From: Candidatus Methylomirabilis lanthanidiphila
Lineage (GTDB): Bacteria > Methylomirabilota > Methylomirabilia > Methylomirabilales > Methylomirabilaceae
NCBI GenBank assembly: GCA_902196205.1
Contig: CABIKM010000041.1
Coordinates: forward strand, 1 to 22,456
DNA: 22,456 bases
Direction of reading: 5' to 3'
Part shown: positions 1 through 22,456 of the stretch, piece after piece
Layout of the letters: each line of letters opens with the position of its first letter
How positions within the stretch are numbered: position 1 is the first letter of the stretch
Program-made: the position numbers and the translations under genes
The notes under the pieces: model-generated
Database searches by the model: none
The model's input: only the letters and a program-made list of their open reading frames with translations
What the model was told of the DNA's origin: nothing

Positions 1-29
1 CGTTCCCCCCTTTTATAAAGGGGGGAACG
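1..29. repeat. 29-bp GC-clamped palindrome CGTTCCCCCC-TTTTATAAA-GGGGGGAACG, followed by direct GGGGATTT repeats at 31-38 and 47-54
   Basis: Read directly: nt 1-10 are the exact reverse complement of nt 20-29, and the loop core TTTATAAA is itself palindromic. Confidence 0.6.
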
Positions 30-1096
30 GGGGGATTTACGTAGAAGGGGATTTCACGGGTGTCGAGAGATCCCAGAAGGAACGGACAACGTATGAAGAG
101 CGCAAGCCGCTCATCTTTTCCCGGGCGTTGGCCGATGCGATCAAGGAAACAGTGACAAAAGGGGAACAGGTCCTGCTATTCGTTAATCGACGGGGTTATG
201 CAAGGGTGTTGCTCTGCCGCGAGTGCGGCTTTACCTTGCGGTGCCCGCATTGCAGCGTCTCGCTCATCTATCATGCGGTGGACGCCAGCATGCGCTGTCA
301 CTATTGCGATCATCGGAAACGACCGCCGGGGCGTTGTCCGCGATGCGACGGGATCGCGTGCGGATGGCTCGGGTACGGGACGCAGCAGGTCGAAGCCGCC
401 GCCCGACTCCTCGCCCCGGATGCGTCCATCGTCAGGATGGATCGCGACACAACGAGGCAACGGCGGGCACATCGGCAGATCCTCAGGGGCATGCAGCAGA
501 GACGCACGCAGATTCTGATCGGGACGCAAATGGTCGGCAAGGGACATGACTTTCCCGGCATTACATTGGTGGGCATCCTCTCTGCCGACGCCTCAATGCA
601 GATCCCGGATTTCAGAGCCGGGGAACGGACCTATGCGCTGCTGACGCAAGTGGCCGGACGGGCCGGCCGCGGGGACCGACCCGGCCACGTCATTGTACAG
701 ACCTACAACCCGGAACATTATTGTATTCTCGCAGCCCGGAATCACGACTATGAAGCGCTGTATAACATCGAACGGCCCCTCCGAGAGAAGCGTGGTCTCC
801 CCCCCTTCGGCTGCCTTATCCTGCTCGTAGTCGCCTCGTCGCATGAGGGGCAGGCGCAAGAGCGGGCCGAGCGGCTCGCCAGCCTACTCGTGGGGCAGGC
901 GGTTTCATCCCTTGCCGTCGAGGGACCCGCGCCGGCGCCGCTCTACCGCCTAAAGGGACGCTATCGCTGGCAGATCCTCGCGAAAGGTCCCGATCCGAGC
1001 ACGCTGCATCACTGGGTCAAAGAGACAATCGCCCAGCTTTCGCCGTCAGAACAGACCGGAATCGAGATTGATGTCGATCCTGTCGATCTGTGTTAG
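1..1096 (+). CDS. priA: Primosomal replication-restart helicase PriA, C-terminal part; the 5' end lies outside the window
   Basis: Frame 2 is open from nt 2, so the ORF-track TTG at 128 is not the real start. PriA hallmarks present: GEQVLLFVNRRGYA; the four-pair Cys zinc module CRECG..CPHCS..CHYCD..CPRCDG; RMDRDTT; ILIGTQMVGKGHDFPGITLVG; LLTQVAGRAGRG; C-terminal RYRWQIL. The first ~40 codons do not look PriA-like (see finding on nt 1-57). Confidence 0.85.
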   Translation, partial: VPPFYKGGNGGIYVEGDFTGVERSQKERTTYEERKPLIFSRALADAIKETVTKGEQVLLFVNRRGYARVLLCRECGFTLRCPHCSVSLIYHAVDASMRCHYCDHRKRPPGRCPRCDGIACGWLGYGTQQVEAAARLLAPDASIVRMDRDTTRQRRAHRQILRGMQQRRTQILIGTQMVGKGHDFPGITLVGILSADASMQIPDFRAGERTYALLTQVAGRAGRGDRPGHVIVQTYNPEHYCILAARNHDYEALYNIERPLREKRGLPPFGCLILLVVASSHEGQAQERAERLASLLVGQAVSSLAVEGPAPAPLYRLKGRYRWQILAKGPDPSTLHHWVKETIAQLSPSEQTGIEIDVDPVDLC

Positions 1097-1106
1097 CATT
1101 CAGCAT

Positions 1107-1144
1107 TCAGCCGTCAGCTTCTCTTGCTGGCTGCTGACCGCTGA
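1107..1144 (+). terminator. Possible priA-distal stem-loop (weak terminator candidate)
   Basis: TCAGCCGTCAGC (1107-1118) pairs with GCTGACCGCTGA (1133-1144) at 11 of 12 positions, with a 14-nt loop. It starts 11 nt after the priA stop. No U-tract follows. Confidence 0.3.
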
Positions 1145-1326
1145 TGGCTGATCGCTAAGCCTTCATCAATTGTCTTTTGATCGGTGATGTATTACAGTAG
1201 CAGCGTCATGACTGGAATGACGGACCGACAGCAGACCAACTCCTGGCTTCATGTGGGCGAATCCCTGGATAGCCTCGGCATTTCAGATCTGAAATTATCC
1301 AGAGCCTCACGGGCTTCCGTCATTCG

Positions 1327-2007
1327 ATGGATGCGCTCTTGCTGGCCCAGTTTGCTGTGCCGCGAACCGCCGACCGGGTTCTTGATCTCGGGTGCGGTAA
1401 CGGCGCGATCGCCTTCCTGCTGGCGCATCGGTACCCGGATCTACGCATTGCCGGGCTGGAGGTCCAGCCTGCTTTGGCTGACCGGGCCCGACGGGGAGCG
1501 CGACTCAATGAGATGCAAGACCGCATCGAGATCGTAGAAGGCGACCTCCGTCAGATCACACACCTGCTGCCGGCGGCGGGTTTTGATATGGTTCTCTGCA
1601 ACCCGCCATATCGGGAGTTAGCCAGCGGGCGTCTCAGTCCGGATCCTGAGATCCGACAGGCCAAGCATGAGCTGACCGCGACCCTTCAAGAGGCGATTGC
1701 GGCTGTCCGATACCTGCTCGCGGCCAAAGGACGGACGTGCCTGATCTACCATACCTCGCGGCTCGTCGACCTGCTGAACGGCCTCAGGGCGGCACGAATG
1801 GAACCAAAGAGGCTGCGGTTGGTTCATTCCTACCCGGGCGCTCAGGCGGAACTGAGCCTGGTTGAAGCGCGACGGGATGCGCGACCAGGGTTACAGATTC
1901 TTACCCCTCTGTTCGTCTATCAGGCGCGTGGCGGCCCTGTATCCCCGGGTATGGAGGCAGTCTATCGTAATCTGAATGCCCCTGATATACGGAGCACAGT
2001 TGCATGA
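1327..2007 (+). CDS. Class I SAM-dependent methyltransferase with NPPY motif (TrmN6/YfiC-like m6A or related); the N-terminus is probably longer (see frameshift finding)
   Basis: SAM-binding motif I VLDLGCGNGAIAF; motif IV FDMVLCNPPY. The stop overlaps the next start (ATGA at 2004-2007). Confidence 0.7.
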   Translation: MDALLLAQFAVPRTADRVLDLGCGNGAIAFLLAHRYPDLRIAGLEVQPALADRARRGARLNEMQDRIEIVEGDLRQITHLLPAAGFDMVLCNPPYRELASGRLSPDPEIRQAKHELTATLQEAIAAVRYLLAAKGRTCLIYHTSRLVDLLNGLRAARMEPKRLRLVHSYPGAQAELSLVEARRDARPGLQILTPLFVYQARGGPVSPGMEAVYRNLNAPDIRSTVA

Positions 2008-2861
2008 GTGGCTATACCATCGCGCTTGCCCAGATGAATCCCGCCCTCGGCGATCTGGAGCGCAACCTCGCCCTGCATGAAGAGGCGGTTGAGGAGGCGA
2101 TCGGCCGCGGCGCGCGCCTGCTGATCTGTCCCGAACTGAGCCTGACCGGATATTTCCTCAAGGATATCGTCTCATCCGTGGCGCTTCCCTTGACCAGTCC
2201 CATCCTCGGCAGACTCAGGGATCTGAGCCGTCGCATCGATCTTGTGATCGGGCTGATTGAGGAGTCGCCCGAACATCTCTTCTATAATGCCGCCCTCTAC
2301 CTCTCCAGGGGCGAGATCAGGCATGTGCACCGCAAGGTGTATTTGCCCACATATGGGATCTTCGATGAGCAGCGGTATCTTGCGGAGGGCAGCCGGATCA
2401 GGACATTTCAAGCGGATATCGGTCGATCCGCGATCCTGATCTGCGAAGACATGTGGCACCCCGCGGCGGCGTATGTTGCCTCCCTCGATGGGATGGGGAT
2501 CCTGATCTCACCATCCGCCAGTCCGGGTCGCGGGGGTCTGGAAGAGGGTCGCACGTTTGCGAACGCCCAGGCGTGGGAGACGATCAATCGGGCCTATGCC
2601 CAGCTCTTCACCTGCTACGTCCTGTATGCGAATCGGGTCGGTTACGAGGATGGGGCCTGCTTCTGGGGCGGCTCAGAGATGATCGCCCCCTCCGGCGAAC
2701 CGGTGGCCAAGGCAGAGTACCTCAGCGAGGCGATCCTGGTAGCCGAAATCGATTCCGCAGAGGTTCGGCGGGCCAGAATGATGAATCCGCTGCTTCGAGA
2801 TGAGCGATTGGATGTCACGCTGCGAGAACTGGAGCGGGTAAAACGGGAGGGGATCAGGTGA
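2004..2861 (+). CDS. Carbon-nitrogen hydrolase (nitrilase superfamily), likely the glutaminase partner of NadE
   Basis: Glu-Lys-Cys triad contexts are present: [37 protein letters not shown] lies 9 nt upstream of the ATG. There is a 4-nt GTGA overlap with nadE. Confidence 0.75.
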
Positions 2862-3679
2862 TCGCACCCTCCTTACACTGCGAACTCGTTCAAGAGATCC
2901 TGACCGGATTTATTGTCAACGAAGTGCGAAAGAGCGGCTTCAGCCGGGTCGTAATTGGGCTCTCCGGCGGGGTTGACTCGGCGCTATCCGCATATCTCGG
3001 GGCCAAGGCGCTCGGTCCGGAGAATGTCTTAGCCCTCCTGATGCCGTACAAAACCAGCAGTCCGGAAAGTCGGGAGCACGCTGAACTGGCGGTAAAGCGA
3101 CTCGGCATCCGATCGGATGTCATCGACATCACGCCGATGGTGGATGCCTACTTCGAACGGTTTCCCGAGTCGGATCAGGTTCGACGCGGCAACAAGATGG
3201 CCCGCGAGCGGATGACCATCCTGTTCGATCATTCGGCTTATTTCAAGGCGCTGGTCCTCGGCACCAGCAACAAAACCGAACTGCTGCTGGGGTACGGCAC
3301 GCTGTATGGCGACATGGCCAGCGCCATCAATCCCTTAGGCGATCTCTACAAGACTCAGGTCCGGCAACTGGCACGTCACATGGGTATCCCGGAGGTTATC
3401 GTCCGAAAGGCACCGAGCGGCGACCTCTGGATCGGCCAGACCGACGAGGCGGAGCTGGGTTTTACCTATGAGGAGGTCGATCGGGTCCTCTATCTGATGA
3501 TCGACCGCCGTTATGAAATCTCCGAGATGGTTGCGGCCGGCTTCGACGAGCATTTCGTCAGGGCCGTTCTCGCCAAGGTCCAGACCTCCCAATACAAGCG
3601 ACGCCCTCCCCTCATCGCCAAGATCTCCGCCCGTACAATCGACCGCGACTTCCGCTATCCTCGCGACTGGGGCAAATAA
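2858..3679 (+). CDS. nadE: NAD+ synthetase, short single-domain form
   Basis: PP-loop [10 protein letters not shown]; [15 protein letters not shown]; [12 protein letters not shown]; C-terminal [12 protein letters not shown] start at 2858 is preceded by GGGAGGGG. Confidence 0.85.
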
Positions 3680-3789
3680 CGCCTGCGTAAAGCTGACGCA
3701 GACAGTCACGGATAGCGCCTATACGGCGACACCGCACCCATACAGACCCCACGCCACTGAGGCGGTCGCCAGACCGGCGAACCCCGTCT

Positions 3790-4347
3790 CTATTTAAAGG
3801 CATAGTTGATGTAGACGTGGTACCCCATGAGCAGCAACAGCGCCATGGATAATCCGACATGGGCGATGATCCATAACGGCCTGTACCAAGGCGTGTGGAT
3901 TTGGCCGATTTGGAAATTGAACAGACCGGTGAAGAAGGCCAGCAACAACGTCAGGCTGAGGATTTCGAGATATCCATAGCCCAAGACTTGGGAATGGGTG
4001 AAGAAAGCCAACGGGACCATGGCGCCGAACAGTCTGTGGCGACTCATCATAGTTGCCGCGTTGTGCTTCTCCCCTTGGGCGCGCTTCAAGGAAAAGCGCC
4101 ATTGATAAAGGATAAACGCAAACAATCCGAAGCCTGTAACGAGCTTATACGTATTGTTGTCTTGCAGTCCGGTCAACATGGTCCACTGCCGCCCGGTCGA
4201 TTGCTGAGCAATCAGGGCCGCCAACAGAAACAGACCCAGCCAGAAATATCCTTTAGCGGGCAAACCGGCTCGTAGAGCACCAAGCAGCGACGCCCTGAGG
4301 CGGTTGATGTCTTGCAGAAAGACCAGGCTTTTAACGCGCGAGGGCAA
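3790..4347 (-). CDS. Polytopic membrane protein (4-5 TM helices) with His residues inside the helices; possible b-type cytochrome or DUF4405-like subunit
   Basis: Hydrophobic segments: YFWLGLFLLAALIA, YKLVTGFGLFAFILY, HRLFGAMVPLAFFTH, YLEILSLTLLLAFFTGLF, LWIIAHVGLSMALLLLMGYH. I place the start at TTG 4345-4347, preceded by AAGGAGGGAGGG. That overlaps the upstream gene by 17 nt. The ORF-track start at 4506 would lie inside that gene. The start call is uncertain. Confidence 0.5.
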   Translation of the reverse strand: MPSRVKSLVFLQDINRLRASLLGALRAGLPAKGYFWLGLFLLAALIAQQSTGRQWTMLTGLQDNNTYKLVTGFGLFAFILYQWRFSLKRAQGEKHNAATMMSRHRLFGAMVPLAFFTHSQVLGYGYLEILSLTLLLAFFTGLFNFQIGQIHTPWYRPLWIIAHVGLSMALLLLMGYHVYINYAFK

Positions 4348-5200
4348 AGAACCCTCCCTCCTTGTTCGTTGCGGACCCCAATTGGGGCTTGTCTGCCAGC
4401 ACACTGAGCGCCGCCAAGGTCTGCGGAGCTGTGCGCTTGGCGATTTCTCCCATGAACACCTCAGAGCTCGGCAGGAAATAACCCTCGGCCGGCCAGTGTT
4501 CCCCAATGGCGGGAGGATCAGCGAATTTCCGCGCCTTTTCGAGGTACGCCTCGTAGGTATCCTTGAAGCCTTGGCGTAAGGCAGTGAGTGTCCGGAGCAA
4601 CTCGTCCATGGATATGCTACCGCTCGGGTACATCCACGTGGTCGCGCCCATCACATCATTGAGCTTCCAGTCGTGCTTGGGTGATTGTTCGTGTTTATTA
4701 TGACATTGGATGCAGCCCTCGACAACCGCTATGTCGGCGAACATGGCGACCTGCATTTGAATGTCGGGCATGAAGAAAAACTGCGGCTTGAGGGTTTGCT
4801 TGACCACCTGGAATTTTTCCAATTGCAGCCCCTCGAAGCGATTAGCCGAGTTGACGGGATAGTCCGAACCCAGAAACAGACTCAGCGGGGTCGGGTTCTT
4901 TTCCAGGCTTTTCGCCGTCTCGCGCAGGAACAACGCGGGCAAAGGGCCGGCCTCTACGTCCGCTTCGCGCCAACGTTCATCGAACTTCAACCCGGTCTGC
5001 TTACCCGCGCCGACCACTTCTTTGGTCCACATCGCGCGAACCACGTCGTTTTCCGCCTTGAGAATCTCAAACATCCGTTCTACCGGGATGGCCGCGTCGG
5101 CGGCGGTCTTCTCAGCCAATGGCGGCGGGGCACTGACAAACAGGTAGATGCTTAAGGCGCCCAACGCCAGGCAGGTGATCCAAAACTTTTGTTTAGCCAT
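4331..5200 (-). CDS. Periplasmic mono-heme c protein, Tll0287/DUF3365-like domain
   Basis: Start moved to ATG 5198-5200, giving MAKQKFWITCLALGALSIYLFVSA, a signal-like N-terminus. It overlaps the pentaheme gene stop by 8 nt. There is a single CIQCH motif followed by KLNDVMGATTWMYP, which resembles the family pattern as I recall it. Confidence 0.65.
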   Translation of the reverse strand: MAKQKFWITCLALGALSIYLFVSAPPPLAEKTAADAAIPVERMFEILKAENDVVRAMWTKEVVGAGKQTGLKFDERWREADVEAGPLPALFLRETAKSLEKNPTPLSLFLGSDYPVNSANRFEGLQLEKFQVVKQTLKPQFFFMPDIQMQVAMFADIAVVEGCIQCHNKHEQSPKHDWKLNDVMGATTWMYPSGSISMDELLRTLTALRQGFKDTYEAYLEKARKFADPPAIGEHWPAEGYFLPSSEVFMGEIAKRTAPQTLAALSVLADKPQLGSATNKEGGFFALAR

Positions 5201-5900
5201 CTTGACCTTGACCGTCCTGTTTGGCTTTATAGTGGAGATTTGTGCCGTAAGGAGAAGATCCGCCGTCAAAATAGGCGCGGATCTTCTCCGGCGGCGTTCG
5301 CTTCTCAACCGATTTCTCGATCTGCATGATGTGGTTGCCGTGAAAGTCGTGGCAGCCCAAGCAAGAGTCCCATTGCTTACGGGCGATCAGATCGGCATGG
5401 GGTACATCGATGGGATCTTTCTTCAAACGAGTGTCCTTATGGCAGTTCACGCAGTAGTCGATGGCCGTCAATGTGACCCGTCTGCCCTTGTGCTCAGCGT
5501 GGCAGGAGACGCACTGATGGGGGCGCAGCGTTTCCCGAGCTTGGCTAAAACGGGGTTCAAAGAAGCGGTAGACCGGGTGGCGGTCGTTTGGCCGCTCGTG
5601 ACAGGCCATACAGTCCGCATTACCCACGGGAAGCCGCCCGAAGAAGGCGGGCACTGCGCGCCGACCAAAGGCATGGCGAAGGTTGGCCTGAATCTGCTGG
5701 CGGAAGCTGCCTGGCGCATTTTTGTGACAGGCCGCGCAGCCAAGCTTACTGTGGCCTGTGTTCATGGGTCCTTTAGCGTGAAACCACTCCCCGATGCGAA
5801 GCACCGTAAACGCCGTGATCCCGAGTCCCACACAGAGGCCGACCAGATAGGCGCGGTTTTGCCACGTTCTCGGACCTCCAGCTTTCGCTCCCGTAGTCAC
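5193..5900 (-). CDS. Membrane-anchored pentaheme c-type cytochrome
   Basis: Five CxxCH motifs: CAACH, CMACH, CVSCH, CVNCH, CLGCH. N-terminal TM anchor AYLVGLCVGLGITAFTVLRI. GTG start. Confidence 0.8.
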   Translation of the reverse strand: MTTGAKAGGPRTWQNRAYLVGLCVGLGITAFTVLRIGEWFHAKGPMNTGHSKLGCAACHKNAPGSFRQQIQANLRHAFGRRAVPAFFGRLPVGNADCMACHERPNDRHPVYRFFEPRFSQARETLRPHQCVSCHAEHKGRRVTLTAIDYCVNCHKDTRLKKDPIDVPHADLIARKQWDSCLGCHDFHGNHIMQIEKSVEKRTPPEKIRAYFDGGSSPYGTNLHYKAKQDGQGQDG

Positions 5901-6095
5901 GACCTTAAGCTACGCGTGAGAAACTAATAGTTGATACATGAGACCTTACTCTATTTGCTGAATAACTGATCGGTGACAAAAAATAACCAAGGAACGCTTA
6001 TCCCTTGATGCTGGTCCAACACACATATTGATCCCGACAGCTACGTTCGTTCAACTAAGCCCAACACACGTCTAATGCGCTACCAATCCGGGCTG

Positions 6096-6482
6096 TCACC
6101 GACTTGACGTCCTAGTAAAGCTTCTGATATAGACCACCAGGTCCTTGATCTCGGGCTCGGAAAGCTTTAATTTATACGCGGGCATCCCCCCCTTGCTACC
6201 CTGCTTTATACTTCGAAAGAGGGCGTCATCGGACCGTGCTTGCATATAGGCCAAATCGGTCAAATCTGGCATCTTGAACATAAAAAAAAGTGCCAATGCC
6301 TGAAACCCGTTCCCCTTGCCGGTTGCACCGTGGCATCTGGCACATCTCGCCTCGAAGTTCGACTGTCCGCTTGCCGCGCCTTTGGTTTCCGCACCAAACA
6401 CGGGAGCAGCCTCCACAATGAGCAGCATCATTACCACCAATAACCACTGGCAACAAAGCCGATACAGAACACAAACGCGCAT
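6096..6482 (-). CDS. Class I monoheme cytochrome c, secreted
   Basis: Start moved to ATG 6480-6482, preceded by GGGAGGG plus 8 nt. Signal peptide MRVCVLYRLCCQWLLVVMMLLIVEAAPVFG; heme site CARCHG; distal GGMPAY. Confidence 0.8.
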   Translation of the reverse strand: MRVCVLYRLCCQWLLVVMMLLIVEAAPVFGAETKGAASGQSNFEARCARCHGATGKGNGFQALALFFMFKMPDLTDLAYMQARSDDALFRSIKQGSKGGMPAYKLKLSEPEIKDLVVYIRSFTRTSSR

Positions 6483-6580
6483 CTTAATATCCCTCCCATC
6501 AGTGTGAGTGAGTGGTGAATGATTATGAGCAATGGAATGTAACGAGAACGAAGTAAGGCAGCCTGACAATCTAGACCTAC

Positions 6581-6620
6581 AGAACAGGAGGAGGCCCGCC
6601 ATGGGGCTTCCTCCTGTTCT
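6581..6620 (-). terminator. 17-bp stem-loop between the 95-aa ORF and the cytochrome c gene
   Basis: AGAACAGGAGGAGGCCC (6581-6597) pairs with GGGCTTCCTCCTGTTCT (6604-6620); 16 Watson-Crick pairs plus one G-T position, 6-nt loop. It lies 27 nt downstream of the stop at 6647. No clear U-tract. Confidence 0.45.
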
Positions 6621-6646
6621 GAGAACGGCCGTAGTCACCAAGTCTC

Positions 6647-6934
6647 TCACTCGATCATTTGCAGGACCCGACTCTGGACATGAGAGGCTACTGTCATCAG
6701 CTCATTGCGAAGCTCCTTGCGCTCATCGAGGGCCAGAATCTTATCGAAGTTGCCGAAGTCGCCGACCTCAATCGTCACGATGCGCTCCAATTTGTTAGCG
6801 AGATGATCCCCGTAGACGTGGTACCTCGAGACCCCCGGATTCGAAAGCCAGAACTTCTTCATCTTGCCTGTCAAGAACTCATCTAACGCCTTTTCTTGTT
6901 CCGACTGAACCTCGCACATGATGTGGTAAACCAT
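6647..6934 (-). CDS. Small cytoplasmic protein of unknown function (95 aa); an alpha+beta ferredoxin-like fold is only a guess
   Basis: Clean ORF with AAAGGAGAAAGGGG upstream of the ATG and non-repetitive composition. I recognise no motif. Confidence 0.55.
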   Translation of the reverse strand: MVYHIMCEVQSEQEKALDEFLTGKMKKFWLSNPGVSRYHVYGDHLANKLERIVTIEVGDFGNFDKILALDERKELRNELMTVASHVQSRVLQMIE

Positions 6935-7134
6935 TAGTGTCCCCTTTCTCCTTTCACTTCGAGTTTAAGTTACGGCAGCTTCTTATCGTCCTCTTCGCAC
7001 GCTCAGTCCTTGAAAAGGCCCAACAGAAATGCGCAGCCCTTCAGGTATAACTGCGGTTACAAAACGATCACTTCTCCGTGGGACCCGACGGCTATTGATC
7101 ACATTATTCCGACTGGTTTCACCTCCTATTCTGC

Positions 7135-7172
7135 AACGCCTCCAGTACGCTTCACCGCGTACTGGAGGCGTT
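7135..7172 (-). terminator. Perfect 16-bp stem-loop 36 nt downstream of the nod-1 stop
   Basis: On the - strand: AACGCCTCCAGTACGC-GGTGAA-GCGTACTGGAGGCGTT. No U-tract follows (GCAGAAUAGG). Confidence 0.45.
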
Positions 7173-7207
7173 ACTGGAATGAAGTTGGACTTCTCTATGT
7201 CGGCAGA

Positions 7208-9637
7208 CTAGAAGGCCTCATCGCCGGCTGCCCAAGCTTCTCGCTCCTTCGCCTTCTCCTTATCGTAGATGGTCCATTCACCTTCCTCGACGACAGTAGC
7301 CTCACGGACCATTCGTCCTGCCCTTGACAGAATGAAATAGGCGAGCGGCAAGACGCCACCGAAGAGGAAGATCGCCCCACCGACGGTGCGCATCCACGTC
7401 AAGGTGATCCAGACATTATCCGTGACATGCGCCTGCGCTCGGGCAGCCCAGAGGCCTTGCTTGAAGACGGTCGCAACCTGGTACAGACCGACCGGGAACA
7501 GATCCAACATCATCATAAGCACCAAGCCGCTCTGCAGGGACCAGAACACCCCCTTAATCAGCTTCTCATTCCAAGCTGAGCGCTGGAACAGGTGCTGGCA
7601 CGCAAACAGCATACCGGCAATTGCGATGTTACCCTTGACGCCGAACATAGCCGCATGCGCATGGTTGCCGGTGAGGTAGGTGCCGTGCTCATAGTAGTTG
7701 ACGATGGGCAGGTTGATGAGCGAGCCGAAGACGCCCGCGCCGAAGATGTTCCAGAAGTTGACGGCCAGGATGAACGTCCAGACACCGTCCATCACGAAGC
7801 GCTGCTTGCCCTCGGCAATGTTTTCATAGGCCTTCACCCGCTCCGTCCGCATCTTCCAGGCATCCAGGGTAATCAAGAGCAACGGCAGCACCTGCATGGT
7901 GGAGAAGACGCTGCCCAGCGCGATGATCCCTGTTGGCTTGGCGATCCAGTAGAAGTTGTGGGAGATCCCGATCAGGGCGGTGACCAGGAACATCATGACG
8001 GCGAGGAAGATAACCCGCTCGGCCATGGCTCGGTTGACCAGACCCATCTGCACCAGCATGTAGCCCACGATACAGGTGGTGAAGACCTCGAAGGTCACCT
8101 CAACCCACATATGGATGTTCATCCACCGCCAGTAGTCCGCGATGGCGAAGTTCTGCGACGGGGTCATGAACATCCCGAAGAACAGGAACAGCACCATGAT
8201 GCCGCTGCCGTAGAACAGCCAAGCCGGCACCGACCAGAGGTTCTGGCTCGTGATCCACGGCTTCACGGCGCGGAAGATGATGAAGACCCACAGACAGAAC
8301 GAGGCCAGCATGAGGATATGCCAGAAGCGGCCGAGCTCCAGGAACTCCCAACCCTGGCTCCCGAACCAGTAGGCCATGTCGTCGCTGAAGTACCCGGTGT
8401 GGCCCAGATAGATGCCAAACAGCGCGCCGGCGCCCACGATCAGACACAACGTAAAGAGCAGGTTGATCAGGAAGCGCTGACCGTTGGGCACCTTGGAGAT
8501 CCTGGGCAGGAAGAAGAGGGTGTAGCCGACCCAGGCCATGAAGAACCAGTAGATCTGGACGATGGTATGCCAGCCTCTGGTAACGGTGAAGGGAATGGTG
8601 AATCCCAATACTGTGGTCGCGAGGGCGCTACCCGGTCCCCCACCGACGAAATCCTCTGCGCTCAGGATACCTGCCAGGACCTGCACCAGGAACAGGATCA
8701 CGGCAAACGCAAAGAACTTGTAGGTGGCACGCTGGGTCGGTCGCACATAGGCATCGCCCTTGTTTTCGAGGTCAACCGTGGTGAGCGACCAATCCCGCCC
8801 GTTGAACGGCTCGCCTGGCAGGGTTTTCATTTCACCGTACACATACAGGACCAGCATGGTGCCGCAAAACAGGACGAAGATCGAGATGAAGCTCCAGAGA
8901 TAGGTCTCGAACGTCGGAGTGTTACCGACCAACGGATCAGGCGGCCAGTTGTGGGTATAAGTATAGTCAAAACCCGGCCGATTTGCCCCCGAGACCCAGC
9001 CACCCCAGAAGAAATATCCTGCCAACGCCTTGAGGTCTTCAGGGTCGCTGATATGATTCTGGATTCGTCCCTTCATAAACGCTTCTTCATAGGTAGGATC
9101 CGTAAACGTCCGCGTGTAATGCGTGATTAACTCCTGGTACGCAAAGGCCTGCGCCGGATTGATTCGAATCAGGTTAGCCGCTTCGTCGTACCCGTTCTCG
9201 CGGATCTCTCGTCGTACCCTCACCGAGATCATGTCACGGTCGGCCTGAGTAACCGGACGATCTTTCGCGATCTCATTTTCGTAGAACTTGGTCATCGATA
9301 CATACGTATGGTGTAGGGCTTCTGCGGTGTAATCCGGCCCGCGTTCTCCTCCGTCGCCCCAGAACGAGCCATACGTCATCAGACCCTTCAGGTGGAATAC
9401 CTGCTTGCCACGCTGGATTTGCCACTCGGGAATCACCGTTTCTCCGGTAGATGACAATACATAATTAGTCAGTGGTGGAGCTGATGTATAGGTCCAGACA
9501 CCAAGCGCAACCAATCCGATAACACTAATACCGGTGACGATCGCAGCATGAAGCCACCAATATTTCTTTACCAACAACATTTGACCAAATGTTTTATGAC
9601 TCTTCGTGACCAATCCGCCCGAATGTGGACTCATCAT
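7208..9637 (-). CDS. nod: Quinol-NOR-like heme-copper oxidase with altered FeB and quinol sites; putative nitric oxide dismutase, copy 1 (809 aa)
   Basis: Start set at ATG 9635-9637 (CCGGAGGTACA-ATGATG). N-terminal TM helix, then a ~200-aa periplasmic domain without CxxCH, then the HCO core. Motifs: GWHTIVQIYWF, IHMWVEVTFEVF, GISHNFYWIAKP (His-Asn instead of His-His), STMQVLP, GNHAHAAMFG. Confidence 0.9.
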   Translation of the reverse strand: MMSPHSGGLVTKSHKTFGQMLLVKKYWWLHAAIVTGISVIGLVALGVWTYTSAPPLTNYVLSSTGETVIPEWQIQRGKQVFHLKGLMTYGSFWGDGGERGPDYTAEALHHTYVSMTKFYENEIAKDRPVTQADRDMISVRVRREIRENGYDEAANLIRINPAQAFAYQELITHYTRTFTDPTYEEAFMKGRIQNHISDPEDLKALAGYFFWGGWVSGANRPGFDYTYTHNWPPDPLVGNTPTFETYLWSFISIFVLFCGTMLVLYVYGEMKTLPGEPFNGRDWSLTTVDLENKGDAYVRPTQRATYKFFAFAVILFLVQVLAGILSAEDFVGGGPGSALATTVLGFTIPFTVTRGWHTIVQIYWFFMAWVGYTLFFLPRISKVPNGQRFLINLLFTLCLIVGAGALFGIYLGHTGYFSDDMAYWFGSQGWEFLELGRFWHILMLASFCLWVFIIFRAVKPWITSQNLWSVPAWLFYGSGIMVLFLFFGMFMTPSQNFAIADYWRWMNIHMWVEVTFEVFTTCIVGYMLVQMGLVNRAMAERVIFLAVMMFLVTALIGISHNFYWIAKPTGIIALGSVFSTMQVLPLLLITLDAWKMRTERVKAYENIAEGKQRFVMDGVWTFILAVNFWNIFGAGVFGSLINLPIVNYYEHGTYLTGNHAHAAMFGVKGNIAIAGMLFACQHLFQRSAWNEKLIKGVFWSLQSGLVLMMMLDLFPVGLYQVATVFKQGLWAARAQAHVTDNVWITLTWMRTVGGAIFLFGGVLPLAYFILSRAGRMVREATVVEEGEWTIYDKEKAKEREAWAAGDEAF

Positions 9638-9893
9638 TGTACCTCCGGTGGCCAAACCCATGTACCGGCCGGCCACACCTTGCTCACCTACAATCAACCC
9701 ACTTCACTCTGTAGCGCCAGCGGCTGCCTATCTATCGGGGGGGCGCGCACGTCACTGTCGGACAATAGCGCACGAAATCGACTACCTAAGCTTGACCGGG
9801 CAAGCAGTAGTGTGTCGATTGGTTGGCATTTGATCCATGGGATCGCGGTCATATTCAACTCCAAAGGAAAGTCTGGAAAGTTCATATACCTTT

Positions 9894-9922
9894 AACATAC
9901 GAGCTTCATCGGTACCTGCCAA
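9894..9922 (-). promoter_or_regulatory. Candidate sigma70-type promoter for nod-1 (TTGGCA-N17-TATGTT)
   Basis: The -35 hexamer is the reverse complement of 9917-9922 and the -10 hexamer of 9894-9899. The -35 starts exactly 35 nt downstream of the start of the conserved palindrome, the same spacing as upstream of nod-2. This is a pattern match only. Confidence 0.25.
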
Positions 9923-9944
9923 TCGCTTAACTCACCTAATTTGC

Positions 9945-9957
9945 GATGCAAATGCAC
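9945..9957 (-). promoter_or_regulatory. Conserved operator-like motif GTGCATTTGCATC upstream of nod-1
   Basis: Same 13-mer, with one central A/T difference, as 13164-13176; closely similar to 13238-13250 upstream of nod-2. Confidence 0.4.
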
Positions 9958-10363
9958 TAGGATTGACTACGGCGATCGTTTATCTGGGGCGGTGTAGCGC
10001 GGGAAAGGCAACTCGATCTGAGGCCTGGCCGAGCAGTTGCGGATGGCGGCTTACAATATGAGGGGTACCAAAAGGAATACCACACCAGACGGCAGTAGCT
10101 GCCGAGGGGCGACCCGCCAACAGATTCGGAGCCGCCTGCGGCTAGATCTTCAATACCTAACGGCGAGGAGGGAGCCTTGACGCGAGGAACTCGGTCCAAC
10201 GAAGAGAGGGGCCCTCATTTTTTGGGCCTCCCGTCTTTTAGGAACCACCGTGGTTTTTGAGTCTTAGTCAAACAGGCCCAAAATTCGACTCTGAACATTT
10301 GATGCAAACGCCGGAAATAAGGAGGTCAATACAAGGCGCGGACCGATCCCTTTAATTCGAAAT

Positions 10364-10405
10364 AAAAAAACACCCCCGGCACAACCGATACGTTGTGCGG
10401 GGGTG
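10364..10405 (-). terminator. Rho-independent terminator of nod-2
   Basis: On the - strand: CACCCCCGCACAAC-GTATCG-GTTGTGCCGGGGGTG (one bulged G) followed by TTTTTTTATT. It lies 42 nt after the stop at 10447. Confidence 0.8.
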
Positions 10406-10446
10406 TAGAGTCAGAACCGACGTACCTACCGAAGCAGGTAACGAGA

Positions 10447-12888
10447 CTAGAACGCCTCGTCAGAAGCGGCCCAAGCTTCCCGCTCCTTCGCCTTCTCTTT
10501 GTCGTAGATCGTCCACTCGCCCTCTTCAACCACGGCGGCCTCGCGGACCATCCGTCCAGCCCTGGACAGGATGAACCAGCACAGAGGCAGAACACCACCG
10601 AAGAGGAAGACCGCGCCGCCGATCGACCGCAGCCAGGTCAGCGTATGCCAAACCTCGTTCGTGACGAACGACTGCTGTCGGCCGTACCAGAAACCATACT
10701 GGAAGATGTGTGCCAGCTGGTACAGACCAACCGGGAACATATCCATGAGCATCATCATGACGATGCCGACCTGCAGGGACCAGAACACGCCCTTGATCAG
10801 CTTCTCATTCCAAGCTGAGCGCTGGAACAGGTGCTGGCACGCAAACAGCATACCGGCAATCGCGATGTTACCCTTAACGCCGAACATGGCACCATGGGCA
10901 TGGTTGTTCGTGAGGTAGGTGCCGTGCTCGTAGTAGTTGACGATCGGCAGGTTGATGAGCGAGCCCATCACGCCTGCGCCGAAGATGTTCCAGAAGTTAA
11001 CGGCCAGGATGAACGTCCAGACGCCGTCCATCACGAAGCGCTGCTTGCCCTCAGCGAGGTGCTCGTGGGCCTTGGTCCGCTCCGTCCGCATCTTCCAGGC
11101 ATCCAGGGTGATCAAGAGCAACGGCAGCACCTGCATGGTGGAGAAGACGCTGCCCAGCGCGATGATCCCTGTCGGCTTGGCGATCCAGTAGAAGTTATGG
11201 GAGATGCCGATCAAGGCGGTGACCAGGAACATCATGACGGCGAGGAAGATAACCCGCTCGGCCATGGCCCGGTTAACCAGACCCATCTGGACCAGCATGT
11301 ACCCGACGATACAGGTCGTGAAGACCTCGAAGGTGACCTCAACCCACATATGGATGTTCATCCACCGCCAGTAGTCGGAGATGGCGAAGTTCTGCGACGG
11401 GGTCATGAACATGCCGAAGAACAGGAACAGCACCATGATGCCGCTGCCGTAGAACAGCCAGGCCGGCACCGACCAGAGGTTCTGGCTGGTGATCCAGGGC
11501 CGAACGGCGCGGAAGATGATGTAGACCCACAGACAGAACGAGGCCAGCATGAGGATATGCCAGAACCGGCCGAGCTCCAGGAACTCCCAACCCTGGCTGC
11601 CGAACCAGTAGGCCATATCGTCGGTCAGCAGGCCCGTGTGGCCCATATAGATGCCGAACAGGGCGCCGGCGCCGACGAGGACACATAGGGCAAAGAGCAG
11701 GTTGATCAGGAACCGCTGCCCGTTAGGCACCTTCGAGATCCTGGGCAAGAAGAAGAGGGTGTAGCCGACCCAGGCCATGAAGAACCAGTAGATCTGGACG
11801 ATGGCATGATAGCTTCGTACGACGCTGAAGGGGATCACGATCCCCAATGCGCCCAGGATCGATTCACCAGGTCCGCCACCGACGAAATCTTCTGCGCCCA
11901 GGATACCGGCCAGTACCTGCACCAGGAACAGGATCACAGCAAACGCAAAGAACTTGTAGGTAGCCCGCTGAGTCGGTCGCACGTAGGCATCGCCCTTGTT
12001 TTCAAGGTCGACCGTAGTAAGCGACCAATCGCGCCCGTTGAACGGCTCGCCGGGCAAAGACTTCATTTCACCGTAGACGTACAGGACCAGCATGGTACCC
12101 GCAAACAGGACGAGGATTGACAGGAAGCTCCAGATATACGTGGCGTACGTCGGGAGGTTACCGGCATCAGGATCGTACGGCCAGTTATGGGTGTAGCTGT
12201 AGATCTCGCCCGGTCGATTTGCGCCGGCTACCCAGCCGCCCCAGAAGAAGTAGCCCGCCAACCCCTTGATGTCGTCCGGATTGCTGATGTAGCTCGCGAT
12301 CCTACCCTTCTGGAACGCCTCTTCATAGGTAGGATCAGTGAACATCTTAGTGTAATGGTCGATCAACTCGTGATAGGCAAACACCTGCGCGTCGTTAAGG
12401 CGGATCACGCCGGCCGCCGCGTCATACCCATTCTGATGGATCTCTCGCTTGACCTTACCCGCGATCCCGTCCTTCTCATCTTGGGTGGCGGGGCGTCCCT
12501 GCGTTTTCTCGATCTGCAACTCATAATACTTGCCCATGGAGACGAAGGTGCGGTGCAGGGCCTCGGCGGTGAAATCCGGGCCGCGCTCTGCGCCATCACC
12601 CCAGAAGGAGCCGTACAACATCAGGCCCTTCAGATGGAACACCTGCTTGCCCCGGTTCATCGAATACTCGGGGATGACGACCTCTCCGGAGGTCGCCGAC
12701 ACGAAATTCACCAGAGGAGGAACGCCAGAATAGGTCCAGACGCCAAGAGCAATCAATCCGATGGTGCTAATCGCAGTAACGATCAAAGCATGAAGCCACC
12801 AATATTTCTTGATCAACAGGGCCTGGGCAAACGTCCTCTCCTGCTTGCCCTTACTTACGGTTCCGCTTCCGCTGGGATTCGGACTCAT
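10447..12888 (-). CDS. nod: Quinol-NOR-like heme-copper oxidase with altered FeB and quinol sites; putative nitric oxide dismutase, copy 2 (813 aa)
   Basis: Start set at ATG 12886-12888 (GGGAGGTAACA-ATG). Same motif set as copy 1, including GISHNFYWIAKP and NNHAHGAMFG. Long stretches are identical to copy 1. Confidence 0.9.
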   Translation of the reverse strand: MSPNPSGSGTVSKGKQERTFAQALLIKKYWWLHALIVTAISTIGLIALGVWTYSGVPPLVNFVSATSGEVVIPEYSMNRGKQVFHLKGLMLYGSFWGDGAERGPDFTAEALHRTFVSMGKYYELQIEKTQGRPATQDEKDGIAGKVKREIHQNGYDAAAGVIRLNDAQVFAYHELIDHYTKMFTDPTYEEAFQKGRIASYISNPDDIKGLAGYFFWGGWVAGANRPGEIYSYTHNWPYDPDAGNLPTYATYIWSFLSILVLFAGTMLVLYVYGEMKSLPGEPFNGRDWSLTTVDLENKGDAYVRPTQRATYKFFAFAVILFLVQVLAGILGAEDFVGGGPGESILGALGIVIPFSVVRSYHAIVQIYWFFMAWVGYTLFFLPRISKVPNGQRFLINLLFALCVLVGAGALFGIYMGHTGLLTDDMAYWFGSQGWEFLELGRFWHILMLASFCLWVYIIFRAVRPWITSQNLWSVPAWLFYGSGIMVLFLFFGMFMTPSQNFAISDYWRWMNIHMWVEVTFEVFTTCIVGYMLVQMGLVNRAMAERVIFLAVMMFLVTALIGISHNFYWIAKPTGIIALGSVFSTMQVLPLLLITLDAWKMRTERTKAHEHLAEGKQRFVMDGVWTFILAVNFWNIFGAGVMGSLINLPIVNYYEHGTYLTNNHAHGAMFGVKGNIAIAGMLFACQHLFQRSAWNEKLIKGVFWSLQVGIVMMMLMDMFPVGLYQLAHIFQYGFWYGRQQSFVTNEVWHTLTWLRSIGGAVFLFGGVLPLCWFILSRAGRMVREAAVVEEGEWTIYDKEKAKEREAWAASDEAF

Positions 12889-13101
12889 TGTTACCTCCCG
12901 TGGCTCTCCCTCTTTTGAGGTGGCCACTCATGCATTGTTATTACGGTGCCGTCTTTGCTGTGTTAGCCCTAGCCGCCGGGGGTGCGCGCGCTTCCCGAGC
13001 GACGTGCAGGGGACGGGTCCGACGGCACATGCCTGGTCGACCAAGCGGAGACCCGTCACGCTGCTTATTGTTTCTTATCCCGAACTTCATGGGGAACGCC
13101 T

Positions 13102-13250
13102 CCTTGACGACTATACTGCGGTCCCCCGGACACCTTGTAAATCCTACGAACGAATCAATTCACGATGCATATGCACCATGGTATACTTCTACTACCCCCG
13201 ACGGGACTCGTAAATCCTGCGATTGACTCAATATGGTAATGCATATGCAC
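13102..13250 (-). repeat. Tandem ~74-bp direct duplication upstream of nod-2; each unit starts with the GTGCATATGCAT palindrome and carries AGGATTTAC(A/G)
   Basis: Unit 1 runs 13250->13177 and unit 2 runs 13176->13102 on the - strand. The first 12 nt are identical between units, as is a 9-nt AGGATTTAC block 35-36 nt downstream. The remainder has diverged. Confidence 0.6.
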
Positions 13251-13253
13251 TAG

Positions 13254-13445
13254 TCACGAACTCCCAGACCAGTATCGCGCATTAATCAAGGGTATGGCGT
13301 ATAAAACGAGGTTTATTCCGTTGGGCAGCAGGCCGCTGATTTGCTTGTCGGCCCGCGCTGTGGCGCTCACGAATGCTGTACTCCCTGGAACGAGATTATG
13401 ACTCACGAAGATGCTATTGATGGAATCTTGATAGATCGAGCCCAT
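13254..13445 (-). CDS. Possible 63-aa ORF coupled to the regulator through a TAATG stop/start overlap
   Basis: ATG 13443-13445 shares one nt with the regulator TAA (13445-13447). I see no motif and no independent support. Confidence 0.25.
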   Translation of the reverse strand: MGSIYQDSINSIFVSHNLVPGSTAFVSATARADKQISGLLPNGINLVLYAIPLINARYWSGSS

Positions 13446-14320
13446 TACGCTACCTTGGGGGGTTCTGTCGTCACACTCGGCGTCTGTCCGGTCTCTGTTC
13501 GAGTCGCAGGCTCCCGCCGCGCCATCTCGTTCACGTAGGCTACGGCCTCCAATCGTGAGTGAACCTTAAGCTTGCTGAAGATATTCTGAATGTGGTTTCT
13601 CACGGTGGTCTTACTGATAAAAAGCTGTTCAGCGATAGCTGCGGTCGTCGCACCAGTCCGCATCAGGGTAACGATCTGCAGTTCCCGCCGAGTGAGCTCA
13701 CCAACGGGAGAGACATTCTTCTCACTCATCGTGAGTTGCGTCTGAGCCAGTTGTTGCCGAACAAGCACCTCAAGTTGGTGTGCTGCTGTGACATCACGGA
13801 AAAGATGGACGACCGTCGGAGGCTGGTTGTCTTCGCTGGGAAGGGCCACACAGCTTACATCGATCCACAGCGGTTTGCCCGTCCTCGTCCGCGTAGCCAT
13901 CTCAAAATGCTGAATCAGGTCTCCACGGCTCAAAGTCATCTTGAGTGGACAGGGCCACTGACAGAGTTGATTGCCGTTGCTGTCGCGGCCATTGAAAAAC
14001 TCGCGGCACTGTTGTCCGACGACCTGCTGCGCAGACGCTTCCAGGATCTTTTCGGCAGCAGGATTGCAAAACAGGATTTCCCCGGTCGGCGCACTGACAA
14101 ATACACCATCGGCGGTCTCCGCGAAAAGTCTAAAAGCGGCTTCCCGTGGCTCCATAGATTGTACGTCCCCGGATTCGCCTCGCGGACTCTCTCTATTAAC
14201 CGCCGGTCGATCCTCACCCCTACGGCGAGACTTTGCCTCGCCGCTGGAACCATCGTTAGGTCGCCGGTCCGGCCGATGGATTCGTCCCGAATGTTTCGAT
14301 CCATTGCCTGGATGTACCAT
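13445..14320 (-). CDS. PAS-domain LuxR/GerE-type (HTH) transcriptional regulator with a Cys triad in the PAS domain
   Basis: PAS-like block FRLFAETADGVFVSAPTGEILFCNPAAEKILE. C-terminal LuxR HTH LTRRELQIVTLMRTGATTAAIAEQLFISKTTVRNHIQNIFSKLKV. Start is uncertain: ATG 14320 is chosen, ATG 14155 is also possible, and the ORF-track TTG 14434 would overlap the divergent promoter candidate. Confidence 0.75.
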   Translation of the reverse strand: MVHPGNGSKHSGRIHRPDRRPNDGSSGEAKSRRRGEDRPAVNRESPRGESGDVQSMEPREAAFRLFAETADGVFVSAPTGEILFCNPAAEKILEASAQQVVGQQCREFFNGRDSNGNQLCQWPCPLKMTLSRGDLIQHFEMATRTRTGKPLWIDVSCVALPSEDNQPPTVVHLFRDVTAAHQLEVLVRQQLAQTQLTMSEKNVSPVGELTRRELQIVTLMRTGATTAAIAEQLFISKTTVRNHIQNIFSKLKVHSRLEAVAYVNEMARREPATRTETGQTPSVTTEPPKVA

Positions 14321-14395
14321 GGTCTTACTATAACGAGTGTCGATGGAGCCTGTCAAGCTGAAAAGAGGTGTACACCCGCAGGCTGAAGAAAACCC

Positions 14396-14425
14396 TTGAC
14401 AGCGGGCTGCGGGCTGTGCAATAGT
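14396..14425 (+). promoter_or_regulatory. Candidate sigma70-type promoter for the porin gene (TTGACA-N18-AATAGT)
   Basis: TTGACA at 14396-14401 and AATAGT at 14420-14425, about 180 nt upstream of ATG 14605. Pattern match only. Confidence 0.35.
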
Positions 14426-14604
14426 CACGCCCAACCTACGATCTATGTCCTACTGCACGTCCCCCAAAGAGGTTGGGGAACCCGCGTACACCGCGAGGAT
14501 CGTCTCATCGGGGCGGAGGCTTTTGGGCGCCCCGCATCAGCAAAGCGCTCTGAATTCGAGAGCACGGTGGTCAACCTAAAGAAAAGAGCAGAGGGAGGAG
14601 GATC

Positions 14605-16146
14605 ATGGCGCAGAGAAGGTGGTGGGTTCGTGGTGCGGTCTTAGGCAGCGCCTTGCTGCTTACCCCGGTGGGGGCATGGGCCGACAAGCTCACAGAGCTT
14701 GAGCAAGCCTTTGAGACGCAGCAGAAGTCGCTGCAGCAGTTGCAGCAAGAGATGCAGCGGCTGCGACAGGAGCGAGTCACGCAGCAGGAAGAGGTAACCA
14801 GGCGCGTGATGGAGGTGGAGAAGAAGGCCGCGGACGCCGCAGCTTCATCGCTCCAAACCGGATTTGACCCATGGCCAGGGAAGGGGTTCTACCTGAAGTC
14901 GGCCGATGGTCAGCACCGGCTGAACATTGGCGGCTACGTGCAGACCTTGGCGCAAGTTGAGGCGTCTAGAAATGAAGAGGATGTCACGCCAGCGGGCAGC
15001 GGAGGGGGCCTAAACGACAGGCAGGCAGCGATCAATCGACACCGCCCCAGCACGCTGAAGTTGCACCGCGTCCGGGTCATCTTCAACGGCACGATCTTCA
15101 GGGATTTCGGCTTCCACATCGAGCCGGAGTTCACGGGCGGTGCTTCCGGCACCCGGATCGAAACCGGCTTTGTGACCTACACCTACATGCCTTGGGCCCG
15201 GGTAACCGTCGGGCAGATGCGGCATCAGTACAGCCTTGAGCAGGGCATGGCCACGCAGGACCTGGACTTCGCCGCTCAGCGGTCATTTGTCAACAGGGCC
15301 TTCTCTCCTGACCTGCAGATGGGTATCCTCCTTAACGGCAATACGAAACTCGCCGACATGCCCATCTACTACGGGTTCGGTATCTTTAACGGATGCGGCC
15401 GGGTCGATCAGTGCCCAGGCAGCGTGGATAACGATGGTGACAAGGAGTACACGGGCCGGATGACGATCTCGCCCCCGATGCCCATGGGGAATCTCACCGT
15501 CGGCGTGAACGCGGACTTCCGCACCTTCAACATCGTACGGGGCAGTGGCGCGACCGACACCAACGGCGTGACGAACCCTGTCGGTGGCGGCTCCAAGTTC
15601 CACCGCTTTAACCCGGTAAGCACGCTGGGCGACAAATTTGGAGGTGACGGTAACGGCACCAGCCAAAACGGTTTCCTCATCAACGGCGACCGCGTCACTA
15701 CCGGCGCCGACATCGTATTTGACTTCTATCCGTTCATCCTCAAGGGCGAGTTCCACTACGCCTCTCAGGAGCGCGACGGATTGGGAACGGGCAGCAACAC
15801 GAATCTCGATGACCTCCGCATGATGGGCGGCTATGGCACGCTCGGCTATTGGGTCTTCGGCAACAAGCTGAAGGGCCTGCTGGTCAACGGCCGCTACGAG
15901 CACCTGCGGGTCGATGACACCAAGGGGAGCTTCACTCCCTCTAGTGCATCTCCCAATACAGAGCGGGAGTTGAGGGTGCGCGCCGGAACGCTCGGTTTGA
16001 CCTGGTATGCCAACCCCAACGTTTTCGTGCGGGCCAACTATCTGCTGACCGACGTCACGCCGGGGAAGAACGTCTTTGGAGTGAGCAACAACACGCAAGG
16101 TGAGCTGACCCATCAGGGTATTGCCGAACTGATGGTCAGATTCTAA
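14605..16146 (+). CDS. Outer-membrane porin, OprO/OprP (phosphate/anion-selective porin O_P) family, with an N-terminal coiled-coil segment
   Basis: GGGAGGAGG SD. Signal peptide ending VGAWA. Gln/Glu-rich heptad-like stretch LTELEQAFETQQKSLQQLQQEMQRLRQE. Family-like blocks FYLKSADGQHRLNIGGYVQ, LHRVRVIFNGTIFRDFGFHIEPEF and VTVGQMRHQYSLEQ. C-terminal beta-barrel signature ELMVRF. Confidence 0.8.
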   Translation: MAQRRWWVRGAVLGSALLLTPVGAWADKLTELEQAFETQQKSLQQLQQEMQRLRQERVTQQEEVTRRVMEVEKKAADAAASSLQTGFDPWPGKGFYLKSADGQHRLNIGGYVQTLAQVEASRNEEDVTPAGSGGGLNDRQAAINRHRPSTLKLHRVRVIFNGTIFRDFGFHIEPEFTGGASGTRIETGFVTYTYMPWARVTVGQMRHQYSLEQGMATQDLDFAAQRSFVNRAFSPDLQMGILLNGNTKLADMPIYYGFGIFNGCGRVDQCPGSVDNDGDKEYTGRMTISPPMPMGNLTVGVNADFRTFNIVRGSGATDTNGVTNPVGGGSKFHRFNPVSTLGDKFGGDGNGTSQNGFLINGDRVTTGADIVFDFYPFILKGEFHYASQERDGLGTGSNTNLDDLRMMGGYGTLGYWVFGNKLKGLLVNGRYEHLRVDDTKGSFTPSSASPNTERELRVRAGTLGLTWYANPNVFVRANYLLTDVTPGKNVFGVSNNTQGELTHQGIAELMVRF

Positions 16147-16168
16147 CGTTTTCTTGAAGCAGGCTCTT

Positions 16169-16208
16169 CGCCGAAGGCTCCCCTTGCATATTTGGGGAGC
16201 CTTCGGCG
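16169..16208 (+). terminator. Terminator hairpin of the porin gene
   Basis: 15-bp perfect stem CGCCGAAGGCTCCCC / GGGGAGCCTTCGGCG with a 10-nt loop, followed by TCTTAT. It starts 23 nt after the stop. Confidence 0.7.
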
Positions 16209-16253
16209 TCTTATACACGATGTCTGTAACGAAAGAAAGGGAGGTAGACGATC

Positions 16254-16505
16254 ATGAAGTTCATCACATTAGCGAAGGTCAGACCTGGCGCGTGGGCGAG
16301 GCTGGCACACGATCTTCCCGCTGCCTGTTACGAGGGGATGAAGTCGGCCCATGTGGTCTACGGCCAATATGATGTGGTATTCGAGTGGGAAGCCAAGGAT
16401 CTGGAGACGGCCAATAAGATCATGAAACATATGACCGGATCCGATCTCCTCACATCCGAGACGTTGGTCGTTGCGTCCACCCTGAAGGAGTTCGGTCAGA
16501 TATAG
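16254..16505 (+). CDS. GYD-domain protein (83 aa)
   Basis: GGGAGGT SD. Motif YGQYDVVFEWEA, followed by TSETLVV, in a protein of family-typical size. Confidence 0.7.
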   Translation: MKFITLAKVRPGAWARLAHDLPAACYEGMKSAHVVYGQYDVVFEWEAKDLETANKIMKHMTGSDLLTSETLVVASTLKEFGQI

Positions 16506-16592
16506 ACGGCGCTCGGCACAAGACGCAAACACGCAACGGTCTGGCTTTGCACCCAAAGGTTGCATGGCGCGGTTCACCGGGAAAAAGTTCAA

Positions 16593-16725
16593 CTAGTGCT
16601 TGATTGCAATAATACCCGTAACGTCATTCCCGCAGTCCTTAAGCGGGAATCCATTGATTCTACTGGATACCCGCTTCGGCGGGTATGACGATTTATGCGC
16701 GTCAACTATTGCAATTAAGCACTAG
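16593..16725. repeat. 133-bp nested inverted-repeat element (MITE-like, or a structured RNA)
   Basis: Terminal 18-bp inverted repeats CTAGTGCTTGATTGCAAT (16593-16610) and ATTGCAATTAAGCACTAG (16708-16725), with one mismatch. They enclose hairpin A, ATTCCCGC-9 nt-GCGGGAAT (16626-16650), and hairpin B, ATACCCGC-TTCG-GCGGGTAT (16667-16686). Confidence 0.6.
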
Positions 16726-16816
16726 CCCCTTCCAAGAAGATTACAACTACTCGCCTCCGACGCTTTCTCGTCTCCCCAAGGGCCCGCCTCGGCTTATTCA
16801 ACGCGCAACAGTAGGC

Positions 16817-16845
16817 TTGACAAACTCATACACATGCTTTATTCT
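16817..16845 (+). promoter_or_regulatory. Candidate sigma70-type promoter upstream of ftsH (TTGACA-N17-TATTCT)
   Basis: TTGACA at 16817-16822 and TATTCT at 16840-16845, about 245 nt upstream of the ftsH GTG. Pattern match only. Confidence 0.35.
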
Positions 16846-17087
16846 GGCTTTGTTTAATTCAGCCCGAGCCATACACCAGCCATCCGGGTCAAGAGCGAGG
16901 CGCGCACCGGCTGGTCGTGCTGGCGACCTCCCTAGATCGGTCGCAAGCACGCCGATGAGAGAAAATTGGAGGGCTGACGATGGCAATACAAGGGATTGGT
17001 AGCTAAGAACGTGTCTTTTTTCATAACGTCTCGAGAGCTTGACAGCCGATTTCGGGGCGTCGGGACGGCACAAAGGAGGTCATTGCC

Positions 17088-19025
17088 GTGAACAAGCGTT
17101 ATGTCAAGATTGCGGGTATCGTCGCCATGATCCTTGTGGTCACGGCTGTGGCCTTTCTCCCGTTTTACTCGAACCGCCAGAAATCTTCTACACAGGTTAT
17201 CTTCAGCGACTTCATGGATTTGGTGGAATCGGGACAGATCGCCGGCACGGTGATCTTCAACGAAAACACCCATACGATTTATGGCCATGTGGCGTCCGGG
17301 CAGCATCTACGCACCGTCTACAGCAAAGAGGCCACCGCGTCTCTCCAGGAGCTCCTGAAATCCAAAGGGATTCGCTTTGCGGTGGAACCGCAAAGCGGAG
17401 GCTCTATTTGGGTTGGCCTGTTGTTCAACTTCCTGCCGTTCCTGTTGATTATCGGTTTGTTCGTAATGATGAGCCGTCGGTCCCAGATGGGGGGAGGAGG
17501 CGGCCCCATGTCGTTCGGTAAGTCCAAGGCGAAGCTACATGACGCGTCTAAACCAAAGGTGACATTCGCGGATGTGGCGGGTGAGGAAGAGCCGAAGGAG
17601 GAATTGGAAGAGGTCATCATGTTCCTGAAACACCCCCAGAAGTTTCAGGCGCTGCATGCCAAGATCCCGAGGGGCTTGCTGTTGGTGGGACCTCCGGGTT
17701 GCGGCAAGACGCTTCTCGCCAAAGCGGTAGCCGGAGAGGCCGGGGTCCCGTTCTTCTCGCTTTCCGGATCAGAATTCGTTGAGGTGTTTGTCGGTGTCGG
17801 CGCCAGCCGCGTCCGCGATCTGTTCGAGCAAGCCAAGAAGAACGCCCCTTGTCTGGTATTCATCGATGAGATCGATGCGGTGGGCCGTCACCGTGGGGCG
17901 GGGCTCGGCGGCGGCAACGATGAGCGTGAACAGACGCTGAACCAACTGCTGGTGGCAATGGATGGCTTTGAGGGCAATATCGGGATCATCGTCATCGCCG
18001 CTACCAACCGTCCGGATATTTTGGATCCCGCGCTGCTGCGCCCCGGACGATTTGATCGCCGGATTATTGTGGACAATCCGGATAGTAAGGGCCGTAAGGC
18101 GATCCTGCAGGTGCACCTGCGCGAAATGCCATTGGCGGCAGATGTCAACGTTGATGTACTCGCTAAGCAGACGCCCGGCTTTTCTGGAGCGGATCTGGCA
18201 GCCGTTGTAAACGAGGGCGCGCTCCTAGCCGCCCGGCGTGATAAAGATCGCGTCAGTATGGTCGACTTTGACGAGGCGGTCGAGCGCATCATCGCCGGGC
18301 CCCTGCGGCGCAGTCGGGCTCTCACTCCGAAGGAGCGCGAGATGGTCGCCTACCATGAGGCCGGCCACGCCATCCTACGAAAGCTTCTTCCTAAGGCTGA
18401 TCCGCCCCACAAGGTGACGATCGTGTCCCGCGGAATGGCGCTTGGCTATGTGATGGGGGCCCCGCCGGAGGATCGATACACCCGCACTCGCTCCGAATTG
18501 CTGGACGAGGTCAGTGTGGGCATGGGGGGGCGGGTGGCTGAGGACCTCATCTTCGGCGAGATTACGACCGGGGCTTCAAACGACTTTGAGCAGGCCACCA
18601 ACATGGTCCGCCGAATGGTGACGAATTTCGGAATGTCCGATAAGCTCGGTCCGGTCACACTGGGCAGGCAAGGAGGGCCGGTCTTTCTTGGCCGCGACAT
18701 GATCGACAGTCGCAACTACAGCGAGGAGATTGCCTATCAGATCGACCAGGAGGTGCGGCGCATCATCGACGAGTGTTACCAGAACGCGCGCCAGACGATC
18801 GAGGCGAACCGGGAGAAGCTGCAGCGGGTTGCGAAGGCCCTCATGGAGCGCGAAACCCTCTATGCGGAGGAGTTGGACGACGTCATGGCGGGAAAGGTGG
18901 TCGCGCTGGAACCCGTACGACCGGCCGGCGTCGAAGCAGCCGTCGAACCAAGCGCAAGCGTCGAAGCGACGGCGCGTCAGCGGGCACGCCTGGGGCACCC
19001 GCGCCGCCACCACCAGCCTAACTGA
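17088..19025 (+). CDS. ftsH: ATP-dependent zinc metalloprotease FtsH
   Basis: AAGGAGG followed by 8 nt and GTG. Two N-terminal TM helices. Walker A GPPGCGKT, Walker [33 protein letters not shown], zinc site HEAGHA. Confidence 0.95.
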
Positions 19026-19091
19026 AACCGTCGCACAGCCCGCCGGCGTCGACAGCCGCCATAGTTGGGCGTGACAGGTCTCTCTTATCAC

Positions 19092-19122
19092 TCCCCTTCC
19101 CCCTTACGTGGGGGGAAGGGGA
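19092..19122 (+). terminator. GC-rich 12-bp stem-loop downstream of ftsH
   Basis: TCCCCTTCCCCC (19092-19103), loop TTACGTG, GGGGGAAGGGGA (19111-19122). It starts about 66 nt after the ftsH stop. No U-tract. Confidence 0.45.
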
Positions 19123-19240
19123 CATTAGTATTGGCGTCCCTCACATCCGACGCGACCGGGCCCACGTTGTCGCGCTACCCCATTCTGTTCCCTTCCCGGA
19201 GCGCAGCACCTACCTCCGCGAAACGCGCAGCGGCTACCAG

Positions 19241-19277
19241 AAACACAAAACCCTCTCACAGTAGTCATGAGAGGGTT
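19241..19277 (-). terminator. Terminator of the pmo-distal His-rich protein gene
   Basis: On the - strand: AACCCTCTCA-9 nt-TGAGAGGGTT (perfect 10 bp) followed by TTGTGTTTCT. It lies 29 nt after the stop at 19306. Confidence 0.6.
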
Positions 19278-19305
19278 AAATGTAAATAACTATATAATTA
19301 AAAGA

Positions 19306-20073
19306 TTATGCCGTTTTCTTCTTCCGTCTGACGTAGAGCACGGCGCCTATGGCGACGCCTGCGATAGCGGTTACCAGAATGCCCGGATTACTCATCATGG
19401 AGGAACTACCGCTACTGGATCGGGGCGCCTTCAGACCAACCGTAAAGGGGAAGCTGAACGTCGAATCGTGAGCGTGATACACATCTTCCTCAGCCGAACT
19501 CGCATGTTTCTCGCTCACCGCTACGACGCCCTCGTGGCCATGCGCGGCGTTGCCGCCACCCCCGGCGTGTGATTCAACCCGCTCCTCGACCTCCAGGACA
19601 GCCTTATATTTCCCCGCCTTCGCAAAATCGGTCTCCGCTTTGACGACACCGGAGGGATAAACCTGTTGCGGGATGTAAAGGACCGTCCCGGAGTCGCTCC
19701 GCTCAGAGACCTCCACTACCCGGACCGCCACCGGGATCTTGCGCAGCGCATCGCTCATAAGATCAAAAGTCAGTGTCGCCTTGCCCGTTTTCGGGATGTC
19801 TCGACAGTACGACCTGAACTCCTCCTTCATAGCATCCAGGTACCGCCTGAGATCGGCATCTTTAAGCTCTTTGAGCACCTCAAGTTGGGTGGCTCCCGTC
19901 CCGGTGGCCGCATGCTGATAAGCGCTGAAGTGGATGAAATACTGCCCCTTTTCTATTGAGCAGAGATCGTTGTCCGTGATCCCGCCCATGCCACCCCCGC
20001 CATGCGCCCATGCCTGAGACACCCAGACCAACCCCATCAGAACAGCACATGCAGCCATTGCCCGATACTTCAT
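19306..20073 (-). CDS. Secreted, C-terminally membrane-anchored His/Gly-rich protein; candidate copper-handling accessory of pMMO (PmoD-like architecture, unproven)
   Basis: Start moved to ATG 20071-20073, giving MKYRAMAACAVLMGLVWVSQAWA|HGGGGMGG. His clusters HAGGGGNAAHGHEG and YHAHD. C-terminal TM helix ILVTAIAGVAIGAVLYV followed by RRKKK. Confidence 0.6.
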   Translation of the reverse strand: MKYRAMAACAVLMGLVWVSQAWAHGGGGMGGITDNDLCSIEKGQYFIHFSAYQHAATGTGATQLEVLKELKDADLRRYLDAMKEEFRSYCRDIPKTGKATLTFDLMSDALRKIPVAVRVVEVSERSDSGTVLYIPQQVYPSGVVKAETDFAKAGKYKAVLEVEERVESHAGGGGNAAHGHEGVVAVSEKHASSAEEDVYHAHDSTFSFPFTVGLKAPRSSSGSSSMMSNPGILVTAIAGVAIGAVLYVRRKKKTA

Positions 20074-20231
20074 TGCCCTACCTGCTACCTTCCTGAGCGT
20101 CCCATCTACGCCTTTGAGTCTCCACCTTACCCTGCACCGCAGAGCTAACCCGGCGGGCAGGGGTCCCACCCCTGGACATGAACGATAGAGCCTCCAGGGA
20201 TGGGACCTTCACGCACCCGCACACCCTTAAC

Positions 20232-20315
20232 TTACGCCTGGTTCACCAGTGTAATAAGGACAAACAACAGCATGAGCAGCAACGCAAGATTCATCCCTTG
20301 AGCAGCGAATTCCAT
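20232..20315 (-). CDS. Unannotated 27-codon single-TM mini-ORF immediately after pmoB (MEFAAQGMNLALLLMLLFVLITLVNQA)
   Basis: AAGGAG (reverse complement of 20326-20331) abuts the pmoB TAG. The ATG at 20313-20315 lies 10 nt downstream of it, and the TAA is at 20232-20234. The ORF is below the ORF-track length cutoff. Confidence 0.35.
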   Translation of the reverse strand: MEFAAQGMNLALLLMLLFVLITLVNQA

Positions 20316-20332
20316 AGCAGCATATCTCCTTC

Positions 20333-21604
20333 CTATTTGTACTGAGTCGTCGGTCGCCACTTGCCTCCGCCGGACAGCGCGGTGGCACCACCCTCAAAGG
20401 ACGGAATCACGGGGCCGCCCACCTCTACAATCTGCCGATTCTTGTCGGCGTCAAAGAACTCGAGCAAACCGCCGTACCGGCTGTCCGAGTCATAGATCAA
20501 CTCGGCCAACCGCTGGTACTCCCATTCCGCATCGGTAGCATCTATTGACATCGTGACGGTCTGGCCGGGGGCGATGGGACCGGCGGGCTCGACCTTGATT
20601 TTCAGCCGCGAGTCGGGGAACAGCGCCGGATCACGGAACTGCAGATTGGCCGTGATGAATCCCCCCAGGTGCTGCGGCCTATTGGAGCCGTTGGTCACCT
20701 CAATCACCATCCCGAGAGATCGCCCAGGCACCGTATAGACGGCAGTGACAGGTCGGGCCTTCACGGTAGCATGGGCGTACGGCGTAAAGTCTGTCGTTGG
20801 TCGGAGTTCAGGCGTATCCATCCTACCGGTCTGAAGCGGAATCGTAATCGGGTAGGCGCCGTTGGTAGTCACGTAGCCGATGGCCACAATAAGAACCGTC
20901 GCGATCATGAGGACCAGCCCCACCGTTCGATCACCGGAGCTGACAAGCTCCTCCTCAGGCACGACCCCCACCAGGAAAATTCGGCGCGTAAACGGCCGCA
21001 CGACCCAATATCCCAGCCAGAATACCCCAATGACGGTCCACAGCAGCCACCAGCCGATGATCCGGCCCTGGCCATGGTTCTCCATGTTGATCGTCTGGCC
21101 GTCGATGGTGGTAACATTGTTTTCAAAGTTACTCCAATCACCGTCAACCGTCACAAACTCACCGCCACCAACCAGGGGGCCTCCACCCTCGATATTGACC
21201 ATCGGGTGAACATGATAGGTCCCGGTGACCCGCCCCATAATATTCATTCGATAATCATAGTCTCCGCCAAGTTGAGTGCTGGTGGCGTTGATCACGGGCA
21301 TGCCATTCATCCATGCCTCTTTCTTCAGCATCGATGGCCCCGGTACAGAGTAGTGGAGAAAGATCGACTCGGGGGTATTGACGGCCCGCGGCCATTCACT
21401 GAACGTATGAAACTTGCCTGTGAGATCCATCGTCTCACCGGGCTTCACTCGGGCCTTTGACCACTTGGTATCGTAGAACGTTATCGTACGCATCCGGAGA
21501 AACGGCTCCTGCGATCGTTCGCCATGGGCCCATGCCGTTGTTCCCGCGGACACGGCGATCACTCCAAGTAGGATCGCCGACAACGCTGCTCGTCCTATCC
21601 TCAT
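20333..21604 (-). CDS. pmoB: Particulate methane monooxygenase subunit B (423 aa precursor)
   Basis: Start moved to ATG 21602-21604 (AGGAGGATAACA-ATG). Signal peptide ...TTAWA|HGERSQEPFLRMRT. The YHVHPM histidine pair is present, and there are two TM helices mid-protein (WWLLWTVIGVFWLGYWV, GLVLMIATVLIVAIGYV). Confidence 0.9.
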   Translation of the reverse strand: MRIGRAALSAILLGVIAVSAGTTAWAHGERSQEPFLRMRTITFYDTKWSKARVKPGETMDLTGKFHTFSEWPRAVNTPESIFLHYSVPGPSMLKKEAWMNGMPVINATSTQLGGDYDYRMNIMGRVTGTYHVHPMVNIEGGGPLVGGGEFVTVDGDWSNFENNVTTIDGQTINMENHGQGRIIGWWLLWTVIGVFWLGYWVVRPFTRRIFLVGVVPEEELVSSGDRTVGLVLMIATVLIVAIGYVTTNGAYPITIPLQTGRMDTPELRPTTDFTPYAHATVKARPVTAVYTVPGRSLGMVIEVTNGSNRPQHLGGFITANLQFRDPALFPDSRLKIKVEPAGPIAPGQTVTMSIDATDAEWEYQRLAELIYDSDSRYGGLLEFFDADKNRQIVEVGGPVIPSFEGGATALSGGGKWRPTTQYK

Positions 21605-21724
21605 TGTTATCCTCCTGCCTCGCTTATGGATAAGGGTCGACTCATTCGTACCGCAGTAGGTGGTGGGGCCTTCGTCCATTGATGGTTCATCCGGAAAATC
21701 CACCACAGCCCGCGTCGACGACAG

Positions 21725-22456
21725 CTACGTCCGCGACAGCCATACCGGCTTGCTGATCCACTTTCCCATAAACATCCACCAGACATACACGAGCCCGCTG
21801 ATGAACCCGGCGAAGAATGAGGAGACCGGCGTGACGTCTCGTCCGAAGGTTCGCAGCGTCCCTCGCTCCACGATCCTGATGTACTCGGGCGTCGCGGAGC
21901 GCACATACTCCATCCCCATCAGATCGGCGATCGACATGAGCGGCCCGCTTGGGTGCTTGACGGCCAGGTGGAACGGCGCCAGCCAAGTCCAGTTTGCGGG
22001 ATAAAACAACAGCGACCACCCCATGCCGCCGAACAGCGCCGTAAACATGTAGCTTCCCGTCATCATCAACATGACGTCCAGGAAGATCGCGCTGGGGATC
22101 ATCAGACCAGGGGTGGTAAAATTGACCGGGAACCAAGCCCAATAGTAGAAGTTGAAGACACGGTTCATCCATTGACCGAAGTGAAGCGTCATAATACAAA
22201 AAGTCGCACCGATCGGCAGACGCATCTTTTCCCACATAAAATATTGCGTCGCCGCAGGGAAGGTAATCAGCAGAATCGGTGTCAACGTGACCCACCAGCG
22301 CCGATCCTTCCAGTCCAGCCAGAAGTCCCAGTCGCCGACAGTCAGCATCTGGTGAATATGATAGCCGGCCACCGTACCGGTGAATGCAGCGACGATGATA
22401 ATGATATCAAACTTTCGCTCCAGGCTTGCAGCTTGCTGTTGTGACAAGAGCGCCAT
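21725..22456 (-). CDS. pmoA: Particulate methane monooxygenase subunit A (243 aa; the ATG sits exactly at the window edge)
   Basis: GYHIHQMLTVGDWDFWLDWKDRRWW, FPAATQYFMWEKMRLP and TPEYIRIVERGTLRTFGRDV match PmoA/AmoA signature blocks. The length is within 4 aa of Methylococcus PmoA as I remember it. The upstream sequence cannot be inspected. Confidence 0.9.
   Translation of the reverse strand: MALLSQQQAASLERKFDIIIIVAAFTGTVAGYHIHQMLTVGDWDFWLDWKDRRWWVTLTPILLITFPAATQYFMWEKMRLPIGATFCIMTLHFGQWMNRVFNFYYWAWFPVNFTTPGLMIPSAIFLDVMLMMTGSYMFTALFGGMGWSLLFYPANWTWLAPFHLAVKHPSGPLMSIADLMGMEYVRSATPEYIRIVERGTLRTFGRDVTPVSSFFAGFISGLVYVWWMFMGKWISKPVWLSRT

Follow-up and report, generated by a model that had tools for sequence, protein, structure and literature searches.

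Three overlapping genes on the minus strand of 22,456 nt of contig sequence from Candidatus Methylomirabilis lanthanidiphila (the whole stretch of DNA analyzed, here called the window) are a real conserved unit. On balance, we favor the reading that they encode one membrane complex of about eight hemes, a self-contained accessory operon in which electrons would travel outward from a membrane protein (ORF3) through a pentaheme cytochrome c (ORF1) to a monoheme c protein (ORF2). The positions of the genes are given in Table 1. The structure of the operon suggests that the three products assemble with one another. The first-pass annotation of this DNA did not recognize the composition as a named system; consistent with this, our literature search found no paper describing the module and none naming DAMO_2429 to DAMO_2433.

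TABLE 1 Positions of the three genes and of nearby sequence elements in the window
Feature	Coordinates	Strand	Description
ORF1	5193..5900	-	Pentaheme cytochrome c, 235 aa, GTG start, one N-terminal TM helix
ORF2	4331..5200	-	Tll0287-like/sCache_heme monoheme c protein, 289 aa, ATG start
ORF3	3790..4347	-	5-TM protein, 185 aa, TTG start
Shine-Dalgarno-like GGGAGGG	4352..4358	-	4 nt 5' of the ORF3 TTG, within the 3' end of ORF2; read from the sequence
Terminator-like hairpin and T-run	5986..6009	-	Between the monoheme cytochrome c gene and ORF1; consensus scan
Terminator-like hairpin	3680..3704	-	86 nt past the ORF3 stop, at the end of the convergent nadE; consensus scan only

The coordinates confirm the minus-strand orientation and the overlaps described earlier, 8 nt between ORF1 and ORF2 and 17 nt between ORF2 and ORF3. 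Among 21 homologous loci, overlaps of -8/-17 or -11/-17 were seen again in other genomes, and the 17-nt overlap was kept in most. The terminator-like hairpin upstream of ORF1 may separate the trio transcript from the nod-cytochrome c transcript. Its function is uncertain, and the equivalent position in genome G052 has no counterpart. A PAS-LuxR regulator is also encoded near the trio in the window.

Using an ORF2 profile, we retrieved 80 metagenome loci. An ORF1 homologue adjoined the ORF2 homologue in every metagenome locus in which this could be tested (62 of 62), as did an ORF3 homologue (36 of 36), and all three genes were present in at least 16 of 20 loci from the order to which genome G251 belongs. 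When an ORF3 alignment (A1) was used as the locus query, it returned three genome loci only. Co-occurrence in other genomes, on which the original proposal of a three-gene module depends, is thus near-exceptionless, and the gene overlaps recur with it. We rejected methanotrophy as the defining association of the trio because three of the ten trio-bearing genomes tested lacked pmoA (it was present in seven) and because, of 400 other genomes sampled evenly across the phylum of G251, only 2 have the module.

The membrane protein encoded by ORF3 has four histidines, found in the motifs SRHRLFG (H104), FFTHSQ (H118), IIAHVG (H163), and GYHVY (H177). All four were invariant in 64 relatives, at identities down to ~25%, and in a second set of 48 sequences, so that the intramembrane histidines pointed out in the first-pass annotation are indeed conserved in orthologues. 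They are arranged as two H-x13-H pairs, one on TM3 (H104/H118) and the other on TM5 (H163/H177). An AlphaFold2 structure predicted from 48 diverse sequences (pLDDT, 91.7) has five TM helices, which settles the initial estimate of four to five, and adds an amphipathic N-terminal helix that was not part of that estimate; a model built on 22 close sequences was of low quality (pLDDT, 59.6). By the positive-inside pattern, ORF3 is oriented N-in, C-out, with H104 and H163 close to the cytoplasm and H118 and H177 close to the periplasm. We consider ORF3 to be a probable di-heme b transmembrane conduit.

ORF3 scored above the threshold of no Pfam family and matched no PDB sequence, and a Foldseek search of the model against the PDB gave a best E-value of 1.4. 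Pfam searches yielded no cytochrome b/bc1 match, in line with the earlier statement that the trio is not a bc1 complex. We rejected membership by homology in the ferric reductase domain superfamily (NOX, FRE, MsrQ; PF01794), since none was detectable by profile search (no PF01794 match at an E-value of ≤10), by hhalign (probability of 0.1% for Escherichia coli MsrQ), or by Foldseek. Like NOX/FRE and the MsrQ (YedZ)-Fre-MsrP system, ORF3 has two bis-His pairs, spaced by ~13 residues, on two nonadjacent TM helices, and two stacked b hemes would fit these pairs as they do in NOX/FRE/MsrQ. Prokaryotic cytochrome b561 (PF01292) was also set aside: only 4 of 22 members gave matches, all subthreshold, and the hhalign comparison with E. 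coli YodB was negative (probability of 0.15%). Subthreshold similarity to Ni_hydr_CYTB was seen as well.

Another candidate family was DUF4405 (PF14358), which ORF3 matched at 15.2 bits against a cutoff of 26.7. Of 22 close homologues, 18 matched weakly over TM4 to TM5, with E-values between 4.9e-4 and 10; in the diverse set, an E-value of ≤0.01 was reached by 4 of 48 sequences (best, 1.9e-4). Every match fell below the curated cutoff, and the family HMM therefore does not assign ORF3 to DUF4405. Experiments have shown that this family binds heme b, and a role as a transmembrane electron carrier has been proposed for it (bioRxiv 10.1101/2024.03.13.584918). ORF3 resembles DUF4405 and the PepSY-like/FoxB-type membrane cytochromes in being small and polytopic, with four central TM histidines as its most conserved residues, and differs from them in having five TM helices rather than six and c-type cytochromes rather than ApbE-flavinylated proteins as partners.

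A second architecture bears on the direction of electron flow. In some relatives, the ORF3 domain lies C-terminal to a BFD [2Fe-2S]-FAD_binding_6-NAD_binding_1 module, in some cases with two cNMP-binding domains in addition. These fused genes immediately precede homologues of ORF1 and ORF2, both in complete genomes and in 11 metagenome loci. The fused [2Fe-2S]-FAD-NAD(P)H module points to an electron route that starts in the cytoplasm and crosses the membrane by way of two b hemes to reach six c hemes. The association of an FAD/NAD(P)H module with an extracytoplasmic acceptor is again a likeness to NOX/FRE and MsrQ-Fre-MsrP, although in the fused relatives the domain order is the reverse of that in NOX/FRE (the reductase module is N-terminal, not C-terminal) and the module includes BFD [2Fe-2S]. 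The acceptor of the trio would be a six-heme c-type pair, whereas that of NOX/FRE/MsrQ is O2, Fe(III), or a molybdoenzyme. We consider it highly improbable that electrons run the other way, with ORF2 oxidizing a periplasmic substrate and ORF1 and ORF3 delivering the electrons into the quinone pool. A heme chain is reversible in principle, and small periplasmic heme c enzymes that oxidize nitrogen compounds are known in methanotrophs, but the fused modules are of the FNR type (NAD(P)H/FAD/[2Fe-2S]), and to our knowledge every characterized analogue (NOX, FRE, flavohemoglobin, Fre-MsrQ) donates electrons to heme.

The source of the electrons is a separate question. ORF3 stands alone in the window, as it does in 57 of 68 loci, with no gene for a cytoplasmic partner nearby, and a search for a stand-alone version of the fused reductase module found no homologue in the window's genome. 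Many di-heme b subunits are quinol oxidases. An alternative hypothesis that draws on these points is that ORF3 oxidizes membrane quinol, functioning like CymA, NapC, or NarI, and feeds the c hemes with electrons none of which cross from the cytoplasm. We find this somewhat unlikely, given that the ORF3 domain is joined to a complete NAD(P)H-FAD-[2Fe-2S] module within the same operon in 11 metagenome loci and three genomes, which makes a quinol site unnecessary, and that no quinone-site motif was identified. With no counterpart of the fused module in the window's genome, an NAD(P)H-driven direction there would be borrowed from the fused relatives.

The description of ORF1 as a protein with an N-terminal TM anchor and five CxxCH motifs holds. 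It has exactly five such motifs and an N-terminal hydrophobic helix, and the motif count was the same in 21 of 21 homologues. Six more histidines (H50, H108, H137, H168, H187, and H190) are invariant, and the small residues Y18, G21, and G25 of the TM helix are at least 80% conserved. The only Pfam matches were to Paired_CXXCH_1, c7, and c3. Two candidate identities were excluded. ORF1 is not a tetraheme quinol dehydrogenase of the NapC/NirT/NrfH type, as the first-pass annotation had already stated, since it has five CxxCH motifs rather than four and does not match PF03264 (NapC/NirT). Nor is it the pentaheme cytochrome NrfB, for which both equivalog models scored far under their cutoffs (TIGR03146, 25.3 bits against 166.6; NF008659, 17 bits against 184). 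In general type, ORF1 is comparable to NapC/NirT/NrfH/CymA and NrfB, which are small multiheme c proteins, membrane anchored or periplasmic, that link the membrane to a periplasmic reductase. Unlike NapC/NirT/NrfH/CymA, it has five hemes rather than four and is accompanied in the trio by a separate putative b-type membrane subunit. ORF1 is probably a periplasmic five-heme bis-His wire.

ORF2 passes the Pfam model for Tll0287-like proteins (PF11845) with 35.5 bits against a cutoff of 24.1; residues 123 to 225 of the long reading frame align with profile positions 35 to 141 of 144. The motif C163-x-x-C166-H167-N168-x-H170 is invariant, with C163, C166, and H167 fixed in 29 homologues, and the earlier assignment of a Tll0287-like domain with one CxxCH is thereby sustained. 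Homologues are numerous (1,294 clusters at an E-value of ≤1e-20), and sequence searches against the PDB gave no match. ORF2 has the CxxCH of the sCache_heme family (Tll0287, GSU0582, GSU0935, and proteins of Pseudomonas putida and P. azotoformans) and is a stand-alone protein, as is about half of that family. In the family, the heme motif is inserted between strands beta3 and beta4 of a Cache fold. It differs from these proteins in several respects. The distal Cys ligand of Tll0287 is absent, and in the homologue alignment the mature part has no conserved Cys beyond the CxxCH, so we rejected the identification of ORF2 as Tll0287 proper, with its Cys/His-ligated heme. There is also a conserved C-terminal extension of ~100 aa. 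The N-terminal hydrophobic segment is conserved (L16, Y19, L20, A24, and a PPP run), which suggests that it stays in place as a membrane anchor rather than being removed as a signal peptide. The heme c part of the original description of ORF2 therefore stands, while the prediction that it is secreted does not fit as well. We regard ORF2 as the probable terminal heme site of the trio.

Taken as a chain, the three proteins would work as follows. ORF3 would hold two b hemes between TM3 and TM5, one at each face of the membrane, and pass electrons from the cytoplasmic to the periplasmic side. The membrane-anchored pentaheme ORF1 would relay them onward as a bis-His wire to ORF2, a membrane-anchored monoheme protein with a predicted Cache fold and the proposed end point, which may be a catalytic heme or one that reacts with a small molecule, or else a docking site for an acceptor. 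In the relatives with a [2Fe-2S]-FAD-NAD(P)H module fused ahead of the ORF3 domain, the donor would be built in; here, where ORF3 stands alone, candidate donors are quinol and a cytoplasmic reductase not linked to the operon.

True NO sensors are found among the members of the sCache_heme family. In principle, the Cache-fold heme of ORF2 could act as a periplasmic NO or redox sensor that signals through its membrane partners. The missing distal Cys of Tll0287 would be compatible with such a role, as would the presence of nod and the PAS-LuxR regulator near the trio in the window. However, ORF2 has no cytoplasmic output domain, and no signaling output domain or gene (kinase, MCP, or cyclase) was seen to be conserved beside the trio in the neighborhoods examined, which makes a pure sensing role unlikely. 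It is also hard to see what a sensor would do with a pentaheme wire, a membrane protein with four histidines, and an NAD(P)H reductase fused to the latter, and we judge this reading distinctly unlikely. The first-pass annotation had left the choice between electron transfer and sensing open; of the two, the compact heme electron-transfer complex is the part that survives.

The position of the trio downstream of nod was initially thought to be significant. In six Methylomirabilis genomes (G000, G052, G058, G062, G057, and G067), the trio lies 3' of the two nod genes and shares their strand, and within the genus all seven trio carriers also encode nod. These patterns would be expected if the module were a dedicated partner of Nod that supplies it with electrons or handles its NO or O2. 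Several observations stand against this. Across the 20 genomes of the genus, nod is present in 13 and the trio in 7. Genome G053, which is 99% complete, has both nod genes, but the trio was found nowhere in it. In G049, the trio is on a contig other than that of nod. In both of these genomes, the next gene after the second nod gene is nadE, in convergent orientation, and the entire five-gene block is missing at that site. In G251 and other genomes of its order, the trio is present and nod is absent, and the nearest relatives outside the genus, from a nod-free genome, are flanked by proS on one side and an NlpC/P60 gene on the other. In the window itself, a terminator-like hairpin precedes ORF1. 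Neither co-occurrence nor linkage with nod is conserved, given that nod occurs without the trio (G053), the trio occurs unlinked to nod (G049), and the trio occurs without nod (G251). The placement beside nod is a local arrangement and not a conserved functional link; the significance attached to it is unsupported, and a dedicated Nod partner is very unlikely.

Comparison with the G251 group also bears on where the module came from. The trio proteins of Methylomirabilis are 55 to 81% identical to those of the G251 group, whereas the proS products are only 45 to 47% identical. Genomes of Methylococcales type that have pmoA and lack nod carry the trio at 60 to 80% identity, and the ORF2 tree nests Methylomirabilis as a shallow clade within sequences of G251's order. 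Judging from these sequence comparisons, Methylomirabilis probably gained the module horizontally, from a lineage resembling Methylococcales. We speculate further, as a quite unlikely extension of the outward electron chain, that the ORF2 heme is catalytic. The trio would then be a new type of periplasmic reductase supplied by a NOX-like transmembrane heme chain, captured from gammaproteobacterial methanotrophs and placed behind nod to act on NO, O2, or O2-derived species that escape the dismutase.

For Methylomirabilis, these results mean that the heme genes 3' of nod are no evidence that Nod needs electrons; they belong to an accessory block that some species with nod lack. For the sCache_heme family, the family-defining paper noted that the stand-alone members, about half of a large family, lack the neighborhood of signaling partners through which the functions of H-NOX and NosP came to light, so that their roles are hard to infer. 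The ORF2 subfamily, unlike those stand-alone members, has a strict neighborhood, and its constant partners, ORF1 and ORF3, are redox genes rather than signaling genes. A subfamily with such a neighborhood provides a testable model, in which a widespread but unnamed module would act as an eight-heme electron-export chain.

Three overlapping minus-strand heme genes had been described in the first-pass annotation at 3790-5900, and re-reading of the ORFs, overlaps, and CxxCH counts showed this description to be correct, with coordinates, motifs, and neighbors as found in the window. ORF1 and ORF2 overlap by 8 nt and ORF2 and ORF3 by 17 nt; overlaps of -8/-17 and -11/-17 were found again in homologous loci. 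The same strand carries, upstream of the trio, a gene for a monoheme cytochrome c, a 95-aa ORF, two qNOR-like nod paralogs, and a PAS-LuxR regulator, while a convergent nadE lies downstream. A terminator-like hairpin separates the cytochrome c gene from ORF1 in the window; none was found at this position in another Methylomirabilis genome, G052.

Genes of the trio in the window
Gene	Coordinates	Strand	Features
ORF1	5900..5193	minus	GTG start, 235 aa, one N-terminal hydrophobic helix, five CxxCH
ORF2	5200..4331	minus	ATG start, 289 aa, single CIQCH motif
ORF3	4347..3790	minus	TTG start, GGGAGGG just before, 185 aa

Each of the 21 ORF1 homologs examined has five CxxCH motifs, no more and no fewer, and shares six other, invariant His residues, enough His for five putative bis-His hemes in a wire-like arrangement. 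Small residues are conserved in the transmembrane (TM) helix of ORF1. The resemblance of ORF2 to DUF3365/Tll0287 is borne out by a match to Pfam PF11845 (Tll0287-like) of 35.5 bits, above the curated cutoff of 24.1. The ORF2 subfamily is large and very well conserved (1294 clusters at E<=1e-20), and it shares a C-terminal extension of ~100 aa. ORF2 had been read as a secreted protein with one CIQCH; the single motif stands, but conservation extends to the hydrophobic N-terminal segment, suggesting that this is an uncleaved anchor packing against partner proteins. Because the subfamily alignment contains no conserved Cys beyond the CxxCH, the Cys/His ligation of Tll0287 is impossible for ORF2. 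Longer homologs also occur: two proteins (P0251 and P0280; 393-415 aa) carry an extra N-terminal PF13464 domain, and two metagenome loci (L099 1957-3321 and L100 2884-4842) have ORF2 reading frames of ~450-650 aa.

A recent study redefined the Tll0287-like family as sCache_heme: members bind NO tightly when fused to signaling domains, and for one stand-alone member a redox potential of +123 mV and weak NO binding were reported (10.64898/2026.02.01.703092). Stand-alone members are described there as having no signaling-partner gene neighborhood like that of H-NOX/NosP, and their functions as difficult to define for that reason.

ORF3 had no match in Pfam or NCBIfam. Its family lies outside Pfam coverage, with only subthreshold matches to Ni_hydr_CYTB and to DUF4405, which has been shown to bind heme b and for which a role as transmembrane electron carrier was proposed (10.1101/2024.03.13.584918). 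Comparisons with Escherichia coli MsrQ and YodB by hhalign were negative, and no match was found among PDB sequences or, with the ORF3 model, among PDB folds (Foldseek, best E value 1.4). Close homologs form only 24 clusters (57-99% identity, all ~185 aa); the ORF3 profile, searched against 1.84 billion representative proteins, matched 374 clusters at E<=1e-3 and 256 at E<=1e-10. The proposal that His residues sit inside the helices held up well: H104, H118, H163, and H177 show no variation across 64 relatives, some with as little as ~25% identity, or across another set collected independently (n=48). They form two H-x13-H pairs, one in TM3 and one in TM5. A confident AlphaFold2 model (48-sequence alignment, pLDDT 91.7, pTM 0.80) has five TM helices, at the upper end of the four to five first counted, plus an N-terminal amphipathic helix. 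Lys plus Arg average 6.5, 5.4, and 2.6 per sequence in the N-terminal tail, 2-3 loop, and 4-5 loop and 2.1, 0.2, and 0.2 on the opposite side, a positive-inside pattern that gives a predicted N-in, C-out topology. In this orientation, H104 and H163 would be close to the cytoplasmic surface of the membrane and H118 and H177 close to the periplasmic surface, as expected of a stacked pair of bis-His b hemes.

With the ORF2 profile we fetched 80 metagenome loci. Neighborhood conservation, a check proposed earlier, bears out the co-occurrence of the genes in these loci: ORF1 lies upstream of ORF2 in 62/62 loci whose upstream sequence spans 650 nt or more, and an ORF3-family gene is present in 36/36 loci covered on both sides. 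Altogether, 68 loci have an ORF3-family gene, stand-alone and downstream in 57 and fused and upstream in 11. Within the order of G251, a genome outside the genus, the ORF3 profile matched in 27 of 301 genomes, and at least 16 of the best 20 loci have all three genes. The module is rare, being present in 2 of the 400 other genomes sampled evenly across G251's phylum, and is not limited to pmoA-bearing genomes. Flanking genes vary, and no conserved fourth partner was found among those of the trio loci compared. A HamA_HO-like gene, which may represent a second partner type for ORF3, closely precedes the trio in locus L048 (5107-5919); in L058 (G356:C18, 8007-9518) an ORF3-family gene unaccompanied by ORF1 or ORF2 directly follows a DUF3050/HamA_HO-like gene split into two frames. 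Two G251-group contigs (L001 5666-6521 and L006 5468-6326) have a TIR-domain gene pair and a PEMT-like gene adjoining the trio, between proS and an AhpC gene.

In many relatives, the ORF3 domain is the C-terminal part of a longer protein whose N-terminal part comprises BFD-like [2Fe-2S], FAD_binding_6, and NAD_binding_1 domains, preceded in some by two cNMP-binding domains. In 11 metagenome loci and in three genomes of G251's order (G261, G369, and G497), two of them assembled as single contigs of ~4.7-5.0 Mb, ORF1 and ORF2 homologs come immediately after the fused gene. The three-component system thus also occurs in a form that includes its own cytoplasmic NAD(P)H reductase. These fusions are the strongest evidence for the best-supported direction of flow, in which ORF3 would receive electrons on the cytoplasmic side and pass them on towards the c hemes. 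No homolog of the fused reductase module was found in the window's genome.

The nearest relatives outside Methylomirabilis share 70-76% (ORF1), 75-81% (ORF2), and 55-60% (ORF3) identity; their trio lies between an NlpC/P60 gene and a proS only 45-47% identical to that of the window's genome. G251 itself is a 5.4-Mb MAG labeled Methylococcaceae; it has pmoA but lacks nod. Named ORF2 matches came from Methylococcales, Methylococcaceae, Methylomicrobium, and Gammaproteobacteria. In the ORF2 tree, Methylomirabilis forms a shallow clade sister to the G251 group and inside G251's order (support 99/99 and 100/99). Transfer from that order to Methylomirabilis is suggested rather than proven, since the tree is rooted at midpoint only.

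Within the genus, 13 of 20 species genomes have nod-like genes and 7 have the trio. In six, including the window's, the genes after nod are the cytochrome c gene, sometimes accompanied by the 95-aa gene, and finally the trio. The arrangement of the first two differs between genomes (window 6096-6934, L018 10502-11443, L015 1493-1906, and L022 1039-1419): the 95-aa gene precedes the cytochrome c gene in the window, follows it in G052, G058, and G062, and is absent between it and the trio in G057 and G067. In G053 (99% complete, 20 contigs) and G049, convergent nadE directly follows the second nod gene after a gap of ~100-170 nt (L024, G053:C19, 6035-9420; L025, G049:C18, 7884-11324), so the five-gene block is absent there. 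Judged by gene order, the ~3.5-kb block (95-aa gene, cytochrome c gene, and trio) is an insertion or deletion at the exact nod-nadE junction. The trio was found nowhere in G053, and in G049 it sits on a separate contig with other neighbors. Whole-genome searches gave nod-paralog matches with one in-frame stop each, TAG in G058:C9:62151-64628 and TAA in G049:C18:15856-18333; both stops fall close to the 5' end of the matched region, and the true start may simply lie downstream of them. A further record, L016 (DATMXF010000229.1), contains a full Methylomirabilis nod-trio-nadE region (77-96% protein identity) under the title "Patescibacteria group bacterium"; it is the same stretch as G062:C229, and its label looks wrong. 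The position behind nod, first regarded as notable, is on these comparisons a lineage-specific arrangement, and since Nod-bearing species such as G053 exist without the trio, it lends no support to Nod needing an electron donor.

Our literature search found no publication describing the trio and no mention of DAMO_2429 to DAMO_2433, nor do the comparative-genomics and nod papers discuss these genes. The best-supported reading of the sequences is a self-contained membrane complex with a predicted total of about eight hemes. Electrons from the cytoplasmic side would pass through two b hemes in ORF3, be relayed by the five c hemes of ORF1, and end at the Cache-fold heme of ORF2 in the periplasm, where either a small oxidant would be reduced or electrons would be relayed to another acceptor. 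This proposed logic is like that of NOX/FRE and Fre-MsrQ-MsrP, but no membership of ORF3 in those families could be detected, and compared with both, the acceptor side of the trio would be new.

Follow-up and report, generated by a model that had tools for sequence, protein, structure and literature searches.

The family of putative nitric oxide dismutases (NODs) is defined by DAMO_2434 and DAMO_2437 of Methylomirabilis oxyfera (Ettwig et al. 2012), which are among the most abundant transcripts and proteins of this organism; little N2O is produced by M. oxyfera. The replacement of His560 by Asn is given in the literature as the diagnostic feature of NODs; that of Glu581 by Gln and the loss of the quinol-binding residues are described by Ettwig et al. 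(2012). [quoted passage not shown] 2018, PMC6094997). NOD is the sole bacterial candidate for NO dismutation and has gone uncharacterised for about 15 years. That no NOD had been purified or assayed was stated in 2012 (Ettwig et al.), and reviews and papers of 2018 (PMC6094997), 2024 and June 2026 say the same, in agreement with the initial annotation of the DNA considered here; a 2025 bioRxiv preprint about dark oxygen in the deep sea offers no biochemistry of NOD. NO dismutation, if true, would be among the very few light-independent biological routes to O2 and would constitute a denitrification shortcut bypassing the greenhouse gas N2O.

The putative nod gene pair and its described relatives

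The window, the whole 22,456-nucleotide stretch of Ca. M. lanthanidiphila DNA that was analysed, carries two nod genes on the minus strand, NOD1 (7208-9637; ATG at 9637, stop ending at 7208, 809 aa) and NOD2 (10447-12888; ATG at 12888, stop ending at 10447, 813 aa). These had been annotated as same-strand paralogues with Shine-Dalgarno-supported start codons, 3,239 bp apart; a GGAGGT Shine-Dalgarno sequence is located 4-5 nt before the ATG in both genes, the 3,239 bp correspond to the stop-to-stop distance, and the two proteins are 82% identical. The NOD1 protein exactly matches VUZ86039.1 of Ca. M. lanthanidiphila in GenBank, and NOD2 exactly matches both VUZ86040.1 of the same organism and APP93283.1, a 'putative nitric oxide dismutase'. 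NOD1 is mela_02433 and NOD2 is mela_02434, the genes being the same with no differences. The exact locus has already been published as encoding candidate NO dismutases and the window adds no new candidate; its value lies in a confirmed annotation and about 20 clade-diagnostic residues for mutagenesis, with practical leads in the gene conversion of the core, a candidate nod operator and regulator, and a family survey without a conserved redox partner.

The genes are orthologous to DAMO_2434 (CBE69496) and DAMO_2437 (CBE69502) of M. oxyfera (Ettwig et al. 2010, 2012), with NOD1 sharing 96% identity with the former and NOD2 falling in the same 90% cluster as the latter. The tandem arrangement and all signature substitutions are common to the two species, and the loci are syntenic, with FtsH, a porin, a PAS-LuxR protein, cytochromes and NAD synthase encoded in the shared flanks. 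Two minor differences are seen: downstream of NOD1 the genes for the monohaem cytochrome c and the 95-aa protein have exchanged places, and gene conversion of the catalytic core has gone further in M. oxyfera (1 mismatch in 565 nt).

Both proteins are membrane enzymes made of a single subunit and descend from quinol-dependent NO reductase; an N-terminal TM helix, a haem-free cytochrome-c-like periplasmic domain and a haem-copper-oxidase core are fused in each. Pfam places PF22085 (NorB_cytochrome_c-like) at residues of about 60-235 and COX1 (PF00115) at about 304-760 of both proteins, and the CxxCH motif is absent from their sequences. The AF2 model of NOD1 (pLDDT 83.9, pTM 0.86) predicts a helix at residues 24-52, followed by the periplasmic domain and, after it, 13 long helices, with the Geobacillus stearothermophilus qNOR structure 3AYF as its best structural match (TM 0.85/0.91); the same qNOR is matched by phmmer with E = 1.7e-129. 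A quinol-NOR architecture lacking CxxCH had been read from the sequence, with an AlphaFold model proposed as a check, and both the domain assignments and the modelled fold uphold it. A search against NCBIfam returned no usable family for the proteins, the single match being a weak cbb3 one far under the cut-off.

Fold and domain order are alike in the qNORs of G. stearothermophilus (3AYF/3AYG), Neisseria meningitidis and Alcaligenes xylosoxidans, with which 29-32% identity is shared in structural alignment, together with the haem b/b3 ligands, two FeB His, the equivalents of Glu512 and Glu516 and the haem-free cytochrome-c-like domain. The NODs are set apart from these qNORs by the substitutions His560Asn, Glu581Gln, His328Glu, Glu332Gly, Asp746Gly and Gly513Val, and form a separate clade. 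The core is likewise homologous to NorB of the Pseudomonas aeruginosa cNOR, NorBC (3O0R; E = 2e-26, target-normalised TM-score 0.85), but the NODs lack both the haem c and the separate, CxxCH-containing NorC of that enzyme, with a fused, haem-free domain and an altered metal site instead.

Metal-site and quinol-site residues and clade placement

Residues were mapped on the solved G. stearothermophilus (Gs) qNOR 3AYF, where the numbering of H328, E332, H508, E512, H559, H560, E581, H651, H653 and D746 was verified to fall on the expected residues. All of the motifs quoted in the initial annotation are present in the NOD1 and NOD2 sequences, and its view that the haem-ligand histidines are kept along with the first FeB His and its Glu agrees with the alignment, in which H355 corresponds to H357/H361 (NOD1/NOD2), H508 to H509/H513, E512 to E513/E517, H559 to H560/H564, and H651 and H653 to H659 and H661 in NOD1 and H663 and H665 in NOD2. 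The NOD1 segment H509-x3-E513-V514-x2-E517 (8087-8113, minus strand) keeps the first FeB His and the two Glu next to it, and Val replaces the Gly513 of qNOR in 97% of NODs. The axial ligands of haems b and b3 and two metal-site His (H357, H509, H560, H659 and H661 of NOD1) are invariant among 126 homologues.

The FeB pair His559-His560 of qNOR is replaced by His560-Asn561 in NOD1 (codons at 7955-7960, minus strand; 11194-11199 in NOD2), with Gs H560 aligned to N561/N565. The catalytic/proton-path Glu581 is substituted by Gln582 (7892-7894, minus strand; Gln586 in NOD2, 11131-11133), located 21 residues beyond Asn561. In the place of the quinol-binding His328...Glu332, NOD1 contains the segment E328-D-F-V-G332 (8642-8656, minus strand; 11878-11892 in NOD2), H328 being replaced by E328/E333 and E332 by Gly in both copies, and the third quinol ligand, Asp746, is replaced by Gly754 (7376-7378, minus strand; Gly758 in NOD2, 10615-10617). 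The position of Gs F336 is occupied by neither His nor Phe, its residue being G, A or S according to the alignment used. The His-Asn pair of helix 7, the Gln about 21 residues downstream and the missing His328/Glu332 pair had all been called beforehand, with alignment to 3AYF suggested as a check, and this alignment places neither a His-His pair nor an intact His/Glu quinol site in either protein.

The substitutions extend across the family. Asn is found at position 560 in 125 of the 126 close homologues, Gln at 581 in all 126 and Gly at 746 in 122, while H560 and E581 are both present in all 21 canonical qNORs (18 cluster representatives and three solved structures) and D746 in all but one, which has Asn. 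None of these 21 qNORs contains the NOD signature, and about 15 more positions beyond the named substitutions are diagnostic of the clade relative to qNOR. About 250 columns are invariant in an alignment of 58 NODs, among which the cofactor ligands, except H560, are strictly conserved.

In a neighbour-joining tree on Kimura distances, a simple distance tree rather than a maximum likelihood one, the proteins with the NOD signature are monophyletic (200/200 bootstraps) and stand apart from the 21 canonical qNORs, and NOD1 pairs with DAMO_2434 and NOD2 with DAMO_2437 (200/200 bootstraps each). Both proteins are situated in the NOD clade, outside the canonical respiratory qNORs, as the phylogeny proposed in the initial annotation was to establish, and the locus tags that it gave for the putative NODs of M. 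oxyfera, like its residue numbers, agree with Ettwig et al. (2012). NOD1 and NOD2 are NOD-like in sequence, architecture and phylogeny alike; relative to a canonical qNOR (EC 1.7.5.2), the fold and cofactor scaffold are present and the quinol site, the three-His FeB and Glu581 are not.

Gene neighbourhood, transcription and gene conversion

Downstream of NOD1, on the same strand, is a cluster (3790-6934, minus strand) which occurs only in the Methylomirabilis genomes with tandem nod genes. It codes for a 95-aa protein (6647-6934), a monohaem cytochrome c (within 6096-6650), a pentahaem cytochrome c (5193-5900), a Tll0287-like one-haem protein (within 4331-5308) and a membrane protein (within 3790-4506), all on the minus strand. 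This cytochrome cluster was considered as a conserved NOD partner and rejected, being absent from all non-Methylomirabilis loci and from L009, a close relative (88% identical) in which nod is present only once; it is context of the nod pair rather than an established component. A common linkage of nosZ to nod was also rejected, as a nosZ-like neighbour occurs in one of 84 loci. In the contig concerned (L008, NOD 77% identical), a type II DMSO-reductase-family enzyme is encoded ahead of nod, and genes for a multihaem cytochrome c and a NosZ-like protein come after it. No redox-partner gene adjoining nod is conserved across the 84 loci, which span many phyla, nor is a norC-like gene conserved there in the family survey. 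The lack of a conserved redox partner is consistent with a reaction that does not depend on a dedicated electron donor. In other taxa, genes for NnrS, sigma-54 activators and LuxR regulators are repeatedly found close to nod. The particulate methane monooxygenase genes pmoB (20333-21706, minus strand) and pmoA (21725-22456, minus strand, running off the window end) are located 7.4 kb from NOD2, and Rfam and tRNA scans of the window found nothing.

An intrinsic terminator is located after NOD2 (10359-10405, minus strand), where a GC-rich hairpin (-26.6 kcal/mol) runs into T7; the hairpin is kept in M. oxyfera. As this terminator lies between the copies, NOD1 and NOD2 appear to be separately transcribed, which implies that the two nod genes would form separate transcription units. 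A TGCAT(A/T)TGCATCG motif, of which TGCAT(A/T)TGCA is palindromic, occurs once upstream of NOD1 and twice upstream of NOD2. The NOD1 copy, TGCATTTGCATCG (9944-9956, minus strand; 307-319 nt upstream of the ATG), stands out as conserved within intergenic DNA that is elsewhere poorly conserved, and the NOD2 copies are TGCATATGCATCG (13163-13175, minus strand) and TGCATATGCATTA (13237-13249, minus strand). A PAS and LuxR-type (GerE) regulator is encoded immediately upstream of NOD2 (13445-14434 for the longest ORF, minus strand), although its true start is probably internal, giving a protein of ~295 aa. The gene holds this position in all Methylomirabilis-type loci, and nod is preceded by LuxR-type regulators in several further phyla. 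The shared upstream motif is a candidate operator, which is probably read by the adjacent PAS-LuxR regulator. Neither FNR-type (TTGA-N6-TCAA) nor sigma-54-type promoter patterns precede either nod gene in M. lanthanidiphila or M. oxyfera. A simple sigma-70 scan gave matches at chance level only.

There is evidence that the catalytic core has been homogenised by gene conversion. The homogenised tract covers NOD1 codons of about 421-600 (7838-8375, minus strand; about 11077-11614 in NOD2) and contains all of the metal-site residues. A tentative and rather doubtful extension of this is that the pair is not merely redundant and that recurrent conversion keeps the core identical within each genome in a co-evolving two-isoform system, expressed from separate units under a common operator, in which the periplasmic domain and the C-terminus would diverge along orthologue lines. 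qNORs have been solved as dimers, and a NOD1-NOD2 heterodimer is possible for this reason; the pair might form such a heterodimer, or might be isoforms for different conditions under a dedicated NO- or O2-sensing regulator.

Proposed reaction and its alternatives

On their sequence features, NOD1 and NOD2 are probably tandem NO dismutases catalysing the redox-neutral conversion 2NO -> N2 + O2. In the proposed mechanism, loss of the quinol-binding residues would leave no recognisable electron entry, with Asn standing in for the third metal His and Gln for the active-site Glu that delivers protons; the haem b3/non-haem-metal centre would take up two NO, which would be rearranged to N2 and O2, and the O2 would supply terminal oxidases as well as the particulate methane monooxygenase, whose genes lie 7 kb away. 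To our knowledge, no enzyme has been characterised that forms an O-O bond from two NO at a haem/non-haem site. Reduction (2NO -> N2O + H2O) is disfavoured because there is no recognisable electron route and the proton route is impaired; the earlier judgement that dismutation fits better than reduction is in keeping with the sequence features described above, function being inferred from them here as it is in the literature.

Several observations were counted against dismutation. Both low-spin haem b ligands are kept, although they would be unneeded in a purely redox-neutral enzyme, as are E513 and E517, which lie close to the metal site. Many organisms that carry nod do not oxidise hydrocarbons, and on one related contig nod adjoins the nosZ-like gene. 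O2 is formed from NO in the nod-free Nitrosopumilus maritimus and P. aeruginosa, so that nod is not required for this in general.

The retained haem b axial His and E513/E517 pair would also suit enzymes which are still NO reductases (2NO + 2e- + 2H+ -> N2O + H2O) and receive electrons by a non-canonical route; a periplasmic c-type cytochrome might, for instance, dock on the haem-free cytochrome-c-like domain and feed haem b, with the metal-site change tuning affinity and leaving the chemistry as it is. The monohaem and pentahaem cytochromes c that follow NOD1 in the tandem-nod Methylomirabilis genomes could be read in this way, and the L008 locus resembles a denitrification island with nod in the place of nor. 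This is nevertheless unlikely, given that the cytochromes are missing from L009 and from every locus outside Methylomirabilis, that the nosZ-like neighbour is confined to a single locus, and that the clade-wide loss of Glu581 and of a metal ligand points to a changed reaction and not to a changed donor alone. Furthermore, M. oxyfera forms very low amounts of N2O, an N2O reductase has been identified in neither Methylomirabilis genome, and qNOR, sNOR and gNOR are already available in both for NO reduction (PMC6094997).

The products of a redox-neutral reaction cannot be told apart from sequence data, and dismutation to N2O and O2 (4NO -> 2N2O + O2), or another NO-transforming reaction with N2 arising in a separate step, would fit the adjacency of nod and the nosZ-like gene in L008. 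A pathway of NO dismutation to these products is documented physiologically in N. maritimus and proposed for ammonia-oxidising archaea, but it runs without a nod homologue, and M. oxyfera is reported in the literature to form N2 directly without N2O accumulation. As no N2O reductase has been identified in either Methylomirabilis genome (PMC6094997), such products are quite improbable for NOD1 and NOD2, and N2 and O2 remain the preferred products. It is very improbable that the two proteins are NO/O2-binding sensors, scavengers or protective degenerate qNORs without bulk turnover, since, although loss of catalytic residues commonly marks pseudo-enzymes and the NO-responsive genes (NnrS, sigma-54 activators and LuxR regulators) recur near nod elsewhere, the cofactor ligands besides H560 and some 250 columns are unchanged across the 58 NODs, expression is very high in M. 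oxyfera, and the catalytic core appears to be actively homogenised between the paralogues.

Gene pair and active-site residues

The two putative NO dismutase (nod) genes are encoded on the minus strand at 9637-7208 (NOD1, 809 aa) and 12888-10447 (NOD2, 813 aa), each beginning at a Shine-Dalgarno-supported ATG (GGAGGT, 4-5 nt upstream), with 3239 bp from stop to stop. The proteins are 82% identical. In each, a NorB cytochrome-c-like domain (PF22085) covers residues ~60-235 and the haem-copper oxidase subunit I core (PF00115) comes after it; no CxxCH motif occurs in either protein. The initial annotation had noted the same ORFs, ribosome-binding sites, spacing and lack of CxxCH, and all peptides quoted there are present. 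Exact-sequence look-up identified the pair as VUZ86039.1 and VUZ86040.1, on a 22.7-kb contig of Candidatus Methylomirabilis lanthanidiphila, with a second deposit of NOD2 under APP93283.1 ("putative nitric oxide dismutase"). The literature already covers this locus, the same proteins having been described as mela_02433 and mela_02434 (Versantvoort et al. 2018, PMC6094997), and the M. oxyfera chromosome is syntenic with the window over the whole region.

Of the PDB entries, the NOD proteins best match 3AYF, the qNOR of G. stearothermophilus (E = 1.7e-129). The qNORs of A. xylosoxidans and N. meningitidis rank next, and the cNOR NorB structures 4XYD and 3O0R are far more distant. Residues were mapped in an alignment of 3AYF, NOD1, NOD2 and 126 full-length homologues and in a second alignment with cluster representatives; in the rebuilt 3AYF sequence H328, E332, H508, E512, H559, H560, E581, H651, H653 and D746 fall at their literature numbers. 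NOD1 retains the haem b/b3 ligands (H357, H659, H661), the first two metal-site histidines (H509, H560), Glu513 and Glu517. The metal-site H560 of qNOR is replaced by Asn561 and the active-site E581 by Gln582 (NOD1 numbering), the quinol site carries H328->Glu, E332->Gly and D746->Gly, and G513 is changed to Val. The residue numbers given in the initial annotation are correct, since the 3AYF alignment places the residues and substitutions there, and the proposed His-Asn pair, Glu-to-Gln exchange and loss of the quinol site are each confirmed. The initial reasoning is exactly that of Ettwig et al. 2012 (PMC3413370), who argued for a possible NO dismutase from the His->Asn and Glu->Gln changes, the missing quinol site and the impairment of the proton channel, and explicitly labelled the idea as speculation pending purification. 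A cofactor-free AlphaFold2 model built from a 58-sequence alignment (mean pLDDT 83.9, pTM 0.86) superposes best on 3AYF (TM 0.85/0.91) and next on other qNORs; its confidence is lowest (63-75) near residues 551-600, which hold N561 and Q582, and 631-660, which hold H659.

Family placement and gene conversion

Among the full-length proteins in the top matches (60-96% identity), Gln occupies position 581 in 126 of 126 and Asn position 560 in 125 of 126. When 1.84 billion cluster representatives were searched, two full-length matches (52% and 44% identity) carried the N/Q/G signature; at <=36% identity, every full-length representative has E581 as well as H560, and D746 is present in each except one, which has N. 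Scanned column by column, the alignment has four NOD positions that are strictly diagnostic (I363F, H560N, E581Q, D746G) and ~20 that are so at looser thresholds. Neighbour joining (733 columns, Kimura distances, 200 bootstraps) unites the proteins with the signature, NOD1 and NOD2 included, in a single clade in 200/200 replicates. The initial interpretation is supported as a family assignment to the putative NO dismutases. Among the M. oxyfera proteins, DAMO_2434 groups with NOD1 and DAMO_2437 with NOD2 (200/200 each), and all four Methylomirabilis proteins together are monophyletic; the nod duplication is therefore older than the divergence of these species.

A codon alignment of the four Methylomirabilis nod genes indicates that the catalytic core of the tandem paralogues is subject to gene conversion. 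In codons 61-240, 78 variable sites group by orthologue versus five by genome, while in codons 421-600 the grouping is reversed (16 by genome versus three by orthologue). The homogenised core (NOD1 codons ~421-600) spans 7838-8375, with its NOD2 equivalent at 11077-11614, and the two M. oxyfera copies (6708-9140 and 10001-12427 of locus L001) differ by one mismatch across 565 aligned nt.

Candidate reaction and nod neighbourhoods

The fold, the cofactor ligands, the loss of the residues of the quinol site and the changes at the metal ligand and the Glu are direct observations. The reaction that we infer, and consider fairly probable, is a redox-neutral dismutation of NO (2NO -> N2 + O2), which would take place at the remodelled haem b3/non-haem-metal centre; this is the best-supported reading. 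Very little N2O is reported to be produced by M. oxyfera, where these nod genes are very highly expressed; no N2O reductase has been identified in either Methylomirabilis genome, and separate bona fide NORs have been reported in both. O2 is also made from NO by organisms without nod, according to the literature. That the NODs are NO reductases with an unconventional donor is unlikely, and dismutation to N2O and O2, or another NO transformation, appears somewhat less likely again. A non-catalytic or sensor role is highly improbable.

Flanking ORFs were clustered for 84 nod loci from Methylomirabilota, Acidobacteriota, Myxococcota, Planctomycetota, Alpha- and Gammaproteobacteria and other groups, and no redox protein conserved family-wide was found beside nod. 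The absence of any dedicated electron-donor gene is consistent with a donor-free reaction but is not proof of one. Downstream of NOD1, the genes at 3790-6934 (-) encode a 95-aa protein that matches no Pfam family, two c-type cytochromes (one monohaem, the other pentahaem with five CxxCH), a Tll0287-like single-haem protein whose one haem motif is a CxxCH, and a small membrane protein. This cytochrome c cluster is confined to the Methylomirabilis genomes with tandem nod and absent from L009, a close relative that has only one nod gene, and was ruled out as a conserved NOD partner. Within it, the 95-aa gene comes first in M. lanthanidiphila (6096-6934) and the monohaem cytochrome c gene first in M. 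oxyfera (L001, 12682-13584). The genes pmoB and partial pmoA of particulate methane monooxygenase occur at 20333-22456 (-), ~7.4 kb from NOD2, placing a presumed O2 producer and an O2 consumer ~7 kb apart, as is likewise the case in M. oxyfera. A 287-aa ORF without Pfam match lies 3' of pmoB (19306-20169, -).

Loci L042-L088, mostly from marine or groundwater gammaproteobacterial MAGs, share a lineage-specific cassette of a 7Fe-type ferredoxin (DUF3470), two divergent MORN-repeat proteins, LuxR, nod and, directly 3', a ~211-aa unknown protein; in such loci, genes for cytochrome b561 and NnrS also recur no more than a few kb from nod. A NosZ-like neighbour occurs in one of the 84 loci (L008, a JGI 3300037479 contig; TIGR04244 448 bits, under the 625-bit cut-off). 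There, at 1747-14237, nod (77% identical protein) is located in a denitrification-like island of type II DMSO-reductase-family alpha/beta/gamma genes, a glyoxalase, nod, a 74-aa ORF, a 451-aa multihaem cytochrome c and the NosZ-like protein. L009, an ENA groundwater contig (NOD 88% identical), has PAS-LuxR 5' and NAD synthase directly 3' of its nod. The contig DATMXF010000229.1 (L010), labelled 'Patescibacteria group bacterium', contains the entire Methylomirabilis nod locus at ~95% protein identity and is thus probably mis-binned, as may be L040 (labelled Peptococcaceae).

Regulator and transcription signals

The commonest nod neighbour, and the only one recurring outside one lineage, is a LuxR-family (GerE HTH) regulator directly 5', found in several phyla and in 13 of the 70 loci with enough upstream sequence (window 13445-14434 (-), 5' of NOD2 on the same strand; L007 3446-4333; L009 517-1404; L010 4883-5779; L019 9099-9764; L053, L057, L058, L061, L063, L067, L072 and L073). 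The Methylomirabilis regulator also has a PAS domain. The palindrome-containing motif TGCAT(A/T)TGCATCG, a candidate operator for this adjoining PAS-LuxR regulator, occurs in the window solely 5' of the nod genes (all -): once before NOD1 (9944-9956) and twice before NOD2 (13163-13175 and 13237-13249). It is found at equivalent positions in three other Methylomirabilis genomes, four in all, with sites about 310-340 nt before NOD1 and 275-360 nt before NOD2 (L001 6350-6362, 6420-6432 and 9665-9677; L007 4485-4497 and 7658-7670; L010 5993-6005, 6063-6075 and 9249-9261), where the surrounding intergenic DNA is just 48-68% identical; L009 lacks the TGCATWTGCATCG motif. The two nod genes are probably transcribed as separate units, given a strong hairpin and T-run 3' of NOD2 (10359-10405, -26.6 kcal/mol), which is kept in M. 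oxyfera. A further hairpin without T-run (7132-7174, -; ~-38 kcal/mol, 18-bp stem), 35-75 nt past the NOD1 stop, might stabilise the mRNA or act as an atypical terminator.

Follow-up and report, generated by a model that had tools for sequence, protein, structure and literature searches.

A conserved palindromic box ahead of the nod genes of Candidatus Methylomirabilis lanthanidiphila and the neighbouring PAS-LuxR regulator as its candidate binder

NO dismutase is the enzyme proposed to supply Methylomirabilis with O2 that the cell itself forms from nitrite when conditions are anoxic, and the locus studied here raises the question of how its putative genes, nod, are controlled. The 22,456-nt stretch analysed, hereafter the window, is one whole contig of Candidatus Methylomirabilis lanthanidiphila, with two nod paralogues, a gene for a PAS-LuxR (GerE) regulator, and pmoBA and further genes typical of Methylomirabilis. 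An initial annotation, made from the sequence alone, had noticed a palindromic motif at a fixed distance from -35-like hexamers upstream of both nod genes, and named the product of the regulator gene as the obvious binder. Our literature search found no paper on a nod promoter or transcription start site (TSS) in Methylomirabilis; one preprint mentions LuxR-type neighbours of nod and calls the connection 'unclear'. Is the motif functional, is it specific to nod, and which protein may bind it?

Three copies of the motif are present on the minus strand, each with its hexamer at the claimed site: GTGCATTTGCATCG ahead of nod-1 (9957 to 9944), and the proximal GTGCATATGCATCG (13176 to 13163) and distal GTGCATATGCATTA (13250 to 13237) copies ahead of nod-2. 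From the start of the motif to the -35-like hexamer there are 35 nt for nod-1 (TTGGCA) and nod-2 proximal (TTTACA), and 36 nt for nod-2 distal (TTTACG). The distances to the ATG, given earlier as about 310 and 280 nt, bracket these figures when measured from the start and end of the motif, with 320 and 307 nt for nod-1 (ATG at 9637) and 288 and 275 nt for the proximal copy of nod-2 (ATG at 12888). The nod-2 core, TGCATATGCA, is indeed a perfect 10-bp palindrome, and the overall motif occupies a 14-bp frame, RRTGCAWWTGCATC. The nod-1 box is accompanied by 'box B', a conserved A(A/T)T(T/G)AG element reading AAATTRAG in nod-1 orthologue modules; box B and the right arm of the nod-1 box together form a second dyad, ATTTGC-ATC-GCAAAT. 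The coordinates are collected in Table 1.

Table 1. Features of the nod upstream regions, with positions in the window except for the last line, which names loci of other genomes.
Feature	Position	Strand	Basis or remark
nod-1, qNOR-like, putative NO dismutase	7208..9637	-	Pfam COX1 and NorB cytochrome-c-like domain
nod-1 -10-like TATGTT, 17-nt spacer	9894..9899	-	consensus scan; TAnnnT columns conserved in orthologue alignment
nod-1 -35-like TTGGCA	9917..9922	-	consensus scan; TTTACA/TTGGCA kept in orthologues
nod-1 'box B' AAATTAGG	9935..9942	-	AAATKRRG in orthologues and outgroup modules
nod-1 palindromic box, 14-bp frame AGTGCATTTGCATC	9945..9958	-	core TGCATTTGCA at 9947-9956
nod-2, qNOR-like paralogue, putative NO dismutase	10447..12888	-	domain annotation
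nod-2 proximal -10-like CAGTAT, 17-nt spacer	13113..13118	-	CGCArTAT conserved in relatives
nod-2 proximal -35-like TTTACA	13136..13141	-	GGATTTACA conserved
nod-2 proximal palindromic box GGTGCATATGCATC	13164..13177	-	motif match
nod-2 distal -10-like TAGAAG	13186..13191	-	TAAATA/TATAAA/TATATT in relatives
nod-2 distal -35-like TTTACG	13209..13214	-	conserved in module alignment
11-bp palindrome ATTGAGTCAAT	13222..13232	-	between nod-2 distal box and its -35
nod-2 distal palindromic box AGTGCATATGCATT	13238..13251	-	motif match
PAS-LuxR (GerE) regulator gene, candidate binder	13445..14320	-	Pfam PAS_9 and GerE
Second 'nod box' C[CG]GTCAWWTGAC[CG]G	L063, L064, L066-L069, L071-L074, L076, L086, L087, L094		upstream of nod

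Each copy of the motif heads a module of constant order, namely the motif, 22-23 nt, a TTTACA-like -35, 17 nt and a TAnnnT -10, and this module is duplicated in tandem upstream of nod-2. The -35 and -10 assignments are predictions from consensus and conservation. In a sigma-70 consensus scan, TTGGCA-17-TATGTT (9922 to 9894) is the sole sigma-70-like site in 9600-10450 and scores 9/12, above the threshold. Both nod-2 promoters fall below it, which marks their -10 elements CAGTAT and TAGAAG as weak, but their hexamer columns are nonetheless conserved across relatives. A sigma-54 reading of TTGGCA (TGGCA-N6/7-TTGC) was rejected, as by eye a -12 element is absent.

With the predicted -10 hexamer taken as -12 to -7, the dyad is centred at about -64.5 (nod-1 and nod-2 proximal) or -65.5 (nod-2 distal), in agreement with the earlier estimate of -65 to -70. 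Its end lies 45 nt (nod-1, nod-2 proximal) or 46 nt (nod-2 distal) before the -10, that is, 24 nt plus 21 or 22 nt. The dyad of the window would thus stand two helical turns (21 bp) above the class II position and face the same side of the helix, an offset that may explain why the spacing is conserved. For the distal nod-2 promoter, the TSS is predicted where the proximal box begins. We also considered whether nod-2 has a further, degenerate box in the class II position, where GAGTCAATCGCAGG matches the 14-mer at 9 of 14 positions; as the nod-1 modules match at only 4 of 14, it is not general and is kept as putative.

With regard to the leaders between these promoters and the nod genes, a search of 9400-13600 against Rfam at E<=1 gave no matches, and hence no known riboswitch or leader in this interval. 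Both leaders hold an upstream ORF (uORF) of 40-61 codons, at 12941-13090 and at about 9694-9852 (minus strand), with orthologues in loci L002-L023; the one in the nod-2 leader has AGGAGG ahead of it. R-A-P-P is invariant in 16 of the 17 uORFs found across 12 genomes (...REARAPP in nod-2), a GRPG motif is also present, and the peptide, whose N-terminus resembles MxxMxWIDKQ, is basic and devoid of a signal sequence. RAPP is the ribosome arrest peptide motif of ApdA/ApdP, and RAPP arrest peptides are so far known ahead of Sec/YidC genes and not ahead of a gene for a respiratory enzyme (PMC10951233, PMC7897499, PMC12992588). A conserved hairpin, GUGGCC-(CCUC...GAGG)-GGCCAC, occupies about 9645-9675 and 12897-12925 (minus strand), and in 19 of 20 leaders it ends 4 nt ahead of the nod Shine-Dalgarno. 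Its inner stem shows compensatory changes (CCUC/GAGG, CCCA/UGGG, CCUA/UAGG, CCUG/CAGG), as does its outer stem in G019 (GUGAU/GUCAC). This hairpin could have a stabilising role or control translation, perhaps in connection with the uORF.

The conservation of the motif was followed in 20 genomes of one GTDB genus, 13 of which have nod; the footprint set comprised 600 nt upstream of 20 nod genes, from which 29 modules were collected, and the counts below come from related genomes and are not independent. The nod-1 upstream regions of eight species are nearly unalignable save for one block, TCCTAGTGCATTTGCATCGCAAATTAGG, which is the most conserved of the region, with a mean information content (IC) of 1.56 bits vs 0.50 bits for the whole 600 nt. 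The motif, traced in 12 Methylomirabilis genomes, lies ahead of nod-1 in eight of the eight upstream regions long enough for alignment and, in two tandem copies, ahead of nod-2 in 9 of 11 aligned species. The proximal nod-2 box is eroded in G012, which has two distal-type units instead, at -442 and -300; both nod-2 boxes were found in G006, where the module listing has only the distal one cleanly, the lower-scoring one being incomplete. The nod-2 distal module represents the most conserved 54 nt upstream of nod-2 (IC 1.64 bits).

Within the 14-bp frame, nod-1 reads [AG]ATGCATTTGCAT[CT] across species (the box being RATGCATTTGCATY in six of the seven nod-1 modules listed), nod-2 distal AGTG[CT]ATATGCATC and nod-2 proximal AGTACATATGCATC. 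The promoter-proximal arm TGCATC is nearly invariant, and entirely so in the 10 nod-2 proximal modules; the distal (left) arm is variable, RRTRYA (GTGCA, GTACA, GTGTA, ATGCA). In nod-1 of G006, G012 and G019, GATGCATTTGCATC is the 14-bp dyad except for the central TT. The -35 (GGATTTACA), the 17-nt spacer and the -10 columns (TAnnnT or CArTAT) are all conserved in the genus, and the 11-bp palindrome is nearly invariant in 12 nod-2 distal modules, while box B is poor in those of nod-2 proximal type. A T-R-R triplet ahead of the box (TAG, TAA, TGA or TGG) was considered as the stop codon of a small upstream ORF, and appears coincidental because the triplet can also be TGG and the small ORFs lack conservation.

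It had been argued that the sequence between motif and hexamer has diverged, leaving only the motif and its spacing. This is true of the paralogues, in which 8 of 21 positions of the interval are identical, but not of the orthologues, among which the interval is strongly conserved, especially for nod-2. The interval therefore seems to be under constraint itself rather than a neutral spacer, and the whole region from -71 to -30 is conserved among orthologues, not the motif and spacing alone. The argument from retention to function holds: the footprint is that of a spacing-constrained cis-element, and the box is very probably a functional element of the nod promoters.

How often would such a motif arise by chance? 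In the window, three matches at <=2 mismatches were found vs 0.33 expected, a number reached by 1 of 100 shuffles. Across the genome (3.05 Mb, 90 contigs), the core TGCATATGCA is not enriched (2 seen vs 1.7 expected) and TGCAWWTGCA is at chance level (7 vs 6.8). The 10-bp core is therefore no regulon marker, since it is not over-represented genome-wide. By contrast, the 14-mer was seen 2 times vs 0.036 expected, and nod upstream regions hold both TGCATATGCA copies and three of the seven TGCAWWTGCA sites; three of the other four lie within long ORFs and one (C3:8172) overlaps short ORFs only. Random frequency, the outcome that would have spoken against the motif, thus applies to the core but neither to the 14-mer nor to its clustering. 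Judged from the sequence, the 14-mer, its clustering ahead of nod and its conservation are not a matter of chance.

A profile of the 29 modules, run with nhmmer against the 3.05-Mb genome, recovers the three nod sites only (E 1.8e-17, 3.9e-16 and 2.2e-8), the next match having an E of 0.89. With a relaxed pattern, the genus genomes yield slightly more sites than a reversed control; those elsewhere in this genome are devoid of the module, and most fall inside ORFs of at least 90 aa, a few being maybe intergenic. A role of the motif as marker of a wider NO/nitrite regulon thus finds no echo in the genome: as the profile matches nod alone, the module appears to be dedicated to nod.

The survey was extended to species-representative genomes scanned with a nod alignment, giving 60 loci (about 50 nod genes at 55-73% identity), of which 51 are from outside the genus, among them Acidobacteria, Delta- and Gammaproteobacteria, Binatia and Myxococcota. 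Three contigs (L041, L049, L099), in MAGs labelled Patescibacteria, Peptococcaceae and Methylovulum, carry Methylomirabilis nod/PAS-LuxR loci at 93-96% identity, and their labels are likely the result of mis-binning. A homologous module with the same order and spacings precedes nod in two acidobacterial loci (L045 and L098) and one deltaproteobacterial locus (L092), and is present in degenerate form in a Bdellovibrionota locus (L044). In these outgroup modules, the 22-23-nt interval contains AAATGAG and is followed by TTTACA, 17 nt and TAnnnT. The box of L045, L092 and L044 is GTTCATTTGCCTC, which is hardly palindromic and lies within a longer dyad, TCATTTGCCTCATGGAAATGA; the regulators keep the same recognition helix. 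In L098, two tandem modules occur at -246 and -114, 132 bp apart, the tandem duplication having arisen there independently.

Other loci show a palindrome in another position. The acidobacterial L047 carries a 20-bp palindrome, AATGATGCGTTTGCATCATT, with 5-bp arms in the 14-bp frame and 8-bp arms over the 20 bp; after its perfect dyad GATGCGTTTGCATC come 24 nt that start with ATTGACG, and next TAAGGT, so that, relative to this predicted -10, the dyad is centred near -43.5 and abuts a TTGACG -35. About 15 gamma/delta-type nod loci have a palindrome of the same 14-bp geometry, CSGTCAWWTGACSG (C[CG]G[TG]CAWWTGAC[CG]G), hereafter class G. It stands exactly 24 nt ahead of a -10-like hexamer in 13 of the 17 loci examined (TAGGAT three times, TAAAAT and TACGAT twice each, TACAAT, TAGGCT, TAGCCT, CAGAAT, GAGAAT and CAATAT), which, given these predicted hexamers, puts its centre at -43.5 in promoters without a -35. 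A literature search for both palindromes as bacterial operators returned eukaryotic POU 'MORE' elements and unrelated matches only.

With regard to the protein that binds the box, the PAS-LuxR gene lies directly upstream of nod-2 in 11 of 11 genus loci. Of the 20 genus genomes, the 13 with nod all have it, and the other seven, one of them 94% complete, all lack it. This co-occurrence is weak support, because neighbouring genes that go missing together from a draft MAG are not separate observations. Among the 51 non-genus loci, a box of one or the other class is present in 12 of 12 with a flanking GerE-type gene vs 7 of 39 without (Fisher 3e-7, phylogeny ignored). In L044, L047 and L092, a gene with Pfam PAS and GerE domains lies beside nod and is paired with TGCA-type boxes or modules; that of L047 is divergently oriented and has 44% identity to the regulator of the window. 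The class-G box often adjoins a GerE-HTH gene of about 170-226 aa, whose product combines GerE with an N-terminal domain of about 110 aa without Pfam match, one of which can be aligned to the PAS region with 25% identity. Each box class has a conserved recognition helix of its own: TVRNH(I/V)QN for the TGCA box (TVQNHIHS in L047) and, for the class-G (GTCA) box, T(I/V/L)R(T/S)H(V/I)E(R/H/K). The earlier choice of the PAS-LuxR protein is thereby strengthened: adjacency, strict co-occurrence and the pairing of PAS-GerE genes with a related motif in three other phyla make it the best candidate, and it is reasonably probable that it binds the box.

Several features of this regulator bear on how it may work. 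Cys105, Cys120, Cys124 and His138 are invariant in the PAS core of orthologues from Methylomirabilis, Bdellovibrionota, Deltaproteobacteria and Acidobacteria, and their retention in four phyla suggests a metal or Fe-S cofactor as sensor, the signal possibly being NO, O2 or redox state. The first 55 or so residues are disordered and basic, and are missing outside the genus. In the AF2 model, the domains reach a pLDDT of about 90, the overall value being 72.9 because the termini are disordered. The structural neighbours of the full-length model are VqmA (6ide, 7dwm, 6ugl) and EL222 (3p7n, 8a5r), both of which bind short palindromes as signal-activated dimers. No box was found upstream of the regulator gene that would point to autoregulation. 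Its promoter, a near-consensus TTGACA-18-TATAGT within 14321-14365 (minus strand), ends 6 nt before the ATG (14320), which suggests that the transcript is leaderless or nearly so and probably constitutive.

Taken together, the motif would serve as upstream operator in a conserved promoter module specific to nod, with two such modules in tandem at nod-2. A dimer of the adjacent PAS-LuxR regulator would be the most likely ligand of the 14-bp dyad and, placed at about -64.5 or -65.5, could activate RNA polymerase in a class-I-like manner from 21 bp above the -43.5 position of like palindromes in other nod promoters. We lean slightly towards this reading as a whole, a nod-specific operator of the PAS-LuxR protein acting class-I-like from about -64.5, and likewise consider activation from a class-I-like position, taken on its own, to be marginally favoured.

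A site that is real but serves another factor, either of CRP/FNR type or another GerE protein, with PAS-LuxR a mere neighbour, is unlikely. The half-sites GATGC-N4-GCATC do have the 5-4-5 geometry of FNR/DNR sites; no site of FNR/DNR/NnrR type (TTGAT-N4-ATCAA-like) is seen, the half-sites being GATGC and GCATC. The genome offers 11 GerE-HTH genes, the module of L045 has no PAS-GerE gene within about 6-11 kb, and seven non-genus loci carry a box without a LuxR-type gene in the flank, the flank covered for L098 being 3.5 kb upstream. Against these points stand a box of one or the other class in every GerE-flanked non-genus locus, the match between box class and recognition helix, the adjacency and strict co-occurrence of regulator and nod, and the restriction of the module to nod in this genome, which fits a dedicated local regulator. 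Quite unlikely in our estimate is an operator larger than the box, whether box and box B as one composite dyad near -59 or two dimer sites reaching the -35. It may nevertheless be the true form of the site, because the left arm is variable and the box of L045, L092 and L044 is hardly palindromic. Candidate dyads (ATTTGC-N3-5-GCAAAT and TCATTT-N9-AAATGA) are centred near -59, the nod-1 version being a perfect 6-3-6 dyad; in L092 and L045, the 21-bp TCATTTGCCTCATGGAAATGA is a near-perfect dyad although the TGCA arms are lost, and conservation spans the entire stretch from -71 to -36. However, it is the TGCATC arm that is the most invariant element in the genus, L047 has no box B and retains just the 14-bp dyad, in the class II position, and box B is poor in the nod-2 proximal modules.

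Repression is a very unlikely role for the box, whether as a roadblock or as an anti-activation site, for instance under NsrR-like control relieved by NO. The NsrR operator is an 11-1-11 inverted repeat, AAGATGCATTT-N-AAATGCATCTT, with the half-site AAnATGCATTT, which the nod-1 box resembles; moreover, the distal transcript is predicted to begin at the proximal nod-2 box, where a bound protein could block it. Yet only one half-site-like stretch is seen, with arms that are adjacent instead of 5 nt apart. The single Rrf2 gene of the genome (C30:46228-46620) adjoins cysK and is best read as CymR/IscR-like, scoring 43.6 bits against the NsrR model, whose cut-off is 182. NsrR itself was therefore rejected, for lack of an orthologue in the genome and because of the wrong geometry. 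In addition, the box lies upstream of the -35, off the core promoter, and the related boxes at -43.5 replace or abut the -35, an arrangement of activators; we infer activation rather than repression. Finally, a functionless relic of nod duplication or gene conversion would suit the tandem paralogy of nod-1 and nod-2 and the chance-level frequency of the 10-bp core. It is strongly disfavoured, and extremely unlikely in our view, given that the motif is the most conserved block in otherwise unalignable upstream DNA of 8-11 species, keeps its spacing and belongs to modules with homologues in other phyla.

If the box is an operator of the PAS-LuxR protein, one can ask whether nod, in at least four phyla, travels with a dedicated sensor-regulator and operator as a cassette and is switched on by a factor responsive to NO, O2 or redox. 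The regulator would be a PAS(Cys3-His)-LuxR protein, its place being taken in gamma/delta-type loci by a related GerE factor whose N-terminal domain is unassigned, and would bind at -43.5 or -64.5 to a 14-bp 'nod box' centred on CAWWTG. We propose this only tentatively, as it seems rather doubtful; should it be true, it would disclose a previously undescribed family of NO/O2-responsive transcription factors and provide a first entry point into how the biological formation of O2 from NO is regulated. A defined operator with a candidate regulator across phyla provides, in any case, a model of nod regulation that can be tested at the bench, and the box and module represent a sequence signature for spotting nod promoters in metagenomes. 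The Cys3-His PAS domain may be a new NO/O2 sensor.

Among known systems, the lux and tra boxes, operators of 18-20 bp centred at about -42.5 and recognised by activators of the LuxR-TraR type (GerE HTH), are an obvious reference. As with these, the nod dyad would serve a GerE-type HTH dimer encoded beside the target gene: a GerE-family regulator is found nearby and co-inherited with nod, and dyad symmetry fitting an HTH dimer is seen in TGCATATGCA, GATGCATTTGCATC and L047, the left arm being degenerate in many copies. The palindromes of L047 and of the gamma/delta-type loci, 24 nt before the -10 and centred near -43.5, come closest to this arrangement. In the window, by contrast, no dyad is centred near -42.5 over or in place of the -35; the dyad is shorter (10-14 bp) and stands 21 bp further upstream, before a recognisable -35, and the regulator has a PAS domain instead of an autoinducer-binding one. 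The half-site ATGCATTT of the NsrR operator resembles the nod-1 box, and both are tied to NO metabolism, but the nod box has no 11-1-11 repeat and is upstream of the -35.

With regard to the regulator, VqmA, the PAS-LuxR quorum-sensing receptor of Vibrio, shares the architecture of one PAS domain and a LuxR-type HTH without receiver domain, is dimeric and is a dedicated activator of an adjacent gene, as proposed here for the protein of the window. It differs in sequence (12-14% identity), in its G/C-rich palindrome in the vqmR promoter and in its ligand, DPO, whereas the PAS domain of the window protein has the invariant Cys3-His set. EL222, a light-activated LOV-HTH factor, likewise combines PAS (LOV) with GerE and binds a site of about 12 bp as a signal-induced dimer, but it is a flavin photoreceptor with another DNA consensus. 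CRP belongs to another protein family; it acts in class I and class II fashion from -61.5 and -41.5, and the two nod positions, about -64.5 and -43.5 as derived from predicted -10 hexamers only, are similarly spaced, with 21 bp between them and both on one helix face. In kind, the nod box and its regulator are an ordinary activator-operator pair.

Follow-up and report, generated by a model that had tools for sequence, protein, structure and literature searches.

The window, a 22,456-nucleotide stretch of DNA from Candidatus Methylomirabilis lanthanidiphila, a described methanotroph (PMC6094997), ends with the genes pmoA and pmoB read on the reverse strand. Two putative NO dismutase (nod) genes lie on the same strand, and the region between the two gene pairs is occupied by the following features, listed here from the pmo end inwards.

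21725–22456 (−): pmoA, 243 aa, complete; matches Pfam AMO and Bath PmoA
20333–21604 (−): pmoB, 423 aa; matches Pfam Monooxygenase_B, NCBIfam AmoB_BACT and Bath PmoB
20232–20315 (−): 27-codon ORF encoding one hydrophobic helix, MEFAAQGMNLALLLMLLFVLITLVNQA, with its own ribosome-binding site, GGAAGGAG
20150–20207 (approximate; −): stem-loop after the small ORF, 15-bp stem, no T tract
19306–20073 (−): PmoD-family homolog, 255 aa, annotated nowhere; profile and Foldseek match to 6cpd
17088–19025 (+): extra FtsH paralog, identified with Pfam; convergent with pmo
16254–16505 (+): GYD-domain protein; Pfam GYD at 25.4 bits, below the 31.4-bit cut-off
14605–16146 (+): porin, O/P family; a paralog occurring only with the cluster
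13445–14434 (−): PAS-LuxR one-component regulator; Pfam GerE and PAS
7208–9697 and 10447–12927 (−): two tandem qNor-like putative nod genes, 95–96% identical to the two copies in the M. oxyfera genome (G004)

PmoA matched Pfam AMO (PF02461; E 1.5e-97, 326.7 bits) and NCBIfam NF041557 (338.9 bits against a cut-off of 290), and its closest solved relative was PmoA of Methylococcus capsulatus Bath (1yew_B; E 8.5e-92, residues 3–241). This full-length agreement, including that with a solved PmoA, places the protein in subunit A of the copper membrane monooxygenases. PmoB covered profile positions 1–380 of the 380 in Pfam Monooxygenase_B (PF04744; E 4e-122, 408.5 bits against a cut-off of 22.7), scored 431.6 bits against NCBIfam NF041640 AmoB_BACT (cut-off 336) and reached 367.8 bits against TIGR03079, under that model's 394.9-bit cut-off. 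The closest solved relative was Bath PmoB (E 1.6e-105), and the full-length family match assigns the protein to subunit B of the copper membrane monooxygenases (pMMO/AMO). The first-pass annotation, made from the letters of the DNA, had called PmoA and PmoB unmistakable, and the Pfam, NCBIfam and solved Bath relatives bear this out. The NCBIfam model matched by PmoB carries the name 'ammonia monooxygenase'.

The end of the window coincides with the pmoA ATG, and the contig (C41) runs on for another 53 bases, in which a G/C-rich hairpin and a GGAGGG ribosome-binding site lie upstream of pmoA. The pmoB open reading frame spans 20333–21706 (−); aggagg precedes the ATG at 21604 (MRIGRAAL), which is likely the true start. 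The PmoB signal peptide is cut between AWA and H, and the protein ends in a 20-residue tail after IPSF that is conserved genus-wide. Both genes are the already published Candidatus Methylomirabilis methane monooxygenase genes, and there is nothing new in the pmo genes or their copper ligands.

The pmo transcription unit and its separation from nod

The third enzyme gene, pmoC, was found on a separate 918-bp contig (C90), immediately upstream of pmoA. At its end, C90 overlaps the beginning of reverse-complemented C41 across the G/C-rich hairpin, with some mismatches, and from this overlap and the arrangement in six relatives we infer that pmoC and pmoA are adjacent in this assembly. The complete genome of M. 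oxyfera (G004) contains two pmoC copies, and the separate contig here most likely results from the collapse of two near-identical pmoC copies, one of them located elsewhere in the genome. The gene likewise occupies a small contig of its own in the published M. lanthanidiphila draft, where it carries a remote tag, mela_03065 (PMC6094997). The transcription unit would run pmoC-pmoA-pmoB, the 27-codon membrane-peptide ORF, a hairpin, the PmoD-like copper-protein gene and a terminator.

The 27-codon ORF begins approximately 18 nt past the pmoB stop. It recurs in all seven genomes compared, where it shows synonymous changes and keeps its ribosome-binding site, and it may encode a small pMMO-associated membrane peptide. 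Small extra transmembrane subunits have been described in Methylocystis pMMO (23 aa) and in the AMO of N. europaea (46 aa) (PMC11725843). A 111-nt stretch containing the stem-loop that follows the ORF folds at −55.7 kcal/mol (z −2.9); the stem is kept in relatives, and in G005 it has changed on both sides. Without a T tract, the stem-loop was rejected as a canonical terminator. It may instead serve as an attenuator, as a processing site or as the 3′ end of an mRNA in the interval from pmoB to the PmoD-like gene.

The PmoD-like protein is named 'hypothetical' in all sources. Pfam and NCBIfam scans of it returned nothing meaningful, and its relation to PmoD came to light only through the family profile and a fold search. 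The profile matched the PmoD soluble domain (6cpd) at E 3.5e-11; 6cpd was also the best Foldseek match (E 2e-7, probability 1.0, target-normalised TM-score 0.62; next match E 4e-3) for a model with a pLDDT of only 60.5. The protein has a signal peptide cut between AWA and HGGGG, the motif C38-x7-F-x-H48...C90, a His-rich linker and a C-terminal membrane anchor (predicted helix, residues 230–254), and both cysteines are invariant in the family. A periplasmic cupredoxin-like domain, two cysteines, a C-terminal helix and a position near pmo are the features of the PmoD/AmoD family, and the protein shows each of them. The protein falls outside the CuA-forming subgroup, which is marked by Cx7MxHxnC (Fisher 2018): its own sequence is C38-x7-F46-x-H48, and members of the PmoD-like family have Phe, Leu, Thr or Ile in place of the Met. 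By that rule no CuA-like site is expected, because Cx7FxHxnC replaces Cx7MxHxnC. Five PmoD-like paralogs are present in G000, the genome that carries the window, and in G004 a paralog follows the second (orphan) pmoC. NC-10 methanotrophs have already been stated to have pmoD homologs (Fisher et al., 2018, PMC6189053).

The proximity of pmo to the nod pair, which had drawn attention in the first-pass annotation, does not take the form of an operon. A shared operon would place the genes on the same strand, free of terminators and opposing genes and behind a common promoter; instead, at least four transcription units cover the nod-pmo region, and porin, GYD and ftsH are carried on the opposite strand between them. 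Terminator-like sites lie at 19092–19122 (+) and at 19277–19249 (−), the latter a canonical terminator after the PmoD-like gene. The PAS-LuxR gene, upstream of the nod pair, is divergent from the porin gene, and two TTGACA promoter-like sites, at 14356 (−) and 14396 (+), point away from each other. The palindrome GTGCATNTGCATCG, noted on first reading, occurred in a whole-genome search only upstream of the two nod genes and nowhere near pmo. An exact k-mer search of the nod and pmoC upstream regions and of the PmoD-like and divergent-promoter regions found no shared word of 11 or more bases, and a scan for FNR/CRP-type boxes gave 12 matches against 7.3 expected, with none in the nod or pmo control regions. 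Because the palindrome is confined to nod and no such word is shared, there is no sign of a common nod-pmo operator. The transcription units are separate, and therefore any co-regulation of nod and pmo would be exerted by trans-acting factors rather than by read-through. Parallel expression of nod and pmoABC has been published for a related species (PMC8906906).

Gene order and co-inheritance across Methylomirabilis

Counted from the nod start codon (GTG at 12927), the pmoB stop at 20333 lies 7,406 bases away, in agreement with the 7.4 kb first reported. The intervening and neighboring genes (PAS-LuxR regulator, porin, ftsH, c-type cytochromes) are likewise as first described, judged by the ORF list and Pfam. 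An additional frame, orf105 (16685–17002), had no family match and no counterpart in relatives and is probably not a gene. Among pmo-bearing genomes, orthologs are 70–80% identical for the PAS-LuxR regulator, 59–86% for porin and GYD, and 86–95% for the FtsH paralog. This FtsH retains an intact Walker A, Walker B, second region of homology and HEAGH motif, and is only approximately 52% identical to the two other FtsH proteins of G000 and to the best matches in pmo-less congeners. The porin has a 62% identical paralog elsewhere in G000 and reaches at most 50% identity in pmo-less congeners. The original caveat, that the linkage could be coincidental since ftsH and a porin intervene, is weakened because both are extra paralogs found only in cluster-bearing genomes and not unrelated housekeeping genes.

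A synteny comparison across Methylomirabilis genomes gave a positive result. The order nod-nod-PAS/LuxR-porin-GYD-FtsH-PmoD-like-pmoBAC recurred unchanged in each of the six relatives whose contigs are long enough (G004, G005, G010, G001, G019 and G012), and nirS lies 14–19 kb beyond nod in each of the five genomes checked. In this assembly, contig C9 joins C41 within priA. The larger nirS-to-pmo cluster is not made up purely of pathway genes, since the interval from nirS to nod holds priA, nadE and genes for a methyltransferase and a C-N hydrolase. The block varies at its edges, where G005 and G001 lack the cytochrome c module, but the genes inside it keep an invariant order.

Five pmo-less congeners (G008 and G015–G018), most of them 82–88% complete with only G008 reaching 94%, have no pmoB, nod, pmoC or NirS, no ortholog of the FtsH paralog, the PAS-LuxR regulator or the porin, and no match to the PmoD-like family. 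In G008 both flanks are on one contig without the block; they are rearranged, approximately 16 kb of other genes intervene, and the locus offers neither a clean empty site nor a simple insertion boundary. The pattern of presence and absence corresponds to a single gain or loss, because the pmo-less genomes form one clade in the PriA tree (98/96 support); loss in this clade is as possible as gain elsewhere, since the tree does not settle the basal order. A survey of 201 phylum genomes located this pmoB type in no genus other than Methylomirabilis; two distant homologs showed 33–34% identity. On the presence and absence seen within the genus, the cluster is co-inherited.

Published locus tags already put nod a few genes from pmo (mela_02433/02434 against mela_02442 and 02441; DAMO_2434/2437 against DAMO_2448; PMC6094997), DAMO_2434 and DAMO_2437 being the nod genes of M. 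oxyfera (PMC6094997, PMC3413370). No remark on this proximity was found in the M. oxyfera and M. lanthanidiphila publications compared. The genus-conserved proximity of nod and pmo is a correct observation of ordinary, known biology that is readable from published gene numbers. What is new is the genus-wide gene order from nod to pmo, the position of nirS 14–19 kb beyond nod, and the joint absence of these genes from the five pmo-less congeners.

Copper ligands of PmoB and PmoC

Ligand positions were read from a HMMER alignment of PmoB, numbered from the M at 21604, with Bath PmoB. Bath His33 corresponds to His27, the first residue after AWA (HGERSQ); Bath His137 and His139 to His131 and His133 (YHVHPM); Bath His72 to His66 (GKFHTF); and Bath His48 to Thr42 (RTITFYD here, RTIHWYD in Bath). 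The four correspondences proposed at first reading (the N-terminal His, the HVH pair, Thr for His48, and the His of KFHTF) are therefore all correct in alignment to the solved protein. PmoB has the CuB ligands, an N-terminal His after cleavage and the HxH pair, and these are invariant in 10 sequences of the genus. PmoC keeps the ligands of CuC (Asp, His, His) and CuD (Asn, His, His) in the motifs EQDGTWH...PSH and NEWGH...PLH. The bis-His site (Bath His48 and His72) is Thr42/His66 here. The first-pass statement that copper-site residues are partly divergent thus applies to the His48 position of the bis-His site alone and does not extend to the CuB, CuC and CuD ligands, every one of which is kept.

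Thr is found at the His48 position in 10 of 10 Methylomirabilis PmoB sequences compared and differs from both the gammaproteobacterial His and the alphaproteobacterial Asn, as might be expected if it marked a functionally different PmoB copper centre adapted to very low, internally made O2. We consider such an altered centre highly improbable. The bis-His site is not family-defining and varies among active enzymes: the solved Methylocystis enzymes have Asn at this position and are active without His48, which has been described as 'not highly conserved', the site being occupied in the Bath enzyme only (PMC11725843). The metal-binding residues of M. oxyfera pMMO have also been stated to be conserved (PMC6094997, citing Reimann 2015). 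Because the His48 position already varies, with Asn in Methylocystis, and is Thr in all 10 Methylomirabilis sequences, Thr42 does not represent a meaningful divergence.

Interpretation and comparison with known systems

Methylomirabilis is the textbook example of a bacterium believed to attack methane without air by means of O2 that it generates itself from NO. To our knowledge, no activity of purified Nod has ever been demonstrated. The best explanation of the locus, which taken as a whole we regard as very probable, is a conventional pmoCAB operon within a conserved nirS-nod-pmo chromosomal cluster. In this explanation pmoA and pmoB would be the last two enzyme genes of a single operon, and their product would be a conventional copper pMMO in which only the dispensable bis-His site is without its first His. 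The cluster, of approximately 40 kb, would comprise nirS, a housekeeping run from priA to nadE, the two nod genes, PAS/LuxR, porin-GYD-FtsH paralog, PmoD-like and pmoBAC. It would encode three consecutive intra-aerobic steps, from nitrite to NO, from NO to N2 and O2 (proposed), and from O2 and methane to methanol, and would be inherited, and gained or lost, as a block of separate transcription units. Selection for joint inheritance or expression may underlie the clustering, and the genes for the FtsH, the porin and the PmoD-like protein may act in the service of pMMO or Nod. The first-pass interpretation stands with regard to identities, ligand positions and synteny; it overstated the copper divergence, and the linkage it drew is not an operon, has a presence/absence pattern that fits one evolutionary event and concerns a proximity already in print.

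Whether the proximity of nod and pmo has any functional meaning is a separate matter. It could be a historical accident that persists through the close kinship of the compared genomes, all pmo-bearing members of which belong to one genus, where conserved order is expected anyway. The presence/absence pattern fits one event, and several transcription units with no shared operator would also suit an accident. By our arithmetic, a given pair of loci would lie within 7.4 kb in a 3.05-Mb genome with a probability of approximately 0.005, and some pair among about ten pathway loci (45 pairs) with a probability of approximately 0.2. However, the cluster unites three consecutive pathway steps (nirS, nod and pmo) rather than two, the intervening genes are additional paralogs or belong to families that only pathway-bearing genomes have, and the interior order is invariant while the edges vary or are rearranged in G005, G001 and G008. 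On balance we think an accident rather unlikely. Recent horizontal acquisition of the nod-to-pmoC block as a mobile island is quite improbable. The sister clade is without the whole block, even though G008 keeps both flanks on one contig, and the G+C content is 0.573 in the block against 0.592 in the genome. This difference is small, however, and no integrase or transposase was present in the window's ORF list and Pfam scans. Nor is G008 a clean empty site, given its rearranged flanks and intervening genes, and loss in the pmo-less clade would leave the same pattern.

A bolder version of the preferred explanation, to which we give tentative and rather low credence, treats nod to pmoC as a co-inherited 'intra-aerobic methane oxidation' module of approximately 20 kb whose accessory genes function in the NO-to-O2-to-methane hand-over. 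These would be a dedicated FtsH protease, a dedicated outer-membrane porin, the PAS-LuxR sensor, the Met-less PmoD-like copper protein and the 27-residue membrane peptide. In such a module, the FtsH could be responsible for the turnover of Nod or pMMO damaged by NO or O2, the role that FtsH has for the photosystem II D1 protein, and the 27-residue peptide might join pMMO as an additional subunit. The observations have modest comparative value: nirS, nod and pmo are clustered genus-wide, a sister clade is without the whole set, and the intervening genes are cluster-only extras. The FtsH paralog, the porin, the regulator, the unannotated PmoD homolog and the tiny conserved membrane ORF are candidate accessory factors for pathway reconstitution or a native pMMO structure.

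The closest known systems are the published pmoCAB operons of Ca. M. oxyfera (DAMO_2451, 2450 and 2448), with the same genes in the same order, and of Ca. M. lanthanidiphila (mela_03065, 02442 and 02441), from which the genes described here differ in nothing of substance (Ettwig 2010; Versantvoort 2018, PMC6094997). Relative to M. oxyfera (G004), PmoB is 95% and PmoA 94% identical. The 27-codon ORF is similar in size to the PmoC-bound 23-residue peptide of Methylocystis sp. Rockwell pMMO (Tucci and Rosenzweig, 2025, PMC11725843), to which it is linked by analogy. With the PmoD/AmoD copper proteins (PMC6189053; 6cpd), the PmoD-like protein shares the periplasmic cupredoxin-like domain, the C-terminal membrane helix and the two Cys plus His, as well as the paralog after an orphan pmoC and the occurrence of several paralogs per genome; it differs in a predicted extra N-terminal His, a helical insert and the His-rich linker. 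The solved pMMO structures of M. capsulatus Bath (3rgb, 7s4h and others) and of two Methylocystis strains (3rfr, 4phz) represent the same three-subunit copper membrane monooxygenase, and the Bath, Methylocystis and Methylomirabilis enzymes share the ligands of CuC and CuD as well as the CuB histidines. In this comparison, Thr in place of the Bath His48 or Methylocystis Asn and the conserved 20-residue C-terminal tail are found in Methylomirabilis PmoB only. In vivo, the O2 used by Methylomirabilis pMMO is thought to come from NO dismutation and not from air.

The pmo genes and their published context

The first-pass annotation had placed pmoA and pmoB 7.4 kb from the nod pair, and profile matches together with solved relatives from Methylococcus capsulatus Bath bear out the identity of both genes. 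The features needed here are as follows.

7208-12927, minus strand: nod, two tandem qNor-like putative NO dismutase genes
17088-19025, plus strand: ftsH
19306-20073 from the likely ATG, minus strand: orf287, a PmoD-like gene (family profile and fold search)
20232-20315, minus strand: 27-codon ORF for a single helix, immediately following pmoB; has a ribosome-binding site of its own
20333-21706, minus strand: pmoB ORF (Pfam Monooxygenase_B, NCBIfam AmoB_BACT, Bath PmoB)
21725-22456, minus strand: pmoA (Pfam AMO, E = 1.5e-97; Bath PmoA, E = 8.5e-92)

The pmoB product matches Monooxygenase_B end to end (E = 4e-122), scores 431.6 bits against AmoB_BACT, above the cut-off, and has Bath PmoB as its closest solved structure (E = 1.6e-105); translation probably begins at the ATG at 21604 (MRIGRAAL), which has aggagg ahead of it. 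The last 20 codons (20333-20395, minus strand) encode a C-terminal tail, EGGATALSGGGKWRPTTQYK, which continues beyond IPSF, where Bath PmoB ends, and is nearly invariant in ten sequences from the genus whose other parts diverge by as much as 14%.

The window covers bases 1-22456 of contig C41 (22,509 bases), and the pmoA ATG is its exact end. pmoC lies outside it on C90, the smallest contig (918 bases) of the 3,048,664-base, 90-contig assembly, and a G/C-rich hairpin just upstream of pmoA on C41 recurs with few mismatches at the end of C90. Because the complete genome of the M. oxyfera-type relative G004 carries two equal-scoring pmoC copies ∼94 kb apart, the contig break before pmoC is likely a collapsed repeat. 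The last ∼400 bases of contig C35 (reverse strand) join C90:1-17 and form a pmoC leader with two tandem ∼85-nt units, each ending in CAAAGGAGGTGAGAGC(C/T)GGCA(T/G)CAAC; this leader belongs to one or other pmoC copy.

Both the pmo genes and the genome that carries them are already published. The M. lanthanidiphila draft is reported as 3.05 Mb in 90 contigs (PMC6094997 Table 1), with nod at mela_02433/02434, pmoB and pmoA at mela_02441/02442 and a remote pmoC at mela_03065 (PMC6094997), which is the layout found in this assembly. The M. oxyfera genome is a single 2.75-Mb contig (PMC6094997 Table 1) with nod at DAMO_2434/2437 and pmoBAC at DAMO_2448/2450/2451 (PMC6094997, PMC3413370); G004 is a single contig of 2,752,854 bases. 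Since both sets of tags place nod and pmo close together, the proximity can be read from the literature, and a limited literature search found no published comment on it. The accessory genes of the cluster are worthwhile leads.

Conservation and inheritance of the nod-pmo cluster

Among twenty species-representative genomes of the genus, searches located pmoB in 11 (counting M. lanthanidiphila and one 25-residue fragment) and the nod type in 12. The linkage is kept in every relative with long enough contigs (6/6: G004, G005, G010, G001, G019, and G012), in the constant order nod-nod-PAS/LuxR-porin-GYD-ftsH-orf287-pmoB-pmoA-pmoC and with a nod-to-pmoB gap of 7.2-10.2 kb. nirS is located 14-19 kb beyond nod in 5/5 genomes, which places nitrite reductase, the nod pair and pMMO within ∼37-40 kb; in M. 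lanthanidiphila its distance follows from the split of priA across two contigs, the end of C9 falling in the N-terminal half and C41 opening with the C-terminal part. A cytochrome c/Tll0287-like module between nadE and nod (3790-6934) occurs in M. lanthanidiphila, G004, and G010. It is absent from G005 (L019) and G001 (L023), where nod abuts nadE, and is thus a variable element of the nod neighborhood.

It had been cautioned that the linkage might be coincidental, given that ftsH and a porin intervene. Both do intervene, but they are extra paralogs traveling with the block, which makes the caveat weaker than it seemed. The FtsH protein keeps HEAGH, the second region of homology and both Walker motifs (A and B) intact. 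It is the third paralog in this genome, catalytically intact by motifs and ∼52% identical to the other two, and was found only in genomes carrying nod and pmo, always between them. By our own arithmetic, the probability that a given pair of loci in a 3-Mb genome lies no more than 7.4 kb apart is ∼0.005; with about ten pathway loci, at least one pair is expected to be that close about 1 time in 5.

Seven genomes of the genus have neither pmoB nor the nod type, and five of these were examined further (G008, 94% complete; G015-G018, 82-88% complete). Searches of these five found no pmoB, pmoC or nod type, no orf287 family member, and no ortholog of the PAS-LuxR protein, the porin or the window FtsH (best match 52% identical, the level of the two other M. 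lanthanidiphila FtsH proteins); true NirS was not found either, the matches being partial and scoring 41-45 bits vs ∼430 bits. In G008, priA-MTase-CN hydrolase-nadE and genes from beyond the G004 pmoC are on one contig with the block missing; the flanks are rearranged, with ∼16 kb of other DNA between them. The five form a clade, still assigned to this genus, that is without NirS, Nod, pMMO, and PmoD-like genes. Judged by gene content they probably do not oxidize methane, and the database genus would thus include likely non-methane-oxidizers.

A PriA tree groups its three pmo-less genomes into a single clade within the genus (support 98/96) and six of its seven pmo-positive genomes into a second (99/99), with G001 unresolved at the base. 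This pattern needs one gain or one loss and therefore counts as one observation, not many. Moreover, the pmoB type is confined to Methylomirabilis in a search of 201 phylum genomes, which leaves no independent lineage for repeating the linkage test. We conclude that the first-pass observation holds and that its interpretation is supported in part: the cluster exists, is conserved, and is inherited together with nirS and with accessory genes occurring only alongside it, but the nod-pmo co-occurrence counts as a single evolutionary event. At 33-34% identity, distant PmoB homologs are present in two genomes from another family of the same class (G041:C365:7626-8720 and G165:C175:4-696); these may be hydrocarbon monooxygenases or another copper-dependent type, in members of the Methylomirabilota that are not methanotrophs.

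Transcription units and control regions

pmoCAB is followed by the 27-codon hydrophobic ORF, a hairpin (15-bp stem, lacking a T tract), and orf287, which terminates at a canonical terminator (19277-19249). ftsH converges on this unit from the opposite strand and has its own terminator (19092-19122), the porin and PAS-LuxR genes diverge from paired TTGACA promoter-like sites, and each nod gene has its own upstream region. Given the opposing ftsH, the terminators and the separate nod upstream regions, nod and pmo are not one operon. The palindrome GTGCATNTGCATCG lies upstream of both nod genes, the only two sites of this 14-mer in the 3-Mb genome. It was not found upstream of pmoC, and no shared words of at least 11 bases were found between the nod and pmoC control regions; at the level of these sequence comparisons, a shared operator is not seen in the cluster. 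The 12-mer GTGCATTTGCAT preceding the nod genes has one other exact genome copy, at C17:36080 (+). Both M. oxyfera nod genes rank among the most abundant transcripts and proteins (PMC3413370). High transcription of the NOD-1/2 genes together with pmoABC is reported for Ca. M. tolerans (PMC8906906), where both sets also drop jointly by 10- to 100-fold; the drop extends to every other functional gene that the paper names.

Comparison with characterized pMMO components

The 27-codon ORF is kept in 7/7 Methylomirabilis genomes compared, with synonymous substitutions, and its product is, purely by analogy, a candidate small pMMO-associated peptide: small extra helices were recently found in Methylocystis pMMO (23 aa) and N. 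europaea AMO (46 aa) (PMC11725843).

Pfam and NCBIfam scans of orf287 gave no match, and all 71 homologs are named 'hypothetical', their sources being Methylomirabilis/NC10 except for two bins otherwise labeled. The family profile matches the PmoD soluble domain (6cpd) with E = 3.5e-11, and PmoD was the sole strong Foldseek match (E = 2e-7 vs 4e-3 for the next) to the AlphaFold model (mean pLDDT 60.5; core blocks 74-88). Compared with the PmoD motif Cx7MxHxnC, C38, H48, and C90 have the same spacing, whereas Phe (or Leu, Thr, Ile) replaces Met. The protein's own motif is Cx7FxHxnC. Signal cleavage is predicted to leave His as the N-terminal residue, and the protein further contains a His-rich linker and, at its C terminus, an anchor. 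CuA formation is confined to the Met-containing motif, and NC-10 methanotrophs carry pmoD homologs (Fisher et al., PMC6189053); orf287 is thus an unannotated yet anticipated PmoD-family homolog. M. lanthanidiphila has five orf287 paralogs, one of which follows the orphan pmoC, and in G004 a paralog comes after the second pmoC copy.

Locations of orf287 paralogs in M. lanthanidiphila
C36:128-907
C5:82517-83296
C46:26725-27501
C7:9327-10103

The copper-ligand correspondences proposed in the first-pass annotation all held when PmoB was aligned to Bath PmoB with HMMER.

Bath PmoB ligands and aligned residues, numbered from the M at 21604
His33: His27, CuB
His137 and His139: His131 and His133, CuB
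His72: His66, bis-His
His48: Thr42, bis-His

This Thr does not vary among ten PmoB sequences from Methylomirabilis. The description of the copper site as partly divergent is literally true, as Thr42 replaces His48, but uninformative, this being a known variable site: Asn takes its place in the two Methylocystis enzymes of solved structure, 3rfr and 4phz (RMRTLNWYD). The C90 PmoC retains the CuC (EQDGTWH...PSH) and CuD (NEWGH...PLH) motifs. With the CuB, CuC, and CuD ligands kept and the His48 position variable among solved enzymes, this enzyme looks, from its sequence, like a conventional pMMO.
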